A DNA stretch of 64,000 nt from an uncultured Alphaproteobacteria bacterium (lineage in GTDB: Bacteria > Pseudomonadota > Alphaproteobacteria > Rs-D84): assembly GCA_944392815.1 (NCBI GenBank), contig CALXXY010000001.1, forward strand, positions 96,001 to 160,000. The letters are read 5' to 3'. The translations under genes were made by a program, and so were the position numbers. How positions within the stretch are numbered: position 1 is the first letter of the stretch; each line of letters opens with the position of its first letter. Positions 1 through 64,000 of this stretch are shown piece by piece. The notes below the pieces were generated by a model. That model made no database searches. It saw nothing but the letters and a program-made list of their open reading frames with translations, and was not told where the DNA came from.

Positions 1-1769
1 AATATGCAATATGATTGCAAATTTCCGCGCCCAACACGACCGCGCAACTGGTGCAACGCCGCCAGTCCAAAACGTTCTGCGTTTTCAATAACGATGATTG
101 TCGCACGGGGGACGTCTATGCCAACCTCGATAACCGTGGTGGCGACGAGTATTTTCATGTCGGAATTATCGTCTGCGAATTTGGCCATGACGGCGTCACG
201 CTGTTTTTTATCCATTTGGCCGTGTACCAGACCCGCATGCGGAAATATTTTTTTCAATTCATCAAAACGCGCATTAACAGCGGTTAAATCCGATACTTCG
301 GATTCCATAACCAATGGACATACCCAAAACACTTTGGCCCCAGAATCAATTTGCAATTTCAATCGCGCAATTAATTCGCCAACGCGCGCAATCGGCAATT
401 TTGTCGTGATAATGGGTAATCGGCCGGCGGGCTTTTCATTTATAATCGACACGTCCATATCGCCGTATATTGTCATGGACAGCGTGCGCGGAATCGGCGT
501 TGCGGACAGTGCCAACAAATCTGGATTTGCGCCCTTGGCACGTAATGATTCGCGCTGGGAAACGCCAAAGCGATGTTGTTCGTCCACGATAACCAATCCC
601 AAATCTTTGTATTCCACATCGTCGGAAAACAGCGCATGCGTGCCGACAACTATTTTCGTACGCCCGGAACGCAATGATACCAATTTTTCACGGCGGGGGG
701 CGCCCTTGTCCCGGCCGGTCAGGATATCGCACACCAATCCCATTTTATCGCACATGGGTTTTATTTTTGCATAGTGTTGTTGCGCCAGTGTATCCGTTGG
801 TGCCAGCAATGCCGTTTGCGCACCTGATTCCGCCATTTTTACTGCGGCCGCCAATGCGACGATCGTTTTACCACTGCCCACGTCGCCCTGGACCAGGCGC
901 ATCATGGGCACATCGCGCGACATATCGTCAAATATTTCACGCAGCGTACGCATTTGCGCCCCGGTTAATTCAAACGGCAATGTGGCGTAAAATTTTCGCA
1001 TTAAATCATGTTTTTGTGGCCGCACAGTGCGACGATTGCGAACGTCCATGCGATTACGGCGGCTGATAACTATGGCCGATTGATGTGCCAACAATTCCCA
1101 ATACGCCAATTTTACAACGTACTGGGAATTCGGTAATAAATCATCGCCTGATTCTGGATAATGCACATGACGCAAAGCATCGAAAAATTCGCGCACGTTT
1201 GAATCAGGTTCCCCATTTATTTTTTCGGGCAATATGTTAAAAATCTGGTCGCGAACATTGGCAAATGTTTTTTGGGTTAACCCTTCGCCTGATGGATAGA
1301 TTGCCTGGATTGACGGGATTTTATCCGCATTTTGCATTTCTTCGATAAAATCAGGGTGATTAATTGTCGGGCGCGTGGTGCGTTCCAATTTTCCACTGAC
1401 CATGCGCCATTCGCCAATCGGTAATTTTTTCAGCCAATAATCTAAAAAATTCACATTGAAAAATTGAATGACGACACTGTTGCCCATTTTATCGTTGCAG
1501 ACAATCTGGGTCGGGCGACGATGACCACGAAACGCCCCGCCCGCCCGATGGGATTTGACCAATAACGGAATTGTTATAACATCGCCCGGTTGTGCCGCGT
1601 CCACGTTTTCAGTAATTTCGCGTGCACGAACGTATGCCGGCGTGTGCAACAAAAAATCCAACACACGCCGCCCCCCCAGGACGTCTGCAAATCGCGCGGC
1701 CAAAACAGGACCAACGCCCTTGATAAATTGCAAATCTGTGTTCAAAAATTCAAATAATTCACGTTTCAT
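1..1769 (-). CDS. recG: ATP-dependent DNA helicase RecG (3' end runs off the window)
   Basis: Not in the ORF track because it is truncated. Minus-strand translation from the ATG at 1769 (MKRELFEFLNTDLQFIKGVGP...) contains VVGTHALF, VIVDEQHRFGVSQR, LSATPIPRTL and ATTVIEVGIDVP motifs. Confidence 0.93.
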   Translation of the reverse strand, partial: MKRELFEFLNTDLQFIKGVGPVLAARFADVLGGRRVLDFLLHTPAYVRAREITENVDAAQPGDVITIPLLVKSHRAGGAFRGHRRPTQIVCNDKMGNSVVIQFFNVNFLDYWLKKLPIGEWRMVSGKLERTTRPTINHPDFIEEMQNADKIPSIQAIYPSGEGLTQKTFANVRDQIFNILPEKINGEPDSNVREFFDALRHVHYPESGDDLLPNSQYVVKLAYWELLAHQSAIVISRRNRMDVRNRRTVRPQKHDLMRKFYATLPFELTGAQMRTLREIFDDMSRDVPMMRLVQGDVGSGKTIVALAAAVKMAESGAQTALLAPTDTLAQQHYAKIKPMCDKMGLVCDILTGRDKGAPRREKLVSLRSGRTKIVVGTHALFSDDVEYKDLGLVIVDEQHRFGVSQRESLRAKGANPDLLALSATPIPRTLSMTIYGDMDVSIINEKPAGRLPIITTKLPIARVGELIARLKLQIDSGAKVFWVCPLVMESEVSDLTAVNARFDELKKIFPHAGLVHGQMDKKQRDAVMAKFADDNSDMKILVATTVIEVGIDVPRATIIVIENAERFGLAALHQLRGRVGRGNLQSYCI

Positions 1770-1836
1770 ATACTATAAAATTAGTCAAATTCGACACATT
1801 TTGCAATCGATTTCGTTGTTTGCACCAAATACCGTT

Positions 1837-2097
1837 TTATTGTATCACTGCGGTTTTTATCAGGGCGACGTCTTCGCGGATTGTGTCGATTTTTATTTGC
1901 AACTGCCCCAGGCCTGTTTCCAATATCGTTGTGCGATTTTCCAACGCTGTCAGGCGGTTGTCCGCGCGGTGCAGTTCATCTATTGATGAATCCTGGCGCG
2001 CGGCCCAATATATTACGCCCGCGATGAATACGATTAAAAACCAACTGTTGCGTAAAAAATCCAACAATCCCATTACACTGTTGGATTGTGATGTCAT
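1837..2097 (-). CDS. Small membrane protein with one TM helix and a coiled coil; possible holin or lysis accessory at the end of the phage-like operon
   Basis: Hydrophobic stretch WFLIVFIAGVIYWAA followed by a heptad-like region; start overlaps the stop of the upstream gene. Confidence 0.55.
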   Translation of the reverse strand: MTSQSNSVMGLLDFLRNSWFLIVFIAGVIYWAARQDSSIDELHRADNRLTALENRTTILETGLGQLQIKIDTIREDVALIKTAVIQ

Positions 2098-2291
2098 TAT
2101 TTCCCCCGTTGTATCATGTTTTCAATTTGATGTACCAGTGCACGTTGGGCTTCGATTCCGCGCAGTTCTGCGTCGGTGGCGTTCGGACCCAATGTACGTT
2201 CGATTGTAATTTTGCGCAAATGTTGTAATACCATCGCGCCGGCTGCAGTACTGAAAGTGCGCGCATAATTTTGTTCCAAATCTTTGTTCAT
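2097..2291 (-). CDS. Small podophage protein typically found downstream of the portal (Bbp19-like)
   Basis: YARTFSTAAGAMVLQHLR...LRGIEAQRALVHQI resembles the small protein encoded next to BPP-1/T7-like portals; translationally coupled to the portal gene. Confidence 0.65.
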   Translation of the reverse strand: MNKDLEQNYARTFSTAAGAMVLQHLRKITIERTLGPNATDAELRGIEAQRALVHQIENMIQRGK

Positions 2292-3526
2292 AATATATTC
2301 CCCTGGGTCAAAGTTTCTGCCATTGTCATTTTTGTAATCGGTGCGATGTATTTTAATTCTGCGTCGCTGTGCAGTGTGATTTTTTCAATCACGCCACGGC
2401 GCGATAAAATCTGCAGCCCGCGTTCCACCAATGGGTGAATAAACTCGTGCAACAGTCGCCCGTATGTCGCGCCCAGAATTCTGGCCATGTCTGCATTACG
2501 CGCCAGGATTTCTGTGGCGGTCATTTCTTTTTCAGACAGCAATCCCAATCTGTCGGCCAATAATGTGTGACGGATACGATCACGCAAATCAGTCAATATA
2601 ATTTGTGATACATCGAAATTCGCCCCGGACGATAATGGCGTCAGTCCTGATGAACCGACGGCTTTTGGTATGATGGCGCCTGGTGTCAGGTTTATATTAG
2701 ACAAATTTATCACGCCGTCATCGTCGGCCTGCCATATGCCAGACACGGCGATTGTTGCGTTTTTCAAAACCAGTTCCACAACTTTGTTGGCTGTTTTTAT
2801 ATCCGGCAATGCGCGCAGCACTGGGCCACGGCCGTATTGTTCACCACTGGCCACGGACCAGCGAAATATTATGTATGGATTTGTTTCGAATGTGCCGGTT
2901 GCGACAATGTTATTTTCCAATTCGCCGCCGACGTCCAACCATGCTGTAAAATCCGATCCGACCAAACTTTGCACCAGGCGCAACTGTGTTTCTGGGTCTG
3001 ATTTTATTGTATCGCGCAAATTTGATGGTGGCGTCCAATTAGGATATTTTTCCAATACCTGGCGTGCGGACATGGTGGCCGTATGAAATACTGCACCCGG
3101 CAAAATGGCCAGGTCGCGCATAGGAATCGCGGTAAACGAAAACGCAGACGCGGCACCAATCGGATTTTCCGCCATAAACAGGCATGCCGTGCCCAGCACT
3201 ATCAAATCCATATAGCATTGATGGATTGTGGTATAAAAATTAGAATCGTTCAGATTCGCACGCAATGCCGCACAGGCCGCAGTGGCGTCCGGGGAATCCG
3301 CACTTTCGGGCACCAATGATACCCACAGTGATTCTGGTGGCGTCAGCAACGAATAAATAGATGCCGCCAAATTATCGGCTGCGTCCGCGGCGGTGGCATC
3401 GAATACCAATGCTGCGTCGTCATCAGATGTTGGCATTGTATAACGTTGGGCCATGTCCCATCTGTTCAGCCATGGTGTACGCATATCCAATGCGCGACGA
3501 TACATTTGTTGTAAATTTTTTTGCAT
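2288..3526 (-). CDS. Podovirus-type head-to-tail connector (portal) protein
   Basis: Motifs FDATAADAADNLAASIYSLLTPP, FRWSVASGEQYGRGPVLRALPDIKTAN and MTATEILAR match T7 gp8-like portals. Start reassigned to MQKNLQQ (3526), preceded by AAAGGT. Confidence 0.88.
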   Translation of the reverse strand: MQKNLQQMYRRALDMRTPWLNRWDMAQRYTMPTSDDDAALVFDATAADAADNLAASIYSLLTPPESLWVSLVPESADSPDATAACAALRANLNDSNFYTTIHQCYMDLIVLGTACLFMAENPIGAASAFSFTAIPMRDLAILPGAVFHTATMSARQVLEKYPNWTPPSNLRDTIKSDPETQLRLVQSLVGSDFTAWLDVGGELENNIVATGTFETNPYIIFRWSVASGEQYGRGPVLRALPDIKTANKVVELVLKNATIAVSGIWQADDDGVINLSNINLTPGAIIPKAVGSSGLTPLSSGANFDVSQIILTDLRDRIRHTLLADRLGLLSEKEMTATEILARNADMARILGATYGRLLHEFIHPLVERGLQILSRRGVIEKITLHSDAELKYIAPITKMTMAETLTQGNIL

Positions 3527-3551
3527 GTTTATATACCTTTTGGTTGATGGT

Positions 3552-4400
3552 TTATATTTTGAAATTCGTGTTTGCATTAAAAATTTTTGGGGTGCGCCCA
3601 ATCGGGTGCACTGGCGTTGGAACGGCCGATACAGCGCCCGCGACTGCGTCCAGGCCATCGTCGTGACCAATTGTGCCGCTGGGCGTCCAACCCAGCATTT
3701 CTGCCAATAATGGTGTTGATTGAATACGCGTGTGCGCATGCAGGCGGCCGGACGTTAAAACAGGTTCAATTGCGTCCAGAATTCTGGTTTCTTTTTTCCA
3801 ATGGTTAACCACATTTTGAATCGTTATGGTTATGTTTTTTCGTGCCGACACGTCCCGCATTATTTCCGGCAACGCATTGCCAATGCCGTTTGTTTCTATG
3901 TTTATTCGGCGCATGCCATGGCGCTGCATAAATTCCAGCACCATTTCGCATTGGCGTGCCAGTGGGTGTAATTCGTCGTCTGGCACCAATAAATATACGA
4001 TGTCGTGCACGAATATATGTCGCGTTTTATCATCGCGATATATCAATGCGCATACACTGCCGTCGGAATTTTTACGCCCGGTGGACGGATCCCAATACAT
4101 TGTCGCGCCAGTGATTGTATATTCGCCAATGCGCGCGGTATGCACATTAAAGTCATCGTTGTACATACGCAATGCGTCTGGATCCAATTTCGCCCTGTCG
4201 GGGGCAATAAATTCCAACATCATTTGTGCAGAAAAATATCGCGCCCCGACCGCATTACGCAGTTCGTCTATGCGCGCAGGCGGAAATAATTCCGGCCAGG
4301 CGGGCGTGCCGTCTGGGGAAATTATCGGTATTTTTAATTCACGATATCCCCGCAAAAAAGGCGTTGAAAAACTAAAATTTTTATATACCATATCTGACAT
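3552..4400 (-). CDS. Terminase large subunit, C-terminal part (RNase H-like nuclease domain)
   Basis: PAWPELF, FSAQMMLE, YWDPSTG...SDGS, IETNGIG, KETRILDAIEP and HDDGLDAVAGA are TerL C-terminal motifs. The start at 4400 or 4391 is uncertain. Confidence 0.82.
   Translation of the reverse strand: MSDMVYKNFSFSTPFLRGYRELKIPIISPDGTPAWPELFPPARIDELRNAVGARYFSAQMMLEFIAPDRAKLDPDALRMYNDDFNVHTARIGEYTITGATMYWDPSTGRKNSDGSVCALIYRDDKTRHIFVHDIVYLLVPDDELHPLARQCEMVLEFMQRHGMRRINIETNGIGNALPEIMRDVSARKNITITIQNVVNHWKKETRILDAIEPVLTSGRLHAHTRIQSTPLLAEMLGWTPSGTIGHDDGLDAVAGAVSAVPTPVHPIGRTPKIFNANTNFKI
4364..4391 (+). promoter_or_regulatory. Sigma70-like promoter for a leaderless dnaB transcript
   Basis: TTGAAA-16 nt-TACCAT, then 7 nt to the ATG at 4399; no Shine-Dalgarno sequence. 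Confidence 0.55.
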
Positions 4401-5952
4401 GGACTTTACCCCGAAAACATTGCCGAATAATCTGGAGGCCGAACAGGCCGTTCTGGCCGCGGTGTTAATGAACAACCGCGCGTTGGAACGTGTGTCTGAA
4501 TTTCTGCGACCGGAACATTTTTCGCACCCTGCGCACCAGGAAATTTACAAATTGGCCGAACGGCAATTTGCCGCCGGAATACCGTTTGATATCATCACGG
4601 CCAAAAACTATCTGGATCAACAGGGCGTGTTGGAATCTGTGGGTGGCGTGGAATATCTGACGCAATTGGCGTCTGCGGGCGCAACCGTGGTGAACGTCGA
4701 ACAATACGGGCGCATAGTTTATGAAAACGCCATGCGACGCGAATTAATCAACCTGGGGCAATCCATTACCGATGCCGCTTTTGTCGAGGATTTGGATAAT
4801 CCTGTCACTGCACAAATCGAAACGGCCGAACAAAAATTATTTGAAATGGCGTCGACCGGCATTTCTGAACGCGAGGTTGCACCCATATCCACCGCATTAC
4901 AGGACGCATTGAAAGAGGCCGAAATCGCATACAAGGCCGATGGACAACTGTCTGGGTTGACAACTGGGTTGACCGCGTTGGATAAATCCATCAGTGGTCT
5001 GCACCATTCCGATTTGATTATTATTGCCGGTCGTCCCGCAATGGGAAAAACCACGCTGGCGATGAATATCGCGTTTAATGCCGCGAATGCTATTTTATAC
5101 GGTCGCGCCAACGAACGGTACAAAGGCGCCGTGGTGTTTTTCAGTTTGGAAATGTCAAAATCCCAATTGGCGGCGCGTGTGTTATCGTCGCAATCGAAAA
5201 TTCCTGCGTCTGCCATGCGCGAAGGGTCACTGACCGACGAAGATTTCCTGAAAATGTCACAGTATGCCGATGCTATTAGCAAAGTGCCTTTGTACATTGA
5301 TGATACGCCTGGAATGTCTGTGCCGATGTTGCGGACACGCGCGCGTCGTTTGGCACGCAAATGTGGCGGCATTGCGTTAATCGTAATTGACTATTTGCAA
5401 TTGATGACGTCACCCGGTGGCAAAAACAAGGATAATCGTGTCCAGGAATTATCCGAAATCACGCGCGGTCTGAAAATGCTGGCCAAGGAACTGGATGTGC
5501 CTGTTATTGCCCTGTCCCAGTTGTCGCGCAGTGTTGAATCGCGCGATGACAAACGGCCCCAGTTGTCTGATTTGCGTGAATCTGGGTCCATCGAACAGGA
5601 CGCCGACATTGTTATGTTTACATATCGCGAAGAATACTATCTGGAAAATCGCGACCCGTCACAGCGCATTTCCGGCAATGCCAACGAAAAAATTATCGAA
5701 AGTTTCCAAAAACGTTTGGAACGCGCACGTGGCAAAGCCGATGTGATTATCGGGAAAAATCGTCATGGACGGCCTGAAACTGTGCACATGGCATTTTTCG
5801 GCGATTACAGTTTGTTTGACAATCTGGAAGAAACCAATGCCCGCGGCGAAAATGATTTCAATAATCCGACCGAGGGTATGCCTGATGTCGATATGTCTGA
5901 ACAGCCAACGCCGATTGATGCGGACGCCATTCCAGACGATATGCCGCTGTAA
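4399..5952 (+). CDS. dnaB: Replicative DNA helicase DnaB
   Basis: LPNNLEAEQAVLAAVL N-terminus, IIAGRPAMGKT Walker A, IVIDYLQLM, ALSQLSR and LRESGSIEQDAD. The real start is MDFTPK (4399); the ORF-track extension is antisense to terL. Confidence 0.96.
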   Translation: MDFTPKTLPNNLEAEQAVLAAVLMNNRALERVSEFLRPEHFSHPAHQEIYKLAERQFAAGIPFDIITAKNYLDQQGVLESVGGVEYLTQLASAGATVVNVEQYGRIVYENAMRRELINLGQSITDAAFVEDLDNPVTAQIETAEQKLFEMASTGISEREVAPISTALQDALKEAEIAYKADGQLSGLTTGLTALDKSISGLHHSDLIIIAGRPAMGKTTLAMNIAFNAANAILYGRANERYKGAVVFFSLEMSKSQLAARVLSSQSKIPASAMREGSLTDEDFLKMSQYADAISKVPLYIDDTPGMSVPMLRTRARRLARKCGGIALIVIDYLQLMTSPGGKNKDNRVQELSEITRGLKMLAKELDVPVIALSQLSRSVESRDDKRPQLSDLRESGSIEQDADIVMFTYREEYYLENRDPSQRISGNANEKIIESFQKRLERARGKADVIIGKNRHGRPETVHMAFFGDYSLFDNLEETNARGENDFNNPTEGMPDVDMSEQPTPIDADAIPDDMPL

Positions 5953-6022
5953 ACATTTTATGCTTGCCAAACGCATCTAAATTGACTAAAATTTTTGTCA
6001 AGAAATTCCAAGGAGATTTGCG

Positions 6023-7030
6023 ATGGCCCAAGAAGAAATAATTTTCCCAAATAATATCAGAAATATTCGTTTGGCCAATGGCATGAAAATGACTGAATTG
6101 GCACGCCAGGCAAATTTATCGCTGTCGGCGGTATCCAAAATCGAAAAAGGTGTACGCCGTTTAAATCAAAAACAATTATTGAATATTTGTAATATTTTGG
6201 GTTGCAAATTATCCGATATTTTTATCAAGGAATCTGATGACGTTGCCGGCCAATGGCAAAGCGAAATCAAACGCCGTCTGAATGATAACGAAGACAGTGG
6301 TCTGAAAATTTTTGGCAGCGGGCTGCGCAAAATTCGCCAACAGTCGGGCAAAACTATTGCCCAGGCCGCGGCCGATGCCGGTATGACATTGTCTGTGTAT
6401 CATAAAATCGAGGTCGGCCAGCGCGAAATTTACGAAAACGAAATTGAACCTTTGGCCAAATCGTTTGGATATACTGCTGAATCCATGTTGGATAAAATCG
6501 CGACTTTGTATAAATCTGGCGAATTGAACAAGCAGATTAACAAGGTCAAAGAACGCGTTAAATCCGTATTGGTGCCGGGTAATCCATTGTCTGGAATCGA
6601 TGTGCACAGCAGTTTGTATGGTGCAAAATTATACGACAGCGCACGCAAAAAATTGGTGCCTGTGTTCGGTGCGCCATCGGGCAAAGCAATCGCGTTCAAA
6701 AAATCTGACAAAACAATGATTGTTGCCCCCATGCCGCTGGAGGGTCATTCTGGCATATATGCGATTATCCCGAATTCCAAACGGTTGGGCGGTTTTATCC
6801 CAGAACATGCCTATGTTTTTGCAGACGCCGACACGCCGGCCGCGATTGGTGATTTGGCTGTTTGCATTGATACAGATTTTAATTCGTTGGATTCAAATGA
6901 CACCGCTGTGGCACAAATCGCTGTTGTTCGCACAGATTCGCGGGGCAAAATTTACGGCCAGATTTCTGCGCCCGAAGAAAAAATCGTCGCCCCCACCATG
7001 CACAAGGTTGTCATGATTGTCATGGAATAA
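6023..7030 (+). CDS. Transcriptional regulator with two XRE-type HTH domains and a C-terminal S24-like region
   Basis: Two HTH units (IRNIRLANGMKMTELARQANLSLSAVSKIEKG; LRKIRQQSGKTIAQAAADAGMTLSVYHKIEVG); SD AAGGAG. Confidence 0.8.
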   Translation: MAQEEIIFPNNIRNIRLANGMKMTELARQANLSLSAVSKIEKGVRRLNQKQLLNICNILGCKLSDIFIKESDDVAGQWQSEIKRRLNDNEDSGLKIFGSGLRKIRQQSGKTIAQAAADAGMTLSVYHKIEVGQREIYENEIEPLAKSFGYTAESMLDKIATLYKSGELNKQINKVKERVKSVLVPGNPLSGIDVHSSLYGAKLYDSARKKLVPVFGAPSGKAIAFKKSDKTMIVAPMPLEGHSGIYAIIPNSKRLGGFIPEHAYVFADADTPAAIGDLAVCIDTDFNSLDSNDTAVAQIAVVRTDSRGKIYGQISAPEEKIVAPTMHKVVMIVME

Positions 7031-7057
7031 TTCCATAACCCCAGGGAGAGAGCACAC

Positions 7058-7732
7058 ATGAAAGCCAAAGCCAGCACAGTTGCACAGAAATTGTTAAATC
7101 TGTATCGCCAGGAACATGTTATTTTCGGCGGCTGGGCCGCGGTTAATCGCGTTTTTGTGGACGAAGCCACCGATGACGTAATACATGAATTGCGCAATTT
7201 GCCAACCGGGAAAAATCTGGTGCGGCATATTGAAAATTTACGCAGTGGCAAAACCCCCATGGATTCAATCGAACGCGAATTGTTGCCGTACGATGGATTG
7301 ATGGACGAAACTGTGGCAACGGTGCCTTTGACGGCCGCAGAATGGGCGGAATTGGAATCCGGTATTGATGCGTTCACAACCGACCAAAATGGACTGGACG
7401 AAATTCAACAATTAAATGTTGTAAAAAAATTCGGCGACCAATGGTTGGTGGCTATACGTGCTGCATTAAATGCCCGGCCTGATTTGTTGGAAAAATGGTC
7501 GGTTATCAACAAAACATATCGCGCGTATTATTTGTGGAAAGTGGCCAGTGATATGTTAACCCAGCCGCTGTCTGAACGTGCGCGCGCGCAATTACAGGCC
7601 GACATGCCCGAATACGAAACGTATTTGCCAATGTTTGGTGATGCCGGCAATGAATTGTTGGAAAAACTGCGTTCGTTTATTTCCACAACAATCCCCGATG
7701 AAACGAACGACGATGGCGTTGAATCCATTTAA
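7058..7732 (+). CDS. Hypothetical protein
   Basis: 224-aa ORF with a GGGAG SD, co-oriented with dnaB and the regulator; its stop overlaps the stop of the terminase ATPase gene. Confidence 0.75.
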   Translation: MKAKASTVAQKLLNLYRQEHVIFGGWAAVNRVFVDEATDDVIHELRNLPTGKNLVRHIENLRSGKTPMDSIERELLPYDGLMDETVATVPLTAAEWAELESGIDAFTTDQNGLDEIQQLNVVKKFGDQWLVAIRAALNARPDLLEKWSVINKTYRAYYLWKVASDMLTQPLSERARAQLQADMPEYETYLPMFGDAGNELLEKLRSFISTTIPDETNDDGVESI

Positions 7733-8331
7733 TCGTCTGTTGTTCTGTAAATAGTATCCAATGTGTGCGGTGTGCCGATATAAATCATTGTACCGGTCGG
7801 CGACAAAATAAAATCCAATTCGCGCAGACGTTCACGCAATGTTTCCCGTTTTTGCGATGTGTTGCTGGTGTTGGGAACCTCGACATCGTCACATATAATC
7901 AAATCCGATCGCAGACCAGTAATGTTGCCGTGAATGCCCTGGCATATGACAGACGGTTCACGAATGCCAACCGGGCGATTTACGGTTATACGGCCACTGG
8001 CCCATTCTTTTTTTACGTCCGGGATTAAATCGGCACACATTGGGTGATTTTCCAATATGTGCCGAATATGCGACACCATACGTGACGCCAGGCCGTTTTC
8101 CGCAGACAGGATTAAAATCCTGGTGCTGGGGCGCATATGCAACACACATGCTGCAAAAATGCCAACAACTGTGGATTTGCCAGAATGCCTGAACGCCATC
8201 AGCAATCCACGATGCGGTGCGTCATTTAACACCGACACCAAAAATTCCATGATTTTTTTGTGGTGCGCCGGTGTGGTTAATCCCAAAACTTGGTTCCATG
8301 CGTCCAGGAAATTATAAAATTCGGCCAGCAT
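7729..8331 (-). CDS. Terminase large subunit, N-terminal ATPase domain
   Basis: Walker A-like MAFRHSGKST, GNITGLRSDLIICDDVE (Walker B) and coupling motif IYIGTPH, as in T7 gp19-like terminases; ends about 10 residues after GTPH. Confidence 0.87.
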   Translation of the reverse strand: MLAEFYNFLDAWNQVLGLTTPAHHKKIMEFLVSVLNDAPHRGLLMAFRHSGKSTVVGIFAACVLHMRPSTRILILSAENGLASRMVSHIRHILENHPMCADLIPDVKKEWASGRITVNRPVGIREPSVICQGIHGNITGLRSDLIICDDVEVPNTSNTSQKRETLRERLRELDFILSPTGTMIYIGTPHTLDTIYRTTDD

Positions 8332-8336
8332 ATAAT

Positions 8337-8684
8337 TTAACCCAACAAATCGTCAAATTTATCCAATACCATTTGCAACAAATTTGGACGTGTGGCCCGA
8401 ATTTGTTTTAATTTTTCTGTGTTTGATTTACGTTTTTCGTCGTACGGTTTGGCGGTTTCTGATTTCAATCGCGCCAATACTGCACTGGTACTCATACTGC
8501 GGCCAGACGCCCCTGACGCACCGTATTTGGCACGTTGGGTTGCCAGTGTTTTTTTGACCAGATTCGTTTTTTCACGTGCGTCGGACGCCATGTCCGCCAA
8601 TATTTTTTGACGTTCATTTTCGGCCTGTTTTTTGGAATCGTTATATCCCAATACGGTCGTGACATCTGATACCAATTGTCCCAT
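8337..8684 (-). CDS. Putative virion or internal protein of the phage-like cluster
   Basis: Located between the tail nozzle gene and terL; helical, with an ATQRAKYGASG motif reminiscent of small podophage virion proteins; AAGGA SD. Confidence 0.55.
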   Translation of the reverse strand: MGQLVSDVTTVLGYNDSKKQAENERQKILADMASDAREKTNLVKKTLATQRAKYGASGASGRSMSTSAVLARLKSETAKPYDEKRKSNTEKLKQIRATRPNLLQMVLDKFDDLLG

Positions 8685-8705
8685 TTTTATTTCCTTTGGT
8701 TAAAT

Positions 8706-10421
8706 TTATATTGTGTAATTTCCGTATACGCCAACAGACAAAATCGTTGTTGGCAACTGTTCGTTGCTGGATATTGTCCACGGCGCAGTTATGCAATTTT
8801 GCTGGGTTCCCAGTATATTGACTGATACGTCACCACTGTATCCAGGGGCGGCGGCGTCATATATATTATCTGGGAACGGGGCACGCATGCCGTTTATGAA
8901 CAAAGTTTTTGTATCCAGCGTACGCGCCACTATTTTTCTGATACGCAATTTACGCGCGTTATGGCCAGATGCCCGCACAGGCAACGCTGATGCTGTATAT
9001 GAAAAATCATATTGCGACGCATCAGATAATGCTGTATCGGAAAAAGTTTCCAAATAACACGTGTCGCCACGCGCAACAACCACGTATGTTTTGCCCGCTA
9101 TGGTGGCCACTGATTTAAATGTGCCGTCGGTTTTATATCGCGCCCATGCAGAAATGCCCAGCGCGGAATTTTGATTCAGTACCGCCATATTGCCGTCTGT
9201 CATTACAACAAACAATTGACGCGTGTTTTCGTTATACGATATGTCCGTGGGCGTGTTCATTAAATGTTTTGCCTGGGTACATAAATCACGCGCATTGTAA
9301 TTTTCACCCAATGCGTCCAGCGTTAATTCGCGAATGTCCTGTTCGGTGGCGGAAATAAATACTGTGGCACCTTCGATTTTTTGCGGCGGCAAATAACGCG
9401 TGGCAACGCTGCCGACTGATGTGTGTTGTTTGATTTCAATTGACGATGGGGTCAAAGGTTTGCTGGATATCGCCCATTCGCCTGAATTAGTCAAAATTTG
9501 CAAATTGTCACTGCTGACCAATGTGCAGATTTGTTGGCGCTGTTGCGATAATAATGTGACGAAAATAGATTCGTCGTCCAGGCCCGTGCCAACATTAAAA
9601 TTATTATACTGGCCCACCCGCGACGCCCATATACCACTGGGCCACGATGGGGTTCCGCCGAAAATCAATCTGTCTTGGTGATATGTGACACTGCACGGCC
9701 AACCGCGACGGTCGCTGAATGCGGATTCGTACCAATCTGTGACGGGGTCGGACGGCAAATTATATTGCGAATTTGTATACGCGTATACTACAGTCGGACT
9801 GACGTATTCCGTGATTCGCCACTGATTATTTAACAACAACAGGTACCCACCAACAGAATTTTGTGTCCAAAACGCTTTGTTGGTGGTAAATGTTGCCGTG
9901 TTATTGCCCGCGCTGTTTGCGGTCACGGTAATATTAATGGTCGCTGCGTCATCGAATTTCATGAATGGCATGTTTAATGTCATATCTGAATCATTGCGTT
10001 TGAATTCGAACGGAACCAATTCGAAATTCACAGATCCCATTTGTAAAATACAGGGCTGATATTTTGGGTGAACGAATATCATCGTGCCATTTCGCTGGGC
10101 ATATTGAATTTTCGGATAATCATCAAAATCCCATTCGAATAATAAATCACATATAACCGTTGCACCGTCGTATATCAACATATGCCCATCAGTCAATGCC
10201 AATATATAATTTTCTGTTTCACTGACTGAAAATGGTATCAGGCGCGCAGACGATGTTAATGTGTCAACTGTGGCCAAACCGCGGCGCCGGCGCAGTCCAC
10301 CACCAGCGATAACGTCCATATTTTCCAAATACGACAATCCGTTTAAATTATCGCGTGCGTAAAATTCCGGGGAAACTTCGCCGTCTGCGAACGAGTTTTG
10401 GGTTTTAATAAAATCTGTCAT
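8706..10421 (-). CDS. Podovirus tail tubular protein B / nozzle (T7 gp12- or P22 gp10-like)
   Basis: N-terminal QNSFADGEVSPEFYAR...LENMDVIAGGGLRRRRG and GWPCSVTYHQDRLIFGG...WASRVG motifs; position after the adaptor gene. Confidence 0.8.
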   Translation of the reverse strand: MTDFIKTQNSFADGEVSPEFYARDNLNGLSYLENMDVIAGGGLRRRRGLATVDTLTSSARLIPFSVSETENYILALTDGHMLIYDGATVICDLLFEWDFDDYPKIQYAQRNGTMIFVHPKYQPCILQMGSVNFELVPFEFKRNDSDMTLNMPFMKFDDAATINITVTANSAGNNTATFTTNKAFWTQNSVGGYLLLLNNQWRITEYVSPTVVYAYTNSQYNLPSDPVTDWYESAFSDRRGWPCSVTYHQDRLIFGGTPSWPSGIWASRVGQYNNFNVGTGLDDESIFVTLLSQQRQQICTLVSSDNLQILTNSGEWAISSKPLTPSSIEIKQHTSVGSVATRYLPPQKIEGATVFISATEQDIRELTLDALGENYNARDLCTQAKHLMNTPTDISYNENTRQLFVVMTDGNMAVLNQNSALGISAWARYKTDGTFKSVATIAGKTYVVVARGDTCYLETFSDTALSDASQYDFSYTASALPVRASGHNARKLRIRKIVARTLDTKTLFINGMRAPFPDNIYDAAAPGYSGDVSVNILGTQQNCITAPWTISSNEQLPTTILSVGVYGNYTI

Positions 10422-10436
10422 GTTGTACCCCCGATA

Positions 10437-10958
10437 TTAAAATCGAACGTTTATCAGTGAAAAATTTTCTATATTTTCATGGGCGGCCGACGATGCGCTG
10501 TCTATGAATTTCGCAGATTGTAATTCTGTTTCATACAAAGCCGCCAGCATGCGAAACACGTTTTGGTCGCCTGTTAAAGGAATGCAAAATTCCATTGCCA
10601 ATTTTGTTGCCGCCAAAGACGTAAAATATCCCGGAAATTTATCCGGCGCGACGCGGACTGTGGCGTTTATAGTAATATTTTCCGATGGCGATATTATTTC
10701 GTTGCCGATAATTTCACCACTGCATTTTAATATGCGCAAACATTCCGCCGGAATTATAAAATTTCCATCGCTGTTTTTGTTCAGTTTGAATTTTCGTGTG
10801 GCAAATCGCCATGGGTGCATGGCCAGCAATGTATCCACCACAGAATCATACAAAGTGCGCGACAATTGCGCAGCCGGTGTATCGTCTGTTAATGACTGGA
10901 TCGGCCGTTCCCCCAATTTCAGCAATGCCAAAGAACACAAATCTATTTTCGTTTGCAT
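10437..10958 (-). CDS. Podovirus tail tubular protein A / head-tail adaptor (T7 gp11-like)
   Basis: IDLCSLALLKLGERPIQSL...LLAMHPWRFA motif typical of adaptor proteins. Confidence 0.8.
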   Translation of the reverse strand: MQTKIDLCSLALLKLGERPIQSLTDDTPAAQLSRTLYDSVVDTLLAMHPWRFATRKFKLNKNSDGNFIIPAECLRILKCSGEIIGNEIISPSENITINATVRVAPDKFPGYFTSLAATKLAMEFCIPLTGDQNVFRMLAALYETELQSAKFIDSASSAAHENIENFSLINVRF

Positions 10959-10981
10959 AAATTCCCCCATAGGTCACAAAT

Positions 10982-11009
10982 AAAAATCCGGGGCAACAAC
11001 CTGCCCCGG
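10982..11009 (-). terminator. Intrinsic terminator between the capsid genes and tail genes
   Basis: On the minus strand, CCGGGGCA-ggttgt-TGCCCCGG followed by ATTTTT. Confidence 0.7.
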
Positions 11010-11019
11010 TATAAAAAAG

Positions 11020-11247
11020 TTATGACAATGCGCCAACCGTGATACTGTCACCAACTGTGACTGTTTTAATAGACGTTGCGTCCGACGCGTTTATGATAAC
11101 CATATCGCCCGTATTCATCAATGTTTTCACATCATCAAAATATCCAGACGCGCCGATTGTCGCCATCGTTTCGGCTGCGGCATAATGCCACAATGTAAAT
11201 CCGTTTGCATACGCAATTACGGACAGATTTTTATTTTGAAACGCCAT
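11020..11247 (-). CDS. Small capsid-associated protein (decoration-like, inferred)
   Basis: LSVIAYANGFTLWHY motif; directly follows the capsid gene; AAAGGA SD. Confidence 0.6.
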   Translation of the reverse strand: MAFQNKNLSVIAYANGFTLWHYAAAETMATIGASGYFDDVKTLMNTGDMVIINASDATSIKTVTVGDSITVGALS

Positions 11248-11279
11248 TGATTTTTTCCTTTGTATTTATTGGTTGTTAA

Positions 11280-12098
11280 TTAATCTTTGCATTTGATACG
11301 AACGATACCAGTGTCGTCAATCATGACTGCGCCCTGGGACATGCTGTTGCTGATGAAATGAGCCGCCCGTTCGCCGTGCCATGAAATATCTGTTTTTACT
11401 TCCTGGCCACAGGCATGACCGATGCTGGTTGCGTGATACATGAAACAGTCACGCTTGGACGTGTCCGACAACGGTAAATCGTTGTACAGAACCCATGTTA
11501 TGCCCAACCACTGTTTGGACGCCCCGCCAGATATCAATGGCAGATTGTCGCCCACGTAATCGCCGGATACAAATTCATCTATCCCCAGCAATTCATTCCA
11601 TTGGTGCACGCCAATGACTGCAAATCTGCGGCCATCATCGGGAACATCGTTTTCATTTAACACTTCCAATGCGGACAAAATTAAATCTTTGGTCAGACCG
11701 GTTGAATAATCGCCCACAGATGTTGTGGCGGACGACATTGCGCCAACAATCAATTCGTCTGTTTTGCGCCCCAGTGCATACGCACCAGCAGACGCAACAA
11801 CACGACGTTCGTCAATGTTGGTTTTTAATTCGTCCAATGCGTCAACCCAATCACCCGCATAATAGTCCTGCAAAATACATTCCACAGGTTCGTGATTCAA
11901 ATTCATCACAGGCACAATACCGTGACGCGATTTTGTGCTGGCGGTGCCACGACCAACCTTTTGGAAAGTGGTGGACGCACCGACAACCCCAGATTTGCTG
12001 CGTACCGTGGCACGCAGTTTTGTGCCCATTTGCTGATATGCCAAATGGACGTCGGCTTCGAACTGTTTGACAAAGACCTGATCAACTGAAACAGACAT
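11280..12098 (-). CDS. Major capsid protein, podophage type
   Basis: FVKQFEADVHLAYQQMGTKLR, AGAYALGRKTDELI and DVPDDGRRF match the BPP-1/T7-like capsid family; strong SD AAAGGAAA. Confidence 0.85.
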   Translation of the reverse strand: MSVSVDQVFVKQFEADVHLAYQQMGTKLRATVRSKSGVVGASTTFQKVGRGTASTKSRHGIVPVMNLNHEPVECILQDYYAGDWVDALDELKTNIDERRVVASAGAYALGRKTDELIVGAMSSATTSVGDYSTGLTKDLILSALEVLNENDVPDDGRRFAVIGVHQWNELLGIDEFVSGDYVGDNLPLISGGASKQWLGITWVLYNDLPLSDTSKRDCFMYHATSIGHACGQEVKTDISWHGERAAHFISNSMSQGAVMIDDTGIVRIKCKD

Positions 12099-12298
12099 TA
12101 TTAATTTCCTTTTGCTGTAAAAAATAAAAAAAGACGTAATAAAAAATTACGTCGGTAAATTTTATGATTATGGTTGTGCACATAAACATATGCGCCATAT
12201 ACATAAAACAAATTGGGTCCGTTATCGGATTGTCCAAAAAAATATTCAATCAGACGAAATAAAATCTGATTGAATATTTTATGCGGGGGCAATTAAAA

Positions 12299-12319
12299 AT
12301 CCCCGGAATTCCGGGGATT
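12299..12319 (-). terminator. Terminator after the histone-like gene
   Basis: Palindrome ATCCCCGGAATTCCGGGGAT followed by a T-run on the minus strand. Confidence 0.6.
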
Positions 12320-12322
12320 ATA

Positions 12323-12676
12323 TTATTTTTTCTTTGCACATGCTTTTTTTACCGGTTTTTTCGCAACAACTTTTTTTGCGACCGGTTTTTTCGCTGCTAC
12401 TTTTTTAACAGCAACTTTTTTTGCAGGTGCTTTTTTAGCAACAACTTTTTTTGCAACTGGTTTTTTCACCGCTGCTTTTTTAGCAACTGGTTTTTTCGCT
12501 GCAACTGGTTTTTTAACTGCTACTTTTTTAGCAACAGGTTTTTTTGCAACAACTTTTTTTGCTGCTGGTTTTTTGGCAAGTGCTTTTTTAGCAACTGGTT
12601 TCTTTGCAACCGGTTTGGCAGCCGGCTTTTTCGCGGCGGCTTTCTTTGCGGCTGGTTTCAAGAATGTGAATGCCAT
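12323..12676 (-). CDS. Histone H1-like (Hc2/AlgP-type) Lys/Ala/Pro/Val-rich DNA-binding protein
   Basis: 117 aa made almost entirely of xxAKK pentapeptide repeats; SD AAGGAG before MAFTFLK. Confidence 0.8.
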
Positions 12677-12780
12677 TCTTCTCTCCTTTTTATTTTTTGG
12701 ATAGAACAAATTTCTTTTGTTCTTACTTTTATTTTATATGAAAGAAAAAAAATAGTAAAGAAGAAAGTGCATTTTTTTCA

Positions 12781-13437
12781 TCACGAATATAATTTTTTAA
12801 ATCCATTTTCAATTTTGCGAACGTATTCTGGATCCATATCGCGCCAATATTTTGGATCGCGCATCATGCGACGCAGTTCATCATCTGTTAAATTTTTTTG
12901 TGGCGCATCATTGGTTTCAATCGATGGTTCCATCGTTTGCATCATCGCGTAAATGCTGCGGATTCCCTGGGGTGTAGCGCACAGAGTTTCAAACGCATCA
13001 CGTGGTAAATATTTTTCGCCGAACGAATTTATTGCATTTAATGCGTCACACATTTTTTGTTCATCGCCGAAAAAATTTTTTAATTCACTGATTGCATTTG
13101 TTTCATTTTGCACATCAAATAATTCTGATAACACAGGTGTTAAAAATTCTTCTGCGATACGATAAATTTGTTCAACCTGGGACGAAGTTAATCCAATTTC
13201 AAAAAATTTTTCGCGCAACGATTCGTCATCAAACAATTCATTTGTCGGATATTCAGACGAATCATTTGGCACACCAATTGCACGATTAAATTTGGCACGT
13301 GTGTCTGCATCGCTGTCTGCGTTTGGCACAGAAACCATCGTTCCGATTTTCTTTTCCAATTCAGAATATGATTTTAATAATGCGGCTGTGTTTAATGTAC
13401 CGTCTTTATTCAGAAATTTTTCTGGAATGTTTTCCAT
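12781..13437 (-). CDS. Capsid assembly (scaffolding) protein, T7 gp9-like
   Basis: IPEKF...LLKSYSELEKKIG N-terminus and MMRDPKYWRD..PEYVRKI C-terminus are typical of podophage scaffold proteins; acidic and helical. Confidence 0.78.
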   Translation of the reverse strand: MENIPEKFLNKDGTLNTAALLKSYSELEKKIGTMVSVPNADSDADTRAKFNRAIGVPNDSSEYPTNELFDDESLREKFFEIGLTSSQVEQIYRIAEEFLTPVLSELFDVQNETNAISELKNFFGDEQKMCDALNAINSFGEKYLPRDAFETLCATPQGIRSIYAMMQTMEPSIETNDAPQKNLTDDELRRMMRDPKYWRDMDPEYVRKIENGFKKLYS

Positions 13438-13627
13438 TTGTGTTCCTTTTGTTTTCGCTGGATTTACGCAGAAAATAAATTCCGCCCAATGTAAATATTG
13501 ATTGCAGCATTGTGAATATATCTGTATCACCAACCAAATACGCGCCCAGTGCTGATAATATTCCAATGCTTGATATTATGTATGTTCTGTGTCCGGATAA
13601 AAATCCGCCACTGATAATTTTTTTCAT
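13406..13627 (-). CDS. Holin-like small membrane protein
   Basis: GHRTYII followed by two short hydrophobic helices and a basic tail; lies next to the hydrolase gene. Confidence 0.55.
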   Translation of the reverse strand: MKKIISGGFLSGHRTYIISSIGILSALGAYLVGDTDIFTMLQSIFTLGGIYFLRKSSENKRNTNGKHSRKISE

Positions 13628-13644
13628 AACCTGTCCATTTTGTA

Positions 13645-14055
13645 TTACAGATAAAACAACAATCCATCTATGTCGGCGATATACCCACGCGCAGTCGCCC
13701 AATCTGGTATCAATCCATCATGGTGAAAACGCGTCGCGCCATTGCAACAATCCGGCAACAGGCCATGCAACATTCTGCGTGCCACGCGCACACACATTTG
13801 AAATCCGGAATCTGTCGACGTCACAGACAATAATTCATTATCCGGTGATGCAGGATTTAACACTGGGAATAAATCTGCGTCCAATGCGACGTCCACAACA
13901 CATCTGTGCGTGGCCACCGCGGAATTATAAATCATGGACGTTAACGCTTCGACCACACGCAATGATACAGCGTGTGTTTCTGCATATACTGTACGCGCAA
14001 TTTTATACGCCACAGATTGCAATTCATCTGTGTTTTTAATTAATGTCAATTGCAT
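13645..14055 (-). CDS. Cell-wall hydrolase (SleB/Hydrolase_2-like), divergent
   Basis: IARTVYAE (catalytic Glu position) and GATRFH...PDWA...GLLFY motifs. Confidence 0.7.
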   Translation of the reverse strand: MQLTLIKNTDELQSVAYKIARTVYAETHAVSLRVVEALTSMIYNSAVATHRCVVDVALDADLFPVLNPASPDNELLSVTSTDSGFQMCVRVARRMLHGLLPDCCNGATRFHHDGLIPDWATARGYIADIDGLLFYL

Positions 14056-14208
14056 GTGCTGAATGCCCCTGTGATTGTTGAAATAAAAAATGGGCCGCAA
14101 CAAAGTGCGACCCAAAATAAAAATCCGCCGGTTTCCCGCGGACATACTTTTACCTGTTCATGCGTTCTATAGTATCATATTTGAACACAAAAGTCAAGAA
14201 AATAATTT

Positions 14209-14889
14209 TTACATGCTGATTTCGTCACCATAGGCCAGCATATAACGCGACCCATTTCGCAGCACCAGCGCACCATTTTCATTTATTCCAATCAGTTCAA
14301 CATTATCACCGCGATATTTTACGATTTTATTTAATCCTGTGGCCAAATCCATCCAGCGCGCGCGCACCAATGGAAAATCTGCACGCCGCCATTTGTCCAA
14401 ATTTTTCATAAGTTTATTTAACAATTCCGTTTTATCCACAGACGCATAATTATCCAATTTTGTCGTTTTATACTGTGGTACGGTCGGATTTGTTTTTATA
14501 TTAATTCCAATACCCACAATGACAAAACGTGCGGCGTATTCGATTAAAATCCCACACACCTTGGCCCCGTCTATTAATATATCGTTTGGCCATTTAATTT
14601 TGGGGTGAATGCCGAACGCAATCAATGTTTCCGCCACCGCCACCGCAACAACATATGACAGACGCGGATCACGTTCGTCGCATTCAAAAATAAAACTGAC
14701 GTACAAATTACCATGATGCGACACCCATGTGCGTTGATACCGACCGCGGCCCGCGGATTGCGCCTGGGCCATGATGACGGTATGATCGCGGGCCTGGCCC
14801 ATGGCGACCAGTTCCAGTGCATATGTTTGCGTGCTGGGGATTTTATCAAACGAAATTAATTTATATCCGGCCAAGTTTATATACCCCAT
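14209..14889 (-). CDS. birA: Biotin-[acetyl-CoA-carboxylase] ligase
   Basis: STQ, QSAGRGRYQRTW, IKWPNDILIDGAKVCGILIE and GIGIN motifs. Confidence 0.93.
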   Translation of the reverse strand: MGYINLAGYKLISFDKIPSTQTYALELVAMGQARDHTVIMAQAQSAGRGRYQRTWVSHHGNLYVSFIFECDERDPRLSYVVAVAVAETLIAFGIHPKIKWPNDILIDGAKVCGILIEYAARFVIVGIGINIKTNPTVPQYKTTKLDNYASVDKTELLNKLMKNLDKWRRADFPLVRARWMDLATGLNKIVKYRGDNVELIGINENGALVLRNGSRYMLAYGDEISM

Positions 14890-15283
14890 CTGAATTTATT
14901 ATGAAATCACGCCCGAACGTTTTGCGCAATTGATATATAGACGTATCCACTGTATGCGTTGTGGCGTTCGGGGAATATCCCAACGCGGTCCGCAAATCAG
15001 ACGCCGACATTCCGCCCGTTTTATGCAACAGCAACACTATTTGCGCCTGGGTATACGGCAAATGAACGCTGCGGCCAAAAATCTGGTGCAGTTGTTGAAT
15101 GTTGCCATCAATTGCGTTTTGTATGGCGGTTTTAATCGCGATTGGCGTGGCCGGCATATTTATGTCCAGCCCATCAAAATCCACGCATGTGGCGTCCATG
15201 ACGTCGGACACAGTCGCACCGAATTCAGATAAAATCTGGCGCCAAACTGGGTCTGATGAAAAAATTTTTATTCCGTTTAACAT
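14861..15283 (-). CDS. Protein with a C-terminal OmpR-type winged-helix domain
   Basis: LGYSPNATTHTVDTSIYQLRK...GVYKL matches the Trans_reg_C pattern; no intact receiver domain. Confidence 0.7.
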   Translation of the reverse strand: MLNGIKIFSSDPVWRQILSEFGATVSDVMDATCVDFDGLDINMPATPIAIKTAIQNAIDGNIQQLHQIFGRSVHLPYTQAQIVLLLHKTGGMSASDLRTALGYSPNATTHTVDTSIYQLRKTFGRDFIINSDGVYKLGRI

Positions 15284-15376
15284 CTGCTATCCCCAGAATA
15301 ATAAATGCCTGCCCCATTGTCCAACAAAAAAGACCGCGTTATATTCCGCGGTCAGATGTATCCAAAACGCATGGCG

Positions 15377-15625
15377 TTATCGGTCGTGACCAGTATTTTG
15401 CGGTTCTATGAATTTGGTAAAATCCTGGATACTGGCACCAGTTGACGACAAAATTTTTGAAATACTGTTTGTCGACGGCCAGCGCGGTTGGCCTTCTTTG
15501 GACCAACGTTTGCTTTTGTTGAATGTGGTTGGGTCCAAACCACTGCATTTCGCCAGCCCAGAACAAGACATACCATGTTCGGTTGCAAAGCGTTCTATGG
15601 CCCGCCAGACATCTTCGTGTGTCAT
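15377..15625 (-). CDS. Stand-alone repressor-type HTH protein (paralogue 1)
   Basis: VWRAIERFA...SCSGLAKCSGLDPTTFNKSKR...PRWPST matches the N-domain of alphaproteobacterial HTH-S24 repressors. Confidence 0.85.
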   Translation of the reverse strand: MTHEDVWRAIERFATEHGMSCSGLAKCSGLDPTTFNKSKRWSKEGQPRWPSTNSISKILSSTGASIQDFTKFIEPQNTGHDR

Positions 15626-15798
15626 TTTCTCTCTCCTGTGGTTAAATTTGGGGCATATGCTCGCTGTGGGACATATGTCTGGTATTGATTTTATTCCAGT
15701 TCACACCCACAGACAACAAGGACCATTTCCTATTTCCGCAGAAATCCGGGGTTTCTGTTCCTAAAAATAACACTAAAAAATAAATTTGACAAAAATAC

Positions 15799-15827
15799 TT
15801 GACAAATAGCAATTTATGTATTACATT
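15799..15827 (+). promoter_or_regulatory. Sigma70-like promoter of the putative sRNA
   Basis: TTGACA-17 nt-TACATT, with no credible downstream CDS on the + strand. Confidence 0.6.
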
Positions 15828-15833
15828 TCGATT

Positions 15834-16025
15834 CGTCAAAGGGGGCAACCCCTGCGGCTGGGTTGAAAAACCCATATTGGGGTTCAGGGATTCAGACTCC
15901 CTCCTACATTCTCTCTCCTCTGGACTCTGGACCCCAAATTCAGTTTAGAATGCCCATTTCTTTTTCTCCTTTCCTTCCTTTCGGGGCATTCGGAAACACC
16001 GGCGGGCAACCGCCGGCGTTTTTTG
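15834..16025 (+). ncRNA. Putative ~190-nt sRNA with pyrimidine-rich anti-SD loops
   Basis: Promoter, successive hairpins with CTCCT-containing loops, and a terminal GC-rich hairpin (CCGGCGG gcaa CCGCCGG) plus T-run. Confidence 0.6.
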
Positions 16026-16036
16026 TATTTATAAAA

Positions 16037-16963
16037 TTATTTGGAAAATACAGAAAATAATTCCCAATGCGCGCTGCCGACAAATTGGTCGATTGGGACT
16101 AACGTTGTCATTTTATATCCGCCACGTGTCAATATATTTGAATCACGCCGCCAGGTCGCTGGATTGCACGACACATATATCACCCGCGACACACGGCTGT
16201 TGACGAGTTCCCTGCATTGGGCGAACGCGCCGGCACGCGGCGGGTCCATAACCACACAATCATATTGATTTAACATACCAACAGTCAACGGGTGGGTAAA
16301 CAAATCGCGTTTCATGCCCGCGCCCATTATGTCAAAACCATCGGCATTTAACGCAAATGTAAAATTCCCCAGTCCACAGAACAAATCTGCCACGCGCGTG
16401 CACCCCTGGGCCGCGGCAACCACCATATCACGCATGGCACGTTCACTGGCAACCGTTGGTTGCAAAAACGCGTTTGGTGGGTATTCCACACTGTGGCCGT
16501 CAAAATCAATTATCGGTGTGGCGCGTTGCATAACCGTGCGATTGCCCCATGTAAAACGTATCACGCCGGGTAGTTTTTCAACCGCATTCTTTAATTCCGA
16601 TGAAAAATACGGCACCACAGACGTCACGGCCACATCAATACCATTTTCGCACAGCGTGACCAGGCATGCCCCCGCCCCACCCCACGGCAATGCCGCCAGG
16701 CGCGGAATAATCGCGTTGATTTCTGGGCACAGCAACGGGCACGCGCCAATTTTGACTATATTTTTAGAACGATGTTGATAAAAACCAAACGCGCCGTCCG
16801 CAAATGCGAAATCTGCACGTCTGCGGGTGGCGGGCGGCGTCCACACAGGGGCGCCCGTTATTGGCAATGCTGATATTTCTGATAATTTTTTATCATGATA
16901 ATCTGGGGCCGCAAAATCATATTTGCAACCACCACAAACACCAAAAAACGGACACGTTTTCAT
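16037..16963 (-). CDS. RNA (uracil-5)-methyltransferase, TrmA/RlmD family
   Basis: CPFFGVCGGC cluster, AFLQ, DLFCGLGNF, MDPPRAG and YVSCNPAT motifs. Confidence 0.88.
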   Translation of the reverse strand: MKTCPFFGVCGGCKYDFAAPDYHDKKLSEISALPITGAPVWTPPATRRRADFAFADGAFGFYQHRSKNIVKIGACPLLCPEINAIIPRLAALPWGGAGACLVTLCENGIDVAVTSVVPYFSSELKNAVEKLPGVIRFTWGNRTVMQRATPIIDFDGHSVEYPPNAFLQPTVASERAMRDMVVAAAQGCTRVADLFCGLGNFTFALNADGFDIMGAGMKRDLFTHPLTVGMLNQYDCVVMDPPRAGAFAQCRELVNSRVSRVIYVSCNPATWRRDSNILTRGGYKMTTLVPIDQFVGSAHWELFSVFSK

Positions 16964-16969
16964 ATTATA

Positions 16970-17629
16970 TTAAAAATGCACACGCGCCCCCACACGGAAC
17001 TGATGTCCGGCGGGCGCAAAATCTGATATCGCACCGAATTCAGGCGAAAACATATACATGTATCTGTACCCGAAATCCAGCGCAAAATATTGTCCCAATT
17101 CCACCGACAACCCGGCCATGGCCGCCAAAGCCGGCGTTATTTTATGCCCCAACGACGTATCGTCCGATGAATTCCATGATACACCGGCCCCCACGCCGAC
17201 ATATGGTACCATACGCTGGTGATAAAACAGACGATACAGGTTGCCTATGCGGGCGTCAAATATTGCGTTAATCATTGCGGTGTCGGCCGTTAAATTAAAC
17301 GCGTCCCATTTGGCCGATGTGCGGATATAGTTTGCCTCTATCCTGAAAATGTCAAATGCGCGAACGCCGGCGACAACCTCGAACGAAGAGGTTGTTTTTC
17401 CCGATACATGTGTCACATCGTCTGCGCCATTGTTCCACAATGTAAAATCATACATGCCACCAACGTAAAACCGACGCAGACGGGCCAACGCCTGGGAATC
17501 GGCGCCGGACACCGTTTGTTCCACCGGCATATCAATTTGTTCCACGCGATAGGGAATCGCCGCATTTGCGACCATTGGCAACATACACAAAGCACTGATT
17601 ATTATTTTCGATTTCATTTTATTCCCCAT
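16970..17629 (-). CDS. Outer-membrane beta-barrel protein (OmpA/Opa-like)
   Basis: Signal peptide, PYVGVGAG, LDFGYRY and terminal Phe. Confidence 0.8.
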   Translation of the reverse strand: MGNKMKSKIIISALCMLPMVANAAIPYRVEQIDMPVEQTVSGADSQALARLRRFYVGGMYDFTLWNNGADDVTHVSGKTTSSFEVVAGVRAFDIFRIEANYIRTSAKWDAFNLTADTAMINAIFDARIGNLYRLFYHQRMVPYVGVGAGVSWNSSDDTSLGHKITPALAAMAGLSVELGQYFALDFGYRYMYMFSPEFGAISDFAPAGHQFRVGARVHF

Positions 17630-17634
17630 CTTTA

Positions 17635-18399
17635 TCAGAAATTCACACGGAACGATGCCATAATATTGCTGATGTTATCAACACCGCCGGCACGCACGTC
17701 CCAGCCGAATCCGTTGCCTATCATCATTTGATATTGGTACATGATATCAATACCAATCAAATCATTTAACATAACATTAAATCCCAATGTGGCGCGTGGC
17801 GCAGCAATTACAAATCCGCCCGCCCCACCAGGGCCATCAAATTGATACCCCCCCGCCGCCGCACCAACGCCCATAAATGGCACGAAACGACGACGATACG
17901 TAATATCCCCAGTTTGTACATAGCGGCGTGCAAAATCAAAATACAGCATACCACCCAATGTTTGATATGACGCGCCAGCGTTATCAATGTCTGAAAATTC
18001 AAATGTAGATTCCTGGAAATCTATTTCCGTGCGAACATACGACGACAAATTCCACCCCAGGCCGATTTGGGTTGTCCAACTGTTGCGGCTGTCATATGCA
18101 ACATCGCCAACATGTGCGGCGTCGGTTGCAAACGGCAAATTCATTCCAGCCCCGGCACGCACGTACATTGATGTTGGAATAAACATCTGGATTTCATCAT
18201 TATACCCAGCATCGGCCGTTTGGTACACGTCCAGTCCCAATTCGCCGGGCGCGGCATCAGGCGTATCAACATTTGCCTGGGCACCGATTAAATCCAGGCC
18301 GCGTGTGACCTCGGCCACGAAATCGTCTGCGCTGTATTCCGCGAATGCCGGCGATATTATTAAAACCGACAAAATCCCCAAACACGATATTTTTTTCAT
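17635..18399 (-). CDS. Outer-membrane beta-barrel protein, tandem paralogue
   Basis: Signal peptide, PFMGVGA and C-terminal FRVNF. Confidence 0.78.
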   Translation of the reverse strand: MKKISCLGILSVLIISPAFAEYSADDFVAEVTRGLDLIGAQANVDTPDAAPGELGLDVYQTADAGYNDEIQMFIPTSMYVRAGAGMNLPFATDAAHVGDVAYDSRNSWTTQIGLGWNLSSYVRTEIDFQESTFEFSDIDNAGASYQTLGGMLYFDFARRYVQTGDITYRRRFVPFMGVGAAAGGYQFDGPGGAGGFVIAAPRATLGFNVMLNDLIGIDIMYQYQMMIGNGFGWDVRAGGVDNISNIMASFRVNF

Positions 18400-18486
18400 A
18401 TTTTATTCACCCAATTTCATTGATGATAAAATTTTAACATAAATTGAAACTTGATTCCAGCCCGTTTTATTCGTACCATTCAAAAT

Positions 18487-19320
18487 ATGAAGAAAAACGT
18501 GAAAAAATCAGATAAAAAAATAGCCCTGATTGCGGGCGCATTGGATTTGCCGTTTTTTACGCGCGACGCGTTGCGTCGGGCGGGCTGGGACGTGTATGTT
18601 GTTGGGCTGACCCCATTTTATGATCCACGGTTAAAACCTGACATTGCCGTGCGTCCAGCGGGCGGTTGGCCGGCGGTGCGACAATTTCGCAAACGTGGGA
18701 TAAAAAAATTAACCTTTGTCGGGGCATTGGGTCACCCAAATTTGGCGGCACTGCGGCCTGATTTATGGTCAATTGGATTACTGTTCAGTATTTTAAAACA
18801 TCAACGGGGGTATGATTCTATGGCGGTTGCATTAAACAAGGCGTTGGAAAAACGTGGGTTCGAAATTGTCGCGGCCCAGGACGTGGCGCCTGAATTGACG
18901 TTTCAGCACGCAGGCGTGCAAACCAAAACAAAACCCAGCACACGTGATGAACGTGATATCAAACGCGCGATTGATGTATCGCATACTATTGGCGCGGCGG
19001 ATATCGGCGCATCTGTGGTGGTTGATAAACAGGTCATCGCGGTCGAGGCCGCCGAAGGCACCGCAAAAATGTTGGAACGCGTTGTTGAAATGCGAAAAAA
19101 TCATCGCCGCGCCAGTGGCGTGTTTGCCAAAATGACCAAACCCGGCCAGGATTTAAGAATCGATATTCCAGCCATAGGGGTGGATACTGTTAATGCTGTG
19201 GCGGCGGCGAAATTGCGCGGAATTGTCGTTAACACGAAAACGTGTTTCGTTGTCGACCGCGACGCAGTCATCAAACGCGCAAATGAATTGAAAATATTCA
19301 TTGTCGCCGTGGACGAATAA
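18487..19320 (+). CDS. lpxI: UDP-2,3-diacylglucosamine diphosphatase LpxI
   Basis: IALIAGALDLP, DIG, AVEAAEGT and KPGQDLRIDIPAIG motifs; start at 18487, after TTGATT-17-TACCAT-7. Confidence 0.88.
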   Translation: MKKNVKKSDKKIALIAGALDLPFFTRDALRRAGWDVYVVGLTPFYDPRLKPDIAVRPAGGWPAVRQFRKRGIKKLTFVGALGHPNLAALRPDLWSIGLLFSILKHQRGYDSMAVALNKALEKRGFEIVAAQDVAPELTFQHAGVQTKTKPSTRDERDIKRAIDVSHTIGAADIGASVVVDKQVIAVEAAEGTAKMLERVVEMRKNHRRASGVFAKMTKPGQDLRIDIPAIGVDTVNAVAAAKLRGIVVNTKTCFVVDRDAVIKRANELKIFIVAVDE

Positions 19321-19324
19321 AAAA

Positions 19325-20542
19325 TCAGTTATTATATTTCAGAATTTTTTCAAAAAATTCGCGTGCTGATTTGCGTCTGCTGCGACCGGGAATCCAACAA
19401 CTGCACAGCCGTACGATTAATTTTTTAACACGCCGGGCAAATGTTTTGCTGTGCGTTTTATTATATGCCGACAACATTACGTTATATTCATACACTGTGC
19501 GTGCGTCGACGAATAAATCCTGGTATGAAAATTTAAATTTCGCCCATTTCAAAAAATCTGTAAAATATTTTGTTGCACCAATAATTTGCGGGCAATCAGT
19601 GAAATGGCCGGTTGGCGTGGATTCCACACTGGCCCATACCAGCACAAAATCCAAACCAACTGTTTGATTTATCAGATTTTGCACCGGCACAGAATCGTCC
19701 ACGGCGGTGTTTCTTTTCAGTTGAATGACTGTGCCACCGGGGCGCATAAACAACGCCAAATGCAACGCAGTGCCCGCACACCCCGCCAAATATTTACAAT
19801 GCCGCATTAATGATATTTGACGCGCAACAGACAACTGTTCCGGATAAATTACATGATATCCATTATTTTCAAATATTTTTTGGATACGTTCTTCGCCGAA
19901 TGTTTTACGTGCCCCCATGGCCAAACGCGACACGTATATTTTGTCATAATGTTCGCCATCGTCTGGAACATTATCCGCAATTGTCCGGCATATATCCGCC
20001 ATTTCGCATGATGAATATGCACATAAATCAGTCGCCTGGGTCGGGACGTACAATGTATTGAACGATGTACTGTCATGTGCACAGATAATATTTTCACGCG
20101 GAATTCCCAACAAATTCAATATTTCCATTGAGTACGATGGGATTTCGTCATTTCCCGGTAATACAAACACGTATTTACAATTACGATATTTTTTATCCAA
20201 AATCGGATATGTGCGATTCAGCCCTTCGCATAACAAATGCCCAAAATGCCGAACCCACCAACCACCATCGCAATAAACAGCGTCGGCATCAACATGACGG
20301 ACTTTATCAGGGTTGCAATGTGGTACGGCGCGTTTACGATACGTATTGTTGCGTCTGTGGGCGGATTCAGGGACAAATTTTCCATTGGCATCACACACAC
20401 CAAATGTTTCATTTTTAATATCAACAGCCACAATACCATTGGGAACAGCGCGCACGTGCAAATTTTGTTTTATTTCCACGGGCGCAGATAAAACCTTGTT
20501 ATAATGTGCGATATATTCGTCTGGAATAAATAATTTATACAT
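19325..20542 (-). CDS. Glycosyltransferase family 61-like protein
   Basis: HFGHLLCE, KIYVSR, PEQLSVARQISLM and AGTALHLALF motifs. Confidence 0.78.
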   Translation of the reverse strand: MYKLFIPDEYIAHYNKVLSAPVEIKQNLHVRAVPNGIVAVDIKNETFGVCDANGKFVPESAHRRNNTYRKRAVPHCNPDKVRHVDADAVYCDGGWWVRHFGHLLCEGLNRTYPILDKKYRNCKYVFVLPGNDEIPSYSMEILNLLGIPRENIICAHDSTSFNTLYVPTQATDLCAYSSCEMADICRTIADNVPDDGEHYDKIYVSRLAMGARKTFGEERIQKIFENNGYHVIYPEQLSVARQISLMRHCKYLAGCAGTALHLALFMRPGGTVIQLKRNTAVDDSVPVQNLINQTVGLDFVLVWASVESTPTGHFTDCPQIIGATKYFTDFLKWAKFKFSYQDLFVDARTVYEYNVMLSAYNKTHSKTFARRVKKLIVRLCSCWIPGRSRRKSAREFFEKILKYNN

Positions 20543-20595
20543 TTTTGTCCTGTTTTATGTGCTGTATGTTAAATCAGTGCCACTGTTTTTGCAAT

Positions 20596-20623
20596 AAAAA
20601 TCCGCCCAAACGGGCGGATTTTT
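20596..20623. terminator. Bidirectional intrinsic terminator
   Basis: AAAAATCCGCCC aaac GGGCGGATTTTT. Confidence 0.7.
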
Positions 20624-20640
20624 ATATTAAACCGTATGTT

Positions 20641-20970
20641 TTACTGTTTTACGATTTCATTCACCGTCACAGTGAATACCACGTCCTGGCCCGCCAATTC
20701 AGGCACATAATTTTCCGGGAATGTGATATTAATGTCACGTGTTTCGCCCTGTTCCATGCCAACCAACTGTTCTTCGAACCCGGGGACAAATTGACCACTG
20801 CCCAATACCAATGGGAAATTGGTGGCTGTACCGCCAGCGAATGCCACGCCATCTTTGTGTCCGGCGAAATCGATAATAACTGTGTCGCCATTTTGCGCGC
20901 CAGCATTACTGTCGCACGCGGTCAAAAACATTGCGCCACAAATCGCAACCGCAGAAAATAATTTTTTCAT
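20641..20970 (-). CDS. FKBP-type peptidyl-prolyl isomerase lipoprotein (trigger-factor-like FKBP domain)
   Basis: Lipobox LTAC; GDTVIIDFAG...LGSGQFVPGFEEQLVG...FPENY. Confidence 0.85.
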   Translation of the reverse strand: MKKLFSAVAICGAMFLTACDSNAGAQNGDTVIIDFAGHKDGVAFAGGTATNFPLVLGSGQFVPGFEEQLVGMEQGETRDINITFPENYVPELAGQDVVFTVTVNEIVKQ

Positions 20971-21017
20971 GTTAATCCTCCGTATCATTTTTGTAAATTT
21001 TCATTTTATTTTCCCCC

Positions 21018-21581
21018 TTAATTGTTATACACACATCTGAATCCGTATTCACGCATGGTTGTGCCTTCGGCCTCTACCCTGTAATCGAAATATGGTGTTG
21101 GGCGCATAACGTCAAACGATGGGCGGTCATAAACCAAAACTATGCTGTCGGCATTACGGCCACAAATACGTTTCATTTCGTAATCTGCAACCTTGGCCAG
21201 GACGGTACGCGCATCGCCATCGATATCCATACCATCAGCATTTTGTATCAAACGCAGACGCATTTCGCGCAAATCGGTATTGCCCAACAGAATCTGGACC
21301 CGCACCATGGTGCCACGATATTCCTGCCACCGGGTTTCCATGCGCGCAGTATTCCAACGATTGTTGCTGGCTTCCTTTTCTGCATCTGTTTTTGGTTTAT
21401 ACGAATCAATGTTTGAATATTGGTTATCAGATTGCATAAATGTGCTGGTACGTTCGTTATACAGTGGCGCGTCTGCACCGCCGGCGGCGAAATCGTCCGT
21501 ATTATACGGCGTATCATTCCCAGTATTGCATGCGCCCAATATGAACGCAGAACACAACATAAACAGCAAAGTTTTTTTCAT
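21018..21581 (-). CDS. Hypothetical lipoprotein
   Basis: MKKTLLF...ILGAC lipobox. Confidence 0.75.
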   Translation of the reverse strand: MKKTLLFMLCSAFILGACNTGNDTPYNTDDFAAGGADAPLYNERTSTFMQSDNQYSNIDSYKPKTDAEKEASNNRWNTARMETRWQEYRGTMVRVQILLGNTDLREMRLRLIQNADGMDIDGDARTVLAKVADYEMKRICGRNADSIVLVYDRPSFDVMRPTPYFDYRVEAEGTTMREYGFRCVYNN

Positions 21582-21657
21582 TTTTTTCTCTCTTTTTTGT
21601 AATTTTATCAAATAAAGCATTTTGATTCAAGTCACGATTTATGATAAAATTAATCTG

Positions 21658-22617
21658 ATGTCAAATGTAGTTCTGGAATCTTTGCTGAAACCATTGGAAG
21701 AATTCTATAAACCATCGTTTGTAGAAGAAATCGCCATTAATCACGAGGGCGAGGTCTGGATGCGCCTGCATGGTGCACGGGTGCCGTGGGTGGCGTACAA
21801 CGCCCAGGCATTGACCAAACAATATTTAATTGATTTAATTCATACGGTCGCAAATATTTATGAACGGCCGTTTGATCCTGTGCATGGTATGCCTGTGGTA
21901 TATGCCACTTTGCCCGGCAATCACAGATTTACGGCCATCGCCGGCCCCAATGTGCAATACGATGACCGCGATGTGACCGGTGGCGTGGCATTAAATATCC
22001 GCGGGACGTCTGCGCCGGATACTTCATTTGAAAACTATCATTTAAAACGTGGCGAAAAATTAATTCGGGTTAAACCGCGCGAATCTGTGCGACCCGATGA
22101 TCCGTACGACAGATTGATGTCCGCCATTAATGACGGCAGTCCTATTTTAATCAGTGGCGCAACCGCGACCGGGAAAACAACGTTTTTAAATCATATGCTG
22201 ACGCTGATTGATAAAAACAGCCGTGTCATTACGGTCGAAGATGCGCGGGAAATCCGCGTTCCACAGCCCAATCGTGTGCATTTTATATTGTCACGTACCG
22301 AACAAACGAACGATTTTAACTATGCCAGATTACTGGATTTGGTTGTTCGTATGACGCCAGACGTTATAATTGGTGGCGAAATTTCGACTGATAATGCGGC
22401 CGTGTTGTGGGAAATGTTGGGAACCGGCCATGACCATTTTTACACCACTATTCATGCCGAAAGTGCCGAGGCCGCCTATGCCGCGTTTGCGGATCGTATT
22501 TTGCATACCCAGCCCGCATATGACCGAACTGATTTAATTGCAGAAATGAAAAGAAAAATTCGCGTTGTGCAATTATCTCGTGATGGGGCCTTGCGCGCGG
22601 TGACAGAAGTGGTATAA
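21658..22617 (+). CDS. VirB11/TadA-family secretion ATPase
   Basis: EEIAIN, ISGATATGKTT, VITVEDARE, RMTPDVIIGGE and GH...TTIHA motifs. Confidence 0.85.
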   Translation: MSNVVLESLLKPLEEFYKPSFVEEIAINHEGEVWMRLHGARVPWVAYNAQALTKQYLIDLIHTVANIYERPFDPVHGMPVVYATLPGNHRFTAIAGPNVQYDDRDVTGGVALNIRGTSAPDTSFENYHLKRGEKLIRVKPRESVRPDDPYDRLMSAINDGSPILISGATATGKTTFLNHMLTLIDKNSRVITVEDAREIRVPQPNRVHFILSRTEQTNDFNYARLLDLVVRMTPDVIIGGEISTDNAAVLWEMLGTGHDHFYTTIHAESAEAAYAAFADRILHTQPAYDRTDLIAEMKRKIRVVQLSRDGALRAVTEVV

Positions 22618-22654
22618 TCTGCGCATACAAAAATAAAACACAAAGGATTAAATT

Positions 22655-22843
22655 ATGACAGCACAACCGAACAGAGCCAAAACTACGCGCGATATGGCGG
22701 CCGCCATGCGCGAGTTAGAGGCGAAAAAACTGCGCGACGCAGAAAAACGCGAACAAGAATTACTGGAACGGCGTGGATTGATTGACGTATTGTTGTTATT
22801 GCCGGATAAAATAAAACAATTATTTAAATCGCATAACAGATAA
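22655..22843 (+). CDS. Hypothetical protein
   Basis: 62-aa ORF with an AAAGGA SD, followed by a terminator. Confidence 0.55.
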   Translation: MTAQPNRAKTTRDMAAAMRELEAKKLRDAEKREQELLERRGLIDVLLLLPDKIKQLFKSHNR

Positions 22844-22872
22844 TAAAAAAGTCCCATTTTTGGGACTTTTTA

Positions 22873-23190
22873 TTATTCACGCATTAATTTTGATTTCATA
22901 CGTTCGTATTCGGCCTTGGTAATAACCTTGTCTTTATATAATTTCGCCAATTTTTCCAATTTATCCAATTCATTAAATCCAACAGAATCATCGCCACAAA
23001 ACAGCGACATCAGCAACGCTATGAACCATGTCAGGCCGAAAAACACGCCAAATATCGACAATATGATAATTGCGTTTTTGGTGCCGCCCGTCACGCCACG
23101 CGCATTCGCAATTAAAATCGGAATTGCCAAAAATGCCCCGAATATAAATGCGATACACAACATCACGATAAATGCAACTATGTATTCCAT
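22873..23190 (-). CDS. Small membrane protein, superinfection-immunity (Imm)-like N-terminus plus SHOCT-like C-terminus
   Basis: IPILIANARG...IIILSIFG..GLTWFIALLMS resembles Imm-like proteins; LEKLAKLYKDKVITKAEYERMKSKL is SHOCT-like. Confidence 0.6.
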   Translation of the reverse strand: MEYIVAFIVMLCIAFIFGAFLAIPILIANARGVTGGTKNAIIILSIFGVFFGLTWFIALLMSLFCGDDSVGFNELDKLEKLAKLYKDKVITKAEYERMKSKLMRE

Positions 23191-23275
23191 ATCTTTTCCC
23201 CCCTTGGTTATATACATGGATATTATAGCGCAACTGTACCCGATTTTCAATTCCGGTGCATATTGTAAAAATATT

Positions 23276-25339
<2,064 letters not shown>

Positions 25340-25585
25340 TTATCGCCGTTCGTATTCTGGCGGGAAATAGTTGGCGAATTCTGCCCAGGTGGTGTTCGTC
25401 GCGTTCATAATTTTAACCAAACTGCCAACAGACATCCAATGCGGGCGGCCGTCTGGGCCGTGACGTTTGCTTTTGTTCAATGCGGTCAAATCCAATCCAC
25501 TTAATTGCGCCATGCGCGAACATGAAATATTGTGCGCCGCGGCCAAGTTATCTATTGCACGCCAAAACATAGCATTAGTCACCAT
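25340..25585 (-). CDS. Stand-alone repressor-type HTH protein (paralogue 2)
   Basis: FWRAIDNLAA...SCSRMAQLSGLDLTALNKSKR...RPHW; GGAGG SD. Confidence 0.8.
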   Translation of the reverse strand: MVTNAMFWRAIDNLAAAHNISCSRMAQLSGLDLTALNKSKRHGPDGRPHWMSVGSLVKIMNATNTTWAEFANYFPPEYERR

Positions 25586-25749
25586 TTTTACCCTCCGATA
25601 TTTTTTAGAATTATGCGTTTATCGCTTGGTGTACTTGAACATATTCTAATTATGATTGAGTTCCCATCAAAAATCAATCGTTTTCTCTAGGACGTTTTTC
25701 ATAATTAAAAATCCCCCAATTGGGGGATTTTTACGATAACCTGGTGCGA

Positions 25750-26571
25750 TTATTGTTTGTTCTGTTCGTCCAGACCATGCAGCAATACTTCCTTTAAATC
25801 ATTTGGAATCATGCCTGTGGTGGAATAGCCACAGTCAACATGGTGCACTTCGCCGGTGACGGCACTGGACAAATCGCTGAACAAATACACGGCCGCGCCG
25901 GATACATCGTCCAACGTCATATTGCGACGCAGTGGCGTTTGTTCCGCGTTCAGGCGCAACATGGATTTCATGCCGCCCACACCCGATGACGCCAATGTCA
26001 TAATCGGACCCGCGCTGATTGCATTGATGCGGATTTTATCACGCCCCAGGTCAGACGCCAGATAGCGAACACTGCTGTCCAGGGCAGATTTCGCAACGCC
26101 CATGACGTTATAATTCGGGACTGATTTTTCCCCGCCATAGTATGTTAATGTGACAATGCTGCCGCCGTCGGTCATTAATTTGGACGCACGGCGTGTCAAA
26201 TCAACCAACGAATACACAGACACGTCCATGGTGTTTTTGAAATTCGCACGGGTTGTATCGGCATAGCGACCCGTTAATTCATTTTTATCTGAAAACGCAA
26301 TTGCGTGCAACATGCCGTCCAGTTTGCCCCATTCCTGTTCGATTTTGTTGAACAAATCGTCCATCTGTTCATCATTTTGAACATTGCATTCCTGGACAAA
26401 TTTCGCGCCGATGGATTCAGCCAACGGACGAACACGCTTTTCCAAATTTGGCATAGCATACGGCATGGCGATTTCTGCGCCCTCGTCATGGGCACGCTTT
26501 GCAATAGCCCACGCCATGGACCAATCGTTTGCAACGCCAGTGATTAAAATCTTTTTTCCTTTTAATAACAT
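25750..26571 (-). CDS. fabI: Enoyl-ACP reductase
   Basis: ITGVANDWSMAWAIA, YNVMGVAKSALD and INAISAGPI motifs; start MLLKGKK. Confidence 0.95.
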   Translation of the reverse strand: MLLKGKKILITGVANDWSMAWAIAKRAHDEGAEIAMPYAMPNLEKRVRPLAESIGAKFVQECNVQNDEQMDDLFNKIEQEWGKLDGMLHAIAFSDKNELTGRYADTTRANFKNTMDVSVYSLVDLTRRASKLMTDGGSIVTLTYYGGEKSVPNYNVMGVAKSALDSSVRYLASDLGRDKIRINAISAGPIMTLASSGVGGMKSMLRLNAEQTPLRRNMTLDDVSGAAVYLFSDLSSAVTGEVHHVDCGYSTTGMIPNDLKEVLLHGLDEQNKQ

Positions 26572-26691
26572 TTTGCTTCCTCTATGTTTTTTATTGGACG
26601 GGGAAAAATATATCACCAAAAAAGCAAAATCGCAATGAATAAAAAAAATACTTGAAATGGGATTTAAAAGGTTATATGATATGCGGGCTGT

Positions 26692-26767
26692 TCGGGCATA
26701 GTTCAGTCGGTAGAACAACGGACTGTTAATCCGTATGTCACTGGTTCGAGTCCAGTTGCCCGAGCCA
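26692..26767 (+). tRNA. tRNA-Asn(GTT)
   Basis: Full cloverleaf: acceptor TCGGGCA/TGCCCGA, anticodon arm ACGGA-ctGTTaa-TCCGT, CCA end. Confidence 0.96.
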
Positions 26768-27282
26768 AGATTTCCGCAGATTTCTGCGGATTTTCTTTAC
26801 TTTTGCCACGGCAATTCATTCCGGTATAAAAAGTACACAAATGTCATATTTTGATAAAAAAGTACATATTTGTACACGTAAAAAAACATCCAAAAAAACA
26901 CATCAACACCAAGCACACAAAGGGTTTGAACGATTTTATTATGACTTATGCGACACACGGACTACATATATGTACTTTTTTATAAAAGACTGGACTTTCG
27001 TCGAAAGATATTGATGAATGCGACAACCCTAAAAGGATTGTCTATGAAATATAAACATTTTCGGGAAATTGAACCCAGTAATAAGACGGATTTTATTATG
27101 CTTTATTTCGCAGCATGCCGATCATTGCACGAGTTAGAAAACGCTATCCGCAGAACGAACAATGGCAACCTAACCTGCCGACAGACGTGGTTGCTCCGCC
27201 GCATCCAGCACAAATTATTCCAAATGGCAGCATCTTGGAAAAAGGAAACCCATAAAAAGTTATAATTCTTATGGGGTTATTA

Positions 27283-28515
27283 TTACAAACAATCTCTCAG
27301 ATCTTTATTATATTGCAACATAGTCGGTTGATTGTCTGGGTTATATAAGATATTTTTCTGATCAAAGTTCAGTTCTACAGCATTGCCATGATGATCAATC
27401 AACAAAATATCATTGCCTCTAGACTGCATTTCAATGTTTCTGTTACGGTTTTGAGTTATTATTGCGTGTCTATAGGCATCTATGTAAACCATATTTTCCC
27501 ATTTATCGAATAATTTATACTGTTCTGGACTTTCCGCCCAAGACAAAGGAACGACATGATGCAATTCAAATCCCGCTGTTCTTTTAACCTTATGCTTATT
27601 GAAATACGCATCCTTCTCAGCTATCGAACGAGTCATAACATCAATTATTTCGCCAGCTTTCGTTTTTATCTTATGCGTTGATAAATTCAGGTCATCCCCT
27701 ACCACATCAAAATGGGGACTTTGTGCTAACAAATGATAAACTTGGTCTATTTTATTTTTCCAATTATGCCAATCTCGCTGTGCAGTCTTATCCCCATCAA
27801 AATTTTCTGGTTTTAATTTATCAGACAAAATCTCTATAACTTTTATTTGCAGATATTTGCCTAACCTGCGATATGTGTGTATCAAATCAACACACTGTTC
27901 TAAAGTTATAGAAAAACTCGTTCCCGAATCTACGGCAGAAACAAAAAACATAAATTCATATTTTGTAATCGTACCGATATGATATTCAGGTTCCTTCAAT
28001 AATTGTAAAGCAATTTCTATATATCCACCCAACAAAGTATCTATCGCCTTTGTAAAAATAAATGATCTATTCAACAGATCTCTTTCTCTGATAAACTTTA
28101 CGCCATCTGGTGATAACGACACATATTTTGGCGATATGCGCCCGTACGGCGAAATAACATTTCTATTCTTGTCATATCTAGTTATCAGCCCCATACGGTG
28201 TAAGTCAACGAAAATGTTTTTGCGTATTGAGTCTTGAGTTCCCTTTCCAACGGCTGCGTTAACTTCCTCACAAAACCTAGCATAATCGTATTCATCTATT
28301 GTGTTTTCTGGCCGTTTCTTTGAATCGGTATCCCTTATTCTCAAAAGTTGATTATTTGGGGCATACCTATCCAAACACATAAGCATTTTATAAATTTCAT
28401 CCATATCATAACGATTATGTTCTGACGAAACACCACCGCGATAATTAACATCATTAACTCTTGCATCTATAAAAGATAACGCCTCGTTTGGACTCAATCC
28501 ACTAACATAAATCAT
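27283..28515 (-). CDS. Type IIS restriction endonuclease, MboII-like (C-terminal HNH)
   Basis: ELHHVVP...HAIITQ HNH-like motif; 410 aa; downstream of two methyltransferases as in MboII-type systems. Confidence 0.8.
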   Translation of the reverse strand: MIYVSGLSPNEALSFIDARVNDVNYRGGVSSEHNRYDMDEIYKMLMCLDRYAPNNQLLRIRDTDSKKRPENTIDEYDYARFCEEVNAAVGKGTQDSIRKNIFVDLHRMGLITRYDKNRNVISPYGRISPKYVSLSPDGVKFIRERDLLNRSFIFTKAIDTLLGGYIEIALQLLKEPEYHIGTITKYEFMFFVSAVDSGTSFSITLEQCVDLIHTYRRLGKYLQIKVIEILSDKLKPENFDGDKTAQRDWHNWKNKIDQVYHLLAQSPHFDVVGDDLNLSTHKIKTKAGEIIDVMTRSIAEKDAYFNKHKVKRTAGFELHHVVPLSWAESPEQYKLFDKWENMVYIDAYRHAIITQNRNRNIEMQSRGNDILLIDHHGNAVELNFDQKNILYNPDNQPTMLQYNKDLRDCL

Positions 28516-29303
28516 TGCACTACCCCTAGATTATTTTTTGTTAACTCTACATATTTTTTTGATTTGTCAGCACAAATATAGTTTCTATGCAATTTTTTTG
28601 CAACAACAGCTGTTGTTCCACTACCAACAAAACAATCCAAAACAAGTTCTCCTTTATTTGAACTCGCCAAAATCATGCGTTCAATCATTTCCTCTGGTTT
28701 TGGTGTGACATGCTGTTGTTTTTGCACTTTGCCATTAACTTTATTCTTGTGACGCTGACTTGTTATATGCCATACTTCGCCACACAATCTACCATTCGGA
28801 TTTGGAAACCAACGCTTACCATTTTTTAATATTCCTTTCGTTTTTGCGGCTTCTATTCTGTCTGTAGATTCATACGGAACACGTATGTCGTTATAATTGA
28901 AAGTATATTTATTAGATTTTGTAAAAAACAATATACTCTCTTGGCCATTCGCATATTTTTTTGTAGATGTACCAAGCCCGTCCCTTTTGTCCCAAGTGAT
29001 CCAATTTTGAAACACCAATCCACGTTTTAATAAATGTTGTAAAATAAACGCGCAATTAAAAGGTGTATTAAAAATATATATACTTCCTGTATCTTTCAAT
29101 TTTGGTATAAGTGCGTCTATCCATTTTTTTGTAAATTTCATAAAATCATCATGCGATGCAAATGTATCCCAATCAGCTTTTCCCATATTGTAGGGTGGAT
29201 CTATAACAGCCAAATCAACAGATGAGTTCTTTACCTGTTTCAGGAAGTTCATACAATCCATATTATAAATTTCGTTAATCGCCAAACAACCCATCGCTAG
29301 CAC
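28512..29303 (-). CDS. m6A DNA methyltransferase, M1.MboII-like (start may be the TTG at 29285)
   Basis: IDPPYN, FNTPFNCAFI, KNGKRWFPNPNGRLCGEVWH and DCFVGSGTT; closely resembles M1.MboII as I recall it. Confidence 0.88.
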   Translation of the reverse strand: MLAMGCLAINEIYNMDCMNFLKQVKNSSVDLAVIDPPYNMGKADWDTFASHDDFMKFTKKWIDALIPKLKDTGSIYIFNTPFNCAFILQHLLKRGLVFQNWITWDKRDGLGTSTKKYANGQESILFFTKSNKYTFNYNDIRVPYESTDRIEAAKTKGILKNGKRWFPNPNGRLCGEVWHITSQRHKNKVNGKVQKQQHVTPKPEEMIERMILASSNKGELVLDCFVGSGTTAVVAKKLHRNYICADKSKKYVELTKNNLGVVQ

Positions 29304-30129
29304 CTAACTTTCTATTGATTATATCTTTGTAATGATCATACAATTCATATCCTACAAAATGTCTCTTGTTTTCTTTTGCAACTTTAAGTGTCGTTCCGCT
29401 ACCAGCGAAAGGATCCAGTATCAATTCACCAACAAAAGAATACAATCTAATCAATCTGCGAGCTATTTCTTCTGGCATAATCGCTGAATGTATACCAAAA
29501 GCAAGGTCTCCTTTTCCGGGAATTGGGATATTCCAGATCTGCTTTGTATACTCAACCCACTCTTGTTGTGTCAGTTGACTGGCATCTTTTATTTCTTGCG
29601 GCAAACCATTTTCAGGATTCCCCTCCTTCACAAATACTACTATGAATTCACACGAATTCTGAGCATAAAAATTACGTGGATATGGGTAGCTACCAAACAT
29701 CAATTTCTTTGACGAATTTGTTCTATTCCATATAAATAAATCTAACAAAAACAATTTGGTATTTTTTAATATTGACTGTTGTATGTGACTCTGCAAATCA
29801 AAAATGTCCCTGTTATAGTGCGTGCACATTTGGGATTTCAACATCGGCATCAACGGAACATTTATACACAATTTACCGTTTGGCTTCAACACCCTTTCGC
29901 ATTCTTTCCAAATTTTTACCAAACCAGCAATATAATCATCAAAATCGGCATAAGCCCCCATATCATCACACTTCCTTTCAGAATGTTTACAATCTTGGTG
30001 GCCATCTTTACTGTAATCTTTTATGTTAAAATATGGCGGAGATGTCACAATAACCTGAACCGAATTATCCGGCAATTCCGACATTTTTTCCGAACTTTTG
30101 TAGAAAACTTTATCGATGTATTCTTTCAT
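29275..30129 (-). CDS. m4C DNA methyltransferase, beta class (M2.MboII-like)
   Basis: VTSPPY followed by DPFAGSGTT. Confidence 0.88.
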   Translation of the reverse strand: MKEYIDKVFYKSSEKMSELPDNSVQVIVTSPPYFNIKDYSKDGHQDCKHSERKCDDMGAYADFDDYIAGLVKIWKECERVLKPNGKLCINVPLMPMLKSQMCTHYNRDIFDLQSHIQQSILKNTKLFLLDLFIWNRTNSSKKLMFGSYPYPRNFYAQNSCEFIVVFVKEGNPENGLPQEIKDASQLTQQEWVEYTKQIWNIPIPGKGDLAFGIHSAIMPEEIARRLIRLYSFVGELILDPFAGSGTTLKVAKENKRHFVGYELYDHYKDIINRKLGASDGLFGD

Positions 30130-30381
30130 TTTCTTTCCTTGTTAAAAACTTAGCCCAAAACAATGGATAATGTCAAGCTAACAATCATAAAACACATAAG
30201 TCTTTGATATTATATAACACTTGAAAAAATTACTGTTTTTGTGTATGATTTCATTGTTTGCCAGAGAGTTTCCTTTTTGGCTTAGTGCATTGCCGTAATG
30301 CCTATTAGAAAGGGAGGCAATATAATATTGTATCTGAGCCCGATGAGCTTGAACTCATCAAATAACAAAAAGGATGTCAAC

Positions 30382-30492
30382 ATGGTAAAATACCAAATTG
30401 GCAGAAGTGCTGTGACAGGACGTTTTGTACCAGTTAGGGCTGCGCAAAACAAACCTCGCACACACGTTGTTGAAACTATAAAGAAAAAGTAG
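30382..30492 (+). CDS. 36-aa basic peptide
   Basis: MVKYQIGRSAVTGRFVPV...; SD AAAAGGA; promoter TTGAAA-17-TATGAT at 30221-30249. Confidence 0.6.
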   Translation: MVKYQIGRSAVTGRFVPVRAAQNKPRTHVVETIKKK

Positions 30493-30558
30493 TTTTAACG
30501 TTCTCTCTGGCAGACATTATACCACATTTTCAACAAAAAGTATACTGTAAATTACTAT

Positions 30559-31443
30559 TTATCCAAATACAAATCGTTCTGCATTACGTTTTTGGGTTTC
30601 ATTAAAAAGTTTTACTAGCACATCTGGACAACGTGCAGCTTCACCAGTTATAGAACACCTGAAAGCATCGCTTATTACTACAGGTATACCCTTCATCATG
30701 ACTTTTAACAATCTTGTTCTCGATTCTTCTGCCATAGGTCCAGCAGTCAATGTAAGCATGAGTTTGGATGATATCGGCAAAAATATCTGTGAATGCGGCA
30801 AATCAAAGCCTGTTATTTCACCTTTATATTCTATACTTGCCAAATGGTTATTCAATATCGTTGGATTATCAGATGTAATAAACTTTTCTTTTCCCGTAGC
30901 TTTTAACAACAACCATTCCATTGATGCTATGGCATCACGAACATCCCCATTATGCTCCACATCGTATAAAAAATTATAACTTATCACTCTGGCTACATTG
31001 TCATCTACCCCGACATCTTCGCAACAAAGTGTTTTTTTCACGTTTCCATCTGCATCTACTAGATCAAACAATGGTATATTATTTGCTTGTAAAAAAGCTT
31101 TAACATGATTTACATATTTTCGTGTTCTGTAAAATTGGCATAAAATCAAATCTTCCAAAATTTGAAAATTTTCGTCTGTGAACCACCCAATTGATTCTGT
31201 TTTCACAATTTTATCAACAATTGGAGCAGCCTTATCTTCCAAACCTGCATATTGTTTTTCTAATGATACCTTTCCCTTATTTGTATTCAAATTATAAAAA
31301 TACTTTTCTTGTGCGACATTCATGATATTTGCAGAATATGTCTTGTTTTCGATCAAGTCTGTTACGTCAATGGTCTTGCCATCTGCACAAAAGTGTTTCA
31401 ATAAGAACCTTGGTACATAATGTTGCCTTTTTGTATCTGCCAT
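30559..31443 (-). CDS. DUF4238-like protein
   Basis: N-terminal RQHYVPRFLLKHF, plus FITSDNP and FLPISSK motifs. Confidence 0.78.
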   Translation of the reverse strand: MADTKRQHYVPRFLLKHFCADGKTIDVTDLIENKTYSANIMNVAQEKYFYNLNTNKGKVSLEKQYAGLEDKAAPIVDKIVKTESIGWFTDENFQILEDLILCQFYRTRKYVNHVKAFLQANNIPLFDLVDADGNVKKTLCCEDVGVDDNVARVISYNFLYDVEHNGDVRDAIASMEWLLLKATGKEKFITSDNPTILNNHLASIEYKGEITGFDLPHSQIFLPISSKLMLTLTAGPMAEESRTRLLKVMMKGIPVVISDAFRCSITGEAARCPDVLVKLFNETQKRNAERFVFG

Positions 31444-31900
31444 TTATATTTCCACGCTATCTGCACATACGACGTATAAAAAGGCGATTGGTGGACATAC
31501 GATACACCAAAATACGAACCAGCCTTTTTTAATAAAAACTGCTTTTCTTGGTTCTTGTTGTTTTGCCATCTTATACCTCGTTGTTTTGTAATTTTTTTCT
31601 TTTTTAACCATAGTATAAAGCCGGTGTTTTAGCAACTGATTTTGATTAACTAAATCGTAACGATATCGTGGACGAAATCGTTTACGATATCGTAAAAAAC
31701 AGAATGTATTCTCTCACACGATTTCGTTACGAGAGAATGTATATAATGTACTCTTTTTTATACTATTGAATACTGTTTTTGACCAATCTAAAAATGTACA
31801 TATTTGCATACTACTTTCCATTTTTACACAACAGTACACAATAAAAACCCCTAATTTCTGCGTATTACAGCCGATTTTTTTGACACTGGAACTGTTGCTA

Positions 31901-31943
31901 TTAATCCGTATGTCACTGGTTCGAGTCCAGTTGCCCGAGCCAA
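31901..31943 (+). repeat. attR: duplicated 3' half of tRNA-Asn
   Basis: TTAATCCGTATGTCACTGGTTCGAGTCCAGTTGCCCGAGCCAA is identical to 26726-26768; the 5' half is absent. Confidence 0.92.
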
Positions 31944-32139
31944 AGATTTCCCGCAGACTTCTGCGGATTTTTTTGTTGTTTTGGGGGTGTTGATACCCCT
32001 TAACAAAACTACCCCAAAGTGCCGAAAAAGTGATATACATTGACTACAAAAACATACATTTGACATACGGTGTGTTCTATGTTTCGCATTTTTACCCCAC
32101 TTGATTATTTCTAAAAACTGTGTATAATATAAAACAATC

Positions 32140-32303
32140 AAGGTGGATTTAACCTGACTTGTCCTACCTCTAAATGGACTAAACAAGGAGTTGTTATATG
32201 CAAATTTTCCTATACTTTATGCCGCATTTTGCACAGTGCTTTTGCACCTGTGTTGGTAGCTACATGAATCCACCTTTGGTTCTTACTGCAAAAACCAAAG
32301 GAG
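32140..32303 (+). promoter_or_regulatory. SAM-II/SAM-V-like riboswitch with an expression platform upstream of metK
   Basis: P1 AGGTGG/CTACCT, loop ATTTAAC, pseudoknot TTGTCC/GGAC(T)AA followed by AAGGAG; promoter TTGATT-16-TATAAT at 32101-32128. Confidence 0.65.
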
Positions 32304-32309
32304 TATATT

Positions 32310-33320
32310 ATGCAAAGAACAGCAGAAGCGGTGTCTTTGGGACACCCAGATAAAATCGCCGATTACATTTCAAGTTACATATTGGATCGGTTAATCGAAC
32401 AAGACCCACATACCAGATATGCCGTTGAGGTTATGATCAAAGACAATACTATCGTCCTGGGCGGTGAAGTTACCACCTCTGCCCCACTCAGCGATTTGAC
32501 TGACAATGTTAAGTCTGCCCTTTCAGAGATAGGGTACGATGAACGTTACGCATCGGTATGGGGAGAATATGCTATTAACCCAGCGCAAATCAAAGTTATC
32601 AACATGATCGGGGTGCAATCGTCCGATATCGCCCAAGGGGTTAATCAGGATGGCTGGGGCGATCAAGGTGTGTTTGTTGGCTATGCCTGCCAAGGCGAAG
32701 GTAAGATAAATCGGGAATTATATTTGGCCCGAAAGCTGAACAAAGCCCTGTACGATAAAGCCCGTCAATCTGATAATCTCGGCATAGATATCAAGACACA
32801 AATCACATTGAACGACGACAAGATTGAAACCACTATTGTGGCAATCCCGATGTTAAAGGACGAAGACCTGACCGACTTTATCATTGAAACATTGGGCGAA
32901 AAGCCAGCGCACATCATCGTAAATGGCACCGGACGTTATACATATCATGGTTCAATAGCAGACTGTGGCATTACAGGACGAAAATTGGCATGTGACTTTT
33001 ATTCAACCGCATGTCCGATTGGTGGTGGCAGTCCATGGACAAAGGATGCTAGCAAGGCAGATTTGACCCTTAATGTGTATGCCCGTATCTTGGCGTGCGA
33101 GAACTTGGCCGACAACGACGAATGTTTTGTTTACCTGTCTTCGTGCATTGGGCGTGCCGAACTGCCAAGCGGCCTGATAAAAACGGTTAAAAACAACATT
33201 GTTTCCTATCGTGATCTGTGGTGCAATCAAAAACCAAGTAACTTGATAAAAGCATACGGTTTAGATAAACCGATCTATGCAAAATTATGCGACAAAAGTA
33301 TATCTGGAATACAGAATTAA
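32310..33320 (+). CDS. metK: S-adenosylmethionine synthetase, short and divergent
   Basis: EAVSLGHPDKIAD, GGEV, QSSDIAQGV, GWGDQG, DCGITGRK and GGGSPWTKDASKAD motifs. Confidence 0.88.
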   Translation: MQRTAEAVSLGHPDKIADYISSYILDRLIEQDPHTRYAVEVMIKDNTIVLGGEVTTSAPLSDLTDNVKSALSEIGYDERYASVWGEYAINPAQIKVINMIGVQSSDIAQGVNQDGWGDQGVFVGYACQGEGKINRELYLARKLNKALYDKARQSDNLGIDIKTQITLNDDKIETTIVAIPMLKDEDLTDFIIETLGEKPAHIIVNGTGRYTYHGSIADCGITGRKLACDFYSTACPIGGGSPWTKDASKADLTLNVYARILACENLADNDECFVYLSSCIGRAELPSGLIKTVKNNIVSYRDLWCNQKPSNLIKAYGLDKPIYAKLCDKSISGIQN

Positions 33321-33350
33321 AAAAGGGTGCCACTTGGCACCCTTGTTTTA

Positions 33351-33848
33351 TTATTTCAATTTATTGTATTCCGTATCACTGACCGGTTCCAACCATTCGG
33401 TACGACCGTTTTCACTTGGTACTTCAATTGCGATATGCGTAAACCAAGAATCTTTTGCCGCACCATGCCAATGTTTTGTACCCGGTGCAATATTTACTTT
33501 GTCGCCAGGTTTCAATTCAATTGCTGGCTTTCCCCATTCTTGATAATACCCACGACCATGTGTTGCCAATAATATTTGACCGCCACCATGATGAACATGC
33601 CAATTATTACGCACAGTTGGTTCAAATGTAACATTAAATATTCCAACCTGTTCAGTGCTTATCGGGTTCAGATATGATTTACCAGTAAAATATTGTCCGG
33701 CGATTGTATTTTCGGAACCAAATCCAAACATAATATTTGTTGGTTTTCGTGCTATATTCAAAATTTCCGCCACTTGGTCATCAGATAAACCTTGGTTTTT
33801 ACCAATCGCGATATGTCCGCCCAAACCCCACAAACACACAATCGGCAA
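33351..33848 (-). pseudogene. Cupin-domain protein, probably a 5'-truncated remnant of a CMD-cupin fusion
   Basis: NVTFEPTVRNNWHVH...GYYQEWG...KHWHGAAKDSWFTHIA; no SD or ATG start, and the N-terminus looks like the tail of a CMD-like domain. Confidence 0.6.
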
Positions 33849-34742
33849 AACAGTATAATTTGTGGCATAACATTCTAGTATAAGTTGTATTTTATTAAAT
33901 TACACATTACGGTTAGTTTTAAGTTATTTATAACATAATTCAACCTATGATTGAATTATAGGCGGAATTTTTATACAAAATATAAGATTACTATAACAAA
34001 CAACCAAAATGCTCCACGCATTATTTTTCCGATCAAGCAAACTCAAAATATTTTATATATTTGCATACGCCGTAGAATTCGACCACAATATTCAACCACA
34101 GATTGAATACACGCCTTCAAACAAAAGCGATGACGCCATCACAAAATTCAACTCTAGGTTGAATCCAGTTGAAGTTTCACCGACACAGAAAACATTTTAG
34201 AACATATTGTCGTTCACCTTGAAAATTTCATCACAAATTCAACCGCAAGTTGAACCGAATCAAAAATTGCGATTTTTTATGGTCTATCGCTGATAAAAAC
34301 AACACATAATTCAACCACAGATTGTATTTTATTCCAATTCGGCAACGCACCACGAAAATCATTTTATAACCTACTGCCTATATATCCGCATTATCGTTCA
34401 ACTACAGGTTGAACAAATCCATGAGTGCAGCATATTAATATTCTATCGCCCCCGATTCGATTGCATACCATAACATATGCATACCGTTGTGACGCGCGCA
34501 CAATGCTGCAGCCCTTTGTGGCGCACTGGTTGGCGCATGTCCGCACCCCCGCAAACGTACGTGTAAAAATCGACGTCAATCCCCAGAATTTTATGTAATT
34601 TTTATGTGTTTATAAAAAAGTCCAAAATTGCAAAAATGGCTGTATTTGTGCGGGACAATTCAAGCGCAGGTTGAATCGTTTGCGTATATGTGCAAATCGC
34701 GTTAAAATGCGTATATGCAAACAAAACAAGAGGGGCTTTGTT

Positions 34743-34994
34743 ATGAATAAATATCATTCTGCTTTATGGGACACGGTCAATCACATCGCACAAATGCGCA
34801 ATACATCATGTTCCGGACTGGCGGTGCAGTGCGGTTTTGATTCAACCAGTTTCAACCAAAGCAAACGCAAAACTAAATGCGGGCAATTGCGGTGGCTGTC
34901 TATGATGTCTGTGGCAAAAATACTGATGGCAACCGGAATGACACCCGTTCAGTTTGCAGAAATTTATCAAAAATACCTGAATAAAGAAAAATAA
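34743..34994 (+). CDS. Stand-alone repressor-type HTH protein (paralogue 3, duplicated copy)
   Basis: LWDTVNHIA...SCSGLAVQCGFDSTSFNQSKR...RW; GAGGGG SD. Confidence 0.8.
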   Translation: MNKYHSALWDTVNHIAQMRNTSCSGLAVQCGFDSTSFNQSKRKTKCGQLRWLSMMSVAKILMATGMTPVQFAEIYQKYLNKEK

Positions 34995-35299
34995 TATGCC
35001 CCGCATGGCGGCACACCCGGCAAAACGCCACACGATTCAACCACTAATTGAATCGGGCGGCGTTTTACTGGGGTAAAAACTATTTGTTGTGGTCAGGATA
35101 TTTAAGTTTGCTACGAAATTCAACTACTATATTCAACCTATGATTGAATGCATTGGTTGAATTTCGTGGACGAACCAAAATACATTGGACACAACCAATA
35201 TTTTTTATTCTGGTAAAACACTGACTAAATCAACCAGTGGTTGAATTTAGTCGGAGTGTGTTTGCGTCATGCGTCAAAACGCCGGCCAGTGCGTTGGTA

Positions 35300-35551
35300 T
35301 TATTTTTCTTTGTTCAGGTATTTTTGATAAATTTCTGCAAACTGGACGGGTGTCATTTCGGTTGCCATCAGTATTTTTGCTACGGACATCATAGACAACC
35401 AACGCAATTGCCCGCATTTAGTTTTGCGTTTACTTTGGTTGAAACTGGTTGAATCCAAACCGCACTGCACCGCCAGTCCGGAACATGATGTATTGCGCAT
35501 TTGTGCGATGTGATTGACCGTGTCCCATAAAGCAGAATGATATTTATTCAT
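35300..35551 (-). CDS. Stand-alone repressor-type HTH protein (paralogue 4)
   Basis: Differs from paralogue 3 at two residues (F/L, G/E). Confidence 0.8.
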   Translation of the reverse strand: MNKYHSALWDTVNHIAQMRNTSCSGLAVQCGLDSTSFNQSKRKTKCGQLRWLSMMSVAKILMATEMTPVQFAEIYQKYLNKEK

Positions 35552-35694
35552 AACAAAGCCCCTCTTGTTTTGTTTGCATATACGCATTTTAACGCGATTT
35601 GCACATATACGCAAACGATTCAACCTGCGCTTGAATTATCCCGCACAAATACAATCATTTTTGCAATTTTGGATTTTTTATAAACACATAAAAA

Positions 35695-37902
35695 TTACAT
35701 AAAATTCTGGGGGTTGACGTCGATTTTTACACGTACGTTTGCGGGGGTGCGAACATGTGCCAACCAGTGTGCCACAAAGGGCTGCAGCATTGTGCGCGCG
35801 TCACCCGCCACCAAAAACCGCATACGGTACCAATTACGAACCTGGTATATTTGTGCGGCAATTGGTCCCATGATTTTTACACCGTTTGCGGTTGGTGCGG
35901 CAGCCGCCAAAGCGGCACAAAAATTTTTCAGGGTGGATTCTTTGTTTGCTTCGATTATCAATGCGATTAATTGGCCATACGGGGGCATTTTTGCAACGCG
36001 CCGTGCGGCCATGTCTGTGGCCATGAACGCGTCGCGATTGCCGTCGCAGATTGCGGTCAACACCGGGTGATCAGGTTGATATGTTTGCAACAGTACGCGC
36101 CCAGGCGCATCACCCCGCCCCGCGCGGCCCGCGACCTGGAACAATTGTTGAAATGTGTGTTCGGCCGCGCGAAAATCTGTACCAAACAATCCCATATCCG
36201 CATCGACCACGCCGACCAAAGTTAAATTTGGGAAATGGTGGCCTTTGGCCAAAATCTGCGTTCCGATTACTATATCTGTTTCGCCGTTTTCCATTTTGTG
36301 CACAATTCGTTCCAGTGCCTGGCGCGACAAAATCGTATCACTGGACACCAGTGCCGTGCGGGCGGTGGGGAATTTTATTGACACTTCTTCCTGGATTTTT
36401 TCCAGGCCCGCCCCACGGTATGAAATTTCATTGCCACACGTTGGGCATTGTGACGGCAGTGTCATTGTTCGGCCACACATATGGCACAACAGTTTGCCCA
36501 AATGTTTGTGATACGTCATGCCCACACTGCAATCAGGGCACTGGGCCACCCAGCCGCATTTTTTGCACTGGACAATTGGGGCAAATCCGCGACGATTGAT
36601 AAATAACATAACCTGGTGTCCGGCGGCCAAAGTGTCATGCACGGCGTCACACAGCAATGGCGACAAATATCCCGCACGTGGCGCGGCATCGTCCGCGTCG
36701 GTGGGCAATGTATATTGTGTCGGGCGATTTTCACGCATATCTATGGTTTCGATTTTGGGCAAAGACGCCCCGCCAAAACGCGACGTTAATTTCAGGCATT
36801 TATATTTTCCGTCCGCCACATTTTGCAATGTTTCAGCCGATGGGGTGGCACTGGCCAACACTATGGGGAATCCCGCAATTTTTGCACGCAATACCGCCAT
36901 GTCGCGCGCGTGATAGTTTCCCATATCTTCCTGTTTATACGATGTATCGTGTTCTTCGTCCACGACAATCAATCCCAAATTTTGCCACGGCAAAAACAGT
37001 GCACTGCGCGTTCCCACAACCATACGAATATCACCACGCAAAACGCCGCGCCAAATTTCACGGCGACGGGCGGCCGTTAAATTGCTGTGCCACACAACGG
37101 GCGCAGCACCAAATCTGCGTTCATATCGCGACATAAATTGGGCAGTCAGCGCAATTTCAGGCATCATCAATAACACAGACGCCCCACGACTGTACGCGCG
37201 CCACGCGGCGTCAAAATATACCTGGGTTTTGCCACTGCCGGTGATGCCGTCCAATAAATATACAGAAAATCCGCCGTTATCTATTGCGGTGCAAATCTCG
37301 TGCGCTGCGGCCGATTGTTCGGCATTTAATGTGACGTTGCCCATATCGTGATATTGATATTGCGAAAAATCTGTTTCGCGGCGTCTGGCTACGGTTGGTA
37401 TTAATGCGCCGTGCGTTATCATGCCACGCACCACGGCACCACTGACGTGGGCGATGTTTTGAATATCAGATATACTCATTGCGTCGTTGTCATTTGACGC
37501 AAATGCGTCCGCCACTGATTGACGGGCGTCTGTCATGCGGATTTTATCGTCGTGGTTATATACATATAATTGTTCCATGCGTGGTGGCGAAAACGCGTCG
37601 GGCACATTTACAATCAATCGTAGTACAGCACCCGGCGTCATCAATGTCCAGTTGGACATTTTTTGAATCCATTGCAAATCTGCAACCGACAAATGTTCTG
37701 GGAATACATCGATGGTGTTTTTGATTTTTTCGGGTGGCAAAGCACTGTCCCCGATACCGTACACCACCCCGATATAGGGACGGTTCATAACACTGACGCG
37801 TACAAAACTGCCCAAATCGGCCGGTGCGGTTAATCGGTAGTCATAGCCCGCATTCACAACGTTTGGAATTAAAATTTTGACAACGTCACCCGTTTTGAAC
37901 AT
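35695..37902 (-). CDS. priA: Primosomal protein N'
   Basis: GITGSGKT, VDEEHD, SATPS, two CxxC pairs and KIDVNP; start at 37902 or 37908. Confidence 0.96.
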   Translation of the reverse strand: MFKTGDVVKILIPNVVNAGYDYRLTAPADLGSFVRVSVMNRPYIGVVYGIGDSALPPEKIKNTIDVFPEHLSVADLQWIQKMSNWTLMTPGAVLRLIVNVPDAFSPPRMEQLYVYNHDDKIRMTDARQSVADAFASNDNDAMSISDIQNIAHVSGAVVRGMITHGALIPTVARRRETDFSQYQYHDMGNVTLNAEQSAAAHEICTAIDNGGFSVYLLDGITGSGKTQVYFDAAWRAYSRGASVLLMMPEIALTAQFMSRYERRFGAAPVVWHSNLTAARRREIWRGVLRGDIRMVVGTRSALFLPWQNLGLIVVDEEHDTSYKQEDMGNYHARDMAVLRAKIAGFPIVLASATPSAETLQNVADGKYKCLKLTSRFGGASLPKIETIDMRENRPTQYTLPTDADDAAPRAGYLSPLLCDAVHDTLAAGHQVMLFINRRGFAPIVQCKKCGWVAQCPDCSVGMTYHKHLGKLLCHMCGRTMTLPSQCPTCGNEISYRGAGLEKIQEEVSIKFPTARTALVSSDTILSRQALERIVHKMENGETDIVIGTQILAKGHHFPNLTLVGVVDADMGLFGTDFRAAEHTFQQLFQVAGRAGRGDAPGRVLLQTYQPDHPVLTAICDGNRDAFMATDMAARRVAKMPPYGQLIALIIEANKESTLKNFCAALAAAAPTANGVKIMGPIAAQIYQVRNWYRMRFLVAGDARTMLQPFVAHWLAHVRTPANVRVKIDVNPQNFM

Positions 37903-37952
37903 GTCCATAAATTACTTGTTTTTTTATTTTTTTTCAATATTATTTATGGAAA

Positions 37953-38753
37953 ATGGCACCGTGGAAACAATTTTTTGGAACGCTGTGGGGTTTGTCGTAT
38001 TGCATACCCGTGCGTAAATGGCGCAATTGGATACGCAGCGAAAAATTGTTCGGATACGGCGATAAACTGAACGCATTACGCAGAACTTTCCCGGATTTAG
38101 ATTGGAAACATTTTCGCCTGGCCAAGGGTGGCGGCAGTTTGGCGTTCATTGTTGGTGGGCGCGTGTTTAAAATTCGCAAATTTCACCAGCGCGATGATTC
38201 TGTGCAACGTTTTAATCGCGAAAAAAGAATTACTGATGCCATTGCGCCCATTTTGCCGATAATGGTGCCGCATATTGATATTTTTCAAATTGATGAATAC
38301 ACAGTGTATTCGACTGAATTTATCCCGGGACGTATTTTATTGGATTTGCCAATGAAAAAAATTCTGGCCCACAGGGACGAAATCGGGCAATCATTGGGGC
38401 AAATTATATATACCCTGTTTAATGCGCGGTTGCCTGAATTGGACGACATGCGTCCCGTTGATGGCGACCCGAATGATACCGGTATGGTGCACGGTGATAT
38501 GTGCAGTAATATTTTGGTTGACCCGGACACTATGAAAATCACAGGCATTATTGATTGGGAATATTCTGGGTTTGGGTCACTGCGACGCGAATTTTTTGGA
38601 ATATTTTGGGTGCGCAGAAAAATGCGCCTGACAGATATTGCGCCGACAGCCATGTGGGAATATTACCGGCTGCGCGACAACAATGCCCCAGGAAGGAAAG
38701 GAAACAAATCTGTTTCAGCCCAGGGAAAAAAACATGAAAAAAAACAAAAATAA
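37953..38753 (+). CDS. Aminoglycoside phosphotransferase / choline kinase-like protein
   Basis: VHGDMCSNILVD and GIIDWE kinase motifs. Confidence 0.78.
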   Translation: MAPWKQFFGTLWGLSYCIPVRKWRNWIRSEKLFGYGDKLNALRRTFPDLDWKHFRLAKGGGSLAFIVGGRVFKIRKFHQRDDSVQRFNREKRITDAIAPILPIMVPHIDIFQIDEYTVYSTEFIPGRILLDLPMKKILAHRDEIGQSLGQIIYTLFNARLPELDDMRPVDGDPNDTGMVHGDMCSNILVDPDTMKITGIIDWEYSGFGSLRREFFGIFWVRRKMRLTDIAPTAMWEYYRLRDNNAPGRKGNKSVSAQGKKHEKKQK

Positions 38754-39294
38754 TAAAAAACAAACAGCGGCACAACGCGCGTTCTCGTCATACACGACAT
38801 ATATTTCAGAAACAGTTATCGATACGTACGGACCGTCATATGCGAACCAGGAAACTATGCGAAACACATGGCGCAACCAAATTCCGTATACTGATGAAAT
38901 CGCTGATTTTTTAGTATTCAAAACACATATGTATATCAGATTTTTGGACGCACGCGATTCTAATTCCACCAACCCCCAATTTTTGCGGGCATTAACACAT
39001 TTGATGGCTGATTATTTGTCGGCGTATACTATGCACAGTTCGGCAAAAATAACCCGAAAAAGGGCCAAAGAAATTTTAAAAAAATTGCTGTACGATAATT
39101 CTGCGTACATTCAAAATCTGTTGGCGCGCCAGGAATTGGAACGCAACGCGCGTGAATCCCGGCATAAAAACGCATACAAACGTCCCAACAGTATTCAGAA
39201 AAAGAAACAACAGCAATCTGCAAAACGCAAATTTAATGAAAAACAGAATCAAAAACAGGCAACTGTTATCGAAATCGTAATTCGGCAACGTTAA
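38734..39294 (+). CDS. Hypothetical basic protein
   Basis: ORF from MKKNKN overlapping the end of the upstream gene. Confidence 0.6.
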   Translation: MKKNKNNKKQTAAQRAFSSYTTYISETVIDTYGPSYANQETMRNTWRNQIPYTDEIADFLVFKTHMYIRFLDARDSNSTNPQFLRALTHLMADYLSAYTMHSSAKITRKRAKEILKKLLYDNSAYIQNLLARQELERNARESRHKNAYKRPNSIQKKKQQQSAKRKFNEKQNQKQATVIEIVIRQR

Positions 39295-40161
39295 TTATTT
39301 AATTGCGTGATTTATTTCCAAATCGGCAGCGAATTGTGTACGAAACCATGTTCGTTGCCGTTTTGCATATTGATTGGTTTTATTTATCCAATCGGCCACA
39401 CATTCATCGCGCGATATTTCCCCACGCAGATATGCGCACAATTGTGCCGCACCAATCGCACGTGACGCGTCCCAGTTGGCGGCGATTATTGCGCGCGCTT
39501 CGTCCAATGCGCCGCCCGCCACCATTTTTGGAATACGTGCCACAATGCGCGGGCGCAGTTCAGACATATCTGGGTTAATTAAAACCTTGTACGGGGTTGG
39601 TGTTATCGCACCACTGCGGGGCAATTTTTGCCATTCGGTTAAATGACGCCCCGTTTCCAGGAACACTTCCACCGCGCGGGCAACACGCTGGGGGTCGGTG
39701 GCGGTAAATTCAGGCGGCAACATTTTTCGCGCGGCGTCCAAATCGGTCGCCACCATTTCGCGGGCACGCGCACGATTTTCATGCGATATTTCCGGCATTG
39801 GCGAAATGCCGTTTATTATCGCATTCATGTAATATCCAGTGCCACCGACAAAAATCGGCGTGCGCCCCGCCCCGCGTGCAGCATCATATTCGCGCCGTGC
39901 CATTTGCAGATAATCCGCCACGCTGATTTGCGCCGACAACGGCAATATGGAAAACAACCGATATGGCACACCATCGATTTCATCAGAAACACTGCGGCCG
40001 GCGAACGGACTGGCCGATATGTTTTCTATGCCGCTGTAAATTTGCACACTGTCACAATTAATAATCACGCCGTTGTGTTCGCGTGCCAAACGGTGTGCGT
40101 ATTCACTTTTGCCCGATGCAGTTGGCCCCGTGACAATAAAAGATGTATGTTTTTCAACCAT
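39295..40161 (-). CDS. miaA: tRNA dimethylallyltransferase
   Basis: GPTASGKS, DSVQIY, VGGTGYY and QYAKRQRTWFR motifs. Confidence 0.95.
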   Translation of the reverse strand: MVEKHTSFIVTGPTASGKSEYAHRLAREHNGVIINCDSVQIYSGIENISASPFAGRSVSDEIDGVPYRLFSILPLSAQISVADYLQMARREYDAARGAGRTPIFVGGTGYYMNAIINGISPMPEISHENRARAREMVATDLDAARKMLPPEFTATDPQRVARAVEVFLETGRHLTEWQKLPRSGAITPTPYKVLINPDMSELRPRIVARIPKMVAGGALDEARAIIAANWDASRAIGAAQLCAYLRGEISRDECVADWINKTNQYAKRQRTWFRTQFAADLEINHAIK

Positions 40162-40295
40162 TTGCGGCAATTATAAACGCGCACGCCCCGGAATTCAAGC
40201 ACAACCCACACGTGAAAATTTCAGATTGCACATTTTTCATATCGCGCTATAATACCCGTCGTCCAATAATAGTAAAAAAACGAAAGGAATAAATT

Positions 40296-41297
40296 ATGTC
40301 AAAAGTAAGAGTTGCTATTAACGGTTTCGGCCGCATTGGTCGTTTGGTGTTGCGCGCGGCGTTGGTATCTGGGCGTGACGACATTGAATTTGTGGCGGTG
40401 AACGATTTGGCACCGGCCGAACAAAATGCGTATTTGTTGCAGTATGATTCTGTGCACGGCAAATTGCCGATGGACGTCAAACTGGACGGCGAATATATCA
40501 TCGTCGGCAACCAGAAAATCAAATGTATTGCTGAAAAAGATCCAACTAAATTGCCATGGCGCGATTTGGATATCGACATCGTTATGGAATGCACGGGCAT
40601 TTTCACCGCTGCGGACAAAGCGCGCGTGCATTTGGACCAGGGCGCAAAGCGCGTTTTGGTTTCTGCGCCGTCTGCGGGTGCGGATAAAACAATCGTGTTT
40701 GGCGTGAACCAGGATACCCTGACATCAGACGATTTAATCGTGTCCAACGCGTCATGCACAACAAATTGCCTGGCCCCAGTGGCCCAGGTTTTGGATAACA
40801 CATTCGGTATTGTGTCTGGGTGGATGACCACTGTACACGCGTACACCGGCGACCAACAATTGTTGGATAAAAATCACAAAGATTTCCGCCGTGCACGCGC
40901 AGCTGGGCTGTCCATGATTCCGACCAGCACCGGCGCAGCCAAAGCAATCGGATTGGTGTTGCCGAAATTGGCGGGTAAATTGGACGGCATGGCCATTCGC
41001 GTGCCGACACCGGACGTATCCGTTGTTGAATTGGTTGTGAATTTGGAACGCGACGCCACGGTTGACGCCGTGAACAACGCCATGCGCGCGGCTGAATCCA
41101 AAACATTCGGATATAACGAATTGCCGATGGTTTCCGTCGATTTCAAAGGCGACATGCACAGTTCCATTTTTGACGCCACCCAGACCAAAGTCCTGGGCGA
41201 CCGTTTGGTGCATGTGACCGCATGGTACGACAACGAATGGGGATTTTCGAACCGCATGGGCGACACAGCCGTAGCGATGGGAAAATTAATCAAATAA
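40296..41297 (+). CDS. gap: Glyceraldehyde-3-phosphate dehydrogenase (type I)
   Basis: INGFGRIGR, SNASCTTNCLAP and WYDNEWGFS motifs. Confidence 0.97.
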   Translation: MSKVRVAINGFGRIGRLVLRAALVSGRDDIEFVAVNDLAPAEQNAYLLQYDSVHGKLPMDVKLDGEYIIVGNQKIKCIAEKDPTKLPWRDLDIDIVMECTGIFTAADKARVHLDQGAKRVLVSAPSAGADKTIVFGVNQDTLTSDDLIVSNASCTTNCLAPVAQVLDNTFGIVSGWMTTVHAYTGDQQLLDKNHKDFRRARAAGLSMIPTSTGAAKAIGLVLPKLAGKLDGMAIRVPTPDVSVVELVVNLERDATVDAVNNAMRAAESKTFGYNELPMVSVDFKGDMHSSIFDATQTKVLGDRLVHVTAWYDNEWGFSNRMGDTAVAMGKLIK

Positions 41298-41323
41298 AAA
41301 CCGGGGCATTCGCCCCGGTTTTT
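41296..41323 (+). terminator. Terminator after gap
   Basis: AAAAACCGGGGC attc GCCCCGGTTTTT. Confidence 0.75.
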
Positions 41324-41548
41324 ATTAGAGTGAAGAGTGGAGAGTATAGAGTGCAGATGTTGTCTGCGGGCATTCGCCCGCAGTGCTTTTTTATTTCTCG
41401 CGATGACAAAGGGGGAGTAAGGGGATTGTCTCGCACTCTCTGACCACCCCGCCCTGCGGGCACCCCTCCAATGGAGGGGAACTGGCTGCGTACCGTCGCG
41501 GAGTAAAGTTCCCCTCTGCGGAGGGGTGGCACGAAGTGCCGGGGTGGT

Positions 41549-41875
41549 TTATTCCATTGCGCAGGGTTGTTCGAATTCATATATGCCGGTGGTGTCTGTA
41601 TACGATACACCCGCTGGGGCGTACATTATGCACGAACCGTCTGGGCTGGTCACAAGGCAACTGGTTGCTGTGCCGGCGGACGTATAGCCCGTTGGGCATG
41701 AAGTGTTCGCAATATCCATGTGTTCCTCGACCACCGCGATATAACCCGACGGGCATGAAGTTGATGGGGTGCTTATTGCCTGCGCTGGCGGAACAACGAC
41801 TACTCCACCTCCTACATCCAGGGCCATCGCAGATACCGGACAACATAATGCACATAAAATCAGTATTCTTTTCAT
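41549..41875 (-). CDS. Small secreted Cys-rich protein
   Basis: Signal peptide and repeated SCP(S/T)GY motifs. Confidence 0.7.
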   Translation of the reverse strand: MKRILILCALCCPVSAMALDVGGGVVVVPPAQAISTPSTSCPSGYIAVVEEHMDIANTSCPTGYTSAGTATSCLVTSPDGSCIMYAPAGVSYTDTTGIYEFEQPCAME

Positions 41876-41887
41876 TGCGCGCCCCCG

Positions 41888-42331
41888 TTAGTCAGACAGA
41901 TAACGAAACAGCGCAGACCGAAAGGCCGCAAGGTCCCGGACGTTGGTCGCACAGTTGGCCGCGCAAAGCTGGGCGCAAACACCGGCCGACGAGTACGAGG
42001 AGTACACCCAGCGCGAAACGGCTGGACTTATCATACGACACCAGCAATATTTATTATCGTCACTTGTTGATGATATATCCAGTTTTGTCGCTGTGGCGTA
42101 TTGATATGCGCCTTTTGTACTACTGCATATTCCTATACCGCTTATCGGTGTGCTTACCCCGTTTGTTGTACACGTATCTGCCCAATCGGTATGATATTGG
42201 TATTGTGTAGGACTTGAGGTGCACGTCGTACTGCTGTTCAAGGCCACGCACTTCGTCACGGCGTGGGCGCCGGTGGTGGTTATGGCGCATAGCATTGCGC
42301 CGGCGATTAAAAACAGTTTCGAAATTTTCAT
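41888..42331 (-). CDS. Small secreted Cys-rich protein
   Basis: Signal peptide ending AHA; YCWCRM and CAQLCAANC motifs; GGAG SD. Confidence 0.7.
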   Translation of the reverse strand: MKISKLFLIAGAMLCAITTTGAHAVTKCVALNSSTTCTSSPTQYQYHTDWADTCTTNGVSTPISGIGICSSTKGAYQYATATKLDISSTSDDNKYCWCRMISPAVSRWVYSSYSSAGVCAQLCAANCATNVRDLAAFRSALFRYLSD

Positions 42332-43162
42332 TACTCTGACTCCCCCTGTATGTCCCCATCGATTCGTGTTTGGGGGCCAATCCCCGCAGAATCCAAAGGG
42401 TCGTTTATTTTCGGCATTTCTATGTGGACATTATAGTGGAATTTCTGGGCTTGCGTCAACTAAACAAATGCCGAATCTAAACCACCCTTTATTTTCGGCA
42501 TCTTTTTTTGCATTTTTCGGCAGATTTCCGCGCCACAGCGCGCGATTTTATTACCGTTGCGGAATAAAGTTCCCCTCTGCGGGGGGGTGGCGCGCTTTGC
42601 GCGACGGGGTGGTCATTGTGTCCCCCCCCCCCCCGTCATCGTAAACGATGACACCCCCGCCCAGAACCACCCACGCAAACTATGTTTGCGCGGGGCCCGA
42701 TGGGTGCGGTGGGCATTCGAGTATGTCATTGCTCGCGCACTCTCTCCCCCTGTCATTCCCGCGCAGGCGGGAATAGGGCTTGGATTGTTATTAGTTATTT
42801 AATTAGGGAAATAATTCTGCGTTGTGTTTTTATTATTACGAAATCTGCGATATGAATTTAATAGACCATATTCCCGCCTTGTCCACCCCACAAACACATT
42901 CGTGTTTGCGGGGGCCCCGGGCGCGGGAATGACAAGTTATGGGGAGTAAGTGCATTTTCTCGCACTCTCTAACCACCCCGGCCTGGCCACCCGCGCGACG
43001 TGTCGCGTGGGTGGCCAGGCCAGGGTGGTCATTGTACTGGCGGTGGGCATTCTGGGGCGGCGGTGTTTGCCGATGAAAAGGTGGGACAGACGTGAAGTTT
43101 ATTTTTTATAAAAAACTGCTTGCATTTATTCCGGGAACAGTATAATATATGTCCTGCTCTTT

Positions 43163-43240
43163 GGGGTTGTAGCTCAGCTGGTTTAGAGCGTCTGCCTGTC
43201 ACGCAGAAGGTCGCGGGTTCGAGCCCCGTCAATCCCGCCA
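43163..43240 (+). tRNA. tRNA-Asp(GTC)
   Basis: Cloverleaf with acceptor GGGGTTG/CAATCCC, anticodon arm TCTGC-ctGTCac-GCAGA and CCA; upstream TTGCAT...TATAAT promoter. Confidence 0.96.
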
Positions 43241-43361
43241 CAAATTTGCCGCCGCATGGCGGCGTTTTTATTTCCCGCCACGCCGCGCATGCGGAATAAT
43301 ATTCTGTTGATATATTTTGGTGGATTGATATACTGTTATCAACCATAACAAAGGGGAAAAT

Positions 43362-43850
43362 ATGAACATCAAATCTTTTGCCTGGATTGCGGGCGCTTTG
43401 GCTTTGGCCGCGTGCGGTGACAATACGCCGAATCCTGAAATGTTAAAGGGTATGAATTTTATTTCTGCGGGCGCGGGTGCCGATATCACATTGTCGTTCG
43501 ACGCGAATGAAATGCGCGTCAATGGCCAGGTCGTGAACCTGTACAACGGTTCGTACGAGGCCAACGGCAACCAAATCAAATTCAGCCCGTTCGCGTCAAC
43601 TATGATGATGGGCCCAATGGACGCTATGCAGACGGAACAGGATTATTTCCAATTCATGACAACGGTTGAAACGTATGAATTGGCCGATGGACGTTTGACT
43701 TTGAAAAACGCAGACGGCAAAGAAATCGTGTTCCAACAGATTGAACCAACCCAGGTAGAAACTGTCGAAACAGTCGAAGTTGCCACAGATGCCCCGGCCG
43801 ACGCAGTCGCGATTCCGGTTGCGGCGCCTGATTCTGCGGTTGCTGAATAA
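43362..43850 (+). CDS. META-domain (HslJ-like) lipoprotein
   Basis: Lipobox LAAC; VVNLYNGSY...FASTMMMG...EQDYF. Confidence 0.8.
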   Translation: MNIKSFAWIAGALALAACGDNTPNPEMLKGMNFISAGAGADITLSFDANEMRVNGQVVNLYNGSYEANGNQIKFSPFASTMMMGPMDAMQTEQDYFQFMTTVETYELADGRLTLKNADGKEIVFQQIEPTQVETVETVEVATDAPADAVAIPVAAPDSAVAE

Positions 43851-44069
43851 TACAGACAAACAAAATTTATAACCGGCAATATTGACTTGACAACAGTTCA
43901 AATGCCGGTTATAATTTGCCGGCGTTTTGGATTGAATAAATTCAAAATCAGTGGCAGTTTTGGCCCCATCGTTCCCGCCAGAACCACCCACGAAAATAAA
44001 TTTTCGCGGGACCCGGTGCGGGAATGACAGCGGCCCAGGTAAAATTGAAAGGTTTTACCGCACAGTTTT

Positions 44070-44145
44070 GGCCCCATCGTCTAGAGGCCCAGGACACCGC
44101 CCTTTCAAGGCGAGAACACCAGTTCGAATCTGGTTGGGGCTGCCA
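44070..44145 (+). tRNA. tRNA-Glu(TTC)
   Basis: Acceptor GGCCCCA/TGGGGCT, anticodon loop ctTTCaa and CCA; consensus TTGACA-17-TATAAT promoter at 43888. Confidence 0.93.
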
Positions 44146-44376
44146 AAATAAATAACGACCCGTTTGGGTCGTTTTTTTATTTTGCTGTCTGCCCCCAGAT
44201 TTGAACTGGTACAGTTCGTGCGCGAAGTTGGTGAAAACACGCATTGCGTGTTTGAACCTTACGAGCCGAAAGGGGCCCGCCATGCCGCCAGGCATGGTGG
44301 GAATTACAATCTGGTTGGGGCTGCCAAAATAAATAACGACCCGTTTGGGTCGTTTTTTTATTTTGCTGTCTGCCCC
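44127..44376 (+). repeat. 69-bp direct repeat of the tRNA-Glu 3' end plus terminator (44127-44195 and 44308-44376)
   Basis: AATCTGGTTGGGGCTGCCAAAATAAATAACGACCCGTTTGGGTCGTTTTTTTATTTTGCTGTCTGCCCC occurs twice. Confidence 0.9.
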
Positions 44377-44514
44377 AGGGCGGCAACCCCGTTTGAACAT
44401 TGCCTGGGGACGATTTAAACATAGGAATCTTTACTGCTGTACACGTGTGGGAATACGTGATACTATTCAACCTATCCTAGAACACGTTCTGGGTTATAAA
44501 CAAGGAGAGAGAAA

Positions 44515-44745
44515 ATGACACATAATAATGTATGGTCTGCGGTTGACAGAATCGCGGCAAAAATGGGCCTGTCCTGTTCCGGGTTGGCACGGGCGTGCGG
44601 CATGGACCCGACCGCGTTCAATAAAAGCAAGCGCGTATCCAAATACGGCAAACCACACTGGCCATCGGGCAACACTTTGTCCAAAATTGTGTCTGTCGCG
44701 AAATTAAGCCCAGAAGAATTCGGCAGAATTTTACGTCAAAAATAA
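44515..44745 (+). CDS. Stand-alone repressor-type HTH protein (paralogue 5)
   Basis: VWSAVDRIAAKMGLSCSGLARACGMDPTAFNKSKR...PHWPS; AAGGAG SD. Confidence 0.85.
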   Translation: MTHNNVWSAVDRIAAKMGLSCSGLARACGMDPTAFNKSKRVSKYGKPHWPSGNTLSKIVSVAKLSPEEFGRILRQK

Positions 44746-44815
44746 CACATGCCCCCGCCCCATCGGCGGGGTATTTTCTGGGCAGACAAAAATTAACGGG
44801 GCGTTCGCCCCGTTA

Positions 44816-46588
44816 TTATATCAGTTTCGCATCGCGCAACAACTGTTCCAGGTATGTACCACGAACGTGTTTCATGCCCTGTTTTTCCAACAGCTTCATA
44901 ACCCACGGAACGTCCAATTGCTGCAGTTTTTTACAATCGTTCAAATAATAAATACTTTGCAACAACATGCGAATATCAAAACAGGAATCGAAAACTTCGG
45001 GAACACCGCGGTCGATATTTAACAGGGTGTATACGGCCTGCATCGCTGTGCGTACCGAATATTCTGTGGTGAACACAGTGTCGCGTTCTGTTTCTGCATA
45101 GTTGCCAATAAACGCCAGGTTCACAGAACCACGCGGCACAACCAGTGGTCTGTCGCCCAATGCACGCGGCATAAAATACGTTGTTATATACGGCATGTGC
45201 GACGGGACTGTGCTGGATTTATTGTGCGCGATATCGTCAATTTGCGCCAGTGGCACGCCAATATGATACAGCCATTCCGCGCATAATTCTGCGCCTGTGC
45301 AGTCCGCGATTTTTTTCTTTACATAATTTCCGTCTGTGTCGGACAACAACCCATATGTCCAAACGACAATTTCGTTTGGTTTTTGTGCACGAAAATGCGG
45401 CTGGCGCGAAATGCTGAATCCGTACAGCCAATTGGAATCTTTGATTGTCACAGGACCGCTGCTGACGATTGATCCGCTGTGCGGATTTTTTTTGCAGATT
45501 TTTTCTATGTACGGCACGACTGTGTCATCAAACAATGTGATTGTCGCAGATATAACCCAATTCGCAGCCGGAATATTTTCACAGAATTTTTCGGGTCGTC
45601 CAAATTCATCGCACTGGGCCGCCAGATTTTTCCACAACTGCCACGACGCGCCCAATTCGTGCGTTTGTTCTGCGGGGGTGTCGTTATCGCCGTATGTGGT
45701 GCTTTCGGTTATGGAACCATTGGTGACGAAAACCAAATCATCTGGTGACAATTTGATTTCGCGACGACGGCCCGATTTTATCAATTCTATTTTTTGGGCG
45801 ATTTTTTTGTTTTGTTTGCAATTGACGTCTATGTTGGTAATCGTTGTATCAAAATGAAATTTTACACCGTGCGATTCCAACCAGCGCACCAGCGGCGTTA
45901 TCAGTGATTCATATTGATTATATTTCGTGAATTTTAATGCAGACATGTCCGCCAATTTGCCAACATGATGAATGAAACGCAATAAATAGCGGCGCATTTC
46001 CATCGCACTGGACCATTTTTCAAACGCAAACATGGTCGCCCAATATAACCAGAAATTGGATTCAAAAAATTCATCACCAAATACTTGATCGATTTGAACG
46101 TCCTGTAATTTTTCTTCGGGCGTCAGGGCTAAATCTATCATTTCACGAATAGCGGTCGGCGTCAGTGTTAATTTGCCGTCGTCGCGCATGCGGTGGCCAC
46201 GGCGTTCAATCGCACGGCAATGTGAAAAACTGGGGTCGGATTTATTCAGCCAATAAAATTCGTCCAACACGGAAATGTCTGGATTTTCCAACGACGGAAT
46301 CGAACGGAACAAATCCCACAGAGTTTCAAAGTGGGCCTCCATTTCGCGGCCACCACGAATAATAAATCCGCGCTGGGGATTTTTTATGCCGTCCATACTG
46401 CCGCCGGCGATGGGTAATTCTTCGAAAATGTGAATTTTGTTGCCGCGCATTTTACCGTCGCGAATCATGAACACGGCGGCCGCCAATCCAGCCAGTCCAC
46501 CACCAACTATGTACGCAGATTTTTTCGACGCGTCTGATGGTGGTAATGGGTTGGCAAATGCTTCGTAATTGCCATTGCTGTAATACAT
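44816..46588 (-). CDS. ohyA: Oleate hydratase (myosin-cross-reactive antigen family)
   Basis: MYYSNGNYEAFA, GGGLAGLAAA, RGGREM and DTVFTTEYSVRTAM motifs. Confidence 0.93.
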   Translation of the reverse strand: MYYSNGNYEAFANPLPPSDASKKSAYIVGGGLAGLAAAVFMIRDGKMRGNKIHIFEELPIAGGSMDGIKNPQRGFIIRGGREMEAHFETLWDLFRSIPSLENPDISVLDEFYWLNKSDPSFSHCRAIERRGHRMRDDGKLTLTPTAIREMIDLALTPEEKLQDVQIDQVFGDEFFESNFWLYWATMFAFEKWSSAMEMRRYLLRFIHHVGKLADMSALKFTKYNQYESLITPLVRWLESHGVKFHFDTTITNIDVNCKQNKKIAQKIELIKSGRRREIKLSPDDLVFVTNGSITESTTYGDNDTPAEQTHELGASWQLWKNLAAQCDEFGRPEKFCENIPAANWVISATITLFDDTVVPYIEKICKKNPHSGSIVSSGPVTIKDSNWLYGFSISRQPHFRAQKPNEIVVWTYGLLSDTDGNYVKKKIADCTGAELCAEWLYHIGVPLAQIDDIAHNKSSTVPSHMPYITTYFMPRALGDRPLVVPRGSVNLAFIGNYAETERDTVFTTEYSVRTAMQAVYTLLNIDRGVPEVFDSCFDIRMLLQSIYYLNDCKKLQQLDVPWVMKLLEKQGMKHVRGTYLEQLLRDAKLI

Positions 46589-46731
46589 TATGTTTCTCCT
46601 TTGGTTATATGCACGCCATAATTTTAAACAGTGCCCGCGGGCAAATAAACAGGACTGATTTCACATGCCATTTTTCACTTGAGTCATATGAATAAAATTT
46701 CTATGATAAAAATAACGAAAGGGGTGACAAC

Positions 46732-47916
46732 ATGGGGAAAATTCCGTATTTCTGGGTATTTATGGGTTTGGTGTTGGCGGCATGTACTGATGGTGGGTCG
46801 CCTTCGGCGGGGCATATCAACATGCGGCCCGAGGGTATGACCCCAGGTCGCGGCCCTGAGACCGACACGGTCAAGGGCAGTAATAATGCCGTCACCGGTA
46901 TGATTGTCACAAACAAGGCGCAGGTTATTAATTATATCGCGAGTGAGTTCAAGGGCGCCCCGACATGGGAAAATAAAACGTCCGACAATACGCTTATTGC
47001 CAATGCGGCCATTGAAATCGCCAGTGGCGAATACAGCACATATGACGCGGAAAACAGTGGCGTATGGGGGCCGGCGCTGTGGGTGGTGTCGCATGATTTA
47101 TATTCCACGTGCGGGTCGGCGGAAAATGTTGCTAAATGCGTATCCGATTGGCGTACGGAAAATCCTGATGTGGTCAGCCAGGAACTGAATACACTGTTGC
47201 GTAATGCACAGGCACTGGATATCACAGACGCGATTTTTGCAGACGCGGAAAATACACAATTGCACTTTACCGTTGGCGAAAACGGCAAAATCGACAGCAT
47301 CGTACTGGGCCGCACAACGTATGGGCGCGACAGTGACAGTGGAAACGTGTTCACGGCCGAAAACGGCAGCAGTGTGACATATGACAGTGGTGCAACTTTG
47401 GCGCAAAAATTCCAATTGTCGTATTCTGATTTTGGAACATATCAAATCACGACCAATGATGTTGCGGGACCAAAAATCGCCTTTGCTGGTGGGTACGGTG
47501 ATAAACGTATTGAGATAGCAAACGTTGCCGCGTTGGACGGCAAAACGACAACGTTTACCGGCAAAGCCATTGGGACCGTCGCAAATGGCAATAAAACAAT
47601 AGATTTGGACGGCAGTGCGACATTGAAATTTGATGACACGGGGGCTGCGCCTGTGACTACGTTGGGCGCCACCGGATTTTCCAATTGGTACAGTTTTACC
47701 GTCACCCAGGAATCTGACCAAAATCCAACAATTCAATTTGATACAAGTTTAACCAATAAAGTCCCCGAAGGTTTCCAGGTCGAGGGCAATGGCGATGTAT
47801 CCATGAATGTCGGATATTATGGTCCAAATGCCGATACACCGATAGAGGCCACCGGACTGGTACAATATACCGAGGGCGATATAAAGATGGACATGGCGTT
47901 CGGTGTTAAACAATAA
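46732..47916 (+). CDS. Surface lipoprotein with a TbpB-like C-terminal barrel (likely Slam substrate)
   Basis: Lipobox LAAC; LSYSDFG, FAGGY, FTGKAIG and terminal MAFGVKQ. Confidence 0.72.
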   Translation: MGKIPYFWVFMGLVLAACTDGGSPSAGHINMRPEGMTPGRGPETDTVKGSNNAVTGMIVTNKAQVINYIASEFKGAPTWENKTSDNTLIANAAIEIASGEYSTYDAENSGVWGPALWVVSHDLYSTCGSAENVAKCVSDWRTENPDVVSQELNTLLRNAQALDITDAIFADAENTQLHFTVGENGKIDSIVLGRTTYGRDSDSGNVFTAENGSSVTYDSGATLAQKFQLSYSDFGTYQITTNDVAGPKIAFAGGYGDKRIEIANVAALDGKTTTFTGKAIGTVANGNKTIDLDGSATLKFDDTGAAPVTTLGATGFSNWYSFTVTQESDQNPTIQFDTSLTNKVPEGFQVEGNGDVSMNVGYYGPNADTPIEATGLVQYTEGDIKMDMAFGVKQ

Positions 47917-47937
47917 ATAATCGCAGGGGGAACGGGC

Positions 47938-49194
47938 ATGAAGCGAACTTTGGTTGCCACAATCAGTGTGCTGATGTTATTAACCGCATGTGCAACGGAC
48001 AACAGTTCGCCAACGTACCCGATGGGCAGTGACGGATATGTGCCCAGGCCGGTAAATCCAGCCACGGGTTTTGAAAACACCGATGATTACGTTGCGATAC
48101 GTGACAATCAAAACATCACACCAATGTACATGCGCAGCGAAAATCAGGTTGCTGATTATATCGATTATCGATTAAATGAATGGGATTCTTTTAATCCAGA
48201 TTTTGGTGATGATGTTAATCGCGGGGATATCGCGGCGGCGGCGCTGTTTTTGACCAACCCAGATTTAACAGCCAAGGATATAAATAACTATTTCAATGGC
48301 AAAGAACAACTGTTTCACATGGCGATGTATGTCATAGACAATCGTTTGGACAGATGTTTTGATGGGGGCACCACCCCGGCGGCGTGCTTTATTGATTGGC
48401 GCGATGATAAAACTGATGATTTTAATGCCATTGCCACAGAAATAAAAAACAATGCCGTGGTATTATATCCAACGGAATCTGGGGAAAATCAGGCCATATT
48501 TAAAACTGATTCAGATAAACTGTTAACGTTTATTTTTGACAATGATTCTGGTCGCATTTCTGGAATAAAATTTGGTGCGGGTGATAATGCAACACAATAT
48601 TCCACTGGTGACGGTCATGTGTTCGAACAAATAACCGACGATGCAATAAAAACATTACAGTATGATTCTGTGTCACGCGCAGATGGTGTTGGACTGACGT
48701 ATTCTGATTTTGGGCATTATTATACACAAACACTGAATCAAAACAGCGAAATATCGGATATGGGCAGTGGCGTTTTTGCAGGCGGATATGCGTCAAAGCA
48801 AATTACACCAGATGTCGCCAAATTTAACAAAACCGCATTTTCTGGCAAAGCGGTTGCCAAGGTGACGCCCACTGATAACCAATCACACAATTTTTATGGA
48901 AATGCAACTTTATACGTTGACACGAATGGCGACACAAATTTAACCGCGGACTTTGCAGATTGGTATACTGTTGTTGCGGAATCAACATTGGGTTCGTCTG
49001 GGGCACAATTCACATTCACTGGCAACGACCAGAATATTGATGAAAAATATCGTTTTAACAACGATACATTATCGGGCACCATGAATATCGAATATTATGG
49101 ACCAGATGGCACCACCGTGACCGAGGCCGTAGGCCTGATTAACGTGGCGGAACAAAACGGTTTGCGCGCCGATATGGCATTTGGTGTAAAGTAA
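47938..49194 (+). CDS. Paralogous surface lipoprotein with a TbpB-like barrel
   Basis: Lipobox LTAC; LTYSDFG, FAGGY, FSGKAVA and terminal MAFGVK. Confidence 0.72.
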   Translation: MKRTLVATISVLMLLTACATDNSSPTYPMGSDGYVPRPVNPATGFENTDDYVAIRDNQNITPMYMRSENQVADYIDYRLNEWDSFNPDFGDDVNRGDIAAAALFLTNPDLTAKDINNYFNGKEQLFHMAMYVIDNRLDRCFDGGTTPAACFIDWRDDKTDDFNAIATEIKNNAVVLYPTESGENQAIFKTDSDKLLTFIFDNDSGRISGIKFGAGDNATQYSTGDGHVFEQITDDAIKTLQYDSVSRADGVGLTYSDFGHYYTQTLNQNSEISDMGSGVFAGGYASKQITPDVAKFNKTAFSGKAVAKVTPTDNQSHNFYGNATLYVDTNGDTNLTADFADWYTVVAESTLGSSGAQFTFTGNDQNIDEKYRFNNDTLSGTMNIEYYGPDGTTVTEAVGLINVAEQNGLRADMAFGVK

Positions 49195-49198
49195 TATT

Positions 49199-50575
49199 TT
49201 GAAAAAAATAGTTCTGATTATTTGTTTTGTTATGTGTTTGCCTGGGGTGACCCGGGCAAATTCTGCGTTGGGCACCGCGGGGGTGGCCGACAACAATTCC
49301 ACCCCGCGCGAAGTGACCATGTCCGCACTGGACGCGATGAAAATGGTTGGCGCAATGGTGGACAACGGCGAATTGGATATGGCCGAACAAATTCTGGACA
49401 AAATGCCTGCGTTTGGGGGCGGGCCGCTGGAAATAGAACGTTGGTTTTTGACCGCACGAATTGCCGCATACAGGGGCGATTTTGACACTGCAATTGATAT
49501 TTATCGCGATATTTTGGACGCGCACCCAGATTTGGCACGTGTGCGTTTCGAATTGGCTGTGTGCTATATGAAAACAAAACAATGGTATCGCGCGGATTAT
49601 CAATTGCGCCTGGCCATGGCGGGAAATGATTTGCCGGATAATATTCGGCAAATGATGAACTATTACCGTTATGTTATTCGGCAAAATAAAAATTGGAATG
49701 TTTGGTTTAATTTTGGCGCGGCACCCGATAACAATGTTAACAATGCCACCGGTGGCCAGGAATGCGTTATGACGCCGCTGGGGCCGTTGTGTCACAATTT
49801 AGTGGAACCTGAATCTGCGGTCGGGTTTAATTTGGCATTCGGGGGAAATTACGAATTTAAATTGTCCGAACAGTGGCGCTGGAAAACCGAGGCCGGCATA
49901 TATTCCAACACGTATACTTTGCATGATTATGACGATTTGTATCTGTATGCGTCAACGGGCCCGCGATTTATCTGGTCGCGGGGTGATGTATGGGCCGCTG
50001 CGGTTGGGTCGCGGCGTTGGTATGGGTGGGACAAATATAATTGGTCGGCCGGTGGCCGCATTGGCGCCAGTTATGATTTTACCCGCAAATTACTGGGGCG
50101 GTTGGATTTTCAGATTACGTCCAACAAATACGATGTTTATGCAGAATATCTGAACGGCGAAACGTATTCGTTGAATACTGAATTGTTTTATTCCATTTTG
50201 CCGAATTTTTATACTGTATTGCGCACAGGCGTCGCACGCGAATGGGCGGCGTCGGAAACATATTCGTATTGGACCCCGCGCGTCAGTATCGGCATTGGCG
50301 CAGAATTGCCGTGGGGATTCAATCTGTATGTGGAACCGGCGTTTTATTGGCAACTGTATGATGGCCAGCAATGGTCTGTCCAGGACGGTTGGTTCAAACG
50401 GGTGACTGAACGCGATTTTTCGCAACGCTATGCCGTGTATTTATCGAACAATAAATTTGACGTTATGGGGTTCGTGCCGACGGTCGTGTTCAGTTATACC
50501 CGCCGCGATTCCAATATATGGCAACGTGAATACGACAGATGGGCGGTGGAATTTACAATGTCCCAACGTTTCTGA
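49199..50575 (+). CDS. Slam-family outer-membrane translocon (TPR plus DUF560-like barrel)
   Basis: TPR segment PDLARVRFELA, APDNNVNNA motif, aromatic-rich barrel and terminal RF; TTG start. Confidence 0.82.
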   Translation: MKKIVLIICFVMCLPGVTRANSALGTAGVADNNSTPREVTMSALDAMKMVGAMVDNGELDMAEQILDKMPAFGGGPLEIERWFLTARIAAYRGDFDTAIDIYRDILDAHPDLARVRFELAVCYMKTKQWYRADYQLRLAMAGNDLPDNIRQMMNYYRYVIRQNKNWNVWFNFGAAPDNNVNNATGGQECVMTPLGPLCHNLVEPESAVGFNLAFGGNYEFKLSEQWRWKTEAGIYSNTYTLHDYDDLYLYASTGPRFIWSRGDVWAAAVGSRRWYGWDKYNWSAGGRIGASYDFTRKLLGRLDFQITSNKYDVYAEYLNGETYSLNTELFYSILPNFYTVLRTGVAREWAASETYSYWTPRVSIGIGAELPWGFNLYVEPAFYWQLYDGQQWSVQDGWFKRVTERDFSQRYAVYLSNNKFDVMGFVPTVVFSYTRRDSNIWQREYDRWAVEFTMSQRF

Positions 50576-50634
50576 TACAACAAACACGGCACCGATTGGT
50601 GCCGCGTTTATAAACTGAACATGCCACAAATAAA

Positions 50635-50814
50635 TTAGTGGGGCATTTTAGCTTCGGTCATTACGACATGTTTACGCAGTTTCGGATCGTATTTGCGGAA
50701 TTTCATTTTACCGGCGGTATTTTCCGAACGCGTGTTTTTTGTTGTTGTATAGAAATAGCCAGTTTCTTTGTTTTCCAGCTTTACAACTTCTTTGCTGCCT
50801 TTCTTTGATGCCAT
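50635..50814 (-). CDS. rpmG: 50S ribosomal protein L33
   Basis: Below the ORF-track cutoff; [27 protein letters not shown]...[19 protein letters not shown]. Confidence 0.93.
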
Positions 50815-50971
50815 TTTATAAACCTTTTATCTATTGTGCGTGGTATTTTATGGTAAAAATTACTGGAAATCAAGTACTTTTTATCATAGTATTATCAATA
50901 CGATGCGGGTATGGCGACTACGCAGCGAAGCGAAGTGCCGCCGGGACGCAGAACATATTGTTGTACAGAAC

Positions 50972-51056
50972 GCGGGTATGGCGAAACTGGCAGACGCGCT
51001 GGATTTAGGTTCCAGTGGGGCAACCCATCAGGGTTCAAATCCCTGTACCCGCACCA
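50972..51056 (+). tRNA. tRNA-Leu(TAG)
   Basis: Acceptor GCGGGTA/TACCCGC, anticodon arm CTGGA-ttTAGgt-TCCAG, long variable arm and CCA. Confidence 0.95.
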
Positions 51057-51186
51057 ATATTTCCCATTAATACACCGGATAATTACGCGGATACGACGCA
51101 TCGGGGCGTGCCAGTTCGGATTTTACCCCGCACGCCGATGTTGCCAATGTTGCCAATAACAAAAATCCCAAAAATATTTTTTTCAT

Positions 51187-53418
51187 TTATTTTCCAAATT
51201 TACCACTGCGCGGGAAACCAACGGGAACTGTACGCCCCTGGGACGCACGACGGCCCGCCCATGGTGCCCAATCGTCCAGTTTGGTTGTGCCGCGCCCGGT
51301 TGTCCACCCAAATCCGTCCGACGCGTTGAAAAACATCACGTCCAAAACATATGTGCGTTCTGCATTGTATTTTTGCAGAATTACGCCCTTGCCCCGGGTC
51401 ATTTCAGGAATTTCGGCGGTCGGGAATATTAACAATTTATCATTTGACCCAGACATCGCAACCGTATCGCCAGTGACGGGCACACACATAATTGCCCTGT
51501 TGCGATCGTCTGTGTTCATGATTTGTTTGCCGGTGCGTGTTTGCGCCAGGCAATTTTCACCCGCAACGATGAATCCGGTTCCATGGCGTCCAACCAACAA
51601 ATATTTTGCCGATGTATCCAATACAAACGCAGCGACTATGTTTTCGTCCGCACCGATATCGGCCATCATACGCACTGATTCACCAAACCCGCGCGCAGAC
51701 GGCAAATCGTTCGCCGATAAAGTGAACATTTTTCCACCACTGGCAAACAAATTGATTTTATCCGTGGACATGGCGTGAAATGCGAATTGCAGTTCGTCGC
51801 CCTCTTTGAATTTCATGTCCAGGTTGTTTAAATCCAGCGTACCTTTGGCGGCACGAATCCAACCGGCGGTGGACAGTATGATTGTCAGCGGTTCTTTTTC
51901 GATAAATTCATCGGTGTTTACGACGATTTCCTGGGTTGTCGGCACCCATTGAGTACGACGGTGCCCCAGCGCAGTTTTTTTATCATAGCGTTTTTTAATA
52001 TCTGCGAACCAGGCCTTTAACTGTTCATTTTGGGCGTCTGGACTGGCCAATAATTCGCGTAATTGTTTTTGTTCGGCCAATAATGCGGCATCTTCGCGGC
52101 GGATTTCCATTTCCTCTAATTTGCGCAATGAACGCAGACGAGTGTTCAGAATTGCCTCTACCTGGATTTCGGTCAATTTGAATTCGGACATTAATACAGA
52201 TTTTGCGTCATCTTCGTTTCTGATGATTTCAATTACACGGTCCAGATTCAAATAAACTATTAATAACCCACCCAGGATTTCCAACCGGCGTTCAATGTTG
52301 CCCAGCCGCCAATTCGTGCGACGCACCAGTACGTTTTTCTGGTGCGCGATAAATTCACGCAAAACATCGCCAATGCCCATAACGCGTGGCACACCACGTG
52401 AATCGATGACGTTGAAATTCATATTGAATTTGTATTCCAAATCCGTCATCGCAAATAAATGCGCCATCATTTTATCCGCCGGGACATTACGGCTTTTGGG
52501 GGTGATTACAATTCGTACAGATGTTGTAGATTCGTCCGCAATATCGTCCACCAATGGCAATTTTTTCGCGTCTATTAAATTCGCGATTTGTTCCACCAGT
52601 TTAGATTTTATCAATCCATATGGAATTTCTGTGATAACGACCTGTTCCGCGCCACGATCCAATTTTTCCACGTCCCATTTTGCGCGAATGCGAAATGCGC
52701 CACGGCCTGTATCATAATTTTTTACAATTGTATCAAAAGAATCAATCAGTACGCCACCCGTTGGAAAATCTGGCCCGATTAATTTTTTCATAATCTGGGC
52801 GGTTGTGGCGTCTGGATTATCCACCACCAGGGTCAAGGCATCACAAACCTCGGCCACGTTGTGGGTGGGGATATTGGTTGCCATGCCGACGGCAATACCC
52901 ATGCCGCCATTGGCCAACAAATTCGGAAATGCCCCGGGCATAACCACAGGTTCCACTGTGGTGCCGTCAAAATTCGGCATCATGTCGACGCTGTCTTCGT
53001 CAATGCCCTCCATAATCAACATGGCGGCGTCGGTCATTTTGGATTCGGTATAACGATATGCCGCCTGGGGATCACCGTCGATATTACCAAAGTTTCCCTG
53101 GCCATCAATTAATGGATAGCGCACGGAAAAATCCTGGGCCAGACGAACCATCGCATCGTACACAGATGAATCACCATGCGGGTGATAATGACCCAACACG
53201 TCACCAACAACGGTTGCACATTTACGAAATGCCGCACTGGGCGATAATTTTTGCCGCAGCATCGAATATAAAATGCGACGATGAACGGGTTTCAGCCCGT
53301 CACGCACATCGGGCAATGCACGCGACACAATTGTGCTGACCGCGTATGACAAATACCGTTGGGACAGTGCGTCCGACAGTTGTTGTGAATCTATTCTTTC
53401 GATAATTTCCTTGCTCAT
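51187..53418 (-). CDS. parC: DNA topoisomerase IV subunit A
   Basis: [24 protein letters not shown] and AAYRYTE; short ParC-type C-terminal domain; start MSKEII. Confidence 0.9.
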
Positions 53419-53719
53419 GACAGTGATAAAATTAAAACATTTGAAAAAAAATAACAACTGAAAAAAATTGCACTTTTTTGACTTGCAATTTATTTTTTTA
53501 TGTATATATGTATATACAAACTTTGGTTCCCCATTTTTGGGGCGGGCTGCTGGGGTTTCTGGCAAGTCGGGGCATTTGAATCCGTTTCAGATGTCTGAAT
53601 GTACGCGACGCGCATATGTCGGCGTTGCGAACCAATCAAACAAAACATAAAAACGAACTGTGGTGAAACTGGCCATGCGCGCCAGTCGGCCATTTTGATT
53701 GCAAAGCAGGAGGACAATT

Positions 53720-54460
53720 ATGCACATATTAAAAAGAACCGTTCCGTACGTGCTGTCCAGCGCAGCTGTGATGTTCGGCATAGGAAATATTTCCAATTCA
53801 GGCAATCGCGTTGGCAAATATGCCAGTCCTGATACACAATTCATTGCGGAAATTCGTCCCGCCCCAAAAACGCCACTGGTGCTGGATTTTGTATCAGACA
53901 CAAACAAAGACACGGACAGCAGTGCCGTCAGTGCCACCGCCGCACGATATGATGTTATATACACCCGCGCAAACGGCAACCAATTCCGTCGCAGTGGGGG
54001 CACACGCGCATGGCGCAATAATAATCCGGGGTGTTTGCGGTATTCTGAATTTACTGTGACCCAGGGCGCAATTGGACACGCCGGCGGATTTGCTGTATTT
54101 CCCGATGATTCAACCGGAATGCAGGCAATTTGTGCACTGTTAAAATCGGACAGTTATCGTGATTTAACTATATCCCAGGCGATTTTCAAATATGCCCCGC
54201 CCCATGAAAATGATACTGAAAACTATAACGCCAGTTTGCGGAAAATTACTGGGCTAGATACGGCCACAAAATTATCCGCACTGACCGATGAACAAATTAT
54301 GCGCGTGGCGCGCGCAATCCGCGTGGTCGAGGGCTGGACCCCCGGTCGCGAAACATATATCTATGTCGCGCCAAAACAGGTTCCATCACGCGACACAGTT
54401 GATTTTTATGCCGCGTTGCAAAATCAGATTGTGCAAAAGCAATTTGAACGGGTAATATAA
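53720..54460 (+). CDS. Secreted protein with a phage-type lysozyme-like 'RNNNPG' domain
   Basis: RAWRNNNPG...GFAVFPD...YAPPHENDT...RVVEG; AGGAGG SD. Confidence 0.7.
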   Translation: MHILKRTVPYVLSSAAVMFGIGNISNSGNRVGKYASPDTQFIAEIRPAPKTPLVLDFVSDTNKDTDSSAVSATAARYDVIYTRANGNQFRRSGGTRAWRNNNPGCLRYSEFTVTQGAIGHAGGFAVFPDDSTGMQAICALLKSDSYRDLTISQAIFKYAPPHENDTENYNASLRKITGLDTATKLSALTDEQIMRVARAIRVVEGWTPGRETYIYVAPKQVPSRDTVDFYAALQNQIVQKQFERVI

Positions 54461-54488
54461 AAAATCGCGCCATTGGCGCGTTTTTTAT

Positions 54489-54764
54489 TTATGACAATTT
54501 ATTTTTTATTTCGCGTATGCGGGCCAAAATTTCACGCAAATCGGCATCTGTCACCGTGGGGGTGGGACGATTATGAATTTCGTCCGCCAATACTATGCAC
54601 AATGTTGCCAACAGTGCATTTTCCGGCAATGGCCCGATTTTATCCAATATTTCGCGGGCGCGCGCGTCCACCATTTTGCCCAATTCTATCAGGCGGCCTT
54701 CTTGGCCATCTTCGCAACCCATGGGGTAATTTTTGTTGACAATTGGTATGGACACAACACTCAT
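54489..54764 (-). CDS. zapA: Cell division protein ZapA
   Basis: IVNKNYPMGCEDGQEGRL...LCIVLADE is the alphaproteobacterial ZapA pattern. Confidence 0.8.
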   Translation of the reverse strand: MSVVSIPIVNKNYPMGCEDGQEGRLIELGKMVDARAREILDKIGPLPENALLATLCIVLADEIHNRPTPTVTDADLREILARIREIKNKLS

Positions 54765-54970
54765 TTCAAATTCTTTAGTATAGATATGGATTGATTTATC
54801 ATTTCCGTGGCATTGGCATTTTTTTCACGCAGGGTGCGCACCTGTTCGGTCAGGATTGCAACCTCCAGATCCGTTTGTTTGCCGGCATTAACCGCCACGG
54901 AACGCAATTTTGCGGCCAAATCTTCGACTGTGGCCAATTCCTGAAAAATTTGTTGTTTTAAATCGGACAT
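54761..54970 (-). CDS. Small coiled-coil protein upstream of zapA
   Basis: Coiled-coil character; coupled to zapA; promoter TTGAAC-17-TACACT-6-ATG. Confidence 0.65.
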   Translation of the reverse strand: MSDLKQQIFQELATVEDLAAKLRSVAVNAGKQTDLEVAILTEQVRTLREKNANATEMINQSISILKNLK

Positions 54971-55052
54971 ATTATCAGTGTAAGATATTTTTTGCATGCG
55001 TTCAACACTAAAATGTGGTATAATGTCCGCATCAAGTGGGGGATTTATTTCA

Positions 55053-56075
55053 ATGAAAACTAAAATCATTTACATTTCGGGTAATGAAGTATTTGATATG
55101 GCCGATATTCGTGCCGCTTTTGAAGAGGTTAGAAACACATTACACCTGGGGTCGGACACGGTTATGTTTGGCGTGCCGGTTGATAATGATGACGCTTTTG
55201 CTGGTGCGGTGAAAACCGATGATGTTGCGCCCGTGCAGGTTGTGGAAACGGCGCCGGAAATTGATGATGACGTGGCACCTGTAATCACAAGCGTGGCGGT
55301 GGCAGATGTTGTACCCGAACCCGAAACTGTGCCCATGAAAAAATCCACAAAACGCGGTCGGGCAAAAAATAAAGTGACCCAGCCCGTTGTGGACGCGACC
55401 CCAGTTGATACGGACGAAAACGCGGACACGCAAAAAATTATTCCTATATTATCAGTTTTGGGCGGAAAATCGGAATCTGCGTTGGATAACGCAACCGAAA
55501 TTTCCGATACAAAATCCGACACGGTCGATGAAATAACAGATGAAAGCGCGACGGATATTCCCGATATTGATATCAGTGCTGAATTTGATTCTGTATCCGT
55601 GGCGGCCGATGGCGACGATACGCCACATGCGGAAATTGTCGATATGATAACCGATGACGCGCCCGAGGCACCAATCGAAAAGACACTGGAACAGTTATTG
55701 GAAAGCATGACCCCCCTGCGCGAAGATACTGTCGAAGATATCGTCCCCACCACCAGCGATGAAAATGTTTCCCCCGACATTGATTTGAATGATCTGGTTG
55801 CGGACGATACAATCGACAATGCGGGCGACGGTGATGCAACGCTGGAAAAACTGGCGGCGGAATTTGCCGAAAATCAGGATAAAATTCCTGAGACACCAAA
55901 ACCTGAATCACACAGCAAAATCGGAAAATTAAAAAATATTCTGCCATTTAAAAAGGCCAAACGCGAAGATACCGGCATTATGGGCGATTTGTTCGGCTGG
56001 GCCGGGATTGCAGCCAATGACGATGATTTTTCTATACCGGGATTTTTTACCCAGGCGGCGTCTTCTAAAAAATAG
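55053..56075 (+). CDS. Acidic, largely disordered hypothetical protein
   Basis: D/E/T/P-rich central region with more ordered-looking termini. Confidence 0.72.
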   Translation: MKTKIIYISGNEVFDMADIRAAFEEVRNTLHLGSDTVMFGVPVDNDDAFAGAVKTDDVAPVQVVETAPEIDDDVAPVITSVAVADVVPEPETVPMKKSTKRGRAKNKVTQPVVDATPVDTDENADTQKIIPILSVLGGKSESALDNATEISDTKSDTVDEITDESATDIPDIDISAEFDSVSVAADGDDTPHAEIVDMITDDAPEAPIEKTLEQLLESMTPLREDTVEDIVPTTSDENVSPDIDLNDLVADDTIDNAGDGDATLEKLAAEFAENQDKIPETPKPESHSKIGKLKNILPFKKAKREDTGIMGDLFGWAGIAANDDDFSIPGFFTQAASSKK

Positions 56076-56094
56076 GCAGATTTTATGATTTCAT

Positions 56095-57111
56095 ATGAAC
56101 ACGGATACAATTATTAGATTACTGCAAAATTCTGGATTCCATATTTTGGGAATCGATAACTCGTATTTGTATCTGGAAGATCCATCGTGCGTATTACGCA
56201 GTTTTGAGACGTTTATCGATTATGCCTGGATTGCCATTACATGCATAGTTGGGGTGTTTTTATTCGGCTGGGCTATATCGATGATACGGGGGGCGAAAAC
56301 TGACTATTTTACCAATTTACGAAATTTAATCATTATGCTGGGCACGCTGTCTGCGGGCGGATTTATTGTGAATTTAATCTGGGGTGATGATTTATTTGCA
56401 CGTGGGTGTCGCACTATTCGCGTGTCCGTCGATGAATTAAATACTGTGTTGGATATGCGAAATGCACAACTGTCACAATATAACGAATTTAATTTTTATG
56501 AACATTTCGAAATTGACGATTCTGGGGCAACTGCGTATGCAGATGCACCGCTGATGGCGGCCGGGGCGCCGGTTGATTTACAATCTGTGACTGTGTCCGG
56601 TGACGATGATGCCACCCAATTCCAGCCAAATCAGGATATCGCCGCATCGTATCCCGCAAATGCCCAGTCCCCAGTCAGCGCGCAGGAAATGTCACGCGAT
56701 GTTGTATACACCAACAGGGACGGCACGCGATACAGAAAAACTGGCGGTTCGCGCGCATGGCGCAATAACAACCCGGGCAATATCAGGTATTCTGCATTTA
56801 CACGTCGTGCCGGCGCCATTGGCCAGGCCGGCGGTTTTGCCGTATTCCCGGACGAGTCCACCGGTATGCGCGCCATATCATCGTTGTTGCAAAGTGACAG
56901 TTATATAAATCTGACCATTGCGGGCGCAATCAGTCGCTATGCGCCGCCTGTGGAAAACGATACCGCTGCGTATCACAGATCCATTCAAAAACTGACCGGG
57001 CTGTCCATCAATCGCCGTATTAGTGATTTAAGCGAAGCGGAACTGTCGCGTGTGGCAAATGCTATTCGCCAGATAGAGGGCTGGTCGGTCGGACGAATTG
57101 TATCTATGTAA
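56095..57111 (+). CDS. Membrane-anchored protein with a C-terminal lysozyme-like 'RNNNPG' domain
   Basis: Two TM helices, then RAWRNNNPGNIRY...YAPPVENDT...RQIEG; paralogous to 53720-54460. Confidence 0.72.
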   Translation: MNTDTIIRLLQNSGFHILGIDNSYLYLEDPSCVLRSFETFIDYAWIAITCIVGVFLFGWAISMIRGAKTDYFTNLRNLIIMLGTLSAGGFIVNLIWGDDLFARGCRTIRVSVDELNTVLDMRNAQLSQYNEFNFYEHFEIDDSGATAYADAPLMAAGAPVDLQSVTVSGDDDATQFQPNQDIAASYPANAQSPVSAQEMSRDVVYTNRDGTRYRKTGGSRAWRNNNPGNIRYSAFTRRAGAIGQAGGFAVFPDESTGMRAISSLLQSDSYINLTIAGAISRYAPPVENDTAAYHRSIQKLTGLSINRRISDLSEAELSRVANAIRQIEGWSVGRIVSM

Positions 57112-57130
57112 AAAAAAACTGGGGGAAATT

Positions 57131-57775
57131 ATGAAGCGCAATCAACAATCTGGGAATGTGGTATTTAATATTTTATTGGTCGTTATGTTTATCATAATCG
57201 GCGTGTTGATTTATATACTGGCGGGTGGGCCGGTGCCTAAATTGGGCGATACGCGTGGTGTTCAATCCCCAGACATGGAATTTACAGACGACGATGCAAC
57301 CGTGGCGCAAATTACGTCACGCGATACCGGCGAATTTTCAGATGGTTTGGTGCGCCCCAGTTTTTCTGAACAATATCCGTTGGACGAATTCGGGGCGGGA
57401 ATTGCCGAACGGGCTGTGTTTGACATCGATATTAACGATGACGGGCGCATGGACAGAATTACCCGCGTTCGCAATGAAAATGGGACTGACCATGGGTATT
57501 ACGAGTATAAAATTGAATTAAATCAAAATGGGAACTGGGTTGATATTACCCCCGATGGTTTTCGCACGACCGAGGGCGCAGAATGCGCGTTGCAAAAATT
57601 ACAATTTAATTTTCGCCCGCAATTCAGCGTTGTAAAAATTTCGCGCAAATGGTCTGAAACATGGGTCACACCAACAATGGCCACGCGGACGGTGTACACT
57701 TTTAACGACGGAAAATTGCAGGCGTCTGCGCCCCAGGAATTAAAAACTGTATGTGACGTGACAGATTTATTTTAA
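57131..57775 (+). CDS. Hypothetical membrane-anchored protein
   Basis: QQSGNVVFNILLVV (pilin-like leader) plus a TM helix; DINDDGRMD loop. Confidence 0.7.
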   Translation: MKRNQQSGNVVFNILLVVMFIIIGVLIYILAGGPVPKLGDTRGVQSPDMEFTDDDATVAQITSRDTGEFSDGLVRPSFSEQYPLDEFGAGIAERAVFDIDINDDGRMDRITRVRNENGTDHGYYEYKIELNQNGNWVDITPDGFRTTEGAECALQKLQFNFRPQFSVVKISRKWSETWVTPTMATRTVYTFNDGKLQASAPQELKTVCDVTDLF

Positions 57776-58473
57776 TTCAATAAAAACATATTGCGCGCAG
57801 AATAAACTATGCCACCGGACACCACATAGTGATCCAGCAATTGAATATCGACCGCGGCCAACAAATCCCGAACCACTGTTGTGATTTTTATATCATCGGT
57901 TGAAAAAGTTGTGTTTGGCGTCGGATGATTATGTACCATTAACACCGCAACTGCATTTAATTCCAACGCACGTTTTAATATTTCACGCGGATAAATGGCC
58001 GCCCAATCATTTGTGCCAACACTGTGCAGGTCATCTGATAATAATCTGTAATCCTGACCCAGGTACAGGACATGACTTTCTTCGCGGGTTTTGCCGCCCA
58101 ACAGCAACAGGCAATAATTTAACAATCCGCGTTCATTGTGAAACACCTGTTGTTGTGCCAATTCGCATTTATATCCAGCCAACATAATTTTATGAATGGA
58201 TTTTATAAAAATTGCGGTATTGCGCCCAATGCCACGATATTCCATTAATTTTTCAATTGGTGCGGTGATTATGGGATACAGCCCGCCGAACTGTTTCATC
58301 ATGCCGCGTGCCAGTGGCCGCACATCGCGGCGCGGGATTACAAAACTTAATAATAATTCCAACAATTCGTAATCTGCCAGATTGCCGTCCAAAAATTTCT
58401 GGCGCAGACGTTCACGATGTCCGTTATGAAACGCGACATCTGTGACGCCCATATCCGATTTTTTGTCTGACAT
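57772..58473 (-). CDS. radC: RadC/JAB-domain protein
   Basis: GHRERLR, YELLELLL, HNHP and LLDH motifs. Confidence 0.9.
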   Translation of the reverse strand: MSDKKSDMGVTDVAFHNGHRERLRQKFLDGNLADYELLELLLSFVIPRRDVRPLARGMMKQFGGLYPIITAPIEKLMEYRGIGRNTAIFIKSIHKIMLAGYKCELAQQQVFHNERGLLNYCLLLLGGKTREESHVLYLGQDYRLLSDDLHSVGTNDWAAIYPREILKRALELNAVAVLMVHNHPTPNTTFSTDDIKITTVVRDLLAAVDIQLLDHYVVSGGIVYSARNMFLLN

Positions 58474-59237
58474 TATTCCGCCATTTTTTCAGTGAATATT
58501 ATGACGCCGTCCTCGGTAATTCCCAGGGTATGTTCCCACTGCGCCGACCAACCACCATCAACTGTGCGCGCGGTCCAACCGTCTGGATCTATTTTACATT
58601 CGGGACGCCCCATATTTATCATGGGTTCAATTGTAAACACCAATCCCGGTACCATTTTCACCCTGTCCCACATTTTGTCGTAAAAATGGAAAATTTGCGG
58701 GTCATCGTGCATAACTTTGCCTATGCCATGGCCAACAAAATCGCGCGAGATTGAAAATCCGTGTGGTTTTACGACAGATTCTATGGTTTTGCCGATTTCA
58801 GACAATGGAACGCCGGGGCCGCATACTGCGATGGCGGAATTTAATGCGTCCTGGCACGTTTGAACCAATTCGCGCGCGCGTGGGGCGACATTACCAATCA
58901 TAAACATACGCGACGCGTCACCGTGGAATCCTTTGTATTCTGCGGTTAAATCAACGTTGACGATATCGCCGTCTTTTAATATAACATCGTCGCTGGGGAT
59001 ACCATGCACAATTACATCATTTACAGATGTGCATATGCTTTTGGGATATCCCTGGTACCCCAGGTCGGACGAACGCGCCCCGTTTTCGCGCAAAAACTGT
59101 GCCACCAGACGATCTATTTCCCCAGTGGAAACACCGGCATGAATATGCGGGGTTATAAAATCAAAGCAGCGTGCAACTAAATCGCCAACCACACGCAAAC
59201 GTTTAAAATCTTTTGGCGCGTATACAGATGATAACAT
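58473..59237 (-). CDS. map: Methionine aminopeptidase
   Basis: CTSVNDVIVHGIP, GHGIG, FTIEPMIN and SAQWEHT motifs. Confidence 0.95.
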   Translation of the reverse strand: MLSSVYAPKDFKRLRVVGDLVARCFDFITPHIHAGVSTGEIDRLVAQFLRENGARSSDLGYQGYPKSICTSVNDVIVHGIPSDDVILKDGDIVNVDLTAEYKGFHGDASRMFMIGNVAPRARELVQTCQDALNSAIAVCGPGVPLSEIGKTIESVVKPHGFSISRDFVGHGIGKVMHDDPQIFHFYDKMWDRVKMVPGLVFTIEPMINMGRPECKIDPDGWTARTVDGGWSAQWEHTLGITEDGVIIFTEKMAE

Positions 59238-59241
59238 TGAT

Positions 59242-60231
59242 TTATTTCCTTCGTTTAATGGCCATTTTCATTGTGCGCATGGCCAATTTCAGTGCAAAAT
59301 CACGCAATAATATTTCGCCCGGCATACCAGTCGTGCGCAGTTGCTGTTCCAATTCGGTCAAACGCTGCAATACCGCAACCAAATCATTTTCTGACCAGAT
59401 TTTCACAGCCAATTCGAATTTATCCTGGACCTTCCAAAACAGGCGGGGCAATTGACCTTCGACAACGGCGGTCAACAGGCGTTTAAAATGTATATTCAGC
59501 ATGCGAACCAGCGCATTTGGATCAACACCGTTGTACAATAATCTGTCCAATGCGGTCATTGTTTGCTGGATATATCCGGCGGTCAAAGAATATAAAAAAT
59601 CGTCCATGCTGGCCGCGCCTGTATCAGGCAGGCATTTTTCTACATCGTCCAGTTCAACTGTTTTTTTATCGTTAACATACAATGCGATTTTTGCCAAAAA
59701 ACCACGCGTAATGCCACGATCGCCCCCCAGGTGCGATGTCATGTACGCCATGGCATCGGGGGTGATTTGCTGAATCCCCGCGTCGGCGGATAATTCGCGA
59801 CGTATTAATGCCGCCAGCGCACGCGCATCGTCCGTATAGCACGGCAATGTCGCCAAATCTGTTGCGTTTTCAAACAACGCGCGCAATCCACCACCCGCGC
59901 GCAAATCGCCGGCCGCAACAATAACAGTCGCACACAGGCCTGAATGCGTGACCAATTCCGAGATTAAATCAGCGTCACTGTCGCCGGCGTTGGATATTAT
60001 CACCATTTTGCGACCACCAAACATAGATGGACTGCAACTTTCCGCGAACAGTGCGTCTGTTTTGTCACGCAGTTCGTTTGAATCCAGGGCGAACAGGTTA
60101 TCTTTTTCAATTTCCAATTTTTCAACCGCACGATCACAAAATTCGTCCACCTGGCCTGCGTCAGGGCCATATATTAACACTGCACGAATTTTTTCAATGC
60201 CGGTATTAAAATCAGATTCTTTCCATTTCAT
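59242..60231 (-). CDS. holA: DNA polymerase III delta subunit
   Basis: AVLIYGPDAG, SMFGGRK and CYTD motifs; follows lptE. Confidence 0.85.
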   Translation of the reverse strand: MKWKESDFNTGIEKIRAVLIYGPDAGQVDEFCDRAVEKLEIEKDNLFALDSNELRDKTDALFAESCSPSMFGGRKMVIISNAGDSDADLISELVTHSGLCATVIVAAGDLRAGGGLRALFENATDLATLPCYTDDARALAALIRRELSADAGIQQITPDAMAYMTSHLGGDRGITRGFLAKIALYVNDKKTVELDDVEKCLPDTGAASMDDFLYSLTAGYIQQTMTALDRLLYNGVDPNALVRMLNIHFKRLLTAVVEGQLPRLFWKVQDKFELAVKIWSENDLVAVLQRLTELEQQLRTTGMPGEILLRDFALKLAMRTMKMAIKRRK

Positions 60232-60233
60232 TA

Positions 60234-60707
60234 TTATTTTTCGTCGTCAGAATTTTCATGCCGATATGTTTCAGTTATTACACGTGTGCCGATTTTATCG
60301 GCCAAAACCTGGACCGTGTTTTGAACAGCACTGTTATACGACGCGTTCGCCGCAACCAGATATCGCACAAACGTATATGATTCAGACGCACTTTCCGTGC
60401 CACTCATTATTTCTGTATCACCCGCCGACAATGTGTATGTGGCCGTCAGGACGATTTCCTGCCACGTGGCGTCACCGGTGGATTCCAGGGCCTTGTACTG
60501 GGTGACGGGTTCCGCCAGGTTTACAGTTAATGTATATTTCGCGCCCGCATCACGCACACCGCCGAATTTGGCATTTAATTCATTACGCAATTCAATGCCG
60601 TTAATACCGCTGATGGGCGCGACATAAATATCTGTATCCGCGCCAGTGTACATCGGGCGAAAACCGCATGCCGACAGTAATAATAAAATTGGTATGTATT
60701 TTTTCAT
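60234..60707 (-). CDS. lptE: LPS assembly lipoprotein LptE
   Basis: LSACGFRPMY lipobox and lptE-holA synteny. Confidence 0.8.
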   Translation of the reverse strand: MKKYIPILLLLSACGFRPMYTGADTDIYVAPISGINGIELRNELNAKFGGVRDAGAKYTLTVNLAEPVTQYKALESTGDATWQEIVLTATYTLSAGDTEIMSGTESASESYTFVRYLVAANASYNSAVQNTVQVLADKIGTRVITETYRHENSDDEK

Positions 60708-60766
60708 CTTTTCCTGTTGCTTTTTATCCTTATATTACCTAGAGTTTTAATAAATCGCAAGGGGGA

Positions 60767-62005
60767 ATGATGAATATTTTTATGATGATTTTGGTCGCGA
60801 TATTCATGGTTGGATTTTATATGATAAGCAGCCCCAGCCAACGCGTGACAGAACAGGAAACTGAATACGCAATTAATAAATCTGATATGCGGTCAATTGC
60901 TGAATGCGCGTCGGCCAAACACAATGCACAAATCAAGGGCACCGAATTCAATGATGTTTGTGTGGAACAAAATCAAATCAACAGCCAATTTGTATGTCTG
61001 AATTCCAACATGCGTATAACCAGTTGCGAAATTACACGAAATAAACGGCCTGAATACAGTTATATCGTGACCGCAACCACACCAATTGATGTCGACAGTT
61101 ATAACGATATGCTGGAAATACTGGAAGAATATTTCCCAGACGCCGGCACATTCGGCATATTTATGGACGGCAAAATTATGGTTGGGGGATTGTCTGGGGC
61201 ACGAATTGTACCGGACGCCATTATTGATGAAATGGAATTAACCAACGGGCAACTGATATATTTCACGCAATATGAAATCCCAGACGAAGAAACTGTTTTC
61301 ACTGCGCCTGTGCAAACCGATGTTATTTGCCCGATTGGAACGGTTAAAACATACAGATTCGGCCGGTGGCAATGCATAGGATATAACACAAAAACAGATT
61401 GTGGCGGTGATATGATTTGGGATTCTGAATTGTTAATGTGTGTGGCCGATGAATCAAAAAAGCCACTGTGTGCGGAACAACAAACGGCTGTGTTGGTCGA
61501 CAGTGTATGGGAATGCGTGAACCCGTTTCCTGAAAAAGTATGTCCAGACGGCATGATTGCACGATTGAATTATAATACACTGGAATGGGAATGCGTTGTA
61601 AATCCAAACGAAATTGCAGATACTAAGAAATGTGACACTGTGTCCCAGGGCGTTATTTTCGGCCCGGTTGGTACAACCGCACGCGTGCCGACAACATCAT
61701 GCACAGATTGCGAAACTATGATTACAAATCCAGACACGTGCGAATCCGTGTGCGTGCCCGACCCGTCAAAAATTAACGACCCGGCATGTTATAGTGCCAC
61801 CGGCGATTGCAGTGGCCCGTCGCGCGGATATTATTTCGGTTTTCCATCGTATTCATATGCCACGCACGTTGACGCAGTTGCCGGGTACACAATCCCACTG
61901 GACGCGGCACATTCACAAAATCGCAAATTTAACTGTTTGGATTGTGGCGATGGCGAAATAGATTCAGAAAAATCGTTGCCGCCGTATATTTCTGTGTGCA
62001 AATAA
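60767..62005 (+). CDS. Membrane-anchored Cys-rich exported protein
   Basis: N-terminal TM helix and many paired cysteines (W.C repeats). Confidence 0.72.
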   Translation: MMNIFMMILVAIFMVGFYMISSPSQRVTEQETEYAINKSDMRSIAECASAKHNAQIKGTEFNDVCVEQNQINSQFVCLNSNMRITSCEITRNKRPEYSYIVTATTPIDVDSYNDMLEILEEYFPDAGTFGIFMDGKIMVGGLSGARIVPDAIIDEMELTNGQLIYFTQYEIPDEETVFTAPVQTDVICPIGTVKTYRFGRWQCIGYNTKTDCGGDMIWDSELLMCVADESKKPLCAEQQTAVLVDSVWECVNPFPEKVCPDGMIARLNYNTLEWECVVNPNEIADTKKCDTVSQGVIFGPVGTTARVPTTSCTDCETMITNPDTCESVCVPDPSKINDPACYSATGDCSGPSRGYYFGFPSYSYATHVDAVAGYTIPLDAAHSQNRKFNCLDCGDGEIDSEKSLPPYISVCK

Positions 62006-62027
62006 AAATGCGCCGTGTGGCGCATTT

Positions 62028-62579
62028 TTACCTGGAATATTGTTTTATTTGCGCGGCAATTTCCTGCATGCGCTGTATTGTGTCTTCGTATTCCTGGCGA
62101 TAACGTTCTGTGTCGGCGATGGCCTGTTCGTATGTATTGGCGTCACGTTCAGATGGGTTCATGTTGGCCTGGGCCGCGAACATTGTATCGGACAAGATTT
62201 CAGAATATTCGTCCAATTTGTCATATTGGCGGCGTAATTCAACCAAACGCGCATCTTTGACGACACGGTCGTATGTTTTATCGAAATTTTCTGCCGCATT
62301 TAATTCACGTTGTGCAGACGCCAATTTATTCGCCACAGGTTGCAGAACACTGATTTCATGTTCCATGTCCGCGATTTCCGATTGGGCCTCTATCGTGTCG
62401 GCACGGTCATAACGATTGTTGTCGATAAAACGCTGCAAATTGGATATATTGCGGCGATAATTGTCGATTTTGCTGATGGCGCGATGACCGTTATCAACCG
62501 CGCTTTGCAGGGCGGGCCGTTTATTGTCCACCAAAGATTTTAAAATATTAAAAACACCCATATTGACGCGACGTGTCAT
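62028..62579 (-). CDS. Hypothetical coiled-coil protein
   Basis: AAAGGAG SD before MTRRVN; heptad-rich sequence. Confidence 0.68.
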   Translation of the reverse strand: MTRRVNMGVFNILKSLVDNKRPALQSAVDNGHRAISKIDNYRRNISNLQRFIDNNRYDRADTIEAQSEIADMEHEISVLQPVANKLASAQRELNAAENFDKTYDRVVKDARLVELRRQYDKLDEYSEILSDTMFAAQANMNPSERDANTYEQAIADTERYRQEYEDTIQRMQEIAAQIKQYSR

Positions 62580-62901
62580 ACTCACTCCTTTTACACACGC
62601 TAATATAGTACCAAACATATGTTTTGTCAATATACAACGCTAAAAAATATAAAACTCGGTTGATTTTATAAAAATATTGTGGTCTAATTTTGATGATGAC
62701 AGGTGTTTCTGTCATTGGGTCTTACTAACCCATGGTGTTGATGTCAGAGATGACATTAAATATCTCCAACTGCATCACGGTTGGAGTGCGTGTAATATAC
62801 AAATAAGCGCGACAATATCAACACATTGTTAGTAAGCTCCAACCACCAGATTTTTTGTTTGGTGGTGTTTTGTTTACCGCACAAAACAAGGAGTTCTGGC
62901 G

Positions 62902-63459
62902 ATGTTCAAAAAAACAAATATTGCGTTAATCGCAATATTATCAATTGCGTCACCGGCGATTTTTTGCGCGCCTGCAAACGCAGGTGGCCCGTTTTCCAAT
63001 CCAAATTCACTGGGCGATGTGATGATGGTTATGGCGCCTGCGTATGCGTTGGGTATGACCGTCATGGCCCGTGACTGGGTGGGCACACTGGAATTAGGCG
63101 GTTCCGTTTTGGCCGCACAATTGGCCAGCGAAGGAATCAAAGCACTGGAACTGGAAAGACGCCCCAACGGCAGCGATTATAAATCTTTGCCCAGCGGACA
63201 CGCAGCGGGCGCATTTTCAGCCGCAATGTTCGTTCATAAACGATATGGGTGGAAACCTGCCCTGATTCCATATGGAATGAGTTTGGTGACCGGCTGGTCC
63301 CGTGTAAAGGCCCGCGCGCATTATTGGCACGATGTGTTGGCTGGTGCGGCAGTGTCCGCATTATTCACGTGGATATTGGTGGATAAATATATCCCAGACG
63401 GCGTCAATATTGCTGTCGACACAGACGGCGTGGCGGTTGAATTCAAAACTGAATTTTAA
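62902..63459 (+). CDS. PAP2-family phosphatase (lipid A phosphatase-like)
   Basis: K...RRPN, SLPSGH and SRVKARAHYWHDV motifs. Confidence 0.88.
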   Translation: MFKKTNIALIAILSIASPAIFCAPANAGGPFSNPNSLGDVMMVMAPAYALGMTVMARDWVGTLELGGSVLAAQLASEGIKALELERRPNGSDYKSLPSGHAAGAFSAAMFVHKRYGWKPALIPYGMSLVTGWSRVKARAHYWHDVLAGAAVSALFTWILVDKYIPDGVNIAVDTDGVAVEFKTEF

Positions 63460-63502
63460 TCGCAAAATAACAAAAAAATATCCGGGGTGACCCGGATATT
63501 TT

Positions 63503-64000
63503 TTATTCTGCGGCGGACACGCGGGTAAATGCGCCATTGTCCAACATTTCGCGCACGGCGAAATTTTTAATCTTGCGCGCAGATGTTTGTGGCAATTCCT
63601 GTTCTGTTATCGCGAAATTACGCACCCATTTATATGGCGCAATTTTTAAATTTGACGATTTTACCAACGCAGAAACACGCGCAGCCGATGTGCCGGGCGC
63701 AACCTGGAATACCGCAAACGGTACAGTTTTGCCACGAATCACGTATTCAAACACAGCCGCGGCCAGGATTTCTGAGTTTTGCATGTATAAATCTTCTAAT
63801 TCGTCGGGATATACATTTTTACCACTGTCCAGAACGATGACCTGTTTTTTACGACCCTTTACCACCAGGCGGCCACGTTTATCCAGTTTGCCCAAATCAC
63901 CTGTTTTGAACCAACCGTTTTCAAACGCCGCCGCATTTGCGTCGTCATTATCAACATATCCAGGCATAACCAATTTACCACGCACCCAAATTTCACCAAC
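63503..64000 (-). CDS. AMP-binding long-chain acyl-CoA synthetase, C-terminal part (5' end off the window)
   Basis: GEIWVRG...MPGY, WFKTGDLG and GRKKQVIVLDSGKNVYPDELE motifs. Confidence 0.85.
   Translation of the reverse strand, partial: VGEIWVRGKLVMPGYVDNDDANAAAFENGWFKTGDLGKLDKRGRLVVKGRKKQVIVLDSGKNVYPDELEDLYMQNSEILAAAVFEYVIRGKTVPFAVFQVAPGTSAARVSALVKSSNLKIAPYKWVRNFAITEQELPQTSARKIKNFAVREMLDNGAFTRVSAAE

Follow-up and report, generated by a model that had tools for sequence, protein, structure and literature searches.

A podovirus-type particle gene cluster maintained in a Candidatus Enterousia-type gut bacterium, a candidate gene transfer agent

What a set of phage particle genes does when lodged between two host genes is the question raised by the chromosome of a Candidatus Enterousia-type gut bacterium with a genome of 0.93 Mb. 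In the 64,000-nt stretch of DNA analysed here (the window), a particle module of the T7/BPP-1 type occupies positions 1837-14198 of the minus strand, bounded by recG (3-1769) and birA (14209-14889). It comprises a SleB-type hydrolase, a holin-like gene, a scaffold, a capsid and a gp11/gp12-like tail stub, and also encodes a two-piece large terminase, a portal and a Bbp19-like protein. A preliminary description had listed these genes on one strand between recG and birA, interrupted by host-type units and free of any compositional shift; family searches found all of them on the minus strand, the coordinates bear out their position, and the GC content is 0.451 for the cluster and 0.456 for the genome. 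As that description had stated, no integrase or phage replication gene was detected by family searches in or beside the cluster, and the particle gene set contains no RNA-polymerase gene. No published description of the Enterousia particle cluster was found in the literature. The analyses below support the view that the module is passed on vertically and maintained by the host, and is not a decaying prophage. It is best explained, with a probability that we put at roughly 0.6, as a podovirus module of the T7/BPP-1 structural type that the host has domesticated and now owns, and that most likely acts much as a gene transfer agent (GTA) does.

The head, tail and lysis genes (all on the minus strand) begin with a diverged SleB-type (Hydrolase_2) cell-wall hydrolase of 136 aa (13645..14055), weakly similar to the phrog_938 endolysin (1.7e-4). 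The protein itself has no Pfam match, and nine of ten homologues from other loci match PF07486 Hydrolase_2, six of them above the cut-off. The start first given for this gene, 14145, was wrong; it lies at 14055, and the stretch between the two carries terminator hairpins. The following small membrane protein (about 13406..13627, ca. 73 aa) is a two-TM ORF with two hydrophobic stretches that is kept in relatives (dN/dS 0.12); because it matches no family, its designation as a putative holin follows from size, position and hydrophobicity. The T7-type scaffold, involved in capsid assembly, is encoded by an ORF at 12781-13566 whose likely start, Met 13437, gives 12781..13437 (PF05396, 5.1e-11). 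The major capsid protein (11280..12098; PF19821, 6.6e-71; phrog_3437) is followed on its 3' side by a small conserved protein of 75 aa (11020..11247; phrog_18004, 5.6e-14) that could be a head accessory protein. The tail stub consists of a gp11-like adaptor, or tail tubular protein A (10437..10970; phrog_394, 8.8e-33, and weakly PF17212), and a gp12-like nozzle, or tail tubular protein B (8706..10421; phrog_376, 8.6e-86). A coiled-coil protein of 115 aa (8337..8684) has no family match itself, and its homologues in other families match phrog_418 (3.3e-5) and, weakly, PF24072, so that it is possibly a gp14-like internal virion protein. At the distal end lie a T7-type portal (ORF 2288..3739; PF12236, 1.1e-78), whose true start is probably near 3577, a Bbp19-like small protein (2097..2291; PF25181, 2.6e-10), whose gene also adjoins the portal in phage Hodr and the wider family, and an 86-aa membrane protein with one hydrophobic helix (1837..2097; phrog_736, weak at 7e-4).

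The large terminase had been described as lying in two parts, and both pieces indeed match phrog_38. The N piece (7729..8331, minus strand, 200 aa; phrog_38 positions 271-460, 2.1e-40) contains Walker A, Walker B and the coupling motif, and it matches the T7 gp19 chains 4bij and 8dgc at residues 21-215. The C piece (3552..4400, minus strand, ORF to 4475, ca. 282 aa; phrog_38 positions 466-707, 2.8e-38) comprises the nuclease, preceded by the last part of the ATPase domain. Residues G51 K52 S53, D148 D149 E151 and G186 T187 P188 of the N piece are invariant in 48 of 48 sequences, as are D104, E169, D247, D248 and D251 of the C piece. Purifying selection (dN/dS 0.11 and 0.19, respectively) thus acts on two halves that have both retained all their catalytic residues, which argues that the cluster packs DNA itself. 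Modelled as a complex, the two pieces scored 0.87 against 0.00 for the best of three controls, a test whose mark is attained by 58 of the 80 solved complexes and by 2 of the 110 mismatched pairs, and the pass may reflect a memory of intact terminase structures; contacts agreed to at least 95% between runs, with a partner pLDDT of at least 79. The N-piece frame ends at an identical motif in 12 of 12 loci from five other families, and the split is therefore older than the dnaB insertion described below. Five loci, drawn from three of those families, have the N gene directly beside the C gene, the spacer measuring 165-334 nt, and a stop interrupts TerL-N in one locus from another family. Outside the order, N- and C-piece matches abut with no gene between them in 18 of 20 loci, one of which, when checked, held a single 495-aa TerL ORF. 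These frames indicate that the split is ancestral to the order Rs-D84 and that the dnaB operon later came to occupy the spacer between already separate TerL genes.

This interruption, like that by a histone-like gene, had been recognised from the outset and is borne out. The plus-strand insert (3826-7732) contains dnaB, a gene with two HTH domains and a 224-aa gene. The dnaB gene (4399..5952; PF03796, 6.7e-101), with one match in the whole genome, is the sole replicative helicase gene found; its start is placed at ATG 4399 because the first ca. 190 codons hold stops in 73 of 73 relatives, and it overlaps the ATG of the TerL C piece in one common CATG. A 708-aa dnaB frame was rejected, since part of it is an artefact that lies antisense to the TerL C piece. 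The regulator (6023..7030, plus strand) has two XRE-type HTH domains (PF01381, 5.9e-20, two stretches) and a dN/dS of 0.078. The last gene of the block (7058..7732, plus strand) encodes an all-helical protein of 224 aa with no family, atlas or fold match, and is probably a host gene since homologues also occur in three genomes in which the capsid search found none. The histone H1-like protein (12323..12676, minus strand), Lys/Ala-rich and of the HC2 type (PF07382, 1.6e-17), has its own terminator, and a comparable ORF lies between scaffold and capsid in 71 of 71 Enterousia loci and 6 of 6 loci of a second family.

The distribution of the cluster among relatives points to inheritance with the chromosome. 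The capsid was found in 24 of 24 genomes of the genus and, with 65-70% identity, in 13 of 16 other genomes of the order, the three without a match having a completeness of 63, 80 and 92%. A species-genome collection yielded 462 related stretches. Synteny across relatives, proposed earlier as a check together with dN/dS, was examined in 80 Enterousia-type loci, which are nearly perfectly syntenic: the particle genes have the same order, including the succession of TerL-N, the 224-aa gene, the HTH gene, dnaB and TerL-C, except for two loci with deletions, a fibre stub present in 48 of 75 relatives, and loci clipped at a contig or locus edge. Across the cluster, dN/dS (NG86 medians) ranges from 0.07 to 0.32, compared with 0.16 for birA, and these values are rough since dS is near saturation (medians 0.84-1.36, mostly 1.2-1.3). 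Among the genes whose values are not given above, the lowest are those of capsid (0.07) and portal (0.08), followed by the 75-aa protein (0.12), nozzle (0.14), 86-aa protein (0.16), adaptor (0.19), 115-aa protein (0.20), scaffold (0.24) and hydrolase (0.32). Distances between particle genes follow those between host genes (Mantel r 0.848, a value that none of 2000 permutations reached; 59 loci), and particle and host trees have 35 of 56 splits in common, compared with a mean of 0.18 after label shuffling, the host genes used being physically linked to the cluster. Vertical inheritance and upkeep by the host, as proposed in the preliminary description, thus agree with order-wide presence, synteny, low dN/dS and co-divergence. 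Chromosomal inheritance and strong selection on a stripped-down gene set make the cluster a good if unproven candidate for a GTA of a new type.

The first particle operon is preceded by a leader (14081..14198, minus strand) that combines a sigma-70 promoter, a -10-like motif and two tandem hairpin/T-tract terminators. This arrangement is conserved in 71 of 71 loci, with compensatory changes in 11 of 12 stem pairs (alignment A4, 57 sequences). A leader model trained on cluster leaders only (R1), which scores 96.6 bits on the window's own leader, also finds a leader before a fibre gene on contig 7 (61 bits, E 9e-9) and, weakly, before the GH108 lysin gene (24.9 bits, E 0.09). The R1 leader heads the particle operon in families f3, f4 and f5 of the order and, as a weaker and shorter match (L104), in f2, so that the other families total three or four. 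At least one leader copy occurs in 23 of the 24 genus genomes; secondary copies are also found 5' of methyltransferases and genes of unknown function, so the leader is not exclusive to particle genes. Further terminators lie within the module. The intergenic stretch 5' of the capsid gene (12099..12322, minus strand) carries terminator-like hairpins at 12298-12319 and 12133-12153, the scaffold-capsid interval having at least one in 71 of 71 loci and at least two in 62 of 71. An intrinsic terminator (10988..11009, minus strand) separates the capsid unit from the tail genes, a boundary with a terminator-like hairpin in 72 of 80 loci, and none was seen at tight gene junctions. The recurrence of the operon's leader before the distant fibre gene suggests control by Q-type antitermination. 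A search for an antiterminator gave none: the genome has no Q21 (Pfam) or lambda-Q family match, and it encodes a single NusG.

Accessory genes had been expected elsewhere in the genome, and several were indeed located. The preliminary description reported no tail fibre, which holds for the cluster, the fibre stub of relatives being absent from it; genome-wide, a T7-type fibre gene (336 aa) with its own R1 leader copy is present on contig 7. A GH108 lysin gene and a spanin pair, the latter behind rho, lie on other contigs. The products of the module would build a DNA-filled short-tailed particle and then lyse the producer cell. A strong constitutive promoter would run into the two tandem terminators and leave the operon silent until a putative processive antiterminator, like lambda Q, BaGTA BrrG or CcGTA GafYZ, allowed read-through of leader and internal terminators; the same antitermination would act at the distant fibre-gene leader and, with weaker support, at the lysin-gene leader. 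Proheads would form from scaffold, capsid and portal, and the two-polypeptide terminase would assemble and pack DNA by headful, with the Walker A/B core contributed by the N piece and the nuclease, plus the last part of the ATPase domain, by the C piece. Fibres and the gp11/gp12 stub would then close the particle, and holin, hydrolases and spanins would release it.

A domesticated particle system may also have been selected for a function other than gene transfer, a possible if rather unlikely account. Its capsids could be supplied to other elements, such as a serine-recombinase island at tRNA-Ser, or the system could serve the release of DNA or cell content by a lysing subpopulation, or form killing or adhesion particles. 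The island, about 75 kb from the cluster, encodes an intact second TerL of phrog_38 (491-aa frame, E 5.4e-89), preceded by a 124-aa gene and a ParB-like gene, with a 529-aa serine recombinase nearby; the island has a small-terminase-like gene of its own, and no capsid gene was found within it. For the cluster, neither a small terminase, none having been recognised at first reading either, nor gp15/gp16-type ejection proteins were found, a gap that also counts against the GTA-like reading; the host genome gave no match to phrog_31793, the family of a small gene that sits immediately 5' of TerL in one wider-family locus. The lysis set is complete and conserved. However, the island is AT-rich (GC 0.31-0.41) and the cluster is conserved order-wide, so the island probably cannot explain selection on the cluster. 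Delivery to cells, moreover, fits the retention of fibre genes with variable C-terminal parts under the common leader, and the cluster's own terminase halves keep their catalytic residues.

It is improbable that the cluster is one member of a widespread family of small phage-like elements, mobile or helper-dependent, that are still horizontally active and of which Enterousia has a fixed copy. Of 401 sampled Alphaproteobacteria, 79 carry a related capsid, with 49-90% identity in 64 of these capsid-bearing genomes (besides the present one) and one capsid match per genome in all but two of those 64. IMG/VR holds 178 related stretches classed as viral, the flanks are non-syntenic in the five cross-genus pairs compared, and one wider-family locus has a divergent CI/LexA-type repressor. 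Yet members of Enterousia and of the order have the position, the split terminase and the embedded dnaB in common, the particle genes diverge in step with host genes, and the cluster is host-like in composition with neither integrase nor replication gene. A cryptic, decaying prophage remnant without function is very improbable: in its favour are the two-piece terminase, the absence of core/ejection, replication and integration genes, and large deletions in 2 of 80 loci, both losing the nozzle gene, but the genes are intact in nearly all 80 loci at the low dN/dS given above, the split site is kept across six families with invariant catalytic residues, and genomes below 1 Mb, as discussed in PMC12306168, leave little room for unused DNA.

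A host-owned, GTA-like module finds parallels in several known systems. The lambdoid Q-dependent late cassette (PR', pause element, tR') likewise places a constitutive promoter before terminators that precede lysis and morphogenesis genes, with more terminators inside the operon; in contrast, no Q protein was found in Enterousia, where the motif after the -10 box would be a putative counterpart of the pause element. RcGTA-type agents are siphovirus-like. The alphaproteobacterial RcGTA and CcGTA resemble the Enterousia module in combining phage-derived genes for head, tail, packaging and lysis with none for replication or integration, in order-wide host inheritance and in accessory genes at other loci. 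Their genes are non-homologous, Enterousia having a PF19821 capsid, a PF12236 portal, a gp11/gp12 stub and a T7 gp19-like terminase, and no TerS, GafA/GafYZ or CtrA link was found for its module. Operon terminators needing anti-termination are reported for CcGTA (PMC11150451), a feature that the leader sequence suggests here.

In Bartonella, control of BaGTA by promoter, terminator and antiterminator has been shown, the bgtA-K operon being gated by the Q21-like antiterminator BrrG, and the leader has the same order as in Enterousia: sigma-70 promoter, -10-like element, terminator and capsid operon (bioRxiv 10.1101/2024.11.20.624540). Enterousia differs in its two tandem leader terminators and additional internal ones, in that a Pfam search returned no BrrG/Q21-like gene, and in having no run-off replication module. 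FpGTA of Faecalibacterium prausnitzii (Borodovich et al. 2026, PMC12946183), whose main text does not mention Enterousia, is by its description similar in belonging to a gut bacterium and in its compact operon of about 10 kb with terminase, portal, scaffold and capsid; a second locus holds fibre and lysis genes, and its authors call it podovirus-like. It differs in host phylum, in a TerS candidate and in an unsplit TerL, and nanopore reads of the host DNA that it packages support it, whereas the Enterousia system is predicted from sequence. Among T7-like and pelagiphage-type podoviruses, the closest cultured relative is Pelagibacter phage EXVC031P Hodr, nearest by capsid (43% identity) and with 33% identity in the portal and 38% in the nozzle. 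Hodr has 34 kb with large internal proteins and early genes, compared with ca. 9 kb of particle genes without core/ejection and replication genes in the cluster, whose split terminase is of a different lineage (tblastn against Hodr gave no hit at E 0.01). The local order in Hodr is nevertheless that of the cluster: portal, Bbp19, scaffold, capsid, small gene, gp11 and gp12.

The genome that carries the window (927 kb, 96.8% complete, with the window lying within contig 1) belongs to a genus assigned to the order Rs-D84, all members of which have reduced genomes according to PMC12306168. Between recG (3-1769) and birA (14209-14889), the minus strand carries a set of podovirus-type particle genes. 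In the direction of transcription, these are a diverged SleB-type hydrolase, a holin-like gene, a T7-type scaffold, a Lys/Ala-rich HC2-like gene, the capsid, a 75-aa gene, the gp11-like and gp12-like tail-stub genes, a 115-aa gene, and a T7 gp19-like N piece of the large terminase (TerL). They are followed, beyond three plus-strand genes (a 224-aa gene, a 2xHTH regulator, and dnaB), by the TerL C piece, a T7-type portal, Bbp19, and an 86-aa membrane protein. All genes named in the preliminary description were thus recovered, so that its gene list was correct, with the start of the hydrolase now placed at 14055 and that of the scaffold near 13437. Typical components of a T7-type structural module are present, including the portal (PF12236), the scaffold (PF05396), the gp11/gp12 tail tube, and the gp19-like terminase; large internal core or ejection genes of the gp15 and gp16 type are absent from the cluster, and gp14 is represented by a weak likeness of the 115-aa product only. 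The contents are structural, packaging, and lysis genes, with no integrase, polymerase, or primase among them, and the GC content (0.451 in the cluster versus 0.456 in the genome) displays no compositional shift, both as initially described. Host-type units, namely the dnaB block and the HC2-like gene, are embedded among the particle genes, and the genome has no DnaB_C match other than the dnaB of the cluster, whose true start is at 4399. The first ca. 190 codons of the 708-aa dnaB frame were rejected as a genuine domain, as they contain stops in 73/73 relatives and are antisense to the TerL C piece.

The proposal that this locus is vertically inherited, and not a decaying prophage, was borne out by comparisons across the order. 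A capsid gene was detected in each of 24 genomes from the genus, as well as in 13 of the 16 other genomes of the order (65-70% identity), the three genomes with no capsid match being 63, 80, and 92% complete. Gene order is constant over the 80 best loci of the species-genome collection, including the dnaB block between the two TerL pieces. Lesions were few: two loci (L043 and L073) have deletions extending from the adaptor gene into the TerL N piece, one of them also with a broken scaffold and portal, and L105, a locus of another family of the order, has an in-frame stop within the TerL N piece; three further apparent truncations among the 80 loci correspond to locus or contig edges. Median pairwise dN/dS values (Nei-Gojobori; 26-80 single-hit, stop-free sequences per gene) ranged from 0.07 to 0.32, figures that are rough because dS is near saturation (medians 0.84-1.36, most 1.2-1.3). 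The lowest were those of the capsid (0.07), portal (0.08), TerL N piece (0.11), and the 75-aa and holin-like genes (0.12 each), followed by the nozzle (0.14), Bbp19 and the 86-aa gene (0.16 each), the adaptor and TerL C piece (0.19 each), the 115-aa gene (0.20), the scaffold (0.24), and the hydrolase (0.32), with birA (0.16) and the HTH gene (0.078) as references. When particle proteins and neighbouring host proteins were each concatenated for 59 loci, their distances were strongly correlated (Mantel r = 0.848, as high in 0/2000 permutations) and their trees had 35 of 56 splits in common (mean of 0.18 under label shuffling); since these host markers are physically linked to the cluster, the co-divergence shown is one with the locus and does not bear on unlinked markers. 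Overall, the domestication of the cluster is well supported.

The large terminase of the cluster is encoded by two genes. The N piece (200 aa) aligns with residues 21-215 of the T7 gp19 chains 4bij and 8dgc, and the C piece resumes at the next profile positions (460, then 466, of phrog_38, the PHROG of TerL), so that no part of the terminase is missing. The N-piece frame ends 1-5 codons past the same conserved motif in 12/12 loci representing five other families of the order. Three of these five families have adjacent N and C genes, separated by a spacer of 165-334 nt with no dnaB, and a fourth has a tRNA gene, ftsZ (PF00091, 5e-45), and the portal gene between the two pieces. Beyond the order, matches to the two pieces are contiguous, with no intervening gene, in 18 of 20 loci, the remaining two having no terminase within the fetched stretch; one of these terminases, when checked, was a single 495-aa ORF, and the matches are likewise contiguous in several IMG/VR contigs. 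The shared end point of the N piece across families, the adjacent genes in three of them, and the contiguous matches outside the order indicate that the split predates the dnaB insertion. Terminase fission was therefore a single event in the ancestor of the order, and the dnaB operon or ftsZ came later, into an already existing intergenic spacer. An intron or ribozyme in the terminase spacer can be dismissed, as Rfam searches returned only tRNAs in six loci and no meaningful match in positions 1-16000 of the window (E 0.37-0.43, far below gathering). As a side observation, ftsZ and a tRNA gene occupy the place of dnaB between the TerL genes in L098 (11639-13321) and other loci of its genus; in both families, the particle cluster encloses an essential host gene, dnaB in Enterousia and ftsZ in the second.

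Catalytic residues are conserved in both pieces. Among 48 sequences (30 split and 18 intact terminases), the N piece has invariant Walker A (G51, K52, S53), Walker B and catalytic Glu (D148, D149, E151), and coupling motif (G186, T187, P188) residues, and the C piece has invariant nuclease acidic residues (D104, E169, D247, D248, and D251). A model of the N+C complex scored 0.87, versus 0.00 for the best of three controls, against a mark attained by 58/80 solved complexes and 2/110 mismatched pairs. Runs shared at least 95% of contacts, partner pLDDT was at least 79, and the first C-piece strands docked onto N-piece residues 41-48 and 184-199; this result may reflect memory of solved structures, because intact terminases of the family have already been solved. 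The two TerL pieces still look like one enzyme, the predicted complex being no proof of binding. A literature search on split large terminases retrieved nothing on a stably inherited two-gene TerL, and the present one offers a natural experiment on dividing the packaging motor.

Upstream of the hydrolase, a leader (14081-14198, minus strand) was recognized in all 71 loci covering the birA-hydrolase spacer. It combines a near-invariant -35 box and an extended -10 box with a conserved A-rich motif at about +1 to +9 and two hairpins, each with a T-tract; compensatory changes occur at 11 of the 12 predicted stem pairs in a 57-sequence alignment. Terminator-like hairpins were also found between scaffold and capsid (71/71 loci) and between the 75-aa gene and the adaptor (72/80), and were absent from the tight gene junctions (0/76, 0/77, 0/80, and 0/63). 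The predicted promoter and terminators before and inside the operon have the layout of a Q-type late operon, with a putatively constitutive promoter followed by intrinsic terminators before the late genes.

A covariance model built from cluster leaders alone (R1) recovered, in the genome of the window, its own copy (96.6 bits), the leader of an unlinked fibre gene (61.3 bits, E 9e-9), and, weakly, a promoter and two-hairpin stretch before a GH108 lysin gene (24.9 bits, E 0.09). R1 also marks the start of the lysis/scaffold operon in three or four other families of the order (f3, f4, and f5, with a weaker, shorter match in the f2 locus L104). Outside the order, weaker matches lie directly upstream of the portal in one locus (L207) and ca. 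300 nt upstream of the terminase in another (L205). Copies are present in 23 of 24 genomes of the genus, with 2-12 copies in each of the 23. Of 20 secondary copies examined, five precede fibre genes, and the genes behind others include another fibre-like gene, lysozyme-like genes, genes resembling EcoRI-type and C5 DNA methyltransferases, and unknowns; BLAST confirmed only the five fibres and one GH108 relative, the other labels being read from N-terminal motifs. The methyltransferase-like genes so labelled follow the leader in L225, L230, L231, L242, and L236, and, if co-induced with the particle genes, might modify DNA before packaging. The leader provides a handle for locating the switch and the full regulon.

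No antiterminator was recognized by family profiles. The genome has a single NusG, no match to the Q21 family (PF06530), and a lambda-Q match at chance level (PF03589, 12.7 bits), so that a protein Q-like in structure only may still be present. CtrA-type control is not indicated, with no TTAA-N7-TTAA site in window 1-16000 and 29 genome-wide. The 224-aa protein was rejected as antiterminator or small terminase (TerS), having no family, no atlas match, and no recognizable fold; its AlphaFold model (pLDDT 77.8) had 0/73 PDB fold matches at E <= 0.001, and homologues also occur in three genomes with no capsid match. A 140-aa gene (14861-15283, minus strand), upstream of birA and overlapping its start, has a C-terminal part that reads like an OmpR-type winged helix (a lead only, atlas score 0.89). 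It occupies the same spot in all 71 of the 80 loci that extend to the birA side, and the vicinity of the cluster in other families yielded no counterpart. Five small HTH paralogues were also observed, all within the window (15377-15625, 25286-25564, and 35360-35530 on the minus strand; 34764-34934 and 44515-44733 on the plus strand), with 38-48% identity to the N-terminal part of a CI/LexA-type repressor located beside a cluster outside the order (L204); one of them is just upstream of the 140-aa gene and birA.

Several particle parts lie elsewhere in the genome. A 182-aa gene corresponding to the N-terminal domain of a T7-type fibre (phrog_1640, 9.2e-17) separates the 115-aa gene from the terminase in 48 of 75 relatives. 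The earlier statement that there is no tail fibre holds for the cluster, where this gene is absent, but not for the genome, where a 336-aa fibre gene is found on contig 7 (PF03906, 30.4 bits versus a cut-off of 25.2). A GH108 + PG_binding_3 lysin is encoded on contig 3, and an overlapping inner/outer spanin-like pair is located immediately behind rho on contig 4 (phrog_1275, 4.9e-7). Since this pair follows the terminator of rho, read-through might, speculatively, express the spanins. The rho promoter has the -35 box and A-rich motif of the leader and none of its hairpins (R1 22.6 bits, E 0.26); the promoter and the spanin pair are covered by 68203-68300 and 69621-69972 of contig 4. The genome-wide search proposed earlier thus yielded a fibre, but recognized neither TerS nor ejection proteins: no TerS candidate was recognized in the cluster, phrog_31793 (a 96-aa gene upstream of TerL in a locus outside the order) had no match in the genome by profile or tblastn, and no large core/ejection proteins were found in the genome. 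According to PMC11841831, known GTAs have a small terminase with no specific DNA-binding domain.

Related loci extend well beyond the order. In an even draw of 400 Alphaproteobacteria genomes plus that of the window, a capsid match (E <= 1e-20) was detected in 79/401; 64 of these, besides the genome of the window, had identities of 49-90%, one match each except in two, and genome sizes of 0.9-6.6 Mb. Twenty fetched loci (GC 0.38-0.69) have the same module with an intact terminase (18 with terminase matches); portal and scaffold are not beside the capsid in seven, and one additionally carries a holin, a lysozyme, and a divergent CI/LexA-type repressor. Five cross-genus pairs had nothing in common beyond the cluster, their flanks being different. 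As IMG/VR lists such loci as viral contigs, they may be miscounted as proviruses. A human faecal sequence deposited as "Bacteriophage sp." (MT838907.1, 5084 bp) encodes a capsid 63.5% identical to that of the window, and probably represents a piece of a related chromosomal cluster that was catalogued as phage.

Two AT-rich regions of contig 1 deserve mention. About 18.6 kb past the end of the window, contig 1 encodes a second, intact large terminase (178599-180426; phrog_38, E 5.4e-89), preceded by a 124-aa small-terminase-like gene and a ParB-like gene, in an AT-rich island that also holds restriction-modification genes and a 529-aa serine recombinase but lacks a capsid gene; this island could be a capsid-borrowing element. 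The other, the island of the preliminary description, is an AT-rich stretch within the window (27000-32000, GC 0.34-0.36 versus 0.456 for the genome) that adjoins tRNA-Asn (26692-26767).

The contigs of one metatranscriptome (X20; RNA-library contigs of 265-428 nt, depth 2-4) cover particle and host genes alike, as carried-over DNA would, and were rejected as proof of cluster expression; other candidate RNA runs are probably DNA.

The cluster has phage-derived particle genes with no replication or integration functions of their own, and its vertical inheritance under purifying selection is apparent within the limits set by near-saturated dS and linked host markers. From its genes alone, it would work like a GTA, resembling one on every genomic criterion that could be tested, and a GTA function is plausible but unproven. 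That genomes of less than 1 Mb, having shed most metabolism, yet devote more than 1% of their DNA to particle genes implies a strong benefit. We give a probability of about 0.3 to the full reading, in which Alphaproteobacteria would have, apart from the RcGTA type, a second and ancient GTA lineage derived from podoviruses, with the cluster as one of its branches. In Rs-D84, this lineage would have a two-subunit terminase and be switched on by a Q-like antitermination regulon also driving dispersed fibre, lysin, and DNA-methyltransferase genes, its capsids perhaps being borrowed by serine-recombinase islands with only their own terminase genes. Should host DNA be moved by the particles, the gut Alphaproteobacteria of humans and farm animals would possess a new GTA of podovirus origin, independent of RcGTA, BaGTA, and FpGTA, the last two compared by description only.

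Literature searches retrieved no publication describing a phage-like cluster for Enterousia or Rs-D84. RcGTA-type GTAs, the Rhodogtaviriformidae, have a siphovirus-type gene content. Their capsid, portal, tail, and terminase families differ from those of the cluster, which are of the T7/BPP-1 podovirus type; the cluster is therefore not a member of the RcGTA family and at most works like an RcGTA-type agent. T7-type modules include the fibre, which here is encoded on a separate contig. Among cultured phages, Pelagibacter phage Hodr has the closest capsid (43%), and its local gene order matches that of the cluster; in contrast to the cluster, Hodr has large internal proteins and early genes. 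The accessible part of the genus survey PMC12306168 makes no mention of phage, capsid, or gene transfer. In PMC12946183, FpGTA is presented as the first podovirus-like GTA-like element, so that the morphotype of the cluster alone is no longer new. Terminator/antitermination control akin to the cluster leader has been reported for CcGTA (PMC11150451), and BaGTA has been shown to have a promoter, a -10-like element, a terminator, and the antiterminator BrrG (bioRxiv 10.1101/2024.11.20.624540). The BaGTA leader layout matches that of the cluster.

Follow-up and report, generated by a model that had tools for sequence, protein, structure and literature searches.

A T7-like large terminase carried as two genes across the alphaproteobacterial order Rs-D84: an ancient gene fission and a putative two-chain packaging motor

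In the alphaproteobacterial order Rs-D84, the large terminase gene (terL) of a T7-like head, tail and packaging cluster is carried as two genes, and we infer from their conservation and modelled fold that terL underwent one ancient fission, the halves of which probably still assemble into an active, two-chain protomer of a packaging motor serving a particle. To our knowledge, every known large terminase is a single chain. In T7-like phages, TerL unites ATPase and nuclease on one polypeptide, whereas in the window considered here (a stretch of 64,000 nucleotides from a metagenome-assembled genome of 18 contigs) two open reading frames share them, 3.3 kb distant from each other and separated by opposite-strand genes, and the cut falls in a coil inside the ATPase domain.

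The first piece, terL-N (7729..8331, minus strand, 200 aa), carries Walker A, Walker B and GTPH motifs and stops 11 residues past GTPH, its C-terminus reading ...GTPHTLDTIYRTTDD*, just as an earlier note on this DNA had described for an ATPase-motif piece at this position. The second, terL-C (3552..4400, minus strand, 282 aa), encodes the last ATPase beta-strand and helices, followed by an RNase H-like nuclease; its likely start is the ATG at 4400-4398, preceded by GGGGTAAAGTCC, and in every C piece an ATG of its own precedes a conserved FL.G..L(K/R)IP segment by a few codons. On PHROG 38 (terminase large subunit), the N piece covers positions 271-460 of 760 (E 2e-40) and ORF 3552-4475 (minus strand) positions 466-707 (E 3e-38), and Pfam assigns the N piece to Terminase_6N (PF03237, 25.5 bits vs a cut-off of 22) and the C piece to Terminase-T7_RNaseH-like (PF22530, 36.4 bits vs 27). 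Catalytic motifs are kept in both halves, as had been claimed: alignments of 10, 11 and 83 sequences show as invariant columns Walker A G51-K52-S53, Walker B D148-D149-E151 and G186-T187-P188-H189 in the N piece, and D104, E169 and D247/D248/D251 in the C piece.

The two pieces align end to end with P0006, an intact chromosomal relative of 471 aa that is collinear with them to the residue (54% identity to the N piece, 36% to the C piece). N-piece residues 8-200 correspond to P0006 residues 7-200 and C-ORF residues 40-307 to P0006 residues 202-471, so that the pieces sum to the length of the intact protein with 0-1 residue between them, indicating that no residue was lost at the split and that the terminase does resume 3.3 kb away. 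Family and fold are shared with T7-like phage TerL (gp19; PhiV-1 TerL, 8dgc chain E; T7 model 4bij), as are the Walker A, Walker B and GTPH-type motifs and the RNase H-like acidic residues. On 8dgc chain E (586 aa), the N piece aligns with residues 29-215 and the C-piece profile with residues 258-296 and 404-482; the whole alphaproteobacterial clade is shorter at its C-terminus by about 90-110 aa (470-500 aa vs 586 aa for the phage chain).

The model of intact P0006 (pLDDT 90.4) adopts a terminase fold, matching the full-length terminase structure 8dgc_E (E 1e-27), the T4 gp17, HK97, D6E and Sf6 terminases, and the P74-26 ATPase domain over 273-281 columns. A strand (176-185), a coil (186-206) and a further strand (207-211) bracket the break at residue 200, which in this model lies in the coil between two beta-strands of the ATPase core, not in the linker between ATPase and nuclease. 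Besides the nuclease, the C piece thus brings, in the models, the last core strand and two helices. When modelled jointly, terL-N and terL-C rebuild the terminase fold: the complex scores 0.89, whereas the best of three controls scores 0.00. Among 80 solved complexes 58 attained the mark used, as did 2 among 110 mismatched pairs. Runs had at least 91% of contacts in common, with a partner pLDDT of at least 79; the tightest modelled contacts join N residues 41-47 to C residues 19-26, and interface residues fall in conserved segments of both alignments. This pass may be due to the solved single-chain terminases 8dgc and 4bij, and the model, which indicates that the pieces can rebuild the fold, says nothing of binding in cells. 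The earlier proposal of a two-subunit motor is therefore retained as a plausible two-chain enzyme, but its division into an ATPase half and a nuclease half is not, the cut being within the ATPase core. Since the C piece holds a core strand, its separate regulation would gate the whole motor, not cutting alone; the suggestion that split nuclease regulation serves random packaging of host DNA is speculation.

How could two such genes yield one working enzyme? Most likely, each gene is translated into a protein of its own and the two proteins then reassemble non-covalently. A T7-like cluster long resident in the chromosome would have had its terL cut once, in the Rs-D84 ancestor, at a surface coil within the ATPase fold, 11 residues beyond GTPH, and the halves would then have evolved as separate selected genes, free to move apart. 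For this, LKIPI, the first beta-strand in the C piece, would insert next to the Walker A strand in the N piece; the ATPase would thereby be made complete and the nuclease tethered to it, and the reassembled pair would form one protomer of the packaging motor in a gene-transfer-agent-like particle.

Another route would be rejoining of the pieces, whether through a group I or II intron, trans-splicing or a split intein, and intron- or intein-repaired terminase genes are known in phages. The terL of phage LL-H carries an intron, and the herpesvirus terminase gene UL15 consists of two exons flanking the opposite-strand genes UL16 and UL17. UL15 is thus alike in being an ATPase-nuclease terminase gene split with opposite-strand genes in the gap, but its exons are brought together by splicing of the mRNA in a eukaryotic nucleus, and the split falls at a different point. 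Intein halves measure about 100 and 35 aa, and the 0-1 residue separating the pieces leaves no room for them. Intron- or intein-interrupted terL and the split-intein fractured genes described in PMC2677866 likewise consist of two DNA pieces with other sequence between, but are repaired by RNA or protein splicing, whereas no intron or intein signature is found here: no intron family was detected by Rfam at E<=1 in five short spacers or in positions 1-15000 of the window. A search for repeats flanking the intervening block returned nothing beyond short imperfect matches, in agreement with the earlier note. As every C piece can start from its own ATG, and the intervening genes lie on the opposite strand here and include portal and ftsZ in another family, rejoining is barely credible, and reassembly of separate chains is preferred.

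The gap consists, as first described, of three plus-strand genes: the replicative helicase gene dnaB (4399..5952; DnaB and DnaB_C domains, E 3e-101), the sole copy found in the genome; a regulator with two HTH_3 domains in Pfam (6023..7030); and a hypothetical protein of 224 aa without family (7058..7732). The palindrome CATG at 4398-4401 is common to the start codons of dnaB and terL-C, the two ATGs overlapping by 2 nt, and TTAA at 7729-7732 is common to the stops of the hypothetical gene and terL-N; the block therefore measures 3334 nt and comprises exactly three genes. This layout recurs in 72 of the 73 Candidatus Enterousia loci that extend far enough to judge it, out of 80 collected in the genus. 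Among these 80, all N copies are open (two flagged cases are natural stops), and locus L101 ends within the N-piece gene at a contig end. A misjoining of the dnaB block into terL during assembly could be suspected in a genome of 18 metagenomic contigs, but numerous assemblies made independently show the identical layout, one of them under a record title that calls it a circular long-read (metaFlye) assembly of 958,618 bp, and both junctions are bridged by contigs of other studies (the right one from runs of three studies, the left one from two runs), which reduces the chance of an artefact to practically nil. One metatranscriptome run has contigs over both pieces, which as contigs cannot show transcription or strand.

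Was terL split by the dnaB block, as first supposed? The breakpoint is identical in every sampled Rs-D84 family that has the gene, dnaB being located between the halves in a single genus (g1) and elsewhere in the other families. The block is thus rejected as the cause of the split, and is a later arrival specific to Ca. Enterousia. In three families the halves are adjacent, with a small-RNA-like spacer between them (175-380 nt in loci L014-L018), and in one family (f3, loci L019-L023) ftsZ and the portal gene separate them. Searches of 61 genomes recovered the N piece in 53, from six families, and the C piece likewise in 53; 51 have both and six neither. One N-piece hit (G046) is a weak match to another terminase; the remaining 52 lie in open frames of 198-240 aa, apart from the decayed copy of G028. 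An in-frame stop was flagged in four N copies (G001, G028, G042 and G060), that of G042 being about 25 codons from the N-terminus. In the two genomes with the C piece only (G054 and G055), contigs stop at ftsZ, the expected site of terL-N.

Elsewhere in the class, a sample of 300 further alphaproteobacterial genomes gave 44 with a match, and 42 of these lie outside the genus. Outside the order, the frame is intact (at least 436 aa) in 40 of 42 genomes, the two exceptions being one gene broken by masked bases and one 399 aa long. In loci L117, L119 and L121, intact terL belongs to a cluster of the same compact make-up (portal, scaffold, capsid, tube A, tube B, terL), bordered by host genes, but it is a single frame with no dnaB, ftsZ or small-RNA insertion in the loci examined. 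All 19 split forms fall on one side of a branch in the C-piece tree (SH-aLRT 88.8), a single clade for split forms is not rejected in the N-piece tree (AU p = 0.37), and the gene trees group by family. The best explanation of these sequence comparisons is that terL was split once, in the ancestor of Rs-D84.

Both pieces are under purifying selection, with a median dN/dS of 0.118 for terL-N (209 usable pairs of 3003) and 0.204 for terL-C (181 of 2415), compared to 0.077 for the portal, 0.079 for the capsid and 0.195 for tubular B; all measured cluster genes lie within 0.08-0.25, values that are rough as dS is near saturation (medians about 1.35). Six families, trees grouping by family and this range of dN/dS together point to long vertical residence under purifying selection. 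The idea of a fixed gene fission thus gains from 72 of 73 genus loci, six families and dN/dS of 0.12 and 0.20; the opposite picture, an intact terL in close relatives with relaxed selection here, is not what was found, all sampled Rs-D84 families with the gene being split.

The same data bear on whether the cluster is a decaying prophage remnant, with terL inactivated and its halves functionless pseudogene relics. There is no integrase nearby and no replication genes were recognised, the cluster is deleted in one species, and it looks incomplete, like 'prophage region 2' of Hepatincola, described as lacking attachment sites, shared by the three strains of that reduced alphaproteobacterium and classed as an incomplete prophage (PMC9992710); this likeness is by description only, and the passages considered on that region mention no terminase. 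Against decay, frames are kept open across six families at 31-52% protein identity with catalytic residues invariant, all N copies are open across the 80 genus loci (that of L101 to its contig edge), both pieces show the low dN/dS given above, and dead genes are unlikely to last because these genomes are reported to be smaller than 1 Mb with a coding density of about 90% (PMC12306168). Decay is therefore very unlikely.

A somewhat stronger, though still unlikely, alternative to the two-chain protomer is that the pieces no longer cooperate, the N piece acting alone as a phi29-style packaging ATPase or in another job and the C piece as an independent nuclease. A genome of family f6 (G041, 99% complete) retains terL-N alongside genes for portal, capsid and tube, but no terL-C turned up there, profile search included, so that the N piece may persist alone; in addition, the transcription contexts of the halves differ between families, and terL-C evolves faster (dN/dS 0.20 vs 0.12). 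On the other hand, the N piece lacks a core ATPase strand of its own, which the C piece supplies in the models, modelled interface residues lie in conserved segments, and both pieces occur together in 51 of 61 genomes, with six lacking both. In G028, where most of the cluster is deleted, both are truncated together; this loss indicates that the system is dispensable in that species.

Around the two-chain terminase proposed here, the remaining cluster genes also lie on the minus strand, the cluster being bordered by recG and further host genes. Two small conserved genes (86 and 64 aa, 1837..2291) form the end adjoining recG and are followed by the portal, a T7 gp8-type head-tail connector (2288..3526), whose start is uncertain, the Pfam match beginning at residue 74 of a long ORF (2288-3739). 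A conserved 115-aa protein with no assigned role (8337..8684) lies immediately upstream of terL-N; beyond it are tail tubular protein B-like (8706..10421, PHROG 376) and A-like genes (10437..10970, PHROG 394, with a weak Pfam Tube match), a conserved phage protein of 75 aa (11020..11247, PHROG 18004), the major capsid protein (11280..12098, Phage_capsid_2) and a scaffold-like protein (12781..13566, start uncertain), which matches PHROG 3742 (unknown function) and is placed by the portal-capsid position in relatives. No small terminase was identified. No integrase is found near the cluster, the four tyrosine recombinases of the genome all being far away, and a T7 tail-fibre N-terminal domain (PF03906, 26.2 bits vs a cut-off of 25.2) is located on contig C7, while the cluster is on C1, so that its genes are spread over more than one locus.

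We know of no T7-like system among alphaproteobacterial gene transfer agents. With its head, tail and packaging genes, no integrase close by and a tail-fibre gene on another contig, the locus, judged by its genes, resembles a gene transfer agent and may function as one. RcGTA-type agents, BaGTA (PMC3610622) and FpGTA (PMC12946183) are likewise described as selected chromosomal head, tail and packaging clusters, sometimes in several loci; these agents carry no replication or integration genes. BaGTA has one terminase large-subunit gene of 1344 nt (PMC3610622), FpGTA of Faecalibacterium is styled the first podovirus-like element of its kind (PMC12946183), and the portions of these accounts considered here report a two-gene terL for none of the three. 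The setting may be a sign that Alphaproteobacteria harbour an undescribed lineage of podovirus-type gene transfer agents. A T7-like particle cluster of 12 kb is kept in genomes of less than 1 Mb that lost most biosynthesis, and has essential genes in its midst (dnaB here and ftsZ in a sister family), which argues for a useful domesticated function in these partner-dependent gut bacteria. The mechanism by which ATPase core, lid and nuclease communicate in terminases is an open question, and a natural two-chain terminase, if true, would offer a ready-made system for asking which parts need covalent linkage.

Within Ca. Enterousia, the genome's only dnaB sits among the genes of the cluster, which upholds the proposed tie to an essential gene; as the starts of terL-C and dnaB are interlocked at CATG, their transcription would have to pass through each other. 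A tentative and broader reading, on the doubtful side, is that a gene transfer agent or domesticated capsid machine derived from a T7-type podovirus is inherited in many alphaproteobacterial lineages, that in Rs-D84 it has long run on a two-chain ATPase cut inside the ASCE core, and that in Enterousia the CATG interlock could couple replication and packaging or make them mutually exclusive. The double-HTH regulator of the block is a core gene of the order, present as a single copy in 60 of 61 genomes and located mostly away from the cluster outside Ca. Enterousia, and the 224-aa hypothetical protein accompanies it in some genomes of family f3.

The T7-like morphogenesis module lies on the minus strand of the window, its genes running from high to low coordinates: a scaffold-like gene (12781-13566), the major capsid protein (11280-12098), a 75-aa phage protein (11020-11247), tail tubular proteins A (10437-10970) and B (8706-10421), a 115-aa protein (8337-8684), the N piece of the large terminase (terL-N, 7729-8331) and, after a gap of 3.3 kb, its C piece (terL-C, 3552-4400), followed by the portal (about 2288-3526), two small genes (1837-2291) and the host gene recG. 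Three plus-strand genes (together, the dnaB block) occupy the gap: dnaB, the gene of a regulator that carries two HTH_3 domains, and that of a 224-aa protein without family, for which the ESM Atlas returned no match.

That the two genes are halves of one terminase with their catalytic motifs kept, as an earlier note had proposed, is borne out by profile and alignment. On the terminase large subunit profile PHROG 38, the N piece covers positions 271-460 and the C piece 466-707, and alignments of up to 83 sequences show no variation at the catalytic residues of ATPase and nuclease. An intact comparator (P0006, a 471-aa alphaproteobacterial relative) was taken from a search for longer proteins, in which 950 passed E<=1e-5 and the best 120 of these 950 were mostly 468-510 aa long. 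In alignment, the N piece corresponds to its residues 7-200 and the C piece to its residues 202-471; this collinearity over both pieces means that no residue was lost at the cut. The N piece terminates directly after ...TIYRTTDD, and a short new leader, MSDMVYKNFSFSTP, opens the C piece ahead of the conserved FLRGYRELKIPII. A PDB sequence search with the C piece as single query gave no match; one was obtained with a profile only.

The source genome has 927 kb in 18 contigs and is 96.8% complete. The closest 80 loci come from animal-gut records titled Candidatus Enterousia or uncultured Alphaproteobacteria and share 73-87% identity over the N piece. Enterousia has been placed in the GTDB order Rs-D84, with genomes below 1 Mb, most biosynthesis lost and a probably partner-dependent lifestyle (PMC12306168); phage genes go unmentioned in the available part of that paper. 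The stretch from terL-N to terL-C is reached in 73 of the 80 loci, and gene order and strands are identical in 72 of them, the 73rd (L058) failing the layout script only at the hypothetical gene, whose match contains a stop. The record behind one locus is titled a circular metaFlye assembly (958,618 bp), and contigs from other sequencing runs bridge the right junction (runs of three studies) and the left junction (two runs), which speaks against misassembly. Median pairwise dN/dS (Nei-Gojobori, pairs with dS of 0.05-1.5) is 0.118 for terL-N and 0.204 for terL-C, compared with 0.065 for dnaB, 0.077 for the portal, 0.079 for the capsid and 0.195 for tubular protein B, all rough values because dS is close to saturation. 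The split terL is thus neither an artefact nor a product of decay, and the earlier description of a fixed fission stands. Stops in terL-N that could have passed for decay in two loci (L047 and L090) are natural stops lying 2-4 codons earlier, and in-frame stops in dnaB arose because the query began 10 codons ahead of the true ATG. Most of the cluster is gone from one Enterousia species (L127, contig C1 of genome G028, 32000-51999): stubs remain of terL-C (residues 4-72) and of terL-N (residues 80-200, fused to capsid residues 1-192), and an intact block of dnaB, regulator and hypothetical gene sits between the truncated terL stubs.

A survey of the order, covering 60 relatives from six families and the window's own genome, detected the N piece in 53 of 61 genomes (one being a weak match to another terminase), the C piece likewise in 53, both pieces in 51 and neither in six. 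The N piece forms an open frame of 198-240 aa in all except the weak match and the decayed G028; in-frame stops were flagged in four N copies in this search. The breakpoint is conserved throughout the order, with the N piece ending 2-8 residues past TIY/SIY and the C piece having its own ATG a few codons ahead of FL.G..L(K/R)IP. Only in Enterousia does dnaB stand between the halves. In three other families (f2, f4 and f5) the halves are neighbours on one strand, with 175-380 nt separating them, and a fourth (f3) has variable genes, ftsZ and the portal, in this order, between terL-N and terL-C. Contrary to the earlier suggestion, the dnaB block therefore did not split terL, since the same split occurs in families that have no dnaB between the halves.

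Outside the order, 42 sampled alphaproteobacterial genomes carry a homologue, and in 40 of them the frame is at least 436 aa, that is, intact; masked bases interrupt the frame in one of the two exceptions. The C-piece tree has all 19 split forms on one side of a branch, against 39 intact forms (SH-aLRT 88.8), and in the N-piece tree a single clade of split forms is not rejected (AU p = 0.37). Given the order-wide breakpoint, the intact outgroups and the trees, the simplest reading is a single ancient fission of terL, the dnaB block arriving afterwards. The regulator belongs to the core genes of the order: 60 of 61 genomes, among them some without terL, have it in single copy, usually far from the cluster, and dnaB is the sole copy in the window's genome; the block is thus a piece of the host core genome, and the same distribution of the regulator led us to reject the regulator and the hypothetical gene as regulators specific to the cluster. 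The tie between the element and dnaB holds in Enterousia only. An intron in terL was rejected, as Rfam at E<=1 returned only tRNAs and noise from five short spacers and from window 1-15000, and so was a mobile-element insertion, as the block has no meaningful flanking direct or inverted repeats and no recombinase nearby; that neither an intron signature nor a flanking direct repeat is present had been noticed from the sequence.

Two further observations concern other families. In f6, terL-C was not found in the genome G041 (99% complete), also by profile search, which counts against the main reading, as do the reduced cluster of G028 and the flagged stops in N copies. G041 keeps terL-N with other cluster genes: its contig C64 (L128) carries capsid, 75-aa protein, tube A, 115-aa protein, terL-N and portal and, farther on, tube B and the scaffold-like gene. 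FtsZ (Pfam PF00091) was found in none of 37 Enterousia genomes (the window's own, 96.8% complete, included), nor in G039 of f4. It is single-copy in 22 of 24 genomes of the other five families, the control search having matched 13 of 14 known genomes; in f3, the sole ftsZ is located between terL-N and the portal.

At the left junction of the block, the ATG of dnaB (4399-4401, plus strand) and the likely ATG of terL-C (4400-4398, minus strand) overlap in the palindrome CATG, and at the right junction TTAA (7729-7732) is the common stop site of the hypothetical gene and terL-N. Direct codon check verified the shared CATG start in 42 of 73 related loci; the remaining rows listed carry the string GGGGTAAARTCCATGTC 15-18 nt further upstream, that is, a longer terL-C leader. 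In Enterousia, terL-C must have its promoter and ribosome-binding region within dnaB, and dnaB its own within terL-C; the two genes may interfere with each other. Promoter-like sites (13 vs 9.9 expected) and terminator-like sites (10 vs 9.3) are at chance level in 3400-8800. A contig from a metatranscriptome library (4135-4562) covers both start codons, and further contigs of this library fall on both terL pieces; such contigs cannot show transcription, strand or level, and the uncovered parts are uninformative.

The position of the cut was placed on an AlphaFold model of P0006 (mean pLDDT 90.4), which matches full-length terminases (PhiV-1 TerL, 8dgc_E, at E 1e-27, then T4 gp17, HK97, D6E and Sf6) and aligns with the isolated P74-26 ATPase domain along 273-281 columns. 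A strand (176-185) is followed by GTPH, a coil (186-206), a strand (207-211) and helices (228-246), and the RNase H-like sheet starts near residue 265. From this layout and the ATPase-domain match, the break at residue 200 is modelled within the ATPase domain, with roughly 60-70 residues of that domain still to follow, and not at the linker between ATPase and nuclease. When terL-N and terL-C of the window were folded together (an 83-row alignment each), the complex scored 0.89 vs 0.00 for the best of three controls, a mark that 58 of 80 solved complexes attain, as do 2 of 110 mismatched pairs; at least 91% of contacts are common to the runs, and partner pLDDT is at least 79. The tightest modelled contacts join N residues 41-47 (the strand that runs into Walker A) and C residues 19-26 (the LKIPI strand). 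The model shows that the two pieces would be able to rebuild the terminase fold; the pass may be memory of the fold and not binding in the cell, because single-chain terminases of the family have already been solved. Of the two-subunit motor envisaged earlier, the reassembly of the pieces is thus retained in the model, and the division into an ATPase half and a nuclease half is not, the cut falling inside the ATPase domain. Most likely, terL-N and terL-C are translated as separate proteins that complement each other in the manner of a split enzyme, the C piece giving the ATPase a core strand and the following helices and carrying the nuclease; the ATPase sheet being incomplete without it, control of terL-C would gate the whole motor.

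The cluster, whose portal, capsid, tube and terminase genes are of T7 type, has host genes interspersed and is conserved across the order under purifying selection; no recombinase was found near it. These features fit a gene transfer agent, and the cluster is a putative one. A small terminase was not recognised. Identity with BaGTA was rejected: that agent is listed with a single terminase large-subunit gene in the part of the source available (PMC3610622), whereas the cluster in the window has two. A Faecalibacterium element has been named the first podovirus-like gene transfer agent by a 2026 paper (PMC12946183), and a similar 10-gene "prophage region" without attachment sites is described in Hepatincola (PMC9992710). 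Within the part of the main-text literature covered, no published account was found of such a two-gene terminase or of a phage-like cluster in Enterousia or Rs-D84, and the part dealing with T7-like or podovirus-like gene transfer agents in Alphaproteobacteria holds no account of this arrangement. Sampling across the class took in 301 genomes, the window's own included, and 45 of these have a terL homologue. In other alphaproteobacterial families (L117, L119 and L121, with L118 and L120 in part), the same compact T7-like cluster stands among host genes in genomes of 1.1-4.6 Mb, with portal, scaffold-like gene, capsid, tube A, tube B and an intact terL of about 490 aa in the first three loci; it may represent an undescribed, class-wide domesticated element.

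Several smaller features accompany the cluster. A histone H1-like protein of 128 aa, rich in Lys and Ala with AKKP/VAKK repeats, is encoded inside it (12323-12709, minus strand), in an AT-rich stretch (GC about 0.35) of the interval between capsid and scaffold-like gene. Adjoining the latter, a 166-aa ORF (13645-14145, minus strand) weakly matches PHROG 938, an endolysin family (E 1.7e-4), and could be a candidate for the element's lysis or cell-wall enzyme. The T7 tail-fibre N-terminal domain (PF03906) occurs in a 336-aa protein whose gene lies apart from the main cluster, on contig C7 of the same genome (L126, 1495-2505, plus strand), between host-like genes; in other Rs-D84 families, a protein with a similar N-terminal sequence, as judged by eye, lies just upstream of terL-N.

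Finally, a conserved small-RNA-like gene (15780-16030, plus strand) combines a promoter-like TTGACA box, two hairpins with invariant CU-rich (anti-Shine-Dalgarno-like) loops and a terminator. It occurs at the equivalent position in 61 Enterousia loci (76-91% identity), with compensatory changes in 17 of 43 consensus pairs and a fold z-score of -5.0; its sole Rfam signal is a weak CcsR1 match (E 1.5). In f2, f4 and f5, comparable CU-loop hairpins, accompanied by a promoter-like box, fall exactly within the spacer between terL-N and terL-C (L014 5694-5929, L015 5867-6200, L016 5233-5406, L017 5274-5487, L018 5160-5538), and such an element may have had a part in the original fission of terL. The L018 spacer repeats the exact loop pattern of the gene in the window.
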